64,000 bases of DNA from Eutreptiella sp. 'Long Island Sound 2002' (GCA_964036045.1 OZ038378.1:200012001-200076000); one strand, 5' to 3'; positions 1-64,000 are shown, counted from the first letter of the stretch. The notes: a model not told the origin generated them from the letters alone. Program-made: numbers and translations.

Positions 1-22
1 TTAGCCGTCCCCCCACCCACAC

Positions 23-272
23 ACTGCAGGCCACCGAGCCGCAGGAGTTGGCCATTGGTCCTTGGCCGCCGCGCCTCGACCTCGGTCGTCGTCCATACCC
101 CACCACAACCACTGCAGGCCGCCGAGCCGCAGGAGTTCGCCCTTGGTCCTTGGCCGCCGCGCCTCGACCTCGGTCGTCGTCCATACCCCACCACAACCAC
201 TGCAGGCCGCCGAGCCGCAGGAGTTCGCCCTTGGTCCTTGGCCGCCGCGCCTCGACCTCGGTCGTCGTCCAT
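23..272. repeat. 88-bp tandem repeat, about 3 copies plus a degenerate partial copy to about 350
   Basis: ACTGCAGG recurs at 23, 111 and 199 with near-identical intervening sequence. Confidence 0.9.
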
Positions 273-554
273 CCCTCACCCCTCCCCAGCTACTGCTAGC
301 CCTTGAGGCGCAGAAGTCTGCCCTTGGTCCCCGGCCGTTGCGCCTCGACCAGGGTCTACGTTCATACCACGCGGTGGCATCAAGTGGGCCCGCGCAGGAA
401 CCCAAGGAGGAATCGGCCTACCACTTCGAGTATCGGGGTCCGGGACCAGATTGTCCTCCTGAGTTGTGGTCACCAACAAGTGCCCATCGAACTGCACCTT
501 GTGGACCACGCAAGAGGCCACAACCTTTAACCGTGCTAAGGCAGCCTCCTACAA

Positions 555-1199
555 ATGGCCCAGCATCCTGAATGGCCCCCATGGGACACCATGGAAGCTG
601 CCCAGATGAAAATGGGATTCCGTCTAGCCCTCGGCGAGGCAGGGTGGCATGCCCCACCAAAACAGGAGGCCATCTATTACAGGAAGTTGGCAATGTACAT
701 GGGGACATGTTCCCTTGATGTCGTCCATACCCATGGACTTGCAGCACTGTGCCGCCTGATGTACAGCCAAGAGGGCAGTCCAAAGTGCACGCGGGAGGAT
801 GGAGGTGTTGTTGTGGAGTACCAGAAGGTAGCCTCAGGCCTCTGGGACCGGATAAAAAAGTATGAGGAAGGCTGTGGGAAAGTGGGGAGTCGACGAGGGG
901 CCATTGGTGGACACCCCATGAGCGTTAGCAAAGTTGCTTGGCTAGAGGCATGGAATGACATTGTGTATGCCTTGCCACTTGTGGACTCATGGCCTTTCTG
1001 GAGAGGGGAGACCAAGTACCCCACACCCACTGTGGAGAGGATGTATGTGGAGAAAGTACGGAGAGTACCCTTGGGCAGGATGCAGTACTTTTGGCCACAG
1101 GCAGCAAGTGCAGCACGGCCATTCACAAGTGATTTGGTGGCATCTGCGAGCCGCCGGAACTCACTGTTGCCGGCCAACGGGGAGGGATCGAAAACATAG
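555..1199 (+). CDS. Hypothetical protein, 214 aa (probable transposon cargo)
   Basis: Uninterrupted ATG-TAG ORF with globular-looking, W/Y-rich composition, co-oriented with the cargo block. No family recognised. Confidence 0.45.
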   Translation: MAQHPEWPPWDTMEAAQMKMGFRLALGEAGWHAPPKQEAIYYRKLAMYMGTCSLDVVHTHGLAALCRLMYSQEGSPKCTREDGGVVVEYQKVASGLWDRIKKYEEGCGKVGSRRGAIGGHPMSVSKVAWLEAWNDIVYALPLVDSWPFWRGETKYPTPTVERMYVEKVRRVPLGRMQYFWPQAASAARPFTSDLVASASRRNSLLPANGEGSKT

Positions 1200-1200
1200 G

Positions 1201-1302
1201 GGACCCCAGGATCCGGGGGTGGTCGACAAAGAGTGTCAGCGCCAGTCGGTGGCACAGGTCCCCCTGGCCAGGGGACCCCTGGATCCGGGGGTAGTCGACG
1301 GA
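1201..1302. repeat. Two near-palindromic about 30-bp copies, 72 bp apart
   Basis: GGACCCC(A/T)GGATCCGGGGGT(G/A)GTCGAC at 1201 and 1273, each centred on GGATCC. Confidence 0.8.
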
Positions 1303-1379
1303 GCTCCCTGTTGCCCGAAAGCTCAACGTCCACTTGCAGTCCTGGACCTCAACCCTGCATCCCACCCAATCCAGCACCT

Positions 1380-1778
1380 ATGACGGTGCGGCTGACGAGA
1401 CAGCAACAGTTCGACCAAGCACTGACGACAACGTGCCGTGGCATTGCCCGGTGTGTCCGCATTGCGATGCAAGGCTTGGGGGAGCAACGGCGGGAGCCCC
1501 TGTCAGAGGAGAGCCTGGTGGCTGCCTATACGGTGGGACGCCACTTTGCAGAGTCCATGCGGATTCCCATGCAAGAGAGTAGCGATGTGATACTGAGGTG
1601 CACCCCTTTCGAACCCGAGGTACCCCGCAACCACTTGGGATACCTGCATGCTGGTGTCCGTGTGGTGAATAATGCATGGACAGATGATGCAGGGGAGGTG
1701 GCCATGGAGCTTCTATTGGAAGCCATGGCAGACGCTGGGGTGCAACCCCCCCCCCCCCCCAGGACCCCCGACACCTAA
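1380..1778 (+). CDS. Hypothetical helical protein, about 132 aa (probable cargo)
   Basis: ATG at 1380 gives MTVRLTRQQQFDQAL...AMELLLEAMADAG, ending at TAA 1776-1778. Confidence 0.4.
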   Translation: MTVRLTRQQQFDQALTTTCRGIARCVRIAMQGLGEQRREPLSEESLVAAYTVGRHFAESMRIPMQESSDVILRCTPFEPEVPRNHLGYLHAGVRVVNNAWTDDAGEVAMELLLEAMADAGVQPPPPPRTPDT

Positions 1779-2080
1779 CCAAGATCCCCCCAGAGGCGAT
1801 CCAAGCCAGTCCGACGTCCTAGCCTGTGCGCTGCGACTCGGATCCCAAGATGCATTTGTCGGTGTCCCTGATGACAACGGTACGCCCAACGATGCATGTG
1901 CTATGCACCTGGAAGGGGGCACAAAGGAGGCCATAGGCACAGCTGGCACCCTTGGTGAAGCACAACAACCCCCCCACCCCACCCCCCCCTGCCTCCACTC
2001 CTATGACTACTGACCAGGATCCCCGCAGAGGTGATCCAAGTGCGTCCAACGTCCCAGCCTGTGCGCTGCGATGTGGACCC
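1779..2080. repeat. About 65-bp duplicated segment (1779-1845 and 2011-2077)
   Basis: ACCAAGATCCCCCCAGAGGCGATCCAAG...GCCTGTGCGCTGCGA versus ACCAGGATCCCCGCAGAGGTGATCCAAG...GCCTGTGCGCTGCGA. Confidence 0.75.
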
Positions 2081-2286
2081 CCAGGTGCACCCGAAGTTGC
2101 AGGCGGTGTGCATGCTGACAATGAGAACCAGGGCCGAGAGGTAATGGAGAACATAGGGCCAGGTGCTGCAGAAGAATGCCTCACCCCACACCCCGGTTGC
2201 GGTGCTGAGTCACTCTCTGATCATGTTCCCCTGTGCCCCTAGCACAGCGCCCACCACAGGTTTCATTGAGTGGGCAAGATAGTGAA

Positions 2287-3681
2287 ATGGCATCCCCAGA
2301 TATGGATAGCAGTATGGGGACGGCATGCACTGTCGTGGCACCTAGTCAGTCCAGCACGGATGGCTCAGAGCCATGTAACAGCCCCCCCTCAAGCAAGAAA
2401 GCAATGCCTAGGGATCCCAACCCCATGCCTGCTGCAAAGCGTGTGCGGCTAGGGGCGGATGGGGCCGCAGCAATTGACTGTGACAATCCTAACCAGAAGG
2501 TTGAGGAGGATAAAATCAAGGCTCCTGCCAGTAGGGAGCTGCCTACCATCCGGCAACTGAAGTTACGGTTGGCACGTGATGAGTATGTCGCCGGTGCATG
2601 TTTTTTTTATGCAACTGCCCTCAGCCTCCATGCGCTCCGCAGTGAGACCCCCTTAACTGGAGTGGACCTCCGAGTCCAGGCAACCACAATGTACAGGGAA
2701 CGGTGTGGGATAGAGGTTAAGGAGAGTGCTCTAAGTGTTTGTAGGGCCTTGGAAGCGAATAATTGGGAAGGGAAGCCCTGGGGGGGAAGGCCCGACCATT
2801 TTCGACATCTCGCCCACCACATCGATGGGAAGGTTGTGTTGTTGCGTACAAACACACCCAAAATAATGGATTCAAGGTTTGGCCCGGACACTGCTGTGAC
2901 GTCTGCTGCAGTTTGGAGTCCGGGTATGGGAGAAGCCAAAGTGTACCGTACAATCCAGGAGATGGAGGAAGCTTGTGAACAAGCATGCGTGATCGTCGTT
3001 GGTGAGGCCGAACGTGATGGGCATCGGCCGGGAGGACATTACCGGGGCGCCAGCTACGACCGCTGGTTGCAGGTAGCACCTTTGTGTGTCTTGCATGGCA
3101 TAATGGGGACACTGCTGTACACTAGAGAGACGTTAGGACAGTTCTCCTTGCGAAGGCTGCAGTTGGGTGTCGGTGGGAGCAAAGGACATACAGCGAAAGG
3201 GGATTGTCGCCGGTCGCGGCTTGTGCAAGGGACACAGGAGCATGGCCCCCTTGTGATGATGGTGAACCGCATTGCAAGGAAGTTGGTACCAAAGTGGTTC
3301 ACATGGACTACAATACAGCTGTCATGCAATGAGACGACAGCTCCCCATCAACATCGTTTTGATAGTACCCCGTGGTCAGTAGTGTTCTCCACGGGGCGGC
3401 ACGTGGGTGGTGAGATCTGGGTGGAAGAGGGAGGCGTTGGCAGTGGTCCACATGGCAGACCAGGGAGAAGGCAGTGCCCAGATGGCATTAGCCGTCCGGG
3501 GCATAGGTACCGTGTCGATAGGCAACCTGTAGTGGTCCGCACTGGGGCATGGCATGCTACTTGCCCATGGAAGGGGGATAGGCGATTGGTGGTGCTTTAC
3601 GGCCGTGGAGAGTGGCAGAGTTTGCCTGCTTCACACCGCAAGTTCTTGCAGCAACATGCCTTCCGCCTGCTTGCAGGTTAG
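2287..3681 (+). CDS. OTU-like cysteine protease fused to a 2OG-Fe(II) dioxygenase (TET/JBP/AlkB-like fold)
   Basis: OTU-like motifs: VAGACFFYATA (Cys at 2599), WGGRPDHF and GGHY (His at 3037). Dioxygenase motifs: TTIQLSCNETTAPHQHRFD (His at 3346; HxH where HxD is expected), GGEIWVEE, and WHATCPWKGDRRLVVLY (distal His at 3553, 2OG-binding Arg about 3580). Confidence 0.7.
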   Translation: MASPDMDSSMGTACTVVAPSQSSTDGSEPCNSPPSSKKAMPRDPNPMPAAKRVRLGADGAAAIDCDNPNQKVEEDKIKAPASRELPTIRQLKLRLARDEYVAGACFFYATALSLHALRSETPLTGVDLRVQATTMYRERCGIEVKESALSVCRALEANNWEGKPWGGRPDHFRHLAHHIDGKVVLLRTNTPKIMDSRFGPDTAVTSAAVWSPGMGEAKVYRTIQEMEEACEQACVIVVGEAERDGHRPGGHYRGASYDRWLQVAPLCVLHGIMGTLLYTRETLGQFSLRRLQLGVGGSKGHTAKGDCRRSRLVQGTQEHGPLVMMVNRIARKLVPKWFTWTTIQLSCNETTAPHQHRFDSTPWSVVFSTGRHVGGEIWVEEGGVGSGPHGRPGRRQCPDGISRPGHRYRVDRQPVVVRTGAWHATCPWKGDRRLVVLYGRGEWQSLPASHRKFLQQHAFRLLAG

Positions 3682-5065
3682 TGGCGGTCCGCAAGGTGGA
3701 GCACGGCAACGGCCATGTGGCATGGCGAACCCCCCAAGTCACAATTGGTGTTGGCTTGGTACAACGTTGCAATGCCTCCTGTTAGCCTCTGGGGGACAGG
3801 AGGCCTTCCATGATGAGTGCCCAGATGATGTGGCAGTGTGGGCTACATGTTGGGGTGACGTTGTGGCAGGTATGACAGGTGCTGTGTACCGTCCACATGC
3901 CGTTGCGTGCCTGCTGGCGGATGAGGGACAGCCAACTGTTACTCTGTGCCAGTGTAGTGGTCGGTGTCAATGTGTCAGGAGGCCTCCCAAGTTTGAGTGG
4001 ATGCAGCAGTCCGAGATGGCTGAGTGTTGGAAGCACATGGTACCGAAACTGGTTCGTGCTGGTGTTCGTTCTCTGTCAGACTGCTTGTCTCATGAGCAAT
4101 GGTGGCAGCGGTGCCCAGTGTGTGACGTGAAAGTCCACCAGGCTGGAGGTGAGTTGGGAATGCCCGCCCAGGTCCTCCATGTTACTAACCAGGGCCAGAG
4201 CGTGCGGGTGCGAATGAGGGAGGGAATGAGGGGCCGTTCGTTGGGCCGCCCTTCAAACGCCCCCCCATGTGGCTGTGGGGGGGATCTCCAGGAGGCCATT
4301 GTACTATCGTCACTAGTGTTCAACAAGTGGGCTCCACTCCATGTCCACAATCAACAGCTTCACAGCTTGACGGTGGATCATGAGTTTGTGGATATCAATG
4401 GGTACCATTGGTCCCTGCGGGCCATGGAGCTACATGTTGGACCAACTAGGGAGCAAGGGCACTTTATTGCTCACATTTTAGTTCGCGATGTGTGGTGGTT
4501 GTGTGATGATTCGTCCGTGAGCAGGGGACGGCCCCCAGCCACTTCACGAAAGGTGACATTCCTATTGTATGAGCGTACTCCCACGGAGATGGTGGGTCTG
4601 TCACAGGGCGGTTCACAAAGCAATCGTCTGCAGTCTGCAGCAACAACTGTCGACAGGCATGCCCGGAGCATGCCAAGTATCACCCCGTTGCGGGCCATGG
4701 CGCTGGCAACAGGTGAACCAGAGTCTACCAACCACATTGGGGACGCACAACCCTCCCCCTCACAGTTTGCAACACCAACTGTCAACAGGCATGCTCCGAG
4801 CGTGCCAAGTGACACCCAGTTGCCAGCCATGGCGCTGCCAGCGGGTGATCCCGGATATGCCACACATGTGGGGGATGTGCAGCCCACCCCCGAGTTTATT
4901 GAAGCTGTGGCAAAGCTTGTACAAAAGCAAAGGGTACGGGTGAAACAGCATCTGCAGGTCCGTGTGCAAGCCCACCAGGCTCATCTCCGGGCACTCATGA
5001 GAAGCAGTGGGATGAGAGGCATGCAGGTCAGGGCATGTCACACCGGTCTGTTTCCGAGTCCATAG
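3554..5065 (+). CDS. USP (peptidase C19)-like deubiquitinase domain plus low-complexity tail; true 5' boundary uncertain
   Basis: Cys box GMANPPSHNWCWLGTTLQCL (Cys at 3749). His box WSLRAMELHVGPTREQGHFIAHI (His at 4460), then WWLCDDSSV and FLLYER. Internal CPVC and CGCG. A roughly 44-aa duplicated segment lies at about 4640-4900. Confidence 0.75.
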   Translation: MLLAHGRGIGDWWCFTAVESGRVCLLHTASSCSNMPSACLQVSGGPQGGARQRPCGMANPPSHNWCWLGTTLQCLLLASGGQEAFHDECPDDVAVWATCWGDVVAGMTGAVYRPHAVACLLADEGQPTVTLCQCSGRCQCVRRPPKFEWMQQSEMAECWKHMVPKLVRAGVRSLSDCLSHEQWWQRCPVCDVKVHQAGGELGMPAQVLHVTNQGQSVRVRMREGMRGRSLGRPSNAPPCGCGGDLQEAIVLSSLVFNKWAPLHVHNQQLHSLTVDHEFVDINGYHWSLRAMELHVGPTREQGHFIAHILVRDVWWLCDDSSVSRGRPPATSRKVTFLLYERTPTEMVGLSQGGSQSNRLQSAATTVDRHARSMPSITPLRAMALATGEPESTNHIGDAQPSPSQFATPTVNRHAPSVPSDTQLPAMALPAGDPGYATHVGDVQPTPEFIEAVAKLVQKQRVRVKQHLQVRVQAHQAHLRALMRSSGMRGMQVRACHTGLFPSP

Positions 5066-8000
5066 AACAAGATAGAGCCCGATCTGCTGCATTGGCAGCA
5101 ACGGGGAGCAATGCTTTTTCTGTGATGATGGGGGCAGCCCCCAGGCAACAGACAGCAGGGCCAAAGACACTGCAAGCGTTTGTGGATGAGCATTGGCAGT
5201 TGCAGTTCACTGCCCAAGGGGGTGTAATGTGCATATGTTGTTCATGGGCTGCTAAAACGGATTGTCCTGGGGTGAAGCGGCCAGCGAAGGCTGCGGCAGC
5301 CTTGGTGAATGGGACATATGGCATGGGCATGCGTATGATGATTGCTACACCAAAGGGATGGCGTAAAGATGTCCTGGAGGGTCACCTTGGTGTGTCACGT
5401 GGCACGACCAGCAGCCGCAAGAAAATTGATAATCCTGGCCGCCAGCACTTGGCCGCTGAGGAGAGTTTCCGGGTGCATTGTGCAGAACGTTTTTGGGCAC
5501 TGTGCCCCAATGCATCTGCATCTGCATGTGCAGTCAATGTGGCAGAGAGGAGCACTGTGTTCATTAGGGGTGAGGGCGTGGACCTCGGTGTACCTATGAG
5601 CGATGCGGTGGCAGCCATTTTGTCGCGCTTGGTGGAGGTGTACATTGGCCTCCGCATGTGCACATCCATCCGTGCAATCAGTGAACGCATTCTTCTGCAT
5701 TGTGCGTTTACCTCCGAACCGGGCCATCATGCCTCTCGGCGATGGATAGTTGAGAGGGCCATGGTCGCAATGCATGGCGCCATGCAAGATGGTGTGTCAG
5801 AGACCTTGCAAAGAGCATTGTTCATTGCCTTGTTGTTGGATGGATCTGACCGGCAACGGCATCGCATCAATGAGTATGCCATCCTGCTCCTCTTTCCAGG
5901 CACTGGGCCGGGGGGAATGTGTGAGGTGTTCCTTGGTGTGGTGGATGTAGCTTCAGGGGAGGCACAAGAGGTGACGGCACAGGTGGAGGCAGTGCTGCTG
6001 TCCTGGATGCCTGATCGTGCCTGGTGGGCTCAGAAGGTTGTGGCTTTTGCGGTGGATGGTGCCTCTAACCTTGGTGTGCGTGGTGCCACTGCAAGGCAAG
6101 CTGTTGATGTGTCGGCAATGGAGCACAATGTGTTTGCCATGCTTGTGAAGTGGCTGTCCTTGCTAACCCCCTTGGGTGAGCCATGCCACGTGGTCCAGCG
6201 CAAGCTAGGCCTTGCCTTGGAGGCTGCCGGCCAAGTGCATGCTGACTACCTGGCAGCTGTGGGTCGCCAACGTGCATTGTACAACGGTGCGCGCCAGTGG
6301 AAGGACCTCGAGAGGTGTGTCCAAGAGAACACCAGACCAGATACACGCAGCGGGTTGCGTTTGATCCCTGCTAGTCACCGTATCCGGTGGTCCGAGGCAA
6401 ATGCCCGTCGCAACAAGGTGTTCTTGGCCAATGTGCCATGGGTGGCGAGGCATTTGGATTCCAAAACGCACCTCACCACCAAGGAGGAGGATGTGTGGGA
6501 GGATTGCCATGATGCAGGTTTGCTGTCATGGGCAGTGGTATACGGGGACATACTACATGGTACGCGCAGCTTCAACAACGTTGCACAGTTGCATGCACCA
6601 ACAGGTGCCCACTTGACCAAGGCAACCGAAATGTTACAGGCACGGGTGGAAAAGGTGGCGAGGGAGGAGGGGCCAGGGTGGACTCAATTCAAAGAGCAAA
6701 CTGTGACAGGTGCATGGCATGGCGTTGAATTGGTCCGGTTTGATGCCGATGGCCAGAGGTGCACAACCAGCCCCCCTTTTCCAGCCACAGAGGCACGGGC
6801 AGTCACAGACACACTGCTTGCTGGCATCAAGGAGGGACAGGGTACCATTGACCCCCGGGGTGTTCTTGAGTGTGCTGTGTTGCTTGACCACGGCCGTTGG
6901 CTCGCTCTACCAGCGGCTGGTCGAGCCACATTTGGAGTGGATCTGCTGAAGCAGTTCATGGGCACACACCATGCTGAACTGGCAGCTGCGCATGTTAATG
7001 CTGCTCGTGCATTGGAAGAGTTGGAATCCTTCAAGGAGCATGTCGTGCGGACCTTCGCCAAGACCCCCATGTCCCGGATGTGGGAGGCCTTGACGCCGGA
7101 GCGGGAGCATGTCCAATGGGTGAATGTTTGGCGTGTTTTGGCATTGCTGCGCACATATTGCCCTGCTGAGGCTGCTGTTGAGCGTGCCATTTCGTTGTGT
7201 GGGAGGTTCACCAACAGTATGCATGATATGGAGGACACACATGTCCTTAGCATGTGCATGGCTTTGCATTGTAATCTGCCACCTTTGCGGCAGTGGGCGA
7301 AGGGGCAGGGTGTCGAGGTAGCCAGCAAGCTGGCAGCCAATGCACGCTTCGATGTGCGTCCCCGGCATAGGGTTTCGAATCGCATTGATCCGCGTACATC
7401 AGTGGAAGCGGCCATGTTGCAGTGCCTAGAAGGGGAGGCTGCAGTGGCAGACGATGGTGACATTTTGCCATCTTTTGGGGGGTCGGAAGTGCCACTGGCT
7501 TGTCAAGGCGCAACGCGCAGACGTGCTGACCGACAAGCCCCGTCTGAGCACACTGAGGGCACTTTGGTCGAACCAGATGGTAGTCCTGCTCAGCATGGTG
7601 GCAACCATGACTTCTTCACTTTCCGAAGGGGCATGGACTGTGCAATGTGCAGGCAATCTGTGCGCATCTGGTGCAACACATGTCTGGTTTGCCATATGTG
7701 CTTCGTCAAGGATCCAAGACCGTGTGGTGAGGCAGTGGTGCAGGTTGTGGATGATGCAGCTGAGGCTGCTGAAAACAATAGTGAAGAGGAGGCAGTGGCA
7801 CCACGGAAGTCCGACCCAAAGCGTGCCTTGGCCCGTGCACAGGCCAAGTTGGTATGTGCTGCAAAATCAGGCACATTGCGTGACTGGACACGCGCTCGCA
7901 TCTGTGATTGCTTGGCAAGCATGGGTGTGAAGGTGCCAAATAGCAAGACCCGGGGAGAAGCCCGAGAACTTGCTATGCAAGAGTTGTTGCCTTTGCTAGC

Positions 8001-8124
8001 CCAGATGGACTGTGACTGGGTCCCCCCAACGGATCGTGTTACCCGTTCTGCTGCACCACCCAGCAGCTCACAACCATGTTCCCAAGTGCCGGTGGATGAC
8101 ATGGACGGACTCATTGATGAATGA
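5035..8124 (+). CDS. hAT-superfamily DDE transposase with N-terminal Zn finger and C-terminal Cys-rich and HeH/SAP-like extensions
   Basis: N-terminal CICC...HL...QH. Catalytic-type motifs LLLDGSD (D at 5839), AVDGASN (D at 6055), EPCHVVQRKLGLA at the CxxH position, IRWS, and hATC-like CPAEAAVERAISL...LHCN (E at 7180). C-terminal CAMC...WCNTCLVCHMC...C, then WTRARICDCLASMGVKVPNSKTRGEARELA. Confidence 0.85.
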   Translation: MSHRSVSESIEQDRARSAALAATGSNAFSVMMGAAPRQQTAGPKTLQAFVDEHWQLQFTAQGGVMCICCSWAAKTDCPGVKRPAKAAAALVNGTYGMGMRMMIATPKGWRKDVLEGHLGVSRGTTSSRKKIDNPGRQHLAAEESFRVHCAERFWALCPNASASACAVNVAERSTVFIRGEGVDLGVPMSDAVAAILSRLVEVYIGLRMCTSIRAISERILLHCAFTSEPGHHASRRWIVERAMVAMHGAMQDGVSETLQRALFIALLLDGSDRQRHRINEYAILLLFPGTGPGGMCEVFLGVVDVASGEAQEVTAQVEAVLLSWMPDRAWWAQKVVAFAVDGASNLGVRGATARQAVDVSAMEHNVFAMLVKWLSLLTPLGEPCHVVQRKLGLALEAAGQVHADYLAAVGRQRALYNGARQWKDLERCVQENTRPDTRSGLRLIPASHRIRWSEANARRNKVFLANVPWVARHLDSKTHLTTKEEDVWEDCHDAGLLSWAVVYGDILHGTRSFNNVAQLHAPTGAHLTKATEMLQARVEKVAREEGPGWTQFKEQTVTGAWHGVELVRFDADGQRCTTSPPFPATEARAVTDTLLAGIKEGQGTIDPRGVLECAVLLDHGRWLALPAAGRATFGVDLLKQFMGTHHAELAAAHVNAARALEELESFKEHVVRTFAKTPMSRMWEALTPEREHVQWVNVWRVLALLRTYCPAEAAVERAISLCGRFTNSMHDMEDTHVLSMCMALHCNLPPLRQWAKGQGVEVASKLAANARFDVRPRHRVSNRIDPRTSVEAAMLQCLEGEAAVADDGDILPSFGGSEVPLACQGATRRRADRQAPSEHTEGTLVEPDGSPAQHGGNHDFFTFRRGMDCAMCRQSVRIWCNTCLVCHMCFVKDPRPCGEAVVQVVDDAAEAAENNSEEEAVAPRKSDPKRALARAQAKLVCAAKSGTLRDWTRARICDCLASMGVKVPNSKTRGEARELAMQELLPLLAQMDCDWVPPTDRVTRSAAPPSSSQPCSQVPVDDMDGLIDE

Positions 8125-8523
8125 CAGTGTTGGGGTTGCAGTGGTATTGTGCTTTTGCATGCCTGCTGTGCCAATCCCCATGTTCTCCTTCTCTGCAGGT
8201 CCATTGATACATTAGCAAGCATCAGTATGCAACGTTTTCCCAGTTCCCTTGGTTTTCCCTTTTCCCACATTTTCCCCAACGCCCCATTTTCCAAGAGGTA
8301 TGGGTGTTTTTTTTGGGGGGGGGGTACTTGTGCTACATTGTTCCCAGAATTGCCTTTTCCGCATTTTCAAACCCCGTTTTCCCCCCAACCCAACCCATCA
8401 TTTTCTTGAACTGAATGGTTGTGTGTTTTGGGGGCGGGGCCTTGTATCAGACTTTTCCTAGTGTTCCCTTCTCCACATTTTCCATTCCAACCTATTTTCC
8501 CTGACGCACAATTTTCCCGAGGT

Positions 8524-8700
8524 GAAGTTCCTCTGTGTCTATGGGGGGTGGGGTATTGCACTTTTATCCCCATTTTCCTGTGAAGTTGCTATGTGTCTTT
8601 GGGGGGGGGGGGGTCTGCACTGTTATAACCATTTTCCTGAACCCAAGTTCCTGTGTGTGTGTGTGGGGGGGGGGGGCTGCACTTTTGCACTTTTATCAGA
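8524..8700. repeat. About 58-bp degenerate tandem repeat x3 (putative subterminal repeats)
   Basis: AAGTT(C/G)C...TGTG...G-run...TGCACT(T/G)TTAT..CCATTTTCCTG units start at about 8524, 8582 and 8645. Confidence 0.7.
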
Positions 8701-9349
8701 CTTTTGCTTGGATGTGCTCTAATGTGGGTCCGCAACACGACATGCCAAATCAGACTTCAGACTTCAGACTTTATACCCATAGCTGGTGATCAACGCGATG
8801 AGAAGGCCATTTCAAGCCATATATGTAGGGGTGTGGAGCCCCCCCCCCCTCTAGCTGGCCCCCTAACCCCCTCACCAGACCCAACCCCCCCCCCCTGAAA
8901 GTGGCACGGAAGCGGGAAGGCGTATGACCCGTTGCTGCGACCCCCCGTGCCCCTGATGCCCCAGAAGAGCCCAGACCCTGCGGACGCAGCTGCAGTTGCA
9001 GTGCGCCACGTGACACGCTAGGATGGTCAGGCCTTGCAAGCGCTGATCGAGAGCTGCCCCCGCCCTCGACCTCAACAGCCCAATGATCCCCCGAGGGGGC
9101 AACAAATCCATCACCTTGCACCGCAGTACCACAAGCAATGTTCGGGTTGTCGTGACGAGGCCTGCTTTCAGCAATTCTTCCAACAGTAACAAACTGCGAA
9201 CCAAGCTACTCGCTGCAACAGCACATAGTGCAAGAAGCTGGACAAACAAGTACAATCTACTGAAGTTGTAGTGGAGTTGGGGAGTGTATTAGTTGCCGTC
9301 TTTTCCCAGTATGACCAAGGAGCTGAGGCAATGCTTGAAGACACTTTTC

Positions 9350-10250
9350 ACCTAGGGATGGTGGGTGTATGCAGACGGACAGGACACCAATTTTGAAGGG
9401 GGAAGATAGGCCCCAGTCCAGATGAGTGTGAACTGTGACTACATAAGCAGGATTTCACTGGATTTTTTGGACACTGTGGGCCTGCACCTGCACCGCACAT
9501 ACCACCGCAATCTATGTGAGATATGCATGAAGTAGGGTCCAAAAGGTGCCAAGGAAATTTTTACTACATTGGGCCCTGCACGCCTGAAACACCTGAAACG
9601 CCTTTCCGCTGCTGCTCGTTTGTAGGTACTCATGCCTCAGGAGATGATGGACGGGGGCAAGTTGAAGGCAAAGCGGAGGAAGAAAGAGTTCGTCAGATTA
9701 GTGACCTACTCGGACTCAGAAAAACAGACGGACAAAGAGACGAGCCACAGGAATTCCACAGACGATGAACACCTGCAAGAAGCAAGATGGACGAGGAAGC
9801 GCCGTCGCATTTTGGCATCAAATCCCAGGGTCGCACCCCCTCTGATCCCACTGCTTAACACAGAGACACGCAGAATCCCGCCACATTCCAACCCTAACAA
9901 CAGCACAACATGGCACATCTTCATTGATGGTCTCTATCTCAAGGCTCATCATTACATTTCATGCCTTTGACGTTCCCAACACTGGCAGCCCCATGAAGGC
10001 AAGGGGGAATGCCACTTTCTCACACGAGTGTACTCAGATTTCGAGACTGGCTGACGAAATGCTTTCAATCAGCAGAGCTCATCATTTTTGGGGCTCCAGT
10101 TGAACAGATGCGCCAAATAAGGCCACACAAATCAACAAAAGGACACCAACCAAACAGAAGATACGTGTCTTCTGTTTTCAGGGCGACCCTTTACTTTTGC
10201 GTTTGGTTCGCACCTTTGAAGGGTGTTCTGATGAGCATTGGCGGCTGAGT
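9350..10250 (+). pseudogene. Highly decayed LINE 3' remnant (zf-RVT-like and RNase H-like traces)
   Basis: Frame-broken fragments: ECELx...FFGHC (about 9420-9480), TWHIFIDG (about 9905-9930) and QSAELIIFGAPVEQM (about 10067-10110), in LINE order. Confidence 0.25.
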
Positions 10251-10778
10251 TCAATGCTCTTGGATATGTCATGAGATCTGAATCGCACCATCGCAGCAGA
10301 ACTCTCGCAAACTCGCAATCCCTCTTATTGAACAGTTATCCCCTTTTGAGGGAAGAAGTGATCGGTTAGCCCTGACCTGACACTGGGGAGCGGCTAGTGA
10401 CCGCCATCGCTGCGGTGAGAAACGTCCAAAATCGCGAAATACCGGTCCGCAGTCACGAAAGTGAAGTGACTGCAGAGAAGTGCTCGGTGTCAACAGTCAT
10501 GCGGGCACTGACATGCGGGCACTGAGGGAAAATCCACACCTGACAACCCTCGAGTCACTGTTTGCGTTTGCACCCACAAATCATGCATTTGCATGCGTCC
10601 GCTGCTCTTGGGGCTGATATCCGCAAACTTGACGTGCACTCTGACGGTCCCATCCTTTGGACAGCTGGGATTCCCAGCTTGGCTTTCGAACAAGCATGCA
10701 CTTCAGCGGCACACAACCACCATCCCTCACCACCACACTCACAACCACCACCCTTACAGCACCCGTTTAAATTGCTGA

Positions 10779-11948
10779 ATGCCCCGCTCGCATTTGCAGC
10801 CCCCGCGGTCTACCGCATCCCGGGAAAGTGCCAAGGTGGCGGAACCGGATCAATTAGCCATCTGCGGTGCAATGCAGGGTGGCGGGCTTGTTGCATTACG
10901 TGTTGGTCGCGCTCCTCGTCCCAGCCCCTGTACTGTACAGGTCGCGCTGGATATCACTGCCCTTGAAGCCTCTCTACACTGGGACCGGGAGCCGGAGCGC
11001 TCGGAGGCATTAGAGGCAGCGTCGGAGCACCTCCAGAGTCAACAGATGGGGCGTGTCCACACGGATGCATCGCCTCCGGGGGATATCTGTCCAGTGTGGT
11101 CTCCTGTGATGAGCCCCGCATGCACAGACCGCTTCATCCGCAACCCGTGGCAATACTGTCTCCACCCGCACCCCGTCAATAGCGAAACTCCAGTGGGCAG
11201 CCCCAAATCGCCGTCCATCTGCCCCAAGTCGCCGGCGGTTAGCCCCGATGTGCTGGCGGTTAGCCCCGATGTGCTGGCGGGTAGCCCCAAGGTGCTGGCG
11301 GTTAGCCCCAATGTGCTGGCGGTTAGCCCCAATGTGCTGGCGGTTAGCCCTGATGTGCTGGCGGTTAGCCCCAATGTGCTGGCGGTTAGCCCCGATGTGC
11401 TGGCGAGTACGCCCGGGTGGGCGTCGATTGGCCCCAAGTCGCCGGCACACAACCGCAAATCTCCGTCGGCGAGGCCGCGTCGCGCGCGCTGCCCATCCAG
11501 ACCGCACCCCAACCCCGTCGGTGTGGCCACCCAAGCGCACGCACGGCAACGGCGGCGGGGCCCAGAACAGGGGGAGGTGGGCCCCTCCCGTGCAGACCCC
11601 AGGCCGCCGACCCCGGGGGCGGATCCGGATCCGCCCGAGTGGGTGACCCGGGCGCGGCAGCGAGGGCGGGATTACGTGTGGAACGCAGAACTGGGGCGAT
11701 GGGTGCTCCGCCTGAGGCCCACCTCGGAACAGTGGAACCCCGTCCTCCTCCCAAGGCCGGTCCCCGTTCCAACCCCCAGCCCCAGCCCCAGCCCTAGCCC
11801 CAGCCCCAGCCCCAGCCCCAGCCCTGGTCCAGGGCACCGGCAGAGCCCTTGGGGGTGTGCGACTGGGGCCCTGTGGTACGTGCCGGTGCCGCCTGAGCAG
11901 GCCCCGCAGTTTGCGTTTCGGCGGTATTTCGGCGCAGATTTGAGGTAA
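10779..11948 (+). CDS. Hypothetical Pro/Ser-rich protein or terminal exon with SPxVLAV repeats and a WW-like motif
   Basis: 389-codon ORF with a possible acceptor TGTACAG at 10940. Contains PPEWVTRARQRGRDYVWNAELGRW. Much of its length comes from in-frame repeats. Confidence 0.35.
   Translation: MPRSHLQPPRSTASRESAKVAEPDQLAICGAMQGGGLVALRVGRAPRPSPCTVQVALDITALEASLHWDREPERSEALEAASEHLQSQQMGRVHTDASPPGDICPVWSPVMSPACTDRFIRNPWQYCLHPHPVNSETPVGSPKSPSICPKSPAVSPDVLAVSPDVLAGSPKVLAVSPNVLAVSPNVLAVSPDVLAVSPNVLAVSPDVLASTPGWASIGPKSPAHNRKSPSARPRRARCPSRPHPNPVGVATQAHARQRRRGPEQGEVGPSRADPRPPTPGADPDPPEWVTRARQRGRDYVWNAELGRWVLRLRPTSEQWNPVLLPRPVPVPTPSPSPSPSPSPSPSPSPGPGHRQSPWGCATGALWYVPVPPEQAPQFAFRRYFGADLR
11241..11408. 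repeat. 21-bp minisatellite x8 (AGCCCCRATGTGCTGGCGGTT)
   Basis: Units start at 11241, 11262, 11283, 11304, 11325, 11346, 11367 and 11388. Confidence 0.95.
11775..11825. repeat. (CCCAGC)n hexamer repeat
   Basis: Directly visible in the sequence. Confidence 0.9.
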
Positions 11949-13459
11949 ACGGTCCCCCCACTGAGGCTCCGGGAGTCCGTACGTACTTTGAGGTGTCGCT
12001 TTTTGTGTTGTTTAGGTGCGCCATTTGTCCGGTGATGACTGGGTCGGGGCAGAGCCATCTGTCGTGGGAGGGCCTGTGGTAGGCAGGCCCTGGCGGTATT
12101 GGGCACCACAGATCATCCCCCTGTCGTGCGCTGTCGTCCTGCGACTGCAGGCGGGGCAGGCCCCCAGCGGCTGTCCTCTGAGGAGACGTTGGCGCGCCGG
12201 GCGCGCCAGGCAAAGTTCCAACGGTCACCATCCCACCTCCAACCGTTTGGGGGTATGTGTCTGTGAGGGGGGACTTTCTGACCTGGGACTTATTTTAGTG
12301 CCCAAGAGAGCAAGCAATGATTCCGAGAGAGTTACTATTGTCAGTACACTTCCTCGCCACCACTGCTTCCAATCATGCATGACTGACTTGTGCTTTTGCA
12401 ATTGTGAAAAAGGGCACCCCAAGACGGGGGTAAAGCATTGGGATAGATGAGATGGCCGGAACATTGGTTTGGATGCCGGGCGCACGCCGGGCAAATGCTC
12501 TCTCTCCAACGCGTACGTGGCCACAACACATGTGGAGTTTAGCCCTTGGAAAGGCAGCCATCAGGGCCGGATTGGAATCATGCAATTTCTGTGTGCAGAG
12601 GTGGCGGTGGTGGTCGCAACTCCACGCAAACTCCCCACAACTCTGCAGAACTCCGCACAACAGCCCCGCACAGCTCCGCAAACCTCCGCACAATGACTCT
12701 ACACTTTTCCGCACCATTCGCCACGCAAGTCCAGAGTACTCGCCTCCGCCTCAGAAAGCCAGCAACAAGTCTGGGGCGCAAAGGGTGCAACGGGACTTCC
12801 CCAGCCTGAGCGTAGTTCTGGATGCCATCGGGCGTTGTGACAATGATTAATGTGCGTGCCGCCCCTTCAGTGAAGGCCGCTGGTGGAGTTGGTGCCACCT
12901 GCTCAGCCCCCTCGACTGCTTGACGGTTTGTTTTTGCGTCTGCTCGATGAACAGTATGTCCTGCGTCGCAGGCATGCCTCATGGATCGATGGCGGCGGGA
13001 CATGGATCGGCATGTGTCCCGTGGCCCCAAGTTATGAGTGCTGCGCCCATTTTCTGGATGTACAATTTCCTCCCTTTTCCTTTGTCGTCCCTTGCTCTCG
13101 CCTTGAAAATTATGCCGCGTGCCAGCCTTCTTTCACGCCGGCTGGCGTGCTCCCACCGTCCTGTCTCGCCAGGTAGTGCCTCTTAACGGTTGGAATGCGC
13201 TACGTCCTACGCCATGTTGGCACCTCAGGGCTGCCGTGTTTCGCAGCCACAGCGACAGAGCCTCGTTCAAATTGCTGACCCTGGCGTCAGGCAAGGGATA
13301 GTCTGGAAAGGCACTGATGACAGGTGACAGCTATTTGGCCGATAGCACGGTGAGACAGCCTGGCGCAGTTGGCATTGATTGAATGCAGTGTGGAGCTGAT
13401 GACCATTGGGAGTTGAGTGGTAGCTGGGAATTGACTGATGGTACTGATGGCAGCCGGAC

Positions 13460-14720
13460 GCCAACTGACCGGCTGGGAATCAGCAAAGAACAGTATTGAG
13501 TCGTTTGACATTGAGTGGGTCACAACCCTGCTGCTGTGGTGATACGGTTGGCCATGGGCTGAACCATTGCAATACTCCTCCCCCAAATCAGCCTCCAGTT
13601 CCTTTGATGCGATTCTTTTGTATTCCAATTTTTTTTTATTTTCCGGACCCAGTCAGCGAAGCAGTGTTGAGAGTTTCAAGGGCTGTAAATAGTCGGACAC
13701 ACACAAATTGTTCATTGGCAATGCTGATGTGAAATCCCGTTGTCTCGAATGGCTCAATAAGGTTTGAACACAATTTGTATAAGCACAGTGCTTTGTATTC
13801 GGGCTCGCCCGACAGGCGCCCCACGCAGTCTGCAAGGGTAAGGAGGTCGTGCCCCGTTGCAGGCCCAGAAAAAGTCCTCCATTTGGTTTCTCTGATGTGT
13901 TGGAGCTGGCATGGGGGATAGGCATTATCATTCTTCACTATAGGCAAACCTCGCCTTCTTCCATTATTTGCCGTCAGCTTTTTTCCTTTTTCATTTGGTT
14001 GGCCTCCGCACCCGGCTTATTCGCATTCAGAAAAGGCAGTTGGAGATAGACTGCTGGCAGTCTCCATCAGGGTGAATGAAAAAGCAAACTCTCTGTTACT
14101 TTTTTTTCTATGAAAGTACTGACACTGCCCACCAAAGGGGTGGGTTTGGTGGATTCGGGAGAGCTTGGAGTACAAGCCCCGGTGAAGGCAATCTGCCAAA
14201 CCCCACGTACACTGCATATGGCTGTACAGAAGGGAGAGAGGGGTGGGGGGCAATGGCACTGTCCAATGTACATTTGCAGGACGCATTTTGCATCAAGTTT
14301 TTGGGCCGCGCATACCTCATCATCAATAGGCTCAGTGTGCCCTGCGTGCCCAGTGCTGCAGCCTCACTAAGTACACAAAGGAGACTTAGACGGCACCAAA
14401 CGATTTACGCATCCCCAACACAGCAATAACAACTCTGGAGCACTGCATGTTGTGTGCCTGCCGACTGCAGTGTGGTGCCGAAATGTGGAAATTGTATTTT
14501 TCATCAAACTCATGATCTTCTTTGGGAAGGGGGAGGCTCTGGGCCAAGGTAGCCCTCACCGCGTGGCACTCAAAGGGTATTGGGAAACAAGGACCCGCGC
14601 TGTGTAATGCTACGATTGCCCCACAAATTGATGTGGTAGTGGGCAGTGCAAGTCGTGACTTAAAAAGCCTCTTCTTGCAGCAGGATTTCTGTGTTTGTGT
14701 GGTCCTCACTCTTTGACATC
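13460..14720 (+). pseudogene. Decayed non-LTR retrotransposon (RT to zf-RVT region)
   Basis: Frame-broken motifs in LINE order: LGISKNSIESFDIEWV..LL..YGWP (KAFD-like), IPIFFYFPDP, LAWGIGII (YLG-like), EGWGAMALSNVHLQDAFCIKFLGR, and LWAKV...SLFLQQDFCV. Confidence 0.35.
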
Positions 14721-15189
14721 ACCGCAATGGCTCAGTGCACCTTCTAAATGGAGCAGTTGTAGCACATAGAGGAGACGAGAGGACACCTCGGCAAGTGGAA
14801 AAAGGAGCTGGCACTTGGGAGACACCCGTCAACCTTCACAGGGGGTGAGGTGTCACGGGAAGGTGAAAAATAATCAAAAGAACATTATTTGGGGGGCTCG
14901 TGTGAGCGTTGGAAAAAAAGATAGACAAAGTATATATATATGGCTGTTCGCAGCGGGGTGGGGGGTCTTCCTTACTACTGACTACTGACACATTTTTCAG
15001 AAATTGGTCGTTCGCGGAAACATGTTGCCTCGTAACCCAAGTATGTGATATCTTTTTGAACGGTACGTTTTAAGGGCTTATGTCGGAGAAATGCAGTCGT
15101 CTTTGGTCATGATTCCCAACCTGATAGGTGCAGCAAACAACACCAGACATGCGCTGGACCACATTTCTTTCAAATTTCAGACGCACATT

Positions 15190-15430
15190 GCAACGGCCAA
15201 TAGGGTGGATTGTGGTTGTCCTCAACTCAACAATATGTTGGCTACTAGGACTGACAGCCAGTTCAGACACTCCTGTGATACCTGGTGCAACCTGCAGCAC
15301 TAGGCTCAGCAGAAACTAGGAAAACAAAGTTCGCAGAATTACTCAAACATGTTGAGGAGTTGGGATGCAAAACCACAATATTTGGATTTAGCACATTAAA
15401 TTGCATCCATTTACCTACTTTCACTTTCCT
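15190..15430 (+). pseudogene. Restriction-like endonuclease (REL) remnant of an R2/NeSL/CRE-type retroelement
   Basis: QRPIGWIVVVLNSTICWLLGLTASSDT (RPD...E-like), then after a frameshift ETRKTKFAELLKHVEELGCKTTIFGF (K..KY..L-like). Confidence 0.3.
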
Positions 15431-15629
15431 GAAACGTCACAGTATGCTGGAGCACCCACAGCAACGCGGATGACCTACTGTCCAGCACAGACGAGCAAAC
15501 CCCTGCAAAACCTTTTTTTTGAGTGTTGGCGCGAGGGTCTTTTTTCTTATTGTCAACGCCAGGGTACCTGGGGGAAAAAACCACTCAATTTCATTTCCAT
15601 TCCCCCCTTTTGGGGGTTGCTCAGACGAG

Positions 15630-16030
15630 CAAGGGGGATATAGCCACTATGCCCACCTTTGGGCCCCCAAACGACAGGGGTTATGTAGCCACGGTGATTC
15701 CCACCCCCCTTTTTGGGGGGGGGGGGCGGGCTCCCCGAGATGGTAGGGATTATGAAGCCACTCTGCCCACATTTGGGCCCCTAAGATGGCAGGGGTCATG
15801 AAGCCACTTTGATTTCACCCCTAGGGGGGGGGGGTGCCAAGACGGCCAGGTTTATGTAGCCACTTTGTCCACATGCGCCCCCGCCCCCCGAGGCGGCATG
15901 GGTTAGGCGGCCACTTTTGAGGTCCTCGCCCGTGCTGGGTGTTGGGGACCCCCGGATGGCGAAGGTTATGCAGCCACAGCCACGTTGCCCACATGCGGGC
16001 CCCTGAGATGTTAAGCAGCCACTTTTGGTT
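15630..16030. repeat. Degenerate array of TTATG(T/A/C)AGCCAC(T)(T/C)TG-type motifs, about 7 copies
   Basis: AGCCAC-core motifs at about 15641, 15687, 15756, 15802, 15858, 15971 and 16017, often followed by CCCACA(T)...GGGCCCC. Confidence 0.65.
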
Positions 16031-16562
16031 TCCCACCCTATTCTCAACACACTCACACTGTGGGGCCTCGCCATGTCAGGCCTCAGATACACTTGATTGC
16101 AGGATTGTTCTTGGGCACTTTCACCGCATTGCATGCCAGTCTTGCCTGAGTTGCACACTCCAAAAGTCGAGCAAGAAAGAAATATGATGTGACCCTCGCA
16201 CAGATGCATCTGGAAGGTGTGTATGCAAGTGCCCTCCTGGTCAAGCGTCCAGCTGTGGTGACGCTGCAGACACATCTTGAATCACCTCGAAGAGAGGTCG
16301 TTAGATCAAGCGCAGGCGCAGGCGTCGTATACCCCCCTTTTGGGGGGTCATTCGCGTAGCATACCCCAAGGCATGATATTTGATGTCCAACCCCGTGTCA
16401 AATCATTATTTTGCCCAATAAGACAATCCCCCAATCCATTTTTTGATTCTGAGGCCTCTATCCCCTATAACTGGATATCACTTTTTTGAGGGGGGGATGG
16501 GAGGGGGTCAAAAGTTTGTGCTCAGAAGGCTCCAAGCAGTGGGGAGGTACAAAGCTGTGACA

Positions 16563-16635
16563 ACAAACCCCGGTCAAATGGTAACGCAGCTGACTGTAGA
16601 TTTTTAGGTTGGCGGTTCGAATCCGGGTTGGTGGA
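16563..16635 (+). tRNA. tRNA-Tyr(GTA)-derived pseudogene or SINE head
   Basis: A-box-like GGTCAAATGGTA, anticodon arm GACTGTAGAT, and perfect B box GGTTCGAATCC. The T-stem and acceptor stem pair poorly, so this is probably not a functional tRNA. Confidence 0.55.
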
Positions 16636-16739
16636 CAGTTCTCTGCGGTGCCGCCGCCATGTTCGCCCGACCGGACCAAATCTGCGGTCCACTGCATTCC
16701 CATTCGACCACTGCATGCCCTAAGAGACGCAGTCCTCCC

Positions 16740-16876
16740 CACTGCTTGGATCCGAGTCTGCCGCTGACAAAAAACCCAAAATGTGTTTCTATCGGACTGA
16801 CTGCTGGCCTGGCTAACTGACTGATTGGCTGACTGTCAGCCTCTCTTCGAGGTGCACTGCCAAAGGCAATAGAATT
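16740..16876 (+). repeat. About 137-bp dispersed repeat (inverted copy at 60914-61052)
   Basis: CACTGCTTGG...CTGACAAAAAACCCA...GACTGACTGCTGGCC...CCTCTCTTCGAGGTGCACTGCC..GGCAATAGAATT matches the reverse complement of 60914-61052. Confidence 0.9.
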
Positions 16877-16983
16877 TGCTGAGTGGCAGTGATTAAGAGT
16901 CGTTCATGCATCATAGTTTGTTTGTGCGAAGAAGTCGACACAACAATCATTCGCCCCAAAGCCCCACATTTTGGTATAGCAAT

Positions 16984-17387
16984 ATGTTCCGTTTGGCTAT
17001 TGTGGCGGCTCTTGTGCTACTGAGCTTGGTCAGCATTGACGCAGGCTGATGCGGAGTGAATTGGAAAGATGCATTCACGAAATGCTCCAACACCCTCTGT
17101 GTGGAAGTTGATGAGCCATGCCCGCATGGAGAGACATGCTTCTAGATCTTTTCCCCTGACCTATGCTTTCGCAATCGCTGCGGCATTACGTGGGAAGACG
17201 CCAACGCGAAGTGCAGTGGGACCCTGTGCAACCCGGATGACATGCCTTGCCCGGCTGGAGAGCAGTGATGGAAGGATGTTGAGATCTGTGGGAATGGTTG
17301 GGGTCAATCTGGTACGGACTAATCGACGCCAACAAGAACTGTGAGAACGAGAAGTGCGCCGGAAGGAAGGCCCCAACATTGTTCTAA
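16984..17387 (+). pseudogene. Secreted Cys-rich repeat protein pseudogene
   Basis: Signal peptide MFRLAIVAALVLLSLVSIDAG, then two repeats of CGxxWxDAxxKCSxTLCxxxDxPCPxGExC and a frameshifted third. In-frame stops TGA, TAG, TGA and TAA. Confidence 0.75.
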
Positions 17388-18279
17388 ATCTCCTTTTCCT
17401 CAGAAAAGATTGCTGACCTGGCAATAGTGGCTTTTGACCATCGGGCGCGGCGGGGCCCCTCCCCCACCGCGGGCATGGGACGGAGCGCGGCAGAGAGCCG
17501 CGGCAGCAAAAACATGACGCTTTCTTCCAAATGATTAGACAGCGTCAGAACACCCCCCGACCCGGCCGGAGGTGCCCGCTGGGTGTCCCGTAGGTAGGGT
17601 ACGTGGGGTATATTCGGAATTCCCTCAATAAGGGCCCGCCGGAGATGTATGCGGTAGGGGGGTGTCCAGAACTGTATTTTTTCCGAAATTGGCTGTCACC
17701 GTTGACAATTTGGGGTTTTTGCCTGTTTTGGTCAGGTTTCAAATATTCTTGCCCCCCCCCCCCCCCCACACTCCATCACCACGTGCGCTTTTGGGGGAGG
17801 TTGAGGCACCGCCTCCCCTATTTTTGGGGCGGGCAGTTCGGAAAAGAAGTTTCAGAGAACGTTGGGATAGTGGGTGATCTGTACGAGGGCAAAAACTATG
17901 AAAAAATGGGTATGACATGGTACGGCTCACATCACCAATTTTGTCCCTAAGTTGCCTACTTTTAGCAATCTGTGTAGGATGATGTCATGCCCTATTTTTC
18001 GCCCTTGCTAACCCCTTGCTGAGGCCCAAAACCCACCCCTATCCATACAAATACCTTCCACAACAGTTTTTTCTTTTTCGCTCCCCACCTTCAGATTAGG
18101 GGGGAGGGTGGCCTTACTTCCACACATTGAAGCAAAACTTGCCAAACTTCCCAAAAAGTGCCAAAACCCTCCGCGTTGCTGATCTGCTTCACTTGAAGAT
18201 CAAGGGCAACAGCAAGCACACATTACCCCCTGGCTTGTCCCAAGCACTGCAAAATGCCTGCGTGGTCACAGCAGCATTA

Positions 18280-18800
18280 GTGGTCAGGTGGGCTTTGGGG
18301 GTGGTCAGGAACTCAAATTTCATTGTTCCAGTTTTGTGTTGTGCCTGTTGGGGGAATGATGCGAAGGCTGCCCAGAGTCTACTGTGCTACGGTTTGGCAA
18401 GAGGAGGGAGCCGGGTTGACGCTCGTGCACCCATATTCGAACACCTTGCGGTCTTGCAGGTCTTGAACACATGAACGGGCCCTATTGTCGCCCCTTCCGT
18501 CTCCTTGATGCCCACTCCAGATGACAGGTGCCGCGCACCTGCGCATACCGCAGCAGACAGTTCACCGGACCTCCGAACCCCCGAGCACTGGGCGTTGATA
18601 TGGCGGGAGCTGCGGTTCGCCTACCAAATGTGCCTTTTGAAAAGCGCCGTGCTCACGGCGACACTCGGAGCCAATGCAGAGGTGGGGCTGGAGCGGTTTC
18701 ACTGCGCCTTTGCCCGGCTGTATTTCCGCCTCCTGACGTTTGGGTGGGCTGAAGACCAGTTCGCAGCGCAATTCCATCGTTTTTTGCAGGTCTGGCATAG
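18280..18800 (+). pseudogene. Possible Penelope-like RT motif B to thumb remnant
   Basis: RNSNF...WGNDAKAAQSLLCY (PMG-like), RVD, and LERFHCAFARLYFRLLTFGWAEDQFAAQFHRF (thumb-like). Confidence 0.25.
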
Positions 18801-21374
18801 AAGGATTACGGGTTGGGTGACCGGAAAATTGCAGTTGTAGAGGGGGAAGGACGTGTAAGCCCCTGACCGCTGGGAGGGCCCTTGACTGGAGATTTCAATG
18901 TACAACACACCCCTTGTGGATGTACAATGGGGGCGTACCGTGCGCTGTGCGCGCGCTGTGCGAAAAGTTGGCTGTTCTCCACCACCGGGAGTTCAGTAAG
19001 TTCAGAAGATTGAAAGGACGTCATTCAATGGCTGCTGCAGTGGACGGGGCTATAGGGGGCACAATTTAGGTACCTGGGACCCATGGCAAGCATCAGATGT
19101 TTGAATTTTTGAGTTTTGAATTGATTGTGCATGATTCCGCAGGTGCGTGGTTTTCAGGGTTTCCACCTGGATAATCACCGTAATAATTGGCGCTGTGCCC
19201 GCGCTGTGCCCGCGCTGTGCGAAAACGCCCCCAATAACCCCCTTTGTCGATGTACAATATCCCTCTTGACTGGAGTTGTTCACGCAATACACCCTCCCTT
19301 GGAAAGTTGACGTTCGGGACCCACAATTTGGCCCTCCTTCGAATTTCTTTTTGAACAGGAGGTTCTCCTCAAAAAGGAGATTCAATGGCCACTGGTTTTA
19401 AAACTAAGATCCTCAGAATTTTTACCGTTGGGTTACCCTGAATGGCTTGCCTGGGGCGGGTCCAACCAGCAAAACGCAGGGTGGCTTTTTCGGTACCCGC
19501 CCCCTTTTTTGGACCCTCCCAAAATAGCAACATTGGATGGCTTTTTGCTTTTTGTATTTTTTGTCGTGTTTCACGGTTTTCATCGTGTTTGATCCCAAAT
19601 AGCTTTCTAAATGGCCTCTTTGGGAGGTGGGAAAAGGGTTTGCGGTGCGTGTGGGGATTGGAATGGGTATGGGTATGGGCTGAACCCTTTTGCCAGGCCA
19701 CCTCAACGCCAGGCCACGCTGGGCGCATGCTTGGAGGATCCTGGTTGCCTCTTCGGGTTCTCGAGGCCTGTGGGGTGGTGCCACTGCCGCCTTCGTAATA
19801 GAGGGCAGAATACCCCAATGGGAGATGTCTGTTTGGAGCATTGCCTGATGTAGTGTGGCACAGTCCTTGATGGCTGGTAGAGTTTGTCATGTGTTTACGC
19901 AGGCGAACGACTAGTGCTGAGGTTGTTGATTCTATGTACACCAGGTGCAGGTGGATGTGGAAGACGAGGTATATGATGGAATAGGAGGTGGGACTGCAAT
20001 GTGCCAGGTGTGAACATGACTCATTTTTAGGGCAAGGTGGGTGCTGTAGGGTAGAAATTGCATGCATGGTTGGAGGAGCGATGCCCATGCCCCCAAGTTT
20101 TGGTCCTCTGGGGTGTGCAAAATTTGTACAGTGAGGCCTCAAAGGATCAAGGAAGCATACACGGGGGGTTGGTATCGAAGGGAACTGGCAAGCGAAAGTG
20201 GAGTCGCTGTATTTGCAATGTGGTACATAATTCTAGGCTCACATGAGTGGTCAAGAGGTGTACAGGGGTATGGCGGTCATACCAAGCTACTGATTGGAGG
20301 TGTGGCCAGTGTCTGAGTATGATTGGGATCTCGTGTAATGGGGCCTACATTCACACGTGTTGCAGAGGCCAGGCAATCGGATGGGAGCACGAAATTGGTG
20401 GTCCCCAGCAGGTCGCACCTGGGAAAGCCACTGTGGTCACTAGATTTCACCTCTCTCTGCCTCTACGCGTCACATTACTGAAGACACAGGTCGTATGTAC
20501 TGTCTTACAACAGAAGGAAGCTACTTCCCTGAGAGCAAACCGTTTGGTCCCTGAAAGACATGGCCCAGCTCGCCTTGAGCACTGACGGGGGGGGGGGTCC
20601 ACAGGAGAGCGCCTCGCTGGAGAGTCTTGTTTGAAAGGTAATCATCGGTTGCCGACCACAAGGGTATGGCTGCACAGTCACTTTGGTCTGCCTTTTCACA
20701 CACTGTTGCTGAATTTGTTGAATCCCCCTCCCCCCCCCCAGGATCCTTTAATCAGGGACACACAAGCATTGTGCATGCACTTTGCATCTTCTTCCTGTCG
20801 TATGTACCTTTGCAGTGCAATGCCTCGGTTCGCTGTGCTGGTGTGTGGGCCTGCTGCCCAATGAACTGCACAGCAACGTTTTGTTGGTGTTTCTGTGTTT
20901 TATGTTCTTCAATCCATCACGTTTGTTTGCATCTTTTTGTTTCTTTGTTTATTTGTTCTCTTTCAAGTCTAGGAATCAGGTCAAAGCATTCCCAATTTTG
21001 TGTGGGAAGTCACATTCCAGAGTGTCCACAGCCACGATGAGGCCTTGCCTTACTCCAGGATTCAACAGATCGAGTTTTCTTTGCCCATACATCGAACGCT
21101 TGATACTTTTTTGATCCCCCCCCCCTATCCCTTGCACAAACCACGCTCTGATCAATCCACGCGCTCTCCGATTCCTGCAAGTTTTTGGGACTGTAAATCA
21201 CGGTTCTATATTTTTTGTATTGTTGCACCTCATGCGGCTTGGGCAAGCCGCCGTAACGCATTTCTCTGGAGATTTCAGCCGCACGTGATGTTCTAGCAAA
21301 TAGGTTCAACTAGTAGGCCTGCTCAACAAAAAGGTGATGCGCTATCATGCTGCACTCTGGCCGCCTTCTCCCAG

Positions 21375-21875
21375 GAGCTTCAGATGTATCATCTCCTGCG
21401 CCGCCCTTCTGGAACACTCGCGGCTCCCATTGAACAATTGCTGATGGCACTGGCCTTGGAGGCAGAAGATTCGGACACGGACAGCGCCAGCGATGAGGGC
21501 TCTTTCCAGCTCAGTCTGACTGACGCTTTAGGGATCCTTGGCGTTATGAAGGATGTTGCCGTTCCTCATAGTTCTGCACCTGTGGTTCCTCATGCAGCTG
21601 CTCCAAGCAAAAACCCCAATGCTGCTGCGGTAAACATCGGTGTGCACAGTGACCACGAGGCTCCAGCAGGCAGCAGCAGCCACCCAGAGCCCCGCGGCGA
21701 ACCCAGACTGGATTCGGTATTGCACCTCAACTCCAATCCCACCCCTGACAACGACGTAAAGGGGGAACGTTGGACGCGGTGTGCACGCAGTGCGGAGATG
21801 GAAGTGCGGTGGATCCAGTCGACATGTGGGGGCTACATGACATGCGTCTTCAGGTCGTTTCTTGGACGTGTGTGA
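21375..21875 (+). CDS. Exon-like hypothetical coding segment (acidic/Ser-rich; possible degenerate zf-CW at its end)
   Basis: Acceptor CTTCTCCCAG at 21374, then an open frame containing EAEDSDTDSASDE and ERWTRCA. Confidence 0.35.
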   Translation, partial: ELQMYHLLRRPSGTLAAPIEQLLMALALEAEDSDTDSASDEGSFQLSLTDALGILGVMKDVAVPHSSAPVVPHAAAPSKNPNAAAVNIGVHSDHEAPAGSSSHPEPRGEPRLDSVLHLNSNPTPDNDVKGERWTRCARSAEMEVRWIQSTCGGYMTCVFRSFLGRV

Positions 21876-24291
21876 CGGGTGTGTGGGTCTGCGATGGACA
21901 ACACTGCTGGCACACAATGCTGCGCGTCACTGGGCTCCCAATGCTCAACAATCTTCAGTCTCCTGTGCAAATGACGCCGAAATCCCCAATCATCATGACC
22001 ACGAGCAGGAGCAAGATGCTCCAATGACCACAAGTGCGAGGCATAACGTGGCCACGATACTTCAGCATTTTGTAGAGAGCCCGGCCTGTAAACGACAATG
22101 TCCATGGTATCCGAGAGGGGGTTCAGGTTGCTCCAGAGGCCGGGGAGTGATACATCTAGGCTTGGCTACTGTGAACCAATTTGTGTTAACTCGTTTTCTT
22201 ACAAGTTGGGGTCAACTCGGATTTGTGTGGGTCATGATGCATTCTCTGACACACTATCAGCATTGCACGCCTTGTTTGGGGTTGTCTGTTTGTCAGCTGG
22301 AAAAGGCCGATTTTCTGTGTGGTGACGTCATCATCGTGGTAGAGTGCTGTGTGGTGCAAGGTGGTACACTACAACAATGGCGCACCATTGGGCATGGCTT
22401 TTCAGAGGTTACAGTCCGCTCTGCGCGCACGCCGAGCGCACGCTGACCAAACAGAACCCCAGCCCCAACCCCTGCCTCACGCCCATCTTCAGTCCCAGTG
22501 CACCCCGCAGCTGTTGGTGAGTTGGGACCAGGCCCTGCACCCAGTGATGAGCAGATGGTGGCTAAATCAGGGCTGTTCGAAAGGGTCGAGAATTTATTGC
22601 GGAGGGGGCACTGCTTTGGTAAGTAATGTGTGTGGCGGTGTAGGCGGAAGGTACACCATCTGTGTTTTTATGTCGCACTCAAGAGCAGCCTTTTTGTTTT
22701 GGCTTTAATTTTGGCAACAAAATGTACTGGCCAAAGAATATGTGTCAGTCTACATTTTGCATTTGGGTTCCCAAAGTGGGAGAACAAATGGTGAAGCGCA
22801 AAAAAAAATTGATGATACTGGCGACATTTTGTTGCTCCAATTGCTCCTTCCGACCGGGACGAGATTCCAGGTTATGTGGATTTGCTGTGGTCTCGTTTGG
22901 CCTCCACCTGCCCCCTCCCGGACTGAGGGTCATGTCTGTCTCTAGCGAGGATTCACAGAACATGACGCAGGATTTTTTTTTTTGTGGTGGGCTGCCGTTG
23001 TGCCCCTTTGCACTAGCCTTTACCGCCCATTGGGACCCCATTTCAATGCCTCTTTCACAGTGCACCCCACGTCAATGGGAATGCTGTGCATGCAGTGCAA
23101 ATTTTTGGATGTTGGTAACTACTCGAACCCCAGTTTCGGCCCTTTTGCGGAGGTTTGTTGTTCCATAATCGGGGTATTTAAGCTTCTTATGCATTTGGGG
23201 TATCACAAATTTGAATTATTATCCATTTTCACCTATTTTCACCTATTTGTACCCATTTTCACCCATTTGCCATTTGGGTAGAATTGAGAATACTCCACGC
23301 AGCAGTCAGCAGCCTTCATCAGGAATTGAGCGAAGATGTGAGATGGACACAAGAGTTGGTGTGTCAATCCTACACCAATCACGCTCCTGCATTCACCCTG
23401 CATCACGTACTGTGACAGTATGGACAGTATGGGTGAGGGCTCGTGAGGGTTGGGTGAGGGTTGGGGTTAAGGAGTCCCATGTGGTCCTTCGCGAACGCAC
23501 GGACAGTTCTTTGATTATGAAGTAGGTAGTCACAATGGCGCTTACAAGGGCCGCTTGCACAGGAGAAGGAGAAGCTGAGGGGCAAGACGGACAAGTTGAC
23601 GGAAGCCCAACAAGAATATGATATTCTACAAAGGTGGCATGGGGGAGTTTCACTGCAATGTGCCCGCACTGCACGCAGTGCAAAAACTTGGCCATTGTTC
23701 GGTGGATCCTGTTGGGCACTGCATCAGGGTACCACCAGAGCAAACGGGCAGTGGCCTGGGGTTTGGTGACGACATCATAGGACCGCCATTTGGGCCCACC
23801 GCTGCTTTGTGGCTTCAAAACGTCCGAAGTTTGGGCGCTCTGACCGCAAGGCGTTTATGCCTGCTTTAAGGCGGCGCGACACCACTTCCAAGAGCCGTTG
23901 TGCCTCCCCATCCGCGGCAGCCCTCGCCGTGCCACTTGGCCACAAAATGTGGGAAAGCAGGGAAATTGTGGGCCACAGCGTCCGAGCCCCCAAGCATTAG
24001 GTGGCATGTGTCCTCGGTTAGAAAGCAACCAGTGGGACCTGCCTAAGAGGCGGGGGCATAAGGTGCGGTCAAGTCTTACCTTTTTGCATTGTGCAAGTTT
24101 GTATTGCAAATGCTGCAAGGCACATGATGCATGATGTGGATCGAAGAGGCAGGTTAGCCTGCTACAAAACCAGCGCAAGTTGTCATTTGAACTAGTGGAC
24201 GCAACTTGAGTGAGTACCAAGTTTTGGGTTTCACCGGCACCACTATGCTCAGCCGGCTCATCGGCTTCATTTGTTGAGGGCAATTGCCAAG

Positions 24292-25212
24292 CATGGGGGG
24301 CGCTTACCTGTGAGGCCTAACACCCCCCCCCTAGACCCCCAGTCCATACTATTTAGAATGTGGTTGAACCCGGAAATTTTGCACTTGGCCCACATGGGTC
24401 ATTTCTAGTGGGCTGGGGGGCATGGCGCCAACGGCCCCCCTTTTTTTTGCATGGCGCCAAACGGTACCCCCCTTTTTTAGTGTATGCTTCCTCCGTTGGG
24501 GAGTCAATCCACGCTTTGTTGCGTGGCCCCTTGAGTTGGGGTTTGGGACTCGCAATCCACGCTTTGTTGTGTGGCCCCTTGAGTTGGGGTTAGGGACTCG
24601 CAATCTACGCTTTGTTGCGTGGCCCCTTGAGTTGGGGTTAGGGACTCTCCATCCAGGCTTTGTTGTGTGGCCCCTTGAGTTGGGGTTAGGGACACCTAGT
24701 GAGAACGCCAAAGCGTGGGCTAAGGATGTTCAAGTAAGGGTGCAGGCAATGGCAAAGCATAAGCGAACCCATTGTCAGGACTGTGGCCATCCTAACCCCA
24801 GGTGCACTTGTGCATGGGTTGTAGGCCCCCGTATCACCCGGCCCAATTAAATTGTTCATGCATATGGACATATATATGTTTGGCTGTGTTTGTTAGGATG
24901 GAATGAAGACGCTACATTCGAAAGCATGGACCCAGTTGCAGTTGTTTGATGTTGCCACTCGTCTTCTGCTAGCCGGGATGCCTTTGCTGCTTGGGGTGTA
25001 CCTCTTCTGGAATAGGGTACTATTTTTCATTTGCTGTGAGTGGTAAAACCAAAATTCACCCCACTTGTGTATATTCAAAATGTTCAGAATGAAACGGGGA
25101 ACTCAAAAATGCCCCCAAAATGGGGAAAATTTTTGACCCCCCCCCCCCCCCGGGACCCCCCCCGCCCAGGCCGCGGGGGTTGGTGTCTAGAATTGAACTA
25201 GCGCCCCCCGTG
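24292..25212. mobile_element. Non-autonomous hAT-type element, 921 bp
   Basis: 13-bp TIRs CATGGGGGGCGCT (24292) and AGCGCCCCCCGTG (ending 25212), one mismatch. Exact 8-bp TSD TTGCCAAG at 24284-24291 and 25213-25220. Confidence 0.9.
24506..24693. repeat. 48-bp tandem repeat x4 inside the hAT-type element
   Basis: Units start at 24506, 24554, 24602 and 24650 (..CTTTGTTGYGTGGCCCCTTGAGTTGGGGTTWGGGAC..). Confidence 0.95.
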
Positions 25213-25365
25213 TTGCCAAGGGGGACACCTGGTAAAGAACCTCCCCCCCTCCAGACCCCCAAAGTTCTGCAATCCGACTTGTGGCACTTTCAGATTTTAG
25301 CTGGAAACCCCCCCCGTCCCCTAAGGGGCAATTTTCTCTTCAAAAAATGGTTTTCACCCAAATGC

Positions 25366-25407
25366 ACATACCTCAAAATGATCAGTGCAGATCATTTTCA
25401 GGTATGT
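25366..25407. other. Near-perfect hairpin (18-bp stem, 6-nt loop) in a repeat-family sequence
   Basis: ACATACCTCAAAATGATC-AGTGCA-GATCATTTTCAGGTATGT, one mismatch. A degenerate relative lies at about 62384-62434. Confidence 0.85.
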
Positions 25408-25529
25408 ATAATGGGGTAAGCCTCTGTTTCGCTCCTGCTGGCCCCTGGCTGGACCCCCCGCAGAATCCCCTGAAGTGCTCACACGGGGTGCTCCCCTTGC
25501 CCCCCCGCTTTGCGGGGATTCGTTAAAGG

Positions 25530-26345
25530 TTGTGCGGGTGTTCATCCACCGGCATGATGCACCCCTGCCCCCAGCCTCTGATGCCTGGTCCCAGCTCTGT
25601 GGCCCAGTCCCATGCACTGCACCCTGCCCCTTGCCGCTCCCATGCCCCCCCCTCCCCCCCCCCCCCCCCCACGACAACGACCACACTGCCTACTCAAAGC
25701 CCGTACTTCAGCCCTGACAGCCCCCGCTCCTCTGCGCCTGTGCCCCCACGCTCTGGACAAGAGACCTCCGCAGGAAACTCACGCCCGGCCACGTCCGCCG
25801 TACTGGCGTTTGCTGGGCCCCTTGTGACCAGCCACTGGCGGATGCTGCCCGATCCCCAGTCCCCGGGCACAGAACGCGGTCTTTTGTTCCGGTTTGAGCC
25901 GCCCCGCCGCAGTGCCGCCCCGGCCACGTGCCCCGCGTTGGAGTTGCTGGTGCCCCAGTGCAGCCTCGGGGCCATGTGGCGCCGGACTTCTGCCCGCGGT
26001 CCGCCGTTGTTTGACCTGCCGTCTCCAACGTTCCCGCCCCCGTCAACGGACGCTTTGGAGCGGGAACGGGCACATCCATGGACCACAAAGGGCAGCGGCG
26101 AGCCGTTGGGGCAGGGCACGTCAGCCGCGCTGCCCTGCGGAAGCGCGGGGTCTTGTGCAGACCCGGCGGCAGGCGACCGCGGGCTGCCGGGGACGGACGT
26201 GTTGCGTGCGCTAGCCTTGCTGCATTTGCCATGCGCCTCTGCGTTGCACTATGGCTTCGGTCCGGCGGCGTTCGCGTTCGCGGAGCAGCACTTGGACGCC
26301 GCCGTGGAGCTGTACGCCTCGCCGATGAACCGATCGCTGTCGCAG
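25530..26345 (+). CDS. PCIF1: PCIF1/CAPAM-like N6-adenine methyltransferase, exon (5' boundary uncertain)
   Basis: ALHYGFGPAAFAFAEQHLDAAVELYASPMNRSLSQ matches the PCIF1-type ExxASPxN motif. Donor CAG|GTGTGC at 26345/26346, phase 0. Confidence 0.6.
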
Positions 26346-26589
26346 GTGTGCCAGGGCGGTTTTGGCGGGAAAACACGATTTTTCATTCTCTGTTTTCATC
26401 GGTTCGCATCACACAATTGCTGTTGGATGGTTCACAGCAGCCCCTCCAAACAGTCCACTTTAATACATCCCTGTGTTGTGGCCTTAGATGTCGCGCTGGT
26501 TACCGGACGCACTGGTTTTTTCATAGACAAGCATGTCCTGCCTCAGCCTCAGATTCCCCAGAAGTGCAGTAGAACTCCTGGGGTGCACG

Positions 26590-26940
26590 CACGGGGGGGG
26601 CGGCCGGGCCGGGTCCTTGTATGCGACCCCCCCCTCCCCCCCCCCCCCCCCGGGTTTTGAAAGATAGTGGTGCCGGGTCGGCCCCCAACAAATGTCCCTA
26701 GAGAAAACTGTCCGGCGCCCAAGGCGCCAATTTTTTTTTTTTCATACTATGTGTTTATACTCAAAATACTCAAAATTTGTAGAGAATTCATATTTGTGTT
26801 AAAACAACAAGAAAAATGTTTGACCTGAAGGAGGGCTACAGGAGGGCTGCAAGCCCTAACAGCAACCCTAGCCCTAACCCTAACCCCTAACCCCTAACCC
26901 TAGGGCTAACCCTAACCCTACCCTTAACCCTAACCCTAAC
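26590..26940 (+). mobile_element. Second copy of the 363-bp hAT-type MITE; left TIR present, right TIR not found; ends in a CCCTAA array
   Basis: Starts CACGGGGGGGGCG and is nearly identical to 35133-35463 over about 330 bp. Expanded (C)CCTAA repeats at about 26854-26940. Confidence 0.8.
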
Positions 26941-27599
26941 CCCCCCCCTCCTCACCCCTGGCTGGACGCCCCCCTGACCCCCCGGCCAGACCCCCCCCCC
27001 GACCCCCGGCAGGAACACCCCCCCCCCCCGACCCCCGGCAGGAACACCCTCCCCCCCCGACCCCGGCTGCCCCCCCCCCCCCCCCCCCCCCTCAGCGGTG
27101 GCGGCCGGGAACGGGCGTCGCAAGTGCCGGACCTCCACTTCAAAATCCGCAATTTAGGGCCAAAATCAGCCTTTTTTTGTCCAAAACTGCCCCAGAACCT
27201 GCTGAAAACGGCCGAACGAAGGGAAATAGTGGCTCCTCTACACATGCAGCTAGACTTCCCCGTGCCAAAGGGCCCTCTAGGGCCCTCTGACTCCACAATA
27301 TGTCCGCAAACCGCCCCCAAAAGGCCTCCAAAAGCCCGGAATTTGTGCACATTGGCCGCCGATAGCCCCAATCCAAAAACAGACCATATTTGGGGCTACG
27401 CGGCTCAAAACACGATTTCGAGCGCACCTAATCCACCCGCAACCACCCACTTTTGGGGGTTTTCACCCCTCAAAAATGCCCTAACCGACACCTAGACCCC
27501 CGTACCTCGGCCCAGTGGGCTGCGGCAAGCTGCAAGAGGTAGCCCAAAAAGGTGGGTGCCAAAATGGGTCAACAAGGTCCACCGGGTGCAAAAAAAAAA

Positions 27600-28330
27600 A
27601 TGACTGTTTTAAAAAATGATCTTGGACCACACGGAAGGCCAAAACAAGTGTTTTTGGCGCGTTTTGAGCTCGTGGTGGCCCGTTTTGGCCCTCCTAAAAT
27701 ACCAAAATGCCTTTAAAATGGGTTGTTTTGCGACCAAAAATGGATTAAAAATGGGTCAAAGAAATGTTTTTCCAAAAATGATCCTAGACCATTTGGGGTG
27801 CCTAAACAAGTGAAATGAGCCCCTTTCGAGCCCATTGCAAGCCATTTTGGCCCCACCAAAGTCACAAAATGCCTTTAAAATGGGTTGTTTTGCGACCAAA
27901 AATGGGTCCAAAATGGGTCAAAGAAATGTTTTTCCACAAATGATCCTAGACCATTTGGGGTGCCTAGACAAATAAAATGAGCCCTTTTTCGAGCCCATTG
28001 CAAGCCATTTTGCCCACTCCAAAGTCACAAAAATGCCTTGAAAATGCGCTGTTTTGGGACCAAAAATCCATCAAAAATGGATCAAAAATGTGTTTTTCCA
28101 AAAATGCTTTTGGATTATTTGGGGTGCACAAACAAGTGAAATGAGCCCATTTTGAGCCCATGTTGTGCTATTCTGGCCCCTCTCAAGGCCGAAAGGGCCT
28201 TGAAAATGGGCCCATTTGGGACCACAAATGGCTCAAAAACAGGTCAAAACCATGGTTTCCCAAAAATGATCCTAGTCCATTTGTGGTGCCCAAACGGATG
28301 AATACAGCTCGTTTTGAGCCCCTTTTGAGC
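27600..28330. repeat. About 162-bp satellite, about 4.5 copies
   Basis: ATGATC-type anchors at 27616, 27778, 27940, 28104 and 28266. Rich in AAAATGGG. Confidence 0.9.
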
Positions 28331-31300
28331 TGCTCTCATCCACTTTCCAGTGCGTACCTCATTTTTCGTTGATGTGTCCTAGACGATGTTCCTTCCCCCA
28401 CCAGCTTGGTCCCAATATTCAATCATGGTTAGGGTGATGGTATGGTTAGACGGCGGGCAAGGGGAGGTAAGCCTGTGATTGACCAACGCTTGTTCTTGGG
28501 GGCATGAACCCCCGAAATGGCCCCACCTAGAGCCCCCCCCAACCAGCCTCCCGGACCCCCCCCCCCCACAAGGGGGCCTCCGGCCAACTTTTTTTTTGGG
28601 GGGGGGGGGTAGTTGGCGTCCGAGGAGTCGGGCCCCCTGTGCCATGTGGGCACAATGATTGCCTCCACAAAGGATGAAGTGAATGATGGCAGAGTTCATT
28701 GCCAATTTTGTGCTGTCATGCATTTGCACCCACGGCTATTGAGAAACGAGATGTCTTTTTGTGGACTTGGGGGTTTTTTCCAATACGTGGTGCCGTACCC
28801 TCACATAATCCGTGCATGAGGCCACAATCAACCCAGACCAAACCCAAATACCATGGATTTGGGAGTCCATTTTGCAGAAAGAAGTGAAAAAAAGGTAATT
28901 GGCTGTTTTATGGTGAGTCTGAGTTTCTTACGGTGAAATGTGCGCTCTAGTGCAAGTCTGCAACCTACTTGTCTTGTTTGGATGTTGTGTGGGTCTCAAG
29001 GAAGATGGGGAGCAACACTGCTGGACTGGTTTGTTCAGAGCTTGGTTGAGCTTGGGTTGGGGTGGCGTTGCTGTTCAAAGGCGCCACCATACAAAAAGAA
29101 CAAGGATCAAACCAATACCAAGAATCAAATGGGTGACCGTCAACAGAATGGTCGCAGCATTCTTTGGGACCTCAAAATCCACCTGACAAAAACCGAGAAA
29201 TTTTGCCATTTGCGTTGCACTTGAACATTTGACCATCTTCAACTCCCGACATTGCTGTGACACATTCATGACTGAATTTCATAATGATTGGTAACGGCCC
29301 TGGTCAATTTAATCCCCGCACACCCACTAACTCACAGTTCCCCATTGGCTCTTGGTCTCTGGAAGAAATGAACATGTGCTGACGAAGCATGTCCCTCCAA
29401 AACACCATCCTGTGCCTGCCATCTTTTATTAGTACTGCAGTCCCTTCACAACGGATGAGCTCCTGCTTTGTGCTGATGGTTGCCTCGGGCCCGCTGGGGG
29501 GCCTCGGATGATGCGCTTTCTGAAGACGATCACGAGCAATGGACGCAGGTGCGCCCTTCCCACTCTCCCATGGTTGGCAGTTGTGATTTGATCTGTGGCA
29601 GCCATTGCCAACTGATCGAAAGCAGTGATGTGGTTCCGTTATGATGCACGGCATTGGGATCTTGGCCCGGTGCGACTTCAAGGTGCTACAGGATCACTTT
29701 TTGGCATGGAATCCAGTGGTGTGCAGCGGTGGTCTCCACAAGGGTCAAGTGGGTCTCTGTTGCTTTTTCGTAAAGGAAACCCACACAACTGGGTTGGTGT
29801 TTAATGGCCGGCGGCCCATGATTAAGTGACGTTTGTCGGTGTTCAACTGCTTGAGACAAGAAAAAAATTCCGTGGGGTTCCATGGGGTGGTTACCAGCAA
29901 GGCTATGCGAGTGTGCTGGTTGATACCTCTGGGTGTAGGCACTGGTTTGAGTTTTTGGCAAAAGATTGGCTACCTTGCCTGTCCAGAGGAAAAGTATTGT
30001 TGGGAGGTGACATGTTGTCCCTCTGCTCACCAATGCTGCTCCTGCATCCCTCCCCTGCTGGCGCCGGCAATCCTTCACACGGAGTCTTTCCCAGTTCGGA
30101 GGTTGCCCACCACCACTACTGCGGGAAGGTAACACAGGGCCAGGGGGTTCCGGATCACCAAGTGTTACCCATCGGTGGTGCGAAGCATGTCCAGGCATTT
30201 TGCCGTTTTTTTTTTAATGCTTTTTGGTTCGTGCAGTGTGCCAATCCCAACAGAATGTAAACGAGGTCACAGCCTGTGATTTCTGTCAAGGGCAGACTGG
30301 ATCTACCCAAGCAGGCTACCGGGGTCACAGCTCCTTTCCGGGAAAAGGCGGACCAGATCAGCCTTATGTTAGCACTGTGCGAGTGTGTGTGGGGGAGTAC
30401 CAAAGGGCGGGTGATTGGTGCACAAAAGACAGGCGAAGTGCTGCTGAGTACCCACTGGTATGCGACCACATGTTGTACAATTTCACACAGTTGCCCGCAC
30501 CCGGAGGGGGCAGGGGGGGGGAGGGGGCACATGCCACAACCTGGACCCTGCAGATTTTGTGCAGACTGGTGCTACAATTTTCCGGTATTGCAGGCATTAA
30601 CGCCACCTGAAAATCCGACATCACCCATCTGTGTGGGGCTCAGCCCCCGGGAGAAGGGCCCATCACCGTTTCCCATATTATTGCCTTGAACTCAGAAATA
30701 GGTCGTTTGGCAGGTTGGATGGTTAACGCTTAGCGATGGCATATGCGTCCCGCTGCATTTCCACTGCTGTGCATCTGTCGGTGGCGAGTCCACTGGCATC
30801 TTCGCGTCCCATCTTCTGTGACAGAAAGGTACCTATGGTCTCATAGGCCACTGACGAGCCAATTTTCTTTCTGCACTTTGTGCTGACTGCCGCTTGCGCA
30901 CACGTGCAATACAGGGGGGGGGGGATTTCGCCAGGGGACAACTTCGCTGGGGAAACTTCACCTTTCAGATTGGTGATGAAATTTTTTCCCCGCAGATTTT
31001 TTTTTGCGCAATTTGACAGTTGGTTGACAGTGACAGTGACAGGTTGTCTTACTGTCTGATGGCTCTGCACCAAAAATTGGAGTTGTGACGAAGTTTTCCC
31101 TGTCGAAGTTGTCCCCAGACCCCCCTCCCTCCCCTGTAGCTCAGACTTCCTACAGGGGGGGGGGGGGGGGCAAGCAGCTTTGGGTTTGGACCGGGGGTTT
31201 CGGGGGTTCAGGACTGAATCCCCGAAACCCAACCATAACAGCAGCTGAACGTCCGGGGCAGCAGACAGCCCACAGCTGCACTTGTGGGGGCCATTGGCAA

Positions 31301-31492
31301 AGAAGCAAGACCGAGGAAAACAACAGGGAGGCCTCGGGCCAACAGACCGGACGGAAGGGCTGTTCAGGGCCCTGTATGTCAATGAGTAGGCAAACTGTCG
31401 TGCATGGGGGTGAGTGGGTGATGGGTCGGGGGCTTGCGCGAGGAGAACCCTGGACCCGCCTGAGGTGACGCGGTCAGCAAAACGTGCCGCAG

Positions 31493-31547
31493 CTCACTGT
31501 CGGCAACAGGGGTCGCGGCCACTTCATGTCGGACCGCGGGGTCGCAG
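31493..31547 (+). CDS. Candidate 55-nt internal exon of the PCIF1-like gene
   Basis: GCCGCAG| acceptor and CAG|GTATGC donor. Encodes LTVGNRGRGHFMSDRGVA with G/C-ending codons. Confidence 0.35.
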
Positions 31548-31635
31548 GTATGCGGGAGGAGAGGCGTGGCTAGCTCGGCTGTGAGCATCCAGGGGGGAGC
31601 GCTACGCAGCACTTAGAGTTGGCACGTCCCTGCAG

Positions 31636-31829
31636 GTGGATGCGGCGAAACCGATGGCGGTTGATGCGCCACCGACGTCCTCTTCGGCTGCGCAGTGTCG
31701 AATCGAGCATTTCTACTTTTTTTTTTCGGGCAGACATTGTGTCGTGGCAGAACACACCGACCAAGACTGCGCTCTTGGTCTTGTGTTTTATCGAGAAATC
31801 AGCACCTCTCAGAGTTGGTTACGCATCTT
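31636..31829 (+). CDS. Candidate internal exon of the PCIF1-like gene (frame and 3' end ambiguous)
   Basis: Acceptor CCCTGCAG| at 31635. One frame runs open to a GTGAGT donor at 31830 in the phase the next exon needs. Another frame gives the better motif CATDVLFGC but contains TGA at 31662-31664. Confidence 0.4.
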
Positions 31830-32335
31830 GTGAGTTGGCGGTCACCGACGGGACCTGTTGGTCCTGTCGGGAAGCGTGCCAGTGTGAGCACTGTGGCGAT
31901 GTGGGACAGTTTTCCCACGGGCCCTCTGGCCACTCCCATTGCAACAAGAAGGCGGCGGGAAGGCTCCTTCGTGCTTCGGTTGCCACGACCCGCCCTAGGC
32001 CTTTGCTTAATTAGGGGGGGGGGGGGTTCAGGAGGTCCCAGGGGCAGTTACTGGCGGTTGCAGGGGCGGTTGCAGGTGGTTAGGGCGCAAGCAAAGGCAT
32101 GAGGCAAGGGGCTGTGTGACCCTTGGGTAACCCCCCCCTCCCCTTAAGCAAAGGCCTGACCCGCCCCCCCCCCCCCGATGGTGGAGTCTGAGCAGCGGCT
32201 TGGCAGACCTTCTGCTGAAGAATAGGGGCGGGGGCGTGAAGGCGTTGTATCGGGGGCGGCTTTGCAATGCGGGCGGTCACGAAGAGGACGGCACGGATTT
32301 GTCGGGAGGTGCATCGCAGTGGTCGCCTCGCGCAG

Positions 32336-32528
32336 GTGCACCATCATGGCCAACCCGCCGCACGACGAGGCCATGTTTCACTCCTGCGCGGACGTCATCA
32401 CGCGCACCTTCCGGGACATCGCGTCCAGTGCCCTCTTTGTGCTGCTGCTGATCCCCAGTGCCCCGCCCGACGCCGTGGGCACCGCCTTGGCACGGCTCAG
32501 CGCGCTGCCCTTCGTTGTGTTGGATGAG
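32336..32528 (+). CDS. PCIF1: PCIF1-like exon carrying the catalytic NPP motif
   Basis: CTIMANPPHDEAMFHSCADVITRTF...LFVLLLIP matches the PCIF1-type ANPPF..E.M...FIVFIP region. Donor GAG|GTGGTG, phase 0. Confidence 0.7.
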
Positions 32529-33128
32529 GTGGTGCCGCGCTGTGGGGACATGCAAACGAGAGTTGCATAGGGATGGGGCCACGTCAACGCGATGGCGCAG
32601 ATGGGCAGGGGCAGGGGGCAGGGAAGTCTTAGAATGGCCGTACGCCGCAGGAGGAGAGGGGGCGACCCCCCCCCCCCCCGCCAGACCAAAGCGGGCTAGT
32701 GTAAGCAACACACAGAATTCACATTAACTTTGAAGAGATATCTTTTGATTACTGAGCTTTGACTAGTTCAGGTTTAAATGGGATGAGGAGGACTTAACGT
32801 GCATGCCAGTGAACAGTGCTTCTGACGCGGTTTGGGTGCTGATGGAGACCACGAGCGGGTGCATAGGGCCGCCGAGCCCGTCACTGCTTTGCCAGGAGAT
32901 GGCCCTGGTCAACCAGAACCAGAACCAGAACCCGCCAGACCAAAGTGACTTTCGTGGGAAAAAACGAAATTTACAATTGGCAACATCTGGTCGGGCCATT
33001 TTGAGCACACACTTTTGGGTCCCAGACACTCCCCCCCTCCCCCCCTTCTAATTCTTCACTGCCAAGGGGGGTGGTTTGCTCTGGTTTGGCAACCGGATTG
33101 ATTGCTTTGCTCTGCTGTAGCCCACCCA

Positions 33129-33945
33129 CCCCTTCAAGACAATGCCCCCCTTCAAGACAATGCCCCCCCTTCAAGACAATGCCCCCTTCAAGACAATGCC
33201 CCCCTTCAAGACAATGCCCCCCTTCAAGACAATGCCCCCCTTCAAGACAATGCCCCCCTTCAAGACAATGCCCCCCCTTCAAGACAATGCCCCCCTTCAA
33301 GACAATGCCCCCCCTTCAAGACAATGCCCCCCCTTCAAGACAATGCCCCCCCTTCAAGACAATGCCCCCCCTTCAAGACAATGCCCCCCCTTCAAGACAA
33401 TGCCCCCCCTTCAAGACAATGCCCCCCTTCAAGACAATGCCCCCCCTTCAAGACAATGCCCCCCCTTCAAGACAATGCCCCCCCTTCAAGACAATGCCCC
33501 CCTTCAAGACAATGCCCCCCCTTCAAGACAATGCCCCCCCTTCAAGACAATGCCCCCCTTCAAGACAATGCCCCCCCTTCAAGACAATGCCCCCCCTTCA
33601 AGACAATGCCCCCCCTTCAAGACAATGCCCCCCCTTCAAGACAATGCCCCCCCTTCAAGACAATGCCCCCCCTTCAAGACAATGCCCCCCCTTCAAGACA
33701 ATGCCCCCCCTTCAAGACAATGCCCCCCCTTCAAGACAATGCCCCCCCTTCAAGACAATGCCCCCCCTTCAAGACAATGCCCCCCTTCAAGACAATGCCC
33801 CCCCTTCAAGACAATGCCCCCCCTTCAAGACAATGCCCCCCTTCAAGACAATGCCCCCCCTTCAAGACAATGCCCCCCCTTCAAGACAATGCCCCCCCTT
33901 CAAGACAATGCCCCCCTTCAAGACAATGCCCCCTTCAAGACAATG
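33129..33945. repeat. Intronic minisatellite: TTCAAGACAATG plus C5-C7, about 44 copies (estimated from length)
   Basis: An invariant 12-mer separated only by C-runs of variable length. There are no unique spacers. Confidence 0.97.
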
Positions 33946-35132
33946 TGTAGGCGGCTGTGCTGCCTCGTCCAACGCCCCCGCTCCGGCCCTGCTTTCGCTG
34001 GGCGCAGGCGCATCTGCATGGCCTCGGAGTGCGCCGGCACCGGCTGTGCCTCTTGGCTTCTGGCCGCAGCCGCCGTCTCTGGAGTGGTATTTTGAATGAG
34101 GCCCCTTGGGAAGTCGGGGTTTCAACTCCGGGGGGGCGGGGGGGTCAATGGAACCTCCGAAAACTGGAGGGAGGGGGGGTTCGGGAAAAGGGTCCAATTG
34201 ACAGGGCACAATCGACGGCCCCCAAAGTCCTACCGAGACTGACCCCGGGGCCCCGGAGGTGACCCGGACCCACAATTCGGCAAAAAAAATGAAAATGGGA
34301 CTTTTGGAATCAGCGCGTCGAGGGGGTTCAGAAAAGTCATCATTTGCCATGTATTTGGTGAAGAAAAAAATGACCATTTACAATTCTCAAAAAGTTGTTC
34401 GGCGCCTTTGGTAACAGAGTTCATGGTCCTCCTTGACCAAACCCCCCACCACTATGCCCCCCCCCCCCCCCTCAGCCCCGCCGCTTTGCCTGATTTCTTG
34501 AACATCGTCTCGAATACCTCCTCTTGTGGCAGGGAAGCGGAGGAGTCCTGCCAGTGTCCCTTGGTCTGGGGCAACACCCCTGCCCCAAAAGACAAGGGGC
34601 TGCAAGGGCCGCAGGCTTCTTTTCTTGTTCTTCAAGGGCCCATCTGATGTTACTCAACCAGAAGTACCGCAGAACAGGGCTAGGGCCCTGGGGGCTGGGG
34701 TTGGGGTTAGCGCAGGGCGCGCTTTGCGGGAGCGCCCTGCCAATGCCATTGCACAGTCACGAAGATGTGGGACTGGGGGTTAGTGTGGGACTGGGGGTTA
34801 GTGTGGGAAATGCAGGTGTGGGGCCGGGGGTGGGGGGAAGGCAAGAACAGGGTCTCCAAAGGTCGCTTGCCGTTGTGGGAGGGGGGCGATGGGGCTCCAA
34901 AGGCAGCCGGGCCTTGGAGCCCCTCCGCCGCGGGGGGGGAGGGGGGGTTGAACAGGGGGCTCCAAGCCCCCCCCCCCCTCCGGAGCCCGGCAGAGTTGTG
35001 CACGTCGTAGGCCATGCAGAGCCCGGCAGGCCTTTGGAGGCCCCGCCGGTGCCACATGGGCCTCACACTGAACGCACCCCGGAATTCGTTGCGAGGTCCG
35101 GTTTCTCTATGGGGACGGTGTACTGGAGCGGC

Positions 35133-35495
35133 CACGGGGGGGCGGCCGGGCCGGGTCCTTGTATGCGACCCCCCCCAGCCCCCCCCCCCCCCCCCCCCCC
35201 GCCCCCGGTTTTTGAAAGATAGTGGTGCCGGGTCGGCCCCCAACAAGTGTCCCTAGAGAAAACTGTCCGGCGCCAAAGGCGGCAATTTTTTTTTTCATAC
35301 TATGTGTTTATACTCAAAATACTCAAAATTTTGTAGAGAATTCATATTTGTGTTAAAACAACAAGAAAAATTTTTGACCTGAAGGAGGGCCACAGGAGGG
35401 CTGCAAGCCCTAACAGCAACCCTAGCCCTAACCCTAACCCTAGGGCTAACCCTAACTCTACCCGCATCAGGACCGTTGGTAGTCGCCCCCCCGTG
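35133..35495 (+). mobile_element. hAT-type MITE, 363 bp, with internal telomere-type repeats
   Basis: Perfect 12-bp TIR CACGGGGGGGCG / CGCCCCCCCGTG. Exact 8-bp TSD GGAGCGGC at 35125-35132 and 35496-35503. CCCTAA repeats at about 35408-35456. Confidence 0.92.
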
Positions 35496-35763
35496 GGAGC
35501 GGCGGGTGGGGGCAGGCGGGAATGGGGGCGGACACCCACTCCTCTGACTTCGGCGGCACAGCGGCCGGCACCGAACACGTTGTGTTTGCGCTGAACAGAG
35601 CCCACGCCGGGGCAGAGGCCAGCGCAGGGGCGCACGCGGCACGTCAGTACCCGAGCAGATTCGCGAAATGCCGCCTGCGCTACGCCCCTGCGGCCGGGGG
35701 ACGACTTGAGCATGGCCCCGCACAGTGCCCCTGAATTGTCGGTTTGCTCGTGTGTGTCCACAG

Positions 35764-35955
35764 GCGCTGTCCGCGGAGGAGCACATTCAGTGGGACCACA
35801 GCTCTGCCCGAGCGGTACCCGGTCGTTTCGAGTCGCGCCTTCTGGTCCTGCATGCGCAGGGGCGGGGGATGTTGGCCTCGCAGAGTCCGGCGCTGGAGCC
35901 GTTTCGCCGTTTTGTGGACTACTTCAAGGCGTTGCCGACGGTTTTGGGGGTCTAA
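35764..35955 (+). CDS. PCIF1: PCIF1-like terminal exon
   Basis: Acceptor TCCACAG|, phase 0, in frame with the previous exon: LPFVVLDE|ALSAEEHIQWDH...RLLVLHAQG. Ends at TAA 35953-35955. Confidence 0.65.
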   Translation, partial: ALSAEEHIQWDHSSARAVPGRFESRLLVLHAQGRGMLASQSPALEPFRRFVDYFKALPTVLGV

Positions 35956-36194
35956 AGTGTGCCGGTGCCTCCAAACGGGGTCTCTCTGTGGACTGGATCT
36001 TCTGCAGTGTTCTGGGCAGAGCACAATGGCCAATCCCTTGCCATCAAAACCGATGGCCAGATCCCAAACCCCCCAATTTTTGCATTGCGTATGATGAGCA
36101 GCATGAGGGTAGGAAGGAGAGCGTGAGCCGGCGAGGGAAGGAGTGGCAGGAGGCAGGGAAGAAAAGCGCGAGGCAGGGCGTGGGAGGGAGAAGG

Positions 36195-36300
36195 GGGAAG
36201 AGGGAGACAGAGACGGAGAGGGAGACAGAGACGGAGACGGAGACAGAGACGGAGAGGGAGAGGGACAGGGAGAGGGACAGGGAGAGCGACAGGGAGGGGA
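36195..36300. repeat. Purine-rich GAGAC(A/G)/GAGGGACAG repeats
   Basis: Directly visible in the sequence. Confidence 0.8.
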
Positions 36301-36624
36301 GGGCAGGGTGGAAGGAGGGTTGGTTGTCCTCCTCCCTCTCTTCGCTCCCGCCATCGCTCGCCTGTTTCCCCCCTCACTCCTGCGACCTAGCCCTCTTTTG
36401 CTTCCCTCGGAGAGATGTAGGGACCCAGGGAGAAATTGAGACAATGGGAGACTGGAGGGCACAGGTGTTTTGGATTCAGGCACGATGAGCATGTAGGGCC
36501 CATGGACCCCAATTCGGTTCGGCAGCGAACCATCATCAGTGAGATCAATATTGGATGTCCCTGGAAGCTGGTACACCACATTGGTTGTAATACGCGTCTG
36601 CCCCGGAATGGGACAACAGGCCCT

Positions 36625-37020
36625 GTAAACCCCCCCCCCCCCCGAAAGTAAGACCCCGCCCCAAAAGTAAGACCCCCCCAAAAGTAAGACCCCCTTGCAG
36701 GCTCAGGACCAGCCGTCCCAAAAGTAAGACCCCCTTAGTGGCACATGCACGGTAGCAACACATTCACAGGAGCCTCAACAACTTCAAATTCTGAGTCATC
36801 AGATGACTCTACCTCGTCAATGGTGTCAGTTTCCTCCAGCTGCAGGTCGTCTAAAAGCATGGGCTCAGACATTTTCTGTGTCGGGAAAGGTGAAGTGACA
36901 GCAAAGTGGATGAACCCAAAAGTAAGACCCCCCCCAAAAGTAAGACCCCTCTTGGGACCCAGGACCAGCCGGACTGAAAGTAAGACCCCCGGTCTTACTT
37001 TCGGGGGGGGAGGGGTTTAC
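36625..37020. mobile_element. 396-bp TIR element (MITE or deletion derivative) with AAAGTAAGACCC subterminal repeats
   Basis: About 29-bp TIR GTAAACC(C)nGAAAGTAAGACC / GGTCTTACTTTC(G)n..GTTTAC. About 7 internal AAAGTAAGACCC copies. A minus-strand acidic coding scrap reads LDDLQLEETDTIDEVESSDDSEFE. Confidence 0.8.
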
Positions 37021-37549
37021 TTGTTGCTAACCGGCCCGGCCCTCCTCTGCAGATGGAACGTATTTTCCGCACGGCGGGCAGCATTTCAGGTCCTCCGTGA
37101 GCAATGTTTGGCAAACCATGACCAATGGTGGAAGAATAAAGGGGCCGGTGAGGCACTGCACATGAAGACCAGACGTTGCCTCATCGGTGCGTGGTGAGGG
37201 TTTGAGTAGAGGAACAAAATATCAGTTACTGATCGAGGGGTTTGCACGAAGTACATGCAATTGATTGACTGCACATGTCAATCATATGTATTCGCAGTTC
37301 AATGGTTGGCCACTTGGGCGACATACAATTCCATGTCCGTTTGCACACCCTCGAGTGGGTTAGTGACTTATTTGACTTGCTGCATTTGAGTGCATGCCAA
37401 TGCTGATCAAATGGTCAGGCGGCACAGGAACAGGCGGAAGAGGACGACCGACAGGGGCGTCAACGAGAGCATCCGCAGATGGCAGATGGGGCACAGACTT
37501 GTGCCGTGGCGCTTTTATGAAAAGATCTGACTGTGTACTGCAACCCTTT

Positions 37550-38330
37550 ATGGGCCACTGCATACCGCGACTCTATTCTGCGCGGGTGTGCCTGTGCCGC
37601 ACCTCTCTTCCGCTGCAACCCTGTACCGCTGCTGTACGCTGCGACTCTGTACCGCAAGTCTGCAATGAACCGAAACCGCCACCCCAAACCGCACCGTGAC
37701 TCTTCTTTCCTGCAACACTACACATAGACCCTGTTCTGCGACTCTACACTGCGACTCTGTACCGCAACTATATGCCACAGCTCCCGACCGCGACACTATG
37801 CAGCACCCCTATACCACGATTCTATACTCGACTCTGTACCGCGACTCTGGATCGCGACTCTCAACTGCCACTCTATGCCACGAGTCTCTATCGCGATACC
37901 ACGACGCGTTTCTGTACTGCAACTCTATCCCACGATCACAGCATAGATCCGCGGTGCAGATTTGTCACATAGATTCGTGGTATAGAAGCGTAGTACATGG
38001 TCGCGGTACAGTGTTGCCACACAACATCTCGGTATATAGTCGCGGTATAATCGCTGTACAGGGTCGTGGTATAGACTGAATTTTACTCCTCAATTCTGTA
38101 TGCCGTGATTTTTTTCTGTCACTCTGGTCCCTTACCCTATCCCAGGACCGTATACCACCATTTTATACCCTCGCTCGATGCGGTGGCCGTTGTATTTTCC
38201 TCTCGCGACTCTATGTCGCACCTCTGTGCCAAGAATCTGTGTTGTTCTACATCGTGACTCGTTGCCATGGCGTTATACTTTGACTACAACCCACAACTCT
38301 ATAAGCCGGCTCTACACCGGGACTTTGCAG
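37550..38330. repeat. Degenerate GCGACTCT(G/A)TACC array with an internal inverted block
   Basis: Forward motifs at about 37560-37960 and 38150-38320. Reverse-complement motifs (GTCGCGGTA, AGTCGCGGTATA, GGTCGTGGTATAG) at about 37998-38075. Confidence 0.7.
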
Positions 38331-39075
38331 GGAATTGCCCTTGGTGGCAGCACCGGTAGCAGTACCGATACCAGTAGCAGCTCTACGATTGATGGCAGTG
38401 GCTGTGCTGACAAGTCTTTTTAGTTTTTCGGGGCGGAGTGTACAGCCCCCGCCCATCCGGCCAACGCAGGCTTGTTCAGTAATGCATCAGAGCGGAGAAC
38501 ACCAAGACGCGCAAAGACCACAGTGGTCAGGAATTGCAGAGCGTTCCAATCGAGTGCTTTTTCCAATTGTTTGCATGTTGGGAGTGTTGGCCTGTCGTAG
38601 CGAGTGCCCACTCTCCTGAGCTTTGGTTTCTCGTGTACTACAAGGAATAACCATCACGGCCCCTCTCCACTGTAGCACGGGCTGCGGAGGGTGCATGATT
38701 TAGGCTCCAATCCAGCTGTAGATCCATACTACCACATCCAATTCCATCAGACCAGCTTCCACTACACCACCTGATGCCTTAGGAATGCTTGGGGGGACGC
38801 TAGGTGCACTCTCCCCCGCTCCGGGGACTAGGAGAGGATGGGCATCGTGGGACCCCTGTCCGTCTCTCGTAGCGCCAAATTGCAGATCAGGGTTGGCTGG
38901 TGTACTACCAAGCAAATGTGCTAGGAAACATTTCAAGCAGCTGTGCACATTGGGTGGGGGATTGCAAAAGCCTAAGAATGCTGTAGAAAACCCCTTGCAA
39001 AATACAACCACTCACATCATGCATTTTGGTTAGAAAAAGAGCGTTTCAAGGTAAAGGGATTTTGCGACATGTGCT

Positions 39076-39180
39076 TGTGGACAAGGCCTCTTATCCATTG
39101 TGGACATGGCCCCTTGTCTAGTGTGGACAAGACTGCTTGTCCATTTTGGACAGGGCTGCTTGTCTAGTTTGGACAGGGCC
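39076..39180. repeat. 23-bp tandem repeat, about 5 copies
   Basis: TGGACA at 39078, 39101, 39124, 39147 and 39170. Confidence 0.85.
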
Positions 39181-39436
39181 TATATAGGGACGGTTTGTGA
39201 TGGGATTGTGTGCATGTGATTGCACAGTTATTTGACGGGAGCCATGCTGACTGCATGTGCATGTTAAACTTTTGACCCTTTGAACCAAGAGGTTTCTCCG
39301 TGGCACATTAGGGCACAATCTGCACCAAACTGCACAACGGGATCTACACGTGCCCCAGAAGTTTTGGAACAGAGCTTCGCCCAACCCCTTTCATTCGACT
39401 CACGTGCTTTGCCTCAGAATCTTTACAAAAGGTGTC

Positions 39437-42151
39437 ATGCCGGGAGCTGCAGAACCCCCCGCTCTAGTGGCCAGCCTGGTGGCTGCTTGGCAAGAAGACC
39501 GCTCCCCTTTGGTCAATTGGGGTGCTCTGGTCCCTGCTCTGGTCAGGCTTTCCAGTGACATTCTTAGTGCGGCAGCTACTAGCACCGCCGAGCATGGCAG
39601 GCCTGTACAGGTGCCTCAACAGCAGTGCTGGGATCTCCTGAACGCGAGTGAAGAGCTGCAGGACAGTCTGGAGAAGCTGCAGCAGAGATACGCCCGCCGA
39701 GGGCAAGACGAGCCGCGCAGTGTGGACGGAGTCATGCAAGCGGACGCAGGGGTCATCAACCTTTTTGAGGGTTGCACAAAGTCCACGTTGGTGGAGGCGC
39801 TGCAGGACATTGACTTCGCCGCCGAAGCAAAGGGCCTCGGGCTGGCATACTGGATGTGCACGCACTGTGAGAGGCCCACATCAGAAAATTATGCCGAGCA
39901 TATGTCCCAGAAACACCCCTGGATTATGCCCGGTGACCCGCCGGAGTCACTGCGTGTAGAAGTCCTGCTCAGCATTGTACAGGACACTCGCCGGCCAGCG
40001 ATCACGGCGTACAGCGCAGAGTCTCCGGTCTATCGTGCGTCCAACAGAGCCGTGCGGCAATGGCGCCAAGACAAGACGGCGTTCCAGAAGTGGCGCAGAT
40101 TTGCACATTTGCTGGATTGTGAGCTGCGACTGCTGCCGCGCTTTGTCGGCAGTGTATACCGCGCCGTTCCCCGGCGCGTGCCCATCGCTGTATACAGCGC
40201 AGGACATGTGGTCACGTGGAACCAGCCCTCAAGCGCGTCGGAAGACCCCCGTGTTGCACGCCACTTCCTGAAGACGGGGGGCGGAGGGCGGCCACAGGGC
40301 GCTATTTTCATCATCCAGTCCGCCACAGGGCGACCCATTGCGGAGTACTCCCTCCACAAAGAGGAAAAGGAGGTATTGTTTCCCACCGGAACCCAGTTTC
40401 AGGTGGTGAGCTGCGCCGATGCCGGCCTCAAGAAGCTGCTGGAGGCCGCCATGCGCTGCAGTTTGGCGGATGTGGATGTGTACGAAATGCGGGAGTTGAC
40501 GCTGGACAGTTGGCAGGACCTTGGGACCTTCATGGACGGGTCGCAGTGTGCGCAAAATCAGGAGCTGTTGGCTTTGATCAGCCAGCAGCACACGAGCCTC
40601 CAAGTGTGTCGGAACGTGACAAAGCGCTGCTGCGTGCCAATGTCGTGCCTGCTGAACAGGGAAGACGGGACGACGGCCCTTCATTTAGCCGTGGCAGTCC
40701 CGAACAACTTGTCCTGTGTGCACTTGGTGTGCTCTGCATTGCGCGACCGGGATGCTCTGAGGAAGGACGGTCGGGGGCAGACGGCGCTGCAGGTTGCGGT
40801 GGATTTGGGGCATAAAGACGCCGCGCTGTTCCTCATCGCGCGATTTGGTGGTTGGGAGCACCTGTCCAAGTTGCAGCTATGCCGTGCATTGCCCTGGGTA
40901 TGTGAGGCGGGCGACGAGGCGTTGGTCAAAGCCCTTTGTACGGCTGCCGAGAGCCGGGATGCCATGCAAAACGGGCTCGTGCAGGCGTGTCTGCACAACC
41001 AAATGGGTTGCCTTGCATTGTTGATTGACCACCAGGCGGACGTGGCTCGGCCCAACACGAGCGGATGGACGCCGCTGGCAGCCGCGGCTCAGCATGGACA
41101 TCTGCATTGTGTTGAGGCCATCCTTGGCCACAACGTGGATGTTGCCCAGGTCACCAAAAATGGAAAGACAGCGCTGATGTCGGCATCGCAGAACGGGCAC
41201 GCAGCGTGCGTCGACTCCCTCGTTCGCCACAGCGCAAATGTGGCCCAGGCCACCAGCACTGGATGGACAGCGCTGATGTTCGCGTCGCAGAACGGGCACG
41301 TCTCGTGCATTGCCTCCCTCATGGGTCACAAAGCGGACGTGGCTCAAGCCAACCATGAAGGATGGACAGCGCTGATTCTGGCATCCCAGAACGGGCACGG
41401 TGCATGCATTGATGCCTTGGTCCGCCACAACACGGATGTGGCCCAGGCCAACAACGACGGATGGACCGCGCTGATGGTGGCGTCGCAGTATGGGCACGTC
41501 TCATGCATTGACTGCCTCGTTGGCCACGGAGCGGATGTGGCCCAGACCCGGAAGGACGGATGGACCGCGCTGATGTCAGCCTCGTTTCATGGGCACTCCT
41601 CGTGCATTGACTGCCTCGTCGACTACAACGCGGATGCGGCCCACGTCAGGACCGACGGAGGGACAGCGTTAATGCTGGCGTCACGTCAGGGCCACGTCTC
41701 ATGCATTAAGTCCCTCGTTGCCCACAAAGCGGATGTGGCCTCGGTCAAGACCGATGGGCACACAGCGCTGATGTTTGCGTCACGTCAGGGGCACGTCTCG
41801 TGCATCGATTGCCTCGTCGACTGCAACGCAAATGTGTCTCAGGCCTGGGAGGACGGGCGGACGGCGCTGATGGCCGCGGCATTTCATGGGCATGTGTCGT
41901 GCATTGACTCCCTTGTGGGCCACAAGGCGGATGTGGCCCAGGCGAAAAAGGACGGGTCGACAGCGCTGATGTTGGCAGCACAGAACGGGCACGTGTCATG
42001 CATTGTGTCCCTCGTTGGCCACAAAGCGGATGTAGCCCAAGCCAACAGCACTGGATCAACGGCGCTGATGTTGGCAACACAGCACGGGCACGACTCATGT
42101 ATTGATGCCCTTGTTCGCCACAAGGCAAAAGGGAACCCACGACCATGCTGA
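39437..42151 (+). CDS. NAD+:arginine-type ADP-ribosyltransferase (R-S-E) with C2H2-like finger and C-terminal ankyrin repeats
   Basis: CTHC...HMSQKH finger. ART motifs VYRA (R at 40160), QPSSAS and EKEVLF (40364-40372). Eleven canonical GxT(A/P)L ankyrin repeats plus degenerate ones. Single intronless ORF with first ATG at 39437. Confidence 0.9.
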   Translation: MPGAAEPPALVASLVAAWQEDRSPLVNWGALVPALVRLSSDILSAAATSTAEHGRPVQVPQQQCWDLLNASEELQDSLEKLQQRYARRGQDEPRSVDGVMQADAGVINLFEGCTKSTLVEALQDIDFAAEAKGLGLAYWMCTHCERPTSENYAEHMSQKHPWIMPGDPPESLRVEVLLSIVQDTRRPAITAYSAESPVYRASNRAVRQWRQDKTAFQKWRRFAHLLDCELRLLPRFVGSVYRAVPRRVPIAVYSAGHVVTWNQPSSASEDPRVARHFLKTGGGGRPQGAIFIIQSATGRPIAEYSLHKEEKEVLFPTGTQFQVVSCADAGLKKLLEAAMRCSLADVDVYEMRELTLDSWQDLGTFMDGSQCAQNQELLALISQQHTSLQVCRNVTKRCCVPMSCLLNREDGTTALHLAVAVPNNLSCVHLVCSALRDRDALRKDGRGQTALQVAVDLGHKDAALFLIARFGGWEHLSKLQLCRALPWVCEAGDEALVKALCTAAESRDAMQNGLVQACLHNQMGCLALLIDHQADVARPNTSGWTPLAAAAQHGHLHCVEAILGHNVDVAQVTKNGKTALMSASQNGHAACVDSLVRHSANVAQATSTGWTALMFASQNGHVSCIASLMGHKADVAQANHEGWTALILASQNGHGACIDALVRHNTDVAQANNDGWTALMVASQYGHVSCIDCLVGHGADVAQTRKDGWTALMSASFHGHSSCIDCLVDYNADAAHVRTDGGTALMLASRQGHVSCIKSLVAHKADVASVKTDGHTALMFASRQGHVSCIDCLVDCNANVSQAWEDGRTALMAAAFHGHVSCIDSLVGHKADVAQAKKDGSTALMLAAQNGHVSCIVSLVGHKADVAQANSTGSTALMLATQHGHDSCIDALVRHKAKGNPRPC

Positions 42152-42469
42152 TTTTATTTCACCCCCAAAATGTAATCCAAATGTGACCAGGTCCACTGAC
42201 ATTTGGCTCGGCAGCCAAGCGCATCAAAGCCCAATTGCCTCGTTGGCCCTTGTCACTCTGCGACCGGTGGTTGGGGCTTAGACAAGGGGGAGGAAGGAGG
42301 TTGAGTGCACGTGGCAGTTGGCAGAATGAAACGGTTTTGGTGAAGTGGTAGATTGTTTGAACAGTTGTGTGGATGCAGTCGAGGGGGTGGTTTATTTTCA
42401 GTGCATGGTGGCCCGAATCCTAATCAAGACTTGCAACTAGGACCAAGCTGGGTCCTGGTCTTGCGCATT

Positions 42470-42730
42470 GCTGTGGAAGAAGAACGGCCCTCATTGGAGA
42501 CGCCTGCTTGACACACTTGCGATCGTCAGGACAATGGTCCCAAAAATGCGCTGAAGAACGGCTCATTTTTGCCTCTAAATGGACCACCACATGGCACTAC
42601 GGCGTGGGAGACGCCTCATTGAACACCCATTTGCAATCATTTGATAGCCCGCTATGGAAGAAGAACGGCCCTTATTAGAGACACCTGCATGACGTGCTAG
42701 CGATCGTCCTGAACTTTCAGGATGATCGTC
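42470..42730. repeat. About 180-bp-period duplication
   Basis: GCT(G/A)TGGAAGAAGAACGGCCCT(C/T)ATT(G/A)GAGAC(G/A)CCTGC...GCGATCGTC occurs at about 42471 and about 42651. Confidence 0.75.
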
Positions 42731-43386
42731 CTGAAAACTGGCTGAAAACGTTTATTTTTGGACCCCAAATTGGCCATATACCAGGCTAGGTGGGTCAACA
42801 TGACACGAAACTTGTTTCAGGTGATGCACATTTGCTTTGTGGTTGTGTTGAGCTCCTTGGATGCCGATTTTGAGTCAGGTTGTCCCAAAAAAGACTTCCT
42901 TCTCGTCTGTTGCTGCTTGCTGTGGCTGCTTGCTGTTGCTGCTACTGCTGCTGCTGCTGCTAAAATGCGTTGCTCACCCTAGACCCTAAGAAGGGTTGTA
43001 AAACCTCCACTGTGAAACCCAGCTCGGTAATTCCTTTTACAACTCTGGCTGTTGTTGAGAGGTATGGCTCCTGGGTGGTTTGGGTTGGCGGGGGGGGGGG
43101 GGGGGTTCGCACAGCACCATGAGCTCGTGTTTGCCACATTTTTTCGTGACGCTTGCTGACTCTTGTCAAAAAGTAAGACTCTGCCGGCGCTTACACACTG
43201 CATCTAAGCCAGGGGGGGGGGGTGTCTCCTCGGTTCGGGTACGCGACCCCCCCCTTCCCAGGGTGCACATGTGTGGAGCTTGCCAGCATTTGCGGAAGCA
43301 ACAGCTTGCCAATGGTTGCCGGGAACAGTTGTGACATTTGGTTTGCCTTGAGGTATTGCTTTCCATGGTGTGGTTCCCACTGTGCT

Positions 43387-43388
<2 letters not shown>

Positions 43389-43466
<78 letters not shown>

Positions 43467-43492
43467 TGTGTGTGTGTGTCTGTGTGTGTGTG
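43389..43492. repeat. (TG)n microsatellite
   Basis: Directly visible in the sequence. Confidence 0.98.
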
Positions 43493-46400
43493 ACATGCTC
43501 ACTAGTGTCTCCACTCAGGCCGATGAAGATTTGCTGTCTCAAGGCCCCGGTAACTGTATCGCTCAAACCTCCATGTCACAGCAAGAAGTATTGGGCTTCC
43601 GCTCTTTTTCGGCAGTCCCGTTACACATCCAGCGGCAAGTCCTCCATACGATTGCAGGTACATATGTTTGGTACAACCACGGGGGCCTGGTGACCTCCAA
43701 TCATCCTTCGATTAGGGCACACACACTGTTGGCCAATAACCCAAACCACAATCCACATTGTGTTGCTCAATGGGCCGATTTACGCACCATGACTCACGGT
43801 GTACATGACGCAATGAACAGAGTTCCTAGCACACTGAGCCAGCACTGGTTTTGGGGTCTGGACTCTGATCACAACCACTACATCATACACGGTATTAGCA
43901 GTAATAGCAGCACCCAGGAGGGCCTGGGGGAAATCAAGCACGCTAGACACACGTGGTCATTGTACACAACACCTGGAGTTTATACCCACCTGGACGCGCT
44001 GCAATGTTTGCGGCTGCATCTACTTTTTGAAGACTACGGGTCCAGCCACATACGTTTACTCAACATCAAGCGGGCCGTTGGCATACGCAGTGCGCTCACC
44101 GTGCAGATGTCTATAGCAATGGAGGCTAAAACCTTTGGTAAGTGGGCAGCGCTGATGCAACAACGCAACACCTACTTCCCCTTCGCTACACATAAGGCAC
44201 TGAGAGAAGTGCGCTGCCTTTCTTATGTGCATCACTGGAGAGCTAGTGTGACTCTGTGTGCTTTCGTCATCTACGATGTGTACCATATCACATTTGGTCT
44301 GCTGTATAAAGGCCAGACCCACATGGCCCCCATCCAGCACTTAAGGAAACATATGACTGACGCGGCTGCATCCGTGGATGGTTCCTCCCTTCACATGTAC
44401 ATGCAAAGGGCTGATCCTGAGGGATGGGGCATAGTGGTCCTGGGATATGTACAAGGTAAGTGGTGGGCAGGATTGCGTGAACGTCACTGGTGGTTTATGC
44501 TTAGACGTTGGGCTGTAAACGATGTACCCCTAGGAATTCCTCAAGAGGGGGCGGAACGACAGAACAACTGGATGAACCAAAGAGTACTGCGGCTCATTAA
44601 AGAAATAAAACAGGCACAACATGACGCAGACCACGCGCGAGCCAAAGCGATGCGCGCAAAGCTTACCGACTTGGCTGCAGATTTGCACATTCCTCTGGTG
44701 CATGGTGCCACAGTGCAAGTTCCTAATGTCACCCCCCCCCCCCCACAGAAAACAGCCATTCTTCGTGTCATGCGGTACATTTTGAGGTCCTCACCACACA
44801 AAGCGTGGGGAAAAAAGGCCATCAAGGAAGTGATGCGCGTCGTCTGCAGTCCTCACACGGTCCAGAGTATTTTCAGTAAGCATGCAACCAAGATGGATTG
44901 GGCTCAAAAGCCACCAGACTCACGTGTACTCGGCACCCAGCCACAGTACAGCAATATGGCACTATTACTGACACTGACGGGCATGTGGCCCTTATACCTG
45001 TTTCTGTGTATGACGTTCAAGGTAGAGCATTCCGGCCGAAAGACTCCCTTTCCATACCAGACACACATGCACGCAATGCGGCTGTGAAAGCCATTCAAGC
45101 GTTCGCTAAACAAGTCAATGGCACATGCCCAAACCTCGACTGTATGCTCCCCCCCCCCAAGCTCTTTCCGTGCACCAGGGACACCTTGAAGCGAGTGCAG
45201 CAGGTCTCACAGAAGCTGAGTGCCGACTTTTATGTACACATCATAGATAAAGGGGCGGGTGTGCTTGGGGGTTTCTGCAAACACTGGGTGTGGCAGCACG
45301 TTGCGGAGTTCCTAACAAAAGGAGGGTACCAGGCAGTGCAGGGATCTGCTAAAGACTTCATGCTCCCTGATGTTGTCGCTTTTCTTGCCCGGTCCAGCCC
45401 ACTGTGCATGTGGTGTACCGACCAAACAATTTCATTCATGCACTACCGTCGTTTACTGCTAAGCCAGGCTGATGCTTGTTCCATATGTTGCTGGATATCC
45501 GCAGGCTGGACAAAGTTGAGCCGTTCCTTGCAGTCCAGTTTGGTCACAGTGTGCAGCCCCTGCCCCCCCGCCCAGTGGAACCATGCGGCGAGATCTGTCA
45601 CTCGTAGCCGGAGAATGGAAAACGGTAGCTCCACCGTGAGATACTTGAGGAAACGTGAAAATGCTCGTGCGGCAACCTGGAGTTGGGATCGACTAACAAT
45701 CGGTGAGGGAGATGCCGCTATAGGGCGCCAGAGCCAGCCTTTACCAGCCCAGAGGCTCTTGGCTTTGCCTATTATGTACAATCTGCAGAGTTTTGCACGC
45801 TTACTCCGAGCCCAGCCCAGCTCTTCCACCAGCTGAGCAACCTTGTTCAGGTATGTTATGCATGAGCAGTTGTGTTCAATTGTGGGCCACAAGCTGAAAA
45901 ACAACAATGCCTACTGGGCAGCAGGGCGGGTCTGGGTGCGCACAAACTGCATCCCAATGGGAGGGCCTTTCAGTGCGCAAGGCGCTGACATCCACTCGCT
46001 GTGGCAGGCCTACCAGCACCGCGGGCATTTTCGACAGATTGGGACTCTGACTGTCTCTCATGAGGGTTTTCCTATGTGGGAGGGGCGCTGGGGAAGAGAG
46101 GCAATGTGCCAGTTCCAGGACAACATATTAATTGCAATTGGCTGCCCACCCAGTAAACAAGCGTCACTTATCCTGGAAAATTGGTGATATTTTGAAAGCT
46201 GCGTGGTGTTTAGAGGTGGAATGCAACTGCATCACGCCGCATCAGACAAAGTGCATAGGGCACTGTTTGTGCCCCTGTCAGGAAGGGAGTGGGGGTCGTA
46301 ATGACTCTGCACCCAGCAGGGGAGGGCTGTGCGTTTATTGAACCAGCAGCACTGAAACCAGACTGGTCCCTGCAATTGCAGGCACCACTGATGTCCCCGA

Positions 46401-46912
46401 GTTTTGCATACCAAGGGTACCTGGGAAACATCATGACCAGTGTGTTGAAAAATGGTATCCCCTGGACCTGTACCTGGCTGGGACAGATCCTGTCAGCGCT
46501 GGCGTGGGTGCAGTTAATGCATGTAATGTTGTTGTCTGCGTACAGGAAATTAGTGGCAATGAGGGCTATACACAAAAGGATACGCCGAGCATATGAAACA
46601 AGCCCACACGCAGTACAGGCGACAGTGAAGTGTGTCCACTCAATAGTGCACCATATGCCTGCCAAACGATGCGTCATTCTGCACAAAGTAAAAGCATGGC
46701 TGGAGAAACATGCAGTGTGGGAGGGCAACCAATACACATCATGGGTACTTCCACCGGACCTCACCATCGATGGTATTAATGGAGCTTGGATCAACGATAT
46801 CCCTTGCCTGGAACTCCTAAAGCGAGCAACCTGTGATAGGGAGGAATGCTTGTGTCAACAGCAGCCCAATGTGTGTGTGTGTAGTGCACCGGTGACGGTG
46901 TACTTCAGCTGA
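43493..46912 (+). mobile_element. Penelope-like retroelement with N-terminal GIY-YIG endonuclease and RT (disrupted)
   Basis: GIY-YIG: FVIYDVYHITFGLLYKGQT...RKH...RERHWW...AVN (about 44263-44520). RT: HIIDKGAG, LYIIGKAK...WRPIAA and LDCKE (these two on the inverted piece), RTNCIPMGGPFS, and QFQDNILI. Frameshifts near 45.0 and 46.2 kb. Confidence 0.75.
45363..45847 (-). other. 485-bp internal inversion containing the first RT motifs
   Basis: The minus strand encodes NKVAQLVEELGW...LYIIGKAK...RPIAA...LDCKE. Re-inverting the segment joins KDFM|NKVAQ and TTSG-S|RYVMHEQ in frame. Confidence 0.85.
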
Positions 46913-47280
46913 ACATAAGTCTCTGTGAAACCCAAACATGAGGTCGATACTCAGTGGGCCACACTCCTCGGGGGGCTGAAGTGGTGCAGGGCACAGGGAG
47001 GTGAGGTGCTGGTTCTTACCCTCACAACGTGCAGGCAGCTCTGATGCTGTCATCTGTTCGTTCTTTGCTGCAGGCCTCTGGCTGCGTCCAAGACGCCAGA
47101 GGCTATATTCGATTTGCTGGCCTTCACCTGGGGTCTGAGCATCCTCGTCTCCGCTCCCTGTACTGCAGAAAGGCGCCTATTGGCATCAGACATTCTCTGT
47201 TTGTCTTGTCTGATGACCAGCTGACGAGGATTTTTACTCAGCCAACCACGCTTTGTGCTGCGCTTTCGCAAATTGTGTGG

Positions 47281-47313
<33 letters not shown>

Positions 47314-48399
47314 CGCCATTGCCAAGGCCCGCAAAGAGCGTTTTAGGTGCCAACCCAGGTGAAGCAGGGCTCCCAGAAGACTCCACTATGAGCCTGACAC
47401 TTGCACTGCAGAAGGCAGACAACGGGTCTCGTCTCATTTTTTAGATGCGATGGATTCAGAATTTGAAAGCTTGTCTTATTTCCTTTAGATGGTTTCATCT
47501 TTCACCGAAAACACATGGAGTTTGTCTTTAAACAACACGTTTTCGCCTGAAAAAAGAGACAGTTGAAAAATCAATTGTCTCTCATTTTAAATCATTTTTT
47601 TAAAATTTGGATCTGGGGGGGGAAACAGTTTGCAGGGTAAATTGGCGCTTCTTCTGTGCACATATGGCCCATGGCAGCTTGTGAACTTCATGTTGGGGGG
47701 GGCCTATTGCATGTCTGTTGACATAAATAATGCTATTGTATCAAACACTCAAACACGTGGGCATGCCGCTGGTTACAGGGGTATATAGGTACCAAGGTGG
47801 ATGAATTTTGTGCATCTGCAAGAAATGCGACTGTGCTGTGACAGTCATCATGAGTACGCCGGGCTGGGCACTGCACAGCATTTGATGGCTTCTGTGCAAA
47901 TTGTTAATCTTGCTCACCTGTGATCAGATGTGCTATTGGGGGCAGATTGGTTGTCATCAGTTGGTGTTGACTGGGGAGCCGGACACACCAACCCCCACCA
48001 TCGGCAGCCGAATTCGGCCGACTTCGCCAATTTGTTCTGCCAGTTCGTTGGGTTTCTGGAATTTTGCCGGTTATTTCTGCCAATTTGTTGGGGTTTGTGA
48101 GATTCTGGGACACCTGACTCACTTCACTGGCAGGAGGCGCAACTTTAAGATGTGGATCATTTATTTTGGGATACTGGACAGTTCATGTCCTTTTATATGA
48201 GACTCCTGTGTGCATTTGTCTTCTTGTGGCCTATGTTTGTGCATGAAAAAAAAACAATTTTCATGCACATCATCAAATTGATCACCAGTGATGCTGTAAT
48301 GGGACGCCTGTGTGCATTCAGCTTCTTCCGGCAGGCTTTGTTTGTGCATGAAAAAACAATTTTCTCATCAGATTGACTACTGCAGGAGAGGTGACACAT

Positions 48400-49270
48400 T
48401 TTTTGCATTGTGAAATCCCAGCTTGTGAACAGAGTACCATGGAGAAATATATTCAAACACGAGGCAGATCGGTCGAGTGCCCTCTGTGCACCAATGCTGG
48501 TAACAGGCATATGTACAATCCGAACGCCATCTAAGGCATTGAAAATCACCTGGAATACACTTGGTGCTGGAATCCCTTCATCTGTGTAACCTACTGGTGA
48601 TGTTGAGGGGATGAAAGGCACAGCCAGAATCAAGTTAGCCTGCGGTATTCAATCAGGATGCAGAGTGAATGAAGCAAGTGGTGATTTGTTTGTGTTCCCT
48701 CTTTTGAAGTGCTGGAGATTCCGAAATTCCTTGCAGCGCACTGCTTTTGGTTCAGTATACTGCACTGTTGTTGGAGGTTCTGAAATTAGACCGGGAGCAC
48801 TGGAAGTTAGGGCACCTCTCTGTAGCGGAGAAGTCTGCAACCTCATTGCTGCCATGTGAATTTGCTTGAACAATTGGTGTGGAGTTCTTTGCTCTTGTCG
48901 CAGAATGCCGTAGGAGTCGAAGGCATGAAATTTTTGGCGAGCAAGAAATGCTACCAGAGACAGAGGGATCAGTCTACGGACAAAATGTGGTTTTTCACCC
49001 TCTGATGCCTTAGTGAACAAGGAATGCACGGCGCTTCGTACCTCAGGTGGCCATGCCTCAATGAAGATCTGTTGTCTTGGTTTGCAGGCCATGCAGGAGG
49101 CCATGACTGATGTGGGGTCCATGAGATGCCAACAGGAGCGTTGGGGACATACATATGCATGCATATCATAGTGTGGACTGTAGGATGAGACCGAATAAAT
49201 GGTGGTAACCCATTTAAAGTTAGCTGGAGATTTGTTGAAGTTTGCTGACAGCCATTGGAACTTGGAGGAG
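48400..49270 (-). pseudogene. Unassigned minus-strand coding remnant
   Basis: Long protein-like frames (...SCMACKPRQQIFIEAWPPEVRSAVHSLF...; ...AVPFIPSTSPVGYTDEGIPAP...) interrupted by a stop. No family recognised. Confidence 0.25.
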
Positions 49271-49336
49271 ATGTGGATGTCGATGTGATTATGTCGTGGG
49301 TATGAGCATGGATGTGTACACAGTAGATGGATATGC

Positions 49337-49338
<2 letters not shown>

Positions 49339-49403
<65 letters not shown>

Positions 49404-49414
49404 TAGAGAGAGAG
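49339..49414. repeat. (GA)n microsatellite
   Basis: Directly visible in the sequence. Confidence 0.98.
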
Positions 49415-49519
49415 CTATGGTTGGTTCTGATTGACTGAATTGCCCCAATATGCATAGATATCAAGGTTGGGTGGAAGTTGCAGCCTTAGCACTGAGCACG
49501 CCTTTTTGACTGATTTATA

Positions 49520-51590
49520 AGTTGGACAAAATGCATACAAATCGCAGCGAAGAGATACATTGTGCTGTGCTGTGCAATGCCTGAGGTGAAGAGTGTACAA
49601 GTCAAGGTCGTGCAAAGTACCAAACACCCAGGAGTGAACAAGCTGCAGTGCTCATGTACGTGCTCACGCAAAGCACACGGAGAATCTTGCATACCCCCCC
49701 CGTTTGTATAAGCTCTGCTCTACTCTGCTTTGGTGGCATTCTTCGGCTTGTCCCTAGTAGGAGAGATTGCTTTTACTTAAAACGTGGGTTCTGCCGGTGC
49801 TACTGCTCACGGCCAGGACCTATAGAGCAACTGGGCAGGAAGAGCGTTCCCTCAAGGTGGTGTTTAACACAGCACTAGGCTTTGATAGCTGGGGCACTAC
49901 GTTGTCCCAAGCGTCCCTCCATCCTGATGATGGGGGATTCTCTTTACCCCCCCCGACACCTGGCTCAAGGTGCAGGCGGGACTGGCCTTTGCGGCATTTG
50001 TTCAGAATCAGTCAGTCATGCCGAGCTTCGTACGATTAAAATTTCAAGCATGGGCTACCAAATTCGTGTTTCATGGCACCTGAGGTCCCTGCCTTTTCTG
50101 CAGCTAGGTCCGATCCCATATTCTACAATGGGATTTTTGGCCCAATCCTTAAAGTCATATTCACAAGCCAGACACTATGTCATCGATGGTGCCCCGGAAG
50201 GGGCAAACAACAGGGAACTCCCACTGTGGCACTCAGCTATTTTCCGCAATTCAGACAATCTCACTTACTACTGCCCTGCATTAATTCGTAAAGGTGTCAT
50301 GTGCATATCAGACTTGTTTGATACAAACTTCTGCCCTCATCAGGACCTACTGCCCAAAATCGGCATCACCTGGCGTGAGGTGTACACCTCGTCTATCAAG
50401 CAGTTCTGCCAGTTGATGCCCACCGATTGGTCCATACCATCGGTTTGGGTGGGGAGCTGGGGTAAATCCGCCTCTCTGAAAAAAATTATCGCCTATGCCT
50501 TATGTGCCCCGTAGACAACCTAGTTCTGTCTGGAAACCTTTCTGGGCCTCGCGGCTCCCGCCTCTTCTCGAAGATTCCACCTATCAAGCTCTTTGGGCAA
50601 AGCTCAAAGTGGGGGATCGACTCCTAAACTGGACTAAATTCCCATGGTGTCCATTCTGTGCTAACCTCCAAACGGTAGAGCATGCATTGTTCCACTGCAG
50701 GTTTCATGCCATGGCGTGGGATACCATTGATTACTGTTGGGGTCCCTCGTATGTAGAGGGCGTTAGCTACGCGGTGAGGGCGTTGCCCCTCAAGCACTCA
50801 TTTTCTCTCCCACAGGGCATCGCTAAGTGGGCCGCCCAGGCGGCCCACTGGTCGCTTCGCAATCAAGCAAAAAATGGATTCTCTACCCCTTCCCTTGAGC
50901 ACTTCGTGGCTCAGCGGATAAGGGTCCTCTCTCAGCCCATCCTCTGGGAACCCTTACAGTCCCTCAGTGCTCCCTTAACGCAGTTCCATGATGTTGTGGC
51001 CACGCTAGCCCAATCTGGAATACTACCTGGGGTAGCCATAAATGCCATTTATGATGACACCTCCGTGCAGTCTGCCAGAGCAGTCAAAAACAAAAGGTAC
51101 AAGCTCGCAAGCAACAATTTGCAATCGAGGCCAAGCATATCTTAGCTGAACTTGAGCATGAGGGATGGATATTGGCTTTCACGGACGGCTCCGCCAAACA
51201 ACACCCTAAGGTTGGGTGGGTGGCTGGGTATGGGTGTGTTGTGATGGGGGCCTGAGAAGCCAAGGGGTTCCTACCCCCCAACTCGGCCCAGACCAACAAT
51301 AGAGCTGAACTTTTGGCAGTGATCACTGTCCTGGAACATTTCTTGTTACAAACGCCTGGCTGTTGTCATGGACTCGCAGTATGTATACGACGGCCTCCGC
51401 GTATCTGCATTCAGGTGGCGCACGGCGGGATGGGTTGGACAGTCAAGACCGGTATGCAATGTTGATCTTTGGATATGAGCCCTCAATCTAGTAGACAAAG
51501 TCTCGGCCACAGTTAAGTGGCTACGGGTGCCCAGTCACACTGACATCCCAGGTAACGAGAGGGCAGATGTCTTGGCGGAGGAGGGCAAGG
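49520..51590 (+). mobile_element. 5'-truncated L1/Tx1-like LINE with zf-RVT and C-terminal RNase H (inactivated)
   Basis: Post-RT motifs LHPDDGGFSLP and PLWHSAIF...GVMCISDLF. zf-RVT WCPFCANLQTVEHALFHC. RNase H motifs FTDGS (51178), TNNRAEL, DSQYV, WRTAGW, NVDLW and VPSHTDIPGNERAD. Multiple stops and frameshifts. Confidence 0.85.
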
Positions 51591-52273
51591 TAAGCTCACC
51601 TCTTTATCATGTTTTGTCCTTGCCAAATAGGCCAGTTGTCAGCTTAGAGCTACCCTCAACCCCCACCCCAAGAAGGGCCCCGGCGGTCCCAGGCTCCCTT
51701 GAGCTTCACGGTGTCATCACCCCCTCAGGAGACACCCCCTCCCTATGCAGAGCACAATAATCATGAAATGCCGAGGATTTCCAGACGACTCAATTGCTCA
51801 GAGTCACAAAACCCACTATCCAGCTCAGAGGAACAGATATCATCTCATACAGTCAGTCTAAAATCAGACACATCCTCATCTGATGGGCACGTTGGCTCGG
51901 GCGACGTCTCAGCCCGTAGCTCAACGACAACCGCTAGTCAAGGTGATTCACATGGCACTATCAGCACAAATTCTTCTGACACACCGTTGACTGCAAGCTT
52001 GCACGATTTTGACATTGTGGATGACCCACAGAACACCTGGGAAAGCCTGGGGCTTGTGGAGTTGGATACTCCGGCCCGGCCGAGACAGCGTCGTAGGCTG
52101 AACACACCCAGCACAAACGTGAGCACACGATCCTACCTTAACAGCCCACAGGTCCCTTATTCCTCTAGCTGCCACACGCCGGTGGCAGATTCGGACTAGT
52201 GAGTGCAGAGCCCCTCCCTTGAGGTATTGTCCTGTCAGGTTTGAACTATTTTTACACCAGATAGCATAAGAGG

Positions 52274-52344
52274 CATGGACAGTCTAGTGGTATGCGCCAT
52301 GGGTGGCGCTCGTCGTCGTTGGGGGTTGGAACCCCGGTTCGTCC
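52274..52344 (+). other. tRNA-Pro-like degenerate sequence (possible SINE head) near the LINE 3' region
   Basis: A-box-like AGTCTAGTGGTATG, hairpin GCGCC-ATGGGT-GGCGC, and B-box-like GGGGTTGGAACCCC. Confidence 0.3.
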
Positions 52345-54638
52345 GTCCGTCTAGGGGCCTGTTGGCGAGGTCCCCGCCACCGCCCCCTTCAACATCCCCC
52401 TCCACCATCGGTACCGCTGGTGGATGGGTGGCGTGTCTTGTCCTCGTAGTTTTCTTTATGTCCAATCCAGATATCACAGGTATTATGACCAGTCCAGAAG
52501 ATCATAGCACATAGCAAAAACAAGGCACCAAGCACAACACACCTGCAGCAGTGCCCCCCGTCATAGGTACCATCGGCCGACGGGAGCCGCATATCCTCCT
52601 CGTATTCCCCTTGGGGGATTCGAACTGGCGTCTTCGGGGCAGCAGCCGGCCGCACAGCCGCTGCAGTACGAGGCCCAAAACTCATCTTACAAGCTGCCAA
52701 CTCTCAACAAGCCAGTGTCGCTGTCTGGTCACAAGTCAAGCAGAGCCCCCTCACACACAGCCAATTCGCTTTGAAGCACGTAGATTTTGGGGATGTTTGT
52801 GCATTACATTTCCCCTTACATTTCCCCTTTCTTGCACCAGCTCACCATGCAATCCTCTCTTTTTGAACCAGGGCGCCCGGTGTTGTATGTGTGGCGCGCA
52901 AGCTACGCCCGTGTCCAAGCTACAGTAGGCGTAGGGACCGTATTAATTTGGGACATTGGCGTAGCTTATACAAGGGGGGGGGGGGGTAGTTCCCTGTGTT
53001 ATTCACAACATGCACGCGATTTCTCCGTCTTGGATGTCACTTTCGACAGGGGCGTACATCAAAACGTCCTGTGTTTTATGTGGTACGTGTTGTGTGCTGC
53101 GCAGTACGGCTCTCTGTGCCATGCACAGGCATCCTCCGGACAGTCTTTGTAAAGATACCCAAGCAACAGTGCCCCCAGCGCACCCTTGGGATGTCAGATT
53201 TTCACCTCCGGAGAGGGAGGGGGGGGGGGGGTACAGGCCCCACAAATGTGCAGTGGGATGCACTGACAGAAAGCTTTGGTCAAGCACCTTCTGGGGGCTC
53301 AGACAAAAGGTACCCGTTTAGGGCATCGGGAAGGGATTTTTTTTTGGTTTGGTACCACCCCCCCCCCCGTCCATCCCTGTCCATCCCTGGGGGGGGGGGG
53401 GTCACTTGGCCCATGAGCAATAATAAATCAATAATAAATCACAGGCGCCGAAGAAAAATTTGTAGTTGGTGGTTGGGTATACTAGATTTCAGGTTACTGT
53501 CGTGTGGTGCTCGTCCCCCCGGGGGTGGGGGCAACCGTCATTTGGTGACAGTTTTCCCCAGGGTGGGGGAGAACCGTCGTCCCTGGGGGAGGGTTTCCAT
53601 TAGGGGGCGGGGGGGACAGTTTAGTATTTTAGTGGACAATTACTTTCCCCCCCCCAATGTGCTAATGAGGGTTTTTTCCCTAATACCCAATGCTGCACCC
53701 TGTTTCACGGTAGAGATATTTGGGGAGTTCTATCCCAATGTCAAGTGCCATGGGCCATCAAGCCGCTGTTGCAGTAGGAGGGGTGGGGGCGCCTAGGTTC
53801 CCAGCAAAAGGTACTTGTTAGTGCATTGGGCACCGGGAATGTACACTGGTGCACGCTTTCCTAGATACCCCATCCCTGTTGCGCCAACCAGTGCCTTTTG
53901 CCACGCACCAGGTTAGGGCATCGGACAGTGGAGGTCGAGTGTGCAATTTTTTCATTCAGGCATCCCCTGCCCCGTGCGATACCACGTATTTTGGGTTCCT
54001 CCCTCACTTTTCGACCATTTGTCGCTGGCTGTAAAAGGTCCCGTGAGGAAAGGTACCCGGCGGCTATATGCTCTTTCTTTGTTTGTTTCTTGTTTGTGCC
54101 TCTTCGTGGATATGTGTCTAGAAAGTTTGTCCCTGGCAAGAATAGCAAAAGCGTCACCATTATCGGTGGCGATTTCATGCTCTTTTCCCCTCCTCCTGAT
54201 GGCACTGCGCCTGGACCTTTTGGTAGGACGTTTGCACGCATACCCCTTGTTTTAGACCGAAATGCCCCCGCCGGGCGCTGGCCTAAGTGCTATCTAGTTC
54301 TTGTGTTAGGAACCCTCATACCGTAAGTGCTATGTGACCCCCCCCCTTTGCACATGAACGGCCTTGTCTGAGCACGGGGACCCCATCTAATCGTCGTTTT
54401 TCTGGTTTTTTCTGACACCGGTTTTCGTGGTCAGAAATGCCATTTTTTCTGAGCCCAAAACCTTTGGAGTGAGGATGTTGCATCCGCCAAGGGCACTCCT
54501 GTGACTGATTCACGAGTGAACAAAGCGGAAACGACAGAAACGAAAACCATTGGAAGCACACCAAGAACGGGGGAGGCCATGGTGCATGCAATACTTGTGT
54601 TCCACCCTCCCGCTGCTGCTGCACCCGGCATGACACAG

Positions 54639-54876
54639 AGGACGGGTGCTGCTCCGCAAATACCAGTCGTTGTGTTCGGCGGGGCGCGCCGGCATGTCCA
54701 AATTGCAGCACATGCTGCACGAGCAGCAGGAGGACTTGGCGGGTCGAGAGCAGGGGTTTCAGCAGTTCCACGGCTCCATCGCCCATTCCCGGGTCAATGT
54801 CCCCGGGTACGTCGCACTGCCGGAGCTGACGAAGATGGAGGACAAGGATATGGAGTGGTTGCAGCTGGTGCAGCAG
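54639..54876 (+). CDS. Unknown host gene, exon A (5' boundary tentative)
   Basis: G/C-ending codons encoding LLRKYQSL...EWLQLVQQ. Donor CAG|GTGCCC, phase 0. Confidence 0.6.
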
Positions 54877-56449
54877 GTGCCCTCTGTGCCATTCTGCCCT
54901 GCAGGCCTTTGTCTGTGGCCTTCCATCCGTCTTGTGAAGGCCTGACCCAGCCCCTCCGGTATGCAAAGTCAAAGGCGGCCCCCCTTCATTGCCATGGCGG
55001 TGCGGCACACACCCCATGTTTGGTGGTGCCCCACAGTGACAATCGCGGATAGAGGGCGGGTTGCGTGTGCATGCGAATGCCCAAAGATGCGCAGGAGGGG
55101 GTCGCACTTCACCACTCGTACGGTGGTCCAATCGAACCAGCAAAGTAGGGTCACGTATTCACATGCATTGGGGGTCCGGGCGGTCCTTGCGGCCCGTCCG
55201 TGACTCCAGCCTGATCTCCAATCCGTTCGCATCGGGGCTCTTTCCCAACCCCCCCAAATGTCGCCCAACCGCGACTCACTATCCATCGCGGGTGTCGGGA
55301 ATTGCAGCCCCGGGGTGCTCATGCTGAGCCGCAGACCGCGGACAAACGTTCCATGGCTTGGGCGTGTCCACATGGAGGACGACCACCATAACCAGAACCT
55401 TGCCCATCTTTTGGAAGTACAAACCTCATGCAGGATCCCTCCAGGGAGTGTCAGGGACTCCGATATGGCCAGGGTTGTGCGGCCACGTCACTGGGGGTGA
55501 AAAGAAGCACAATATTCGATAGAAGGCCATGGACTAAACCACCCATCCCATATCTCCACGGCGTTCATGCAGGTGGGAACTGTTGAATGACGGCATCCAA
55601 CCCCCCCTCCTTTTCCCCAGCTGGTCAAGGGTAGCAGACCAGGCTGCCGACCTCTCACAGTTCTTTCAAACCCGCCCTCTTCACCCCGGACTCAATGGTG
55701 GGCACCCACCCCCCTATCCCACGTACGTACACCTGGAAGTACCAACCGGCAAACTCGGTCAGCTGTTTATACCACCCGCACGGTGGGACTTCAGCTGCTG
55801 AACGCAGGAATTAGAGTATTGATCGCTGTTTTCACTCAGCCTTCAGCCTTTCTTGTGCTCCTGTAGCACACTGGAATGCCTAGGGGCGCGGCAGTTCCCG
55901 CTGCATTTCCTGGTATCAGAATCAGGTTATCCTCGCTACGTCTCATGTCCGCTACCACCCCGCCTTGTGGGACAATTGTAGAATCGGACAACTCTGATCC
56001 TTGATTCCGAGAGATTTCTCGAGTGCCTGGTGAGCAGGCTTTGGCAGCTTGCCGTAGCCGGAATTCCGCAAAAAAACTTGGTGGTCCTGATTAGCACACA
56101 TTGTGGCAAACAGGGGCGTCCGCAGCAGGGGTTCAGCTGCTGAATGCAGGAAGTAAAGTATTGATTGCTGTGATCAATGCTGTCCGAACCGCCGGCAGTA
56201 GGTAAGAGGGTAACACTTGCGCACACCCCGTGTTATTGTTTTCTTGAATTACAATATCCTGAGCAGTGCTTCAGATTGACCTCCTTCACATCCTTGGGGG
56301 AGCACCTGACGCGGCGGCCACGCGGCAAGGAGATTAAGCTGTGTGGCCCGACCAAGCAGCTGTAGATTAACTGGTGGCTAGGCCGGTAGAGATATAATTT
56401 CCCTCCGCCATTAGGACAAGGGTTGGGGAAATTGATAATCCAGCAGGCA

Positions 56450-57150
56450 GACCCCAAACTACGATGGTGGTTGCTCCCAAGGGGCCAATTTAAGTATTTT
56501 CACCTTCGAAGGCGCCCGATAGGGCAAGACAGGCAAGACAGAGGGATGTTTGCACAGGTCTTGGACCCAAGGGTTTGCTCTCCTTAGCAGGCATTTTGGG
56601 AGCGGGTAAAAGGCAACCCATTCCGGGTAAGCCTGCTGTAAAAGTAGTGGCGGCGCGGCGCAGATACTCGCCCCTTGACCCCTGAATCCAGCGTGCCTTG
56701 TGTCCAAGAGCCCGAAGTTCAATTCCCACGGAGGGTACACACTTTGTACCGTTGTAAAGTGGTGACAGACACCGAGAAGCCTCCAGTCCAAGTCATGGGC
56801 AATGGTGGACGGAGGCAATCAATTGTTGCAGATGTCCATACCCCAGCACACTAGTAATGCTGCCCCCCTGCAGTGCCATATCCCGCCCTGTGTCATTTGG
56901 GCATTGCAGGCGGAGGTACAAAGGGGGCTAGGGAGTTGTGGGACTGGTTTGCTCGTGCAAACGGGAATCAGAGGTGTTGTGTTACAGCTCTTGCCAGAGT
57001 TGTATGTGTCACTGCCAAAGCAACCTTTCAGGCAGATGAGTGTTGTGGCCAACATAAGCTGGTTTTTGCTGAGAACAAAGAGTGTGCCTCCAAAAGGGTT
57101 GCGATGACCCTGTCCAGTGCCGGTTCTTTGTGACCTGCAGTGTTTGTGAC
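56450..57150 (-). pseudogene. Possible decayed LINE RT fragment in an intron
   Basis: Minus-strand QQKPAYVGHNTHL (KAYD-like), TQGGIWHCRGAALL..GMDI (QG-like), and IAHDLDWRLLGV. Confidence 0.25.
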
Positions 57151-57327
57151 TGTCTTGGCTTCTGGTAGGATGTGTTATGTGGGCAAATGGACTGTTTGTC
57201 TCAGGGGGCTACCATCTTTAGGGCGTTGTTTGGCGGGAATGTGTTATTTATGGGTGGTGTTGTTTGGAGTCAGTGGAGTCAATGGGTAAAAGCAAGCAAA
57301 GGGTTCACCGTTGCCGTCTTGTTGCAG

Positions 57328-57485
57328 GTGGAATCCACGACACGCGATGTGCTCTCGTATTGGGACCCTGAAGGTGAGAAGCAGTTTGCGGAGATGAAGC
57401 TCAAGCCGACGGATCTGCAGATGTGCCTCGTTGGCATCGTCCGGGACAAGGCCTACGCAAAGGACATGAATTTCTGTCTCGATAC
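57328..57485 (+). CDS. Unknown host gene, exon B
   Basis: Acceptor TTGTTGCAG|, phase 0, encoding VESTTRDVLSYWDPEG...MNFCLDT. Donor AC|GTATGG, phase 2. Confidence 0.7.
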
Positions 57486-57699
57486 GTATGGGCCCTCTTT
57501 CTGAGGGACTACCCCACCACCTGTGCTGCGGAAGTAGTCGCACAAAACTGGCACAACCACTCGCTCTGCGGTCTCAAGATCACTCTGTCGGTGTTGAAGA
57601 TCGCAAGGCAGGAGCCAAGTGCTTGGCGCCACACCGGACCATTTTTGCAGCTGCATTTAAGCCGCTCGGCATTCCGGTCCTGTCCATATTTGGGTTGTC

Positions 57700-58220
57700 T
57701 CGTGCCTCATGGCGTAGCACGCAGCACATTTGGACCCATTTTGGCCTCAGCTGTATCAACTTCTGAGCCCGGGTTTGCCACCCGCTCGGCCATATCATGG
57801 ATGGATTTAGAAGACGAAATATGGTTCATTGACACAAGCAAAGCAAGCCGATTCGATAGAGTGGCATCCGTATGACAACCTACAGGGGGTTTTTCATGGC
57901 TGTTGTGCCAAGCAATAGCCATCGTCCAAGCTTTTCAGGATGATTGTCCCCGTTTTAGCGGCTGCTGTAGATACTCACTATAGAGATTGCCGTTCATGTA
58001 GTGCACACACATGTAGGTTATTGGTATCATGGACTCTGTTTTGACCATAGTTTGAAGCTCTGCCCATACCTTGCTGCTTTTCCAAATCCTTTTCCGGCCA
58101 CCCCCTTCTTTCCGTACAGATTTATCAGAATGATCTTCTGCTCTACCTGCAACATTGCAAATATAACGAAGGAGGCAATGGATGCACATAGTATCACAAA
58201 GAAACATCCTGCCACCAAGA
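57700..58220 (-). pseudogene. Possible decayed APE-endonuclease fragment
   Basis: Minus-strand KIILINLY... and AWHNSH...T...SNRLALLVS. Confidence 0.2.
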
Positions 58221-59689
58221 CTAGATTGTTTGGACTTCATACCAACCTCCTTGCTGTAGGATAGTGCTTGAGTTTGCATACCTTTCCAGTCCATGTGTCT
58301 CCCAACAAACATAGCCCATGCCCCATCGACACTGTTCTTTTATATCTTCCGACAAGTGCGCATTGTGTGTGTGCTCTGCATAAGCAGCCCCTGAACGTCC
58401 AGATTTGGGAGGAGCACTCGTAGAGGACTGTCGTTTTAACTGGATTGTAGTGCCCACCCTGGATGGTCTGTGAGGGCGTACGCACCCGTTATACAGGGAG
58501 ACAGGGGAGGGGCAAGGAGTAGGGCTCGTTCCTCCCGCCACCCCGCCGTACCCGGACAGGGAAGAGGACAGGGCACCCTGGCCTTAACCCAAACCTGGGC
58601 CTGTCGCTGACCCTTGTCCTGCTTCACGAATGCTCGGCGCACACTCGGTGGAGCTTCGGTCACAAGTTAAAACAAAAAGCACCTGTAGAGGACTAAGATT
58701 GCTAGAGTAGAGCAGGGCTAGAATTGTTGTGACAAAGTTATTCACAAAATGGCTGTTAGACGTGCTTGCTCGCTTGTTGTATGCTTGATTGCTCGGGGGT
58801 TAGGGGTGAAATAATATATTTCCACACCCCTCTCCCCTACTCATATCTAGCGAGGAACAACCCCAAGCAATGAATATGTCACACGTGAGATTTGCTTACA
58901 ACTCTGTCTGACAATCTCTACTCCACTCAAGGCATCTTTGGAATGTGTGTGCACTCTTCTCACAAGTAGCGTTCAAGCTGGGCAAGGGCACCTGGGCTGT
59001 GGGTGCCAATTTTGGAGGATTCCCCAGAATGTGCAATTAGATGGCCAAAGCAGCCATTTTGGCCCTGAAACGAGAAATGCTCAAAATGACCTACTCTTCT
59101 TCCTTCGACCACAGACTGGCCCAAAATGCGATTGAGCCACATCTTGGGCATTGTGGCTCAAAATGCAGATTCCCAGTCCCCTGCAACTCTCCACTTTTTG
59201 TGGTTTGGACTTTTCAAAATCTCTCCAACGGACGCCCACGTAGACGCATTAGTGTGCACTTGGTGCTGGCGAGCGCACACATGAAGCCAAATATGTCCGA
59301 GCCCAAGGTGTCCCAGCGTTGTATCAAACGTCCTGAAAAAGTGTTTTGTCCAAAGCTGTACCCACACCTCCTGGAATGCTGCAAACAGTGAACGGCCTGT
59401 TTGGGATGATCTGGCCCACTGACTCCCCAAAATGGAAGTGGGCCAGTCTAAGACCAGAAATGGCACAAAAAGTGTTTTGTCAACATGCCCACACAAGTGT
59501 TTTTCGCCTATTTTGAGTCAAGTCAGCCACATCTGAGCCTGCAAAGTCCTGGCAAGGTCCGAAGGAGGGCAAGGTGGGAAGAGAGGAAGGCTACAAGCGA
59601 GAAAGGCCACAGCTGGGAGCCACCCTCGTTGGGGAGAGGGGTGTAGATTAGAAGGGATTATGGCGACCCTCTCCCCACAAATCTGGTGC

Positions 59690-59730
59690 AAGCAGCAAGC
59701 AGCAAGCAACAAGCAACAAGCAACAAGCAG
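59690..59730. repeat. (GCAAGCA/GCAACAA)n heptamer repeat
   Basis: Directly visible in the sequence. Confidence 0.85.
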
Positions 59731-60913
59731 AAACACATACCCTAGCTGGTTTGCAAATAATGCCGTCCCACCCCTTGGGCCTCCACTTTTTCTTTCTTTT
59801 TTCGCTTTATTGCCATCTGACACAGATTTGGGAGGGCACGTAGGCGCTAGGGACCTCTGTCACTACCACTACCACCTCATACAGTGTTTTTTGTAAGGAT
59901 CAGCTGAGATTGTTGTGCGTGGAAATGCATGTCCGGTGCAATGTGAATTATGAGGGAGGTCAAGTGGTTTTCCAATTTATGCTCCTACCCGTACCCACAG
60001 ACTGGGCGCCTTACTGCAGCACGAAGAGTTCGTGTCCCACTTCACTGAGCTGCTTAAGAGTCTGTGCTTCACCATCCTGCACGAGATCAGGTGCGCCTTG
60101 AGTATGACGCTTTGCAACCGAGGGCACCTCCTTTGCATTGATTGGACCCCAAACAAATCAGGGATTGATATGCCTGGCCATCAGTAGCCGGAGGGGCTAG
60201 CCCTACCTCTGGTCTGTGGTACACTTCCCATCATTTGTGGTCAAGATCGCCCTTCGAACTTCATGGGAATGATTGCAGCGGGGCAGTGATGCTGCAATGG
60301 TGAGCAGTGGTGCTCATATTCCACTCTGGCCCACAAATTTGCGCCCCACCCACCCACCCACCCAACCAGCACAAATCCCGATGGGCACCAATGACATCCA
60401 TCAACAAAAGCACATCGATGACAAAGCACCAGCGGTGGATGTAATATGAACGTAATTATTTTGGTGGGTGTGGGTGTGGGGTCCGGGGCTCTTGAGGGCT
60501 GTGATGACCAATCAGGAATTACGAAATCCCACACAATTCCTCAAACGAGGGCAGTCTGAGGACTGGTGATGGCTCATAAAATGGGCCGCGAGCAGCTCTG
60601 AGGGAAATTTCTTGAAACACCTTTAGTGAAGGGGGATTTGAGGGTGACATCAGCCCGTCTGCGTGCAGCAATTCTCTGCGAGGTGGACTTGCCGAAGGCA
60701 ATAGAACTTTCTTGCGCTTTCCAGAAAAGTTGCCTTCCCTTTTTACGGCCTCCCAAAGAAACTTGGCATCATACGGTGCCCACTTGTGCCCAGCTGCTCT
60801 TGGATCCAGCCCCTGCCTTCTTGTCCCCCAGCCTAATGTTTGCCATTGGCATGTTTCCAATCTGGCCTTTGGGCCCTGGGTGTCAGCGCACCTCTGATAA
60901 TGGTACCAGCCAT

Positions 60914-61052
60914 AATTCTATTGCCGCCGGCAGTGCACCTCGAAGAGAGGTTGACAGTCAGCCAATCAGTCAGTTAGACAGGCCAGCAGTCAGTCAGAGA
61001 GAAACACACACTGTGGGTTTTTTGTCAGTGGCAGACACAGGTCCAAGCAGTG
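60914..61052 (-). repeat. Inverted copy of the 16740-16876 dispersed repeat
   Basis: Reverse-complement match with few mismatches. Confidence 0.9.
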
Positions 61053-62797
61053 TGCTCGTGTGCCCCCAGCAGGTGGGCCTACTTGGGGCTGTGTGCGAGC
61101 ATGTGTGTCTCAGTCCTTTGCCGGGGCAGCGGGTTTGTGTCAGGAACTCCGGACTCAATAGAGTCCGACATGATACACGCCTTGTGGTAGGCACAATATA
61201 TATTTGTGGGGGGGTGGGGGGACATAGCCCCTACATACCCATGATACATACTTCAAAGTAATCCGCGCATCATTGGGATCATATTAAGCGGTCCATGCTG
61301 GGGCATCAGGGATGCCCCCTCCAAACCCCTTGGGGCCCGGTGTTGGGTCGGCCGAATTTCGTAACTCGTGATTCATCATTGGTGGAGGAGGGGGAGGGGG
61401 CTTATGTGGAGGAACCAGCCCCCCCTCTTTAGGTCACCCCTGCAAAGCACTGGAGGCCGTTTGCACAGCACGGCCTTCGTGGCAACCCCCCGGGGCTGGG
61501 TGTGGTGTTCGGGCAACGCAATGGCAATGGCACGTCACACGCCCCTGTTTCAGCCTCCAACATTCGATCTTCGTCATGTGCAGACGCGCACATTCGCGGC
61601 TCTTCTTCTCAGCTGCAGTCGTTGAAATGTGGTGGGCGTTGATGTGTTGAGGGCCTTGGCTCCCGAAAATTTTGCTTGGGGTTGGGGGTTGCGGGGCTTG
61701 GAGCCCCTTTTCCAACCCCCCCCCCCCCCTGGAGGGGGCTCCAAGGGTGGGCTCTCGTTTTTCCATATTCATGCATATTCATGCATATTTCAAATCATTG
61801 GTTTCTCATATCACATTGCAAAACTGCCCCCATCAGGGGGCTTGCACGACCCTCCCCCCGCACGCAAACCTGGTCGCCCTCCCCCGCGCCCCTCACGCGT
61901 CCGGTATGCGTGGCCCTCTACCCCTGCCGCAACCCTCCTACAGGCATCCTGGCACGCGGTAGCACGGCACGGTCTGGACCCAAAGGGGAAGGGCTGGTGA
62001 AAATTTTTCTTGGGAGCGGGGCGGGGCCCTTGGAGCCCCCGCAAATTTGCGGGGGTCGCGGAAAGCGGATCCAAGGGCCACACACTTATTTCCTCAATAC
62101 AAGTGCCTGAAATCTTGCCTGCAACGATTTCAAAGTGCTGCGGTCTGTTCTCCTCCTGTGTGGCATATGGGCACTAGCATTGTGACTGGGTGTGCAGAAG
62201 TCTGGGGGTATGCGGCAATTAACTAATGGCTCCAACAATTGGCAAGGGGGGGTTCTCTAGAAAGGGGGCTTTCGTGACAGGCCAGTCCCAAGAGGTGGGT
62301 CTAAAAACTCTAATGATGACTCATCACCTGCGCTGCAACGCGGACCGGAAGATGATTTTTTTCCAAAACAATGCCCCCATGATACATCCCTCAAAATGAT
62401 CAGGACATCGCGGGGGATCTTTTGAGCCGTTTGTGTTGTGTACCTCAGGACCCCCCTCCCCTCCCCCGTCGGCCTGATGGAAGTCCCCGTCACGTAAGCT
62501 CTGAAGGGAAGGGGAGGGGGGGGTCTGGAAAAGGGGCTCCAACGCCCCCCCCCCCGCGCAAACCTTTCTTCTTCCACCGCAGTCCTCAGGCCTGTGCTTG
62601 AGAGTTGAGGGCGATTGCAAACGCACACACTGCGGCGGGTGGAAGAGCCGTTGTGGCGTGCGGTCCGGCGGTGACCACACGGTCCGAGGGCAGGGGGTGG
62701 CGGACGGGGTCGGTTGCGGTGGAACCGACGGTCCGTTCGATGGGGCGGGGGCGGTGGGCCGGCCTGCACCCCCCAAACGTGTGCGGTGTCTCTGAAG

Positions 62798-62898
62798 GGA
62801 GTCCATGGAGGCCATGCAGAAGACGTATCACACGCAGTGCCACGCCGTGGAGATGGCCATGGACACGTACAAGCATATGCACATCGTGGCTGAGCCTG
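62798..62898 (+). CDS. Unknown host gene, exon C
   Basis: Acceptor TCTCTGAAG|, phase 2, continuing exon B in frame (T|ESMEAMQKTYHTQCHAVEMAMDTYKHMHIVAEP). Donor G|GTATGA. Confidence 0.65.
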
Positions 62899-63218
62899 GT
62901 ATGATCACCCACGGCTTTGTGACGGACATCCGCGCATGGACGTGCTGTTGGGGTTTGCTGAAACCGACCTCTGGCGACTGACCGCCTCCACATGCAAATG
63001 CTGACTGCACCTTTGGCCGCTGATTGGAATTTGCTGGTGAAGAAACCAAACACAGTTTGGGGGGTGTACAGGTTCCTCACACCCGGGAGCTTTGGCGATC
63101 CCATTCCGAAGTGACACAGAAGAAAAATGAGGTCAGTTCCCTGGGAGGGCTAAATCCAGGCGTCACCACTCCCCCCACCCCAACACACACACCACCCCAT
63201 TACGTCCCACCCCATAAT

Positions 63219-64000
<782 letters not shown>

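Follow-up and report, generated by a model that had tools for sequence, protein, structure and literature searches.

A large, probably hAT-like DNA transposon of Eutreptiella with a USP-transposase fusion and predicted accessory enzymes

Positions 1-8785 of the window (the whole 64,000 nt stretch of Eutreptiella sp. 'Long Island Sound 2002' DNA analysed here) belong to a cut-and-paste DNA transposon of 18-19 kb from a high-copy family; they make up the 8.8 kb at the right end of a single copy. The best explanation of the observations as a whole, to which we give a probability of about 0.7, is a large hAT-like element whose right part lies in the window and whose accessory enzymes serve the element. 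The initial annotation had also proposed a mobile element, and alignments to other copies bear this out and show that it is repeated: the window shows 96.7% identity to L001 over 8.8 kb and 85% to L003, and L002/L011, which represents a divergent subfamily, displays the same gene order. Features of the window copy are given in Table 1.

Table 1. Features of the transposon copy in the window (positions counted from the first nucleotide of the window).
Feature	Position	Strand	Remarks
88-bp tandem repeats, four copies (5-373)	1-373	+	internal to the element, just 5′ of ORF1
ORF1 (555-1196) and ORF2 (1200-1775), no function assigned	555-1778	+	one 345-aa ORF in L011
ORF4	2144-3681	+	512 aa in intact copies, e.g. 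P0014 (tblastn); cluster of 144 members, several of 512 aa
Papain-like Cys/His domain with OTU-like motifs	2539-3138	+	conserved motifs (alignments A4, A8)
Predicted double-stranded beta-helix 2OG-Fe(II) dioxygenase, TET/JBP-AlkB-like	3151-3678	+	structure model, Foldseek, homologues
USP (peptidase C19) domain and linker	3719-4993	+	N-terminal 430 residues of the fusion
Frameshift, frame 2 to frame 1	4993-4996	+	splits the USP-transposase ORF in the window copy
Transposase part of the fusion	4996-8124	+	1029-aa ORF begins at an internal Met, 5035
3′ non-coding subterminal region	8125-8771	+	T-rich/G-run repeats, degenerate; heptamer (A/T)TCAGAC three times (8749-8769)
Right TIR	8772-8785	-	inward reading CAGCTATGGGTATA; the same 14-mer is the left end of L012
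Presumed right TSD copy GTGATCAA	8786-8793	.	8 bp abutting the right end; by analogy with three complete copies

The right end was initially placed at position 8949, but homology to other copies stops at 8785, and in the four copies compared the flanks diverge immediately past ...CCCATAGCTG. The TIR first proposed, CACGGGGGG, is also incorrect; a search that tolerates one mismatch finds 47 occurrences in the window where 33 are expected, and the actual TIR is CAGCTATGGGTATA. Three complete copies are found outside the window in the same assembly, and all three (3/3) carry perfect 14-nt TIRs and identical 8-mers at both ends: a copy of 18,636 bp (L011/L002) with the perfect 8-bp TSD ATGCCCCG, one of 18,195 bp (L008) with AGGCGAGT, and one of 19,255 bp (L012/L003) with CCGGTGAA. 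The probability of matching 8-mers at both ends by chance is approximately 1.5e-5 per copy. The TIRs have the form CAGCTATG(G/T)GTATA or CAGGATTGTGTATA and begin with CAG, and unrelated flanks are found at six further element ends. The left TIR and TSD that were to be sought upstream are both present in complete copies elsewhere, but not with the TIR sequence that had been put forward. The left TSD copy of the window element lies outside the window.

As complete copies measure 18,195-19,255 bp, no more than the right ~45% of a single copy is present in the window. Window position 1 is not near the left end of the element, which is located beyond the window, >10 kb further upstream; the element is twice as large as the initial annotation stated and encodes in addition a helicase and further proteins of no assigned function. 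The window begins inside the element, and the 88-bp repeats at its start are present at the matching place in L001 and L003. Copies can be longer where the internal tandem array has expanded. In complete copies the (A/T)TCAGAC heptamers of the right end recur close to the left end, and nucleotide-only alignments show no codon periodicity in the 3′ non-coding region.

The complete gene order, on one strand and with uninterrupted open reading frames, consists of genes for 152-aa and 270-aa proteins, a ~1300-aa helicase, a tandem array, and genes for 345-aa, 512-aa and 1473-aa proteins. The left part, which is outside the window, contains the first two genes, which have no assigned function, the SF1 Upf1-like helicase and the long array, which spans 2 to >10 kb between the helicase gene and the 345-aa gene. 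The ~1300-aa protein is predicted to be an SF1 Upf1/Sen1-like helicase: the 1319-aa ORF of L011 matches Pfam AAA_11 (1e-15) and AAA_12 (4.3e-11) as well as Sen1-like helicases in the PDB (9e-11), and has a pN of 0.35 against a pS of 0.68.

The gene order is common to both subfamilies, and the transposase and cargo are found together in other copies, as had been proposed. The two subfamilies differ at approximately 30-35% of nucleotides and their synonymous sites are saturated. Between them every open reading frame displays a pN of 0.20-0.36 and a pS of 0.65-0.81, which indicates purifying selection, and in nucleotide-only alignments the divergence at codon position 3 is roughly double that at position 2. 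The protein clusters contain 231, 215 and 144 members, and a single ENA assembly accounts for nearly all of them. Among 5.8 billion proteins, word-based searches gave relatives almost only in one assembly, and scans of IMG/VR gave none. Some copies are shorter. L008 is without ORF1/ORF2 and ORF4 yet has a perfect TSD and is a deletion derivative; it was able to transpose although it encodes neither the ORF1/ORF2 protein nor the OTU-like/dioxygenase one, and therefore neither gene is needed in cis. L007 is without the segment from ORF1 through the USP.

The plus-strand open reading frames initially listed at 555-1199, 1233-1778, 2233-3681, 3554-5065 and 5035-8124 are all present, but the window copy is slightly decayed, with two frameshifts and one in-frame stop. 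The stop, a TAG at 1197-1199, separates ORF1 from ORF2. Neither of these shows a Pfam match; mismatch is 0.61-0.63 at codon position 3 and 0.23-0.34 at position 2, a sign of coding constraint. ORF4 is read in frame 2 for its first 33 codons (2144-2233) and in frame 1 from there on (2227-3681), which places one frameshift near 2230. The other is in the USP-transposase ORF.

What was first described as an intact-looking transposase of 1029 aa corresponds to the C-terminal 70% of a USP-transposase ORF of 1473 aa that is frameshifted in the window, and the USP, taken to be separate cargo, is the N-terminal domain of the same protein. Residues 1-430 of P0209 (1473 aa) map to 3722-4993 in frame 2. 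P0209, P0203, P0213 and L008 (1505 aa) each carry a single continuous USP-transposase ORF (1347-1505 aa), and the USP is in frame with the transposase in both subfamilies. The identification of a USP itself holds, with a Pfam UCH match that scores 26.2 bits where the cut-off is 23.9 (E-value = 7.6e-6) and covers the His-box part only; P0012 gives 27.3 bits, and PDB matches to the His box are to USP5 and USP36. The putative motifs, which are our own reading, consist of the Cys box NWCWLGTTLQCL from 3743, zinc-ribbon CxC/CxxC pairs (the CxxC pairs at 3947-4280), a QGHF His box at 4454 and WWLCDD at 4493. Compared between subfamilies, the domain shares 51% identity with that of L008, and both the Cys and His boxes are conserved.

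The transposase part, putatively of the DDE type, displays candidate catalytic residues D269 in LLLDGSD (5839-5841), D341 in FAVDGASN (6055-6057) and E716 in AAVERAIS (7180-7182), with a spacing of 72 and then approximately 375 residues; the motifs are conserved in alignment A5. A Cys-rich C-terminal segment starts at 7639. The dN/dS ratio of the transposase against the other subfamily is 0.14-0.16.

The N-terminal domain of ORF4 carries the OTU-like motifs DEYVAGACFFY (Cys at 2599-2601), WGGRPDHFRHLA..VVLL (from 2779) and GGHYRG (His at 3037-3039). The earlier assignment to OTU has these conserved motifs in its favour but neither Pfam nor PDB profiles, and it is quite possible that the domain is another papain-like protease, or a non-enzyme, rather than an OTU deubiquitinase. 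The Pfam OTU profile (PF02338) gives no match among 14 family members at E-values up to 10, a 21-sequence profile has no PDB match, AlphaFold confidence is below 50 over most of the domain, and a database search shows no distant homologues of it. An OTU-like protease is nevertheless suggested by motifs that keep the OTU order and spacing (a G-A-C-F-F-Y-A Cys box, GG..HF..LA....VVLL and GGH(F/Y)RG) and by Cys21, which is invariant in 9/9 aligned full-length copies. The domain is under purifying selection (pN 0.34, pS 0.78). The His of the His box, in motifs read by eye, is replaced in a few copies that are probably decayed. Some BFVD matches cover both domains of AlkB+OTU replicases, but with a very high rmsd, and are therefore only a lead.

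The C-terminal domain of ORF4 contains a putative metal motif H-Q-H-R-F-D at 3346-3363, a distal His at 3553-3555 and an Arg at 3580-3582. The dioxygenase first proposed here gains structural support from an AlphaFold model with pLDDT 88-98 and from Foldseek. The modelled fold is closest to TET/JBP enzymes with the AlkB type close behind: PDB matches are CcTet (2.6e-5), AlkB (1.4e-4), CMD1 (6.5e-4) and TET2 (1.2e-3), with ALKBH5 also among the best, and AlkB-type enzymes score almost as high as TET/JBP. In BFVD the best named matches are viral JBP1/TET oxygenase domains. ORF4 has 204 homologues, and the distant ones all align on the dioxygenase domain. Pfam Tet_JBP (PF12851) does not match the element's protein and is matched weakly (E-value = 0.0026) by 2/52 distant homologues; the only near-threshold sequence-profile match is CcTet, which aligns on the metal motif (E-value = 0.38).

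The canonical HxD is replaced by HxHxxD. As read from the sequence, His for Asp in HxD may mean that the dioxygenase chemistry is altered, or that the enzyme is inactive. At this position 55/63 distant homologues have D and 8/63 have H, so that HxH looks more like a variant that works than like a product of decay. Somewhat unlikely, in our judgement, is a protein that does not edit DNA 5mC and is instead an AlkB-like repair enzyme, an RNA demethylase (m6A, m1A, m3C) or a non-catalytic binding module. The loss of the HxD Asp is in line with this, as are the Foldseek scores of AlkB, ALKBH5 and ALKBH2 near that of CcTet and the rank of viral AlkB proteins among the best BFVD matches; published accounts also describe AlkB domains in retrotransposons and, together with OTU, in plant-virus replicases (PMC9289625, PMC544882). 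The top structural matches, the CcTet profile match and the only Pfam matches among relatives lean to TET/JBP, and the retained distal His and 2OG-binding Arg, the acidic residue that follows HxH (HxHxxD) and the occurrence of HxH in distant homologues also speak against this alternative.

The assignment to hAT in the initial annotation is in part sustained: the 8-bp TSD, the CAG-starting 14-nt TIRs and the motif layout agree with it, but no hAT HMM matches the protein. Pfam, including Dimer_Tnp_hAT (PF05699), gives no match at E-values up to 10 with the whole protein, nine relatives or nine sub-fragments; the PDB, including Hermes, gives none with the transposase sequence or a 10-sequence profile; and the AlphaFold model of the transposase (pLDDT 31.5) is not good enough to judge the fold by. 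What places the element in a superfamily is thus the TSD, the TIRs and motifs read by eye. hAT elements have short TIRs of 10-25 nt that fit 5′-YARNG and a target preference of nTnnnnAn; their transposases have a DDE RNase-H-like core with a large alpha-helical insertion and a C-terminal ...ER.(F/I)S... block. The TIR found here fits Y-A-R, with T or A and not G at position 5. Among the target sites, which number only 9, T is at position 2 in 5/9 and A at position 7 in 4/9. Set against the spacings of Hermes and Ac, the motif layout is one that we take to be hAT-like, especially of the Buster type, and the D..D..E spacing and 8-bp TSD suggest that the transposase works like a hAT enzyme.

An element that is not hAT but belongs to another superfamily with 8-bp duplications, such as Zisupton/Dileera of the KDZ group (the classic TET/JBP partners), P or Novosib, or to a superfamily of its own, is considered unlikely. 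Such an origin would be consistent with a transposase unmatched by Dimer_Tnp_hAT, by other hAT-linked Pfam families and by Hermes in the PDB, with the near confinement of its relatives to one assembly among 5.8 billion proteins, and with the fifth TIR base; Zisupton and Dileera also have 8-bp TSDs and carry TET/JBP genes (PMC12730594). However, Pfam domains of the KDZ transposase and CxC type are likewise without a match, and only the 8-bp TSD is common with KDZ. The order of DGSD, DGASN 72 residues on and VERAIS ~375 further, as read by eye, the short CAG-starting TIRs, the short repeats that adjoin both ends and the partial fit of the target sites to nTnnnnAn, in a small sample, point to a hAT-like element.

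The accessory proteins probably serve this hAT-like element, since purifying selection maintained them as the subfamilies diverged to synonymous saturation. The dioxygenase would most likely act on the DNA or RNA of the element and oxidise a modified base there (5mC, or else 6mA or an alkylated one), and base oxidation would counter silencing by methylation in a host whose DNA is depleted in CpG; the CpG observed/expected ratio is 0.53-0.62 with GpC at 1.0, and C-to-T changes are 2.8 times commoner at CpG than at other C/G sites. The transposase-tethered USP, and perhaps the OTU-like domain too, may remove ubiquitin, either from the transposase itself or from factors of chromatin or repair where transposition takes place. 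Together these activities may constitute a self-protection mechanism. Gene capture by DNA transposons is common, and L008 and L007 exist without some of the accessory genes, L008 with a perfect TSD, but it is improbable that these genes are passengers, i.e. captured host genes without function for the element, given an order and content kept in two subfamilies with saturated synonymous sites, a pN well below pS and codon-position periodicity in every ORF, an in-frame USP-transposase fusion shared by the two subfamilies, and no free-standing host paralogues found, all close matches being element copies.

A broader and more speculative reading, which we regard as quite unlikely, is that of a deep, hitherto unsampled lineage of eukaryotic DNA transposons with hAT-like mechanics and a transposase beyond current profiles. 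It would carry a multi-enzyme counter-silencing kit of tethered USP, OTU-like domain with an HxHxxD dioxygenase, maybe for a distinct base modification, and Upf1/Sen1-like helicase; the dioxygenase would belong to a largely unannotated family that is also present inside Copia-type retrotransposon polyproteins.

The novelty first claimed for the element is weakened by a published TET/JBP-carrying hAT (PMC12730594) and by protease-linked transposases (PMC2836005), although the combination is still unusual. TET/JBP genes are found inside hAT, KDZ and other fungal transposons, and hAT7 transposons of Puccinia rust fungi encode TET/JBP (Kojima 2025, PMC12730594). Like the present element, hAT7 is a DNA transposon classified as hAT with an extra gene for a nucleic-acid 2OG-Fe(II) dioxygenase, and the role proposed for it is likewise escape from methylation-based silencing (PMC12730594). 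hAT7 has 7-bp TSDs, recognisable hAT transposases and canonical TET/JBP dioxygenases (PMC12730594), whereas the element described here has an 8-bp TSD, a transposase without any HMM match, an HxHxxD dioxygenase fused to an OTU-like domain, and a length of 18-19 kb. OTU, ubiquitin and protease are absent from that report, in which helicase comes up solely in connection with Helitrons (Kojima 2025, PMC12730594). KDZ (Kyakuja-Dileera-Zisupton) transposons are associated with TET/JBP genes in Basidiomycota, as cited in PMC12730594; there too TET/JBP genes travel with large DDE transposases, and Zisupton and Dileera have 8-bp TSDs. The present element differs by the absence of a KDZ/CxC Pfam domain, by its hAT-like motif layout, and by its host and gene set.

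Ubiquitin-system cysteine proteases in, or travelling with, a transposase are known from Ginger1 (OTU or Ulp1), Mutator-like elements (Ulp1) and animal Helitrons (OTU) (Bao, Kapitonov & Jurka 2010, PMC2836005), and a C19 (USP) fusion is already published as a transposase_11 and peptidase C19 protein of Trichomonas vaginalis (PMC2836005). These fusions are in Ginger, MULE, Helitron and IS5-like elements, whereas here the USP is N-terminal to a hAT-like transposase; in the literature searched there is no report of a USP-hAT fusion.

The replicases of plant viruses of the Betaflexiviridae and their relatives pair AlkB with OTU (PMC544882), and such replicases are among the BFVD structural matches of ORF4. 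In both cases a selfish element encodes a single polypeptide with a 2OG-Fe(II) nucleic-acid dioxygenase beside a protease of the OTU type or, in the transposon, an OTU-like domain. The viruses are RNA viruses with AlkB followed by OTU in a large replicase, whereas the element is a DNA transposon with the OTU-like domain followed by the dioxygenase in a 512-aa protein; the resemblance is architectural and homology is not claimed. Teratorn, a giant composite transposon of piggyBac and herpesvirus of 180 kb (PMC5601938), is another oversized cut-and-paste transposon that moves many extra genes, but it carries a whole virus genome, whereas the present element, with its 6-7 genes, is free of viral hallmarks such as a capsid or polymerase. 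Each part of the element is already known from other transposons, and it is the combination that is unusual.

Long open reading frames lie in a row on the forward strand over window positions 1-8124, a stretch with a G+C content of 56-61%; GC skew is positive throughout 2-8 kb (0.125-0.141) and negative in the 8-10 kb bin. Locus L001 aligns with the window from position 11 to 8785 with 96.7% identity, and L003, another member of the window's subfamily, shows 85% identity and the same end point. L002, from a divergent subfamily, is 64-70% identical and displays conserved reading frames in the same order. Aligned right ends of four copies all read ...ATCAGAC(T/A)TCAGAC..TTTATACCCATAGCTG, with unrelated sequence beyond. 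Since the shared homology stops at 8785, the right end is at 8785 and not at 8949, the boundary given in the initial annotation. The word CACGGGGGG, offered there as a terminal inverted repeat (TIR), is rejected as well because the copies' homology ends at 8785 and the word is common in a window rich in G/C runs (47 matches vs 33 expected, one mismatch allowed).

In L001-L003 the 10 kb preceding the transposase contain neither the right end in reverse complement nor a target-site duplication (TSD); the element is longer than that. The left end was found through seven extra loci collected via a short open reading frame. In these loci resemblance starts at one common point, CAG(C/G)(T/A)(A/T)TGTGTATA, which mirrors the right end as an inverted repeat, and short (A/T)TCAGAC repeats adjoin both ends. 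Complete copies carry both TIRs and TSDs, the chance of a perfect 8-bp TSD match being about 1.5e-5 per copy. An attempt to enlarge the TSD sample via a short open reading frame near the right end matched one contig only. The element is thus a DNA transposon that moves by cut-and-paste and measures about 18-19 kb, of which the window holds the right 8.8 kb. This TIR transposon is real, has several genes, was active recently and shows hAT-type mechanics.

Coordinates and sizes of features in the window and in other copies of the element
Feature	Locus	Position or size	Strand	Details
Long ORF	window	555-1199	+	ORF scan
Long ORF	window	1233-1778	+	ORF scan
Long ORF	window	2233-3681	+	ORF scan
Long ORF	window	3554-5065	+	ORF scan
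Long ORF	window	5035-8124	+	ORF scan
Complete copy	L011/L002	18,636 bp		TSD ATGCCCCG at both ends
Complete copy	L008	18,195 bp		TSD AGGCGAGT at both ends; both TIRs CAGGATTGTGTATA
Complete copy	L012/L003	19,255 bp		TSD CCGGTGAA at both ends; both TIRs CAGCTATGGGTATA; window's own subfamily
Genes 1-2	L011			152-aa ORF, then 270-aa ORF
Gene 3	L011			1319-aa ORF, SF1 helicase core (Pfam AAA_11 1e-15, AAA_12 4e-11)
Order 4-5	L011			tandem array, then 345-aa ORF (ORF1+ORF2)
Genes 6-7	L011			ORF4, then USP and transposase ORFs
Tandem array	L003	3660-5774
Direct-repeat pair, ~350 bp	window	26594-26950 and 35136-35480		95-100% identical, 8.55 kb apart, CCCTAA-like telomere motifs
19-bp tandem array	window	33140-33900
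933-aa ORF	window	39350-42151	+	NAD:arginine ADP-ribosyltransferase domain (PF01129, 5.6e-12) and at least 10 ankyrin repeats
(TC)n/(TCTG)n microsatellites	window	63200-64000

The 90% clusters of relatives of the 1029-aa and 482-aa proteins contain 231, 215 and 144 members, and close relatives of the two are nearly all in one ENA assembly, ERZ25074135. Word-based protein searches matched 12, 39 and 14 proteins, every one an ENA entry and a close copy of the element, and a cluster look-up showed a single 185-aa JGI fragment among the relatives. No relatives were found in IMG/VR with the ORF4 and transposase profiles or in JGI metagenomes with the transposase profile. An Rfam scan of the window gave no match.

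Assignment to the hAT superfamily is provisional. Every profile test for a hAT on the transposase protein failed: the 1029-aa transposase and the 482-aa open reading frame yield no Pfam match at E up to 1 and nothing relevant in PDB sequence searches, and neither the transposase nor the OTU-like domain has a PDB match by sequence or profile search. An AlphaFold model of the transposase from 10 close sequences has a pLDDT of 31.5, and its Foldseek matches are meaningless. The motifs LLLDGSD, FAVDGASN and AAVERAIS are separated by 72 and 375 residues; we take this to resemble how the D-D-E residues are spaced in Hermes and Ac, and also the DESTD/TDGA blocks seen in Buster-type hATs. The hAT label therefore rests on the 8-bp TSD, the short TIRs starting with CAG, the short repeats adjoining the ends, this motif layout and an nTnnnnAn tendency, weak in 9 target sites. 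Membership of another superfamily, known or new, is a genuine alternative to the hAT reading; 8-bp TSDs are also made by Zisupton and Dileera (PMC12730594). A virus-like or Polinton-like nature is rejected, given clear TIRs and TSDs and the absence of any capsid, polymerase or integrase. The transposase, taken as hAT-like, shows how far such enzymes can drift past existing profiles, which is relevant to repeat annotation.

Other copies with the same gene order, the check called for by the initial annotation, were found in both subfamilies. In L012, a decayed copy of the window's subfamily, the 152-aa gene and the helicase survive as remnants in unchanged order, and in L003 and L002 the helicase gene upstream of the array aligns collinearly as protein. 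Sen1-like 5'-3' helicases are the nearest solved relatives (PDB) of the L011 helicase. In every copy 88-bp repeats and then a tandem array are situated 5' of ORF1. The array unit is 41 bp in the window's subfamily, with an array of at least 9.85 kb in L004 (positions 4-9858), and 52 bp and partly palindromic in the other, with an array of 1.9 kb (L011 10347-12252). Array length thus differs between copies from about 2 kb to >9.8 kb, and the transposon's internal array could be a seed for satellite DNA. The two units are alike around an AT-rich core (...CCGTGAATTATTT... vs ...CCGTCAAATATTT...).

Some copies are decayed or internally deleted. L008 is without ORF1, ORF2 and ORF4 and has transposed all the same, presumably with help in trans; L007 is without ORF1 through USP. 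In L009 the left arm (1-4773) is replaced by another open reading frame, at least 1764 aa long, for which no Pfam family is recorded, and homology to other copies begins only at 5182. Downstream of the L001 copy, at about 3 kb, lie inverted helicase-like fragments (L001 16598-18966, reverse strand), probably the left arm of a neighboring, oppositely oriented copy.

The USP domain and the transposase form a single 1505-aa open reading frame in L008, and P0209 (1473 aa), P0203 and P0213, proteins of the window's own 90% cluster, are continuous USP-transposase open reading frames too. Aligned to the window, residues 1-430 of P0209 fall in frame 2 (3722-4993) and residues 432-1473 in frame 1 (4996-8121), thus the window copy is frameshifted at about 4993-4996. 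The start of the 1029-aa open reading frame is an internal methionine of the fusion. The transposase annotated as intact is therefore part of a USP fusion broken by this frameshift. The 512-aa ORF4 protein P0014, a form found in several copies, likewise switches frame along the window, placing a second frameshift near 2230, and a TAG at 1197-1199 splits what is one open reading frame in L011. From the ORF4 stop to the USP-transposase start there are 37 nt (window 3679-3721), and the stop position is kept in the other subfamily.

The sole match in a Pfam scan of the window open reading frames is of the 503-aa open reading frame to UCH/USP (26.2 bits vs a cut-off of 23.9), in the His-box part. 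Over all open reading frames, relatives and transposase fragments, Pfam matches are confined to UCH and helicase domains. His-box matches to USP5/USP36 in PDB are weak. Between subfamilies, the motifs NWCWLGTTLQCL, QGHF and WWLCDD and the intervening CxxC pairs are kept at 51% identity. Together these bear out the earlier USP motif claim, and the predicted USP domain is accepted.

A profile of the ORF4 core was searched against 1.84 billion representative proteins and gave 204 matches, the distant ones all limited to positions 230-380. Their consensus is WTS...N....PHxDxxN...GGELWVE...WH.T.PW.G.R., and of 63 distant homologues 62 retain the first His, 55 have the Asp (the other 8 have His there), all 63 retain the distal His and 60 the Arg. 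An AlphaFold model of the domain from a 90-sequence alignment has a pLDDT of 88-98. Foldseek against PDB places CcTet first (2.6e-5), then AlkB, ALKBH5, CMD1 and TET2, and against viral models the best named matches are JBP1/TET oxygenase domains and AlkB proteins. The sequence profile aligns CcTet on the metal motif, with a non-significant E-value of 0.38. In the element the motif is H-Q-H-R-F-D (HxHxxD, window 3346-3363), where relatives have HxDxxN; the change looks paired and is common to both subfamilies. The 8 homologues with HxH mostly carry an acidic residue 2-3 positions on. A dioxygenase fold of the nucleic-acid-modifying class is well supported for the ORF4 C-terminal domain by the model and Foldseek, but strict TET/JBP membership is not.

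This predicted dioxygenase family, with the distant homologues P0101-P0197 of window 3151-3678 among its members, comprises >140 diverged proteins, mostly missed by Pfam: on 52 homologues there was mostly no match, with RVT_2 in 5, rve in 3, zf-CCHC in 1, weak Tet_JBP in 2 and 2OG-FeII_Oxy_3 in 1. The domain is found inside several Copia-type polyproteins and thus recurs in unrelated transposon classes. Given that Pfam hardly sees it and that DNA transposons as well as Copia-type elements carry it, the domain could be a more widespread transposon tool that has been overlooked.

The N-terminal half of ORF4 shows DxYVAGACFFY, GG.P.HF..LA..V.G.VVLL and GGH(F/Y)RG, in OTU order. Pfam OTU is absent among 14 ORF4 members, and there is no PDB profile match and no distant homologue in the 1.84-billion-protein search; AlphaFold confidence is low. 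A papain-like Cys/His domain is plausible and the OTU label provisional.

Because NG86 dS is saturated between subfamilies, pN/pS proportions and codon-position mismatch were used for most open reading frames in place of dN/dS. Between the two subfamilies pN is 0.20-0.36 vs pS 0.65-0.81 in every open reading frame, and the transposase dN/dS is 0.14-0.16, with dS saturated in the others. Helicase fragments give pN 0.35 and pS 0.68, from local protein alignments that bias pN downward. In nucleotide-only alignments, which lead to the same conclusion, mismatch is 0.49-0.63 at codon position 3 vs 0.20-0.34 at position 2; the 3' non-coding region has 0.48-0.56 at all three positions, without codon periodicity. 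Differences among close copies are nearly neutral, as expected after insertion. The low pN relative to pS and the codon-position bias indicate that the accessory genes have been maintained along active lineages of the element.

CpG observed/expected is 0.53 for the element, 0.61 for the remaining window sequence (0.60 for the whole window) and 0.61-0.62 for other copies. In the window GpC is about 1.00 and TpG/CpA are in excess, and C-to-T changes are 2.8 times commoner per site at CpG among window vs L001 differences polarised with L003. CpG depletion with C-to-T bias is what CpG methylation typically leaves behind, and points to its presence in the host; such methylation would give the TET-like enzyme of the element something to act on. 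Among runs of at least 10 nt in the window, 39 are of G or C vs 6 of A or T. In the 316 kb searched there are no dinoflagellate spliced-leader relics. Elsewhere in the window, the ankyrin units of the 933-aa open reading frame correspond to 99-bp tandem repeats at 41027-42118, and the ~350-bp direct repeats may represent the two LTRs of a different element.

Of the giant hAT-like element with deubiquitinase-like and TET-like functions put forward in the initial annotation, the core idea is right in part, and the boundaries, the intactness and the domain architecture had to be corrected. The literature searched contains no USP fused to a hAT-like transposase and no OTU-like/dioxygenase fusion protein in a transposon, nor an Upf1-like helicase in such an element or the combination of USP fusion, OTU-like/dioxygenase protein and helicase. 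Seven lineages of DNA transposons in fungi, a hAT (hAT7) among them, contain TET/JBP genes, with a proposed role in escape from methylation silencing (Kojima 2025, PMC12730594); the TSD is 7 bp in hAT7, whereas that of the present element is 8 bp. OTU or Ulp1 occurs in Ginger1 transposases, Ulp1 in Mutator-like elements and OTU in Helitrons, a Trichomonas protein combines transposase_11 with peptidase C19, and the ubiquitin pathway has been suggested to take part in transposition (Bao et al. 2010, PMC2836005). Retrotransposons and plant-virus replicases with AlkB domains have been published too (PMC9289625, PMC544882). Thus each ingredient has precedent. Transposon-borne TET/JBP enzymes have been documented mainly in fungi so far, and protease-fused transposases are already known, their function being poorly understood. 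The present family, with hundreds of copies, joins a USP tethered to the transposase, an OTU-like/dioxygenase fusion and a helicase into a single unit under selection, a natural system in which to test whether mobile elements fight both DNA-methylation and ubiquitin-dependent host control.
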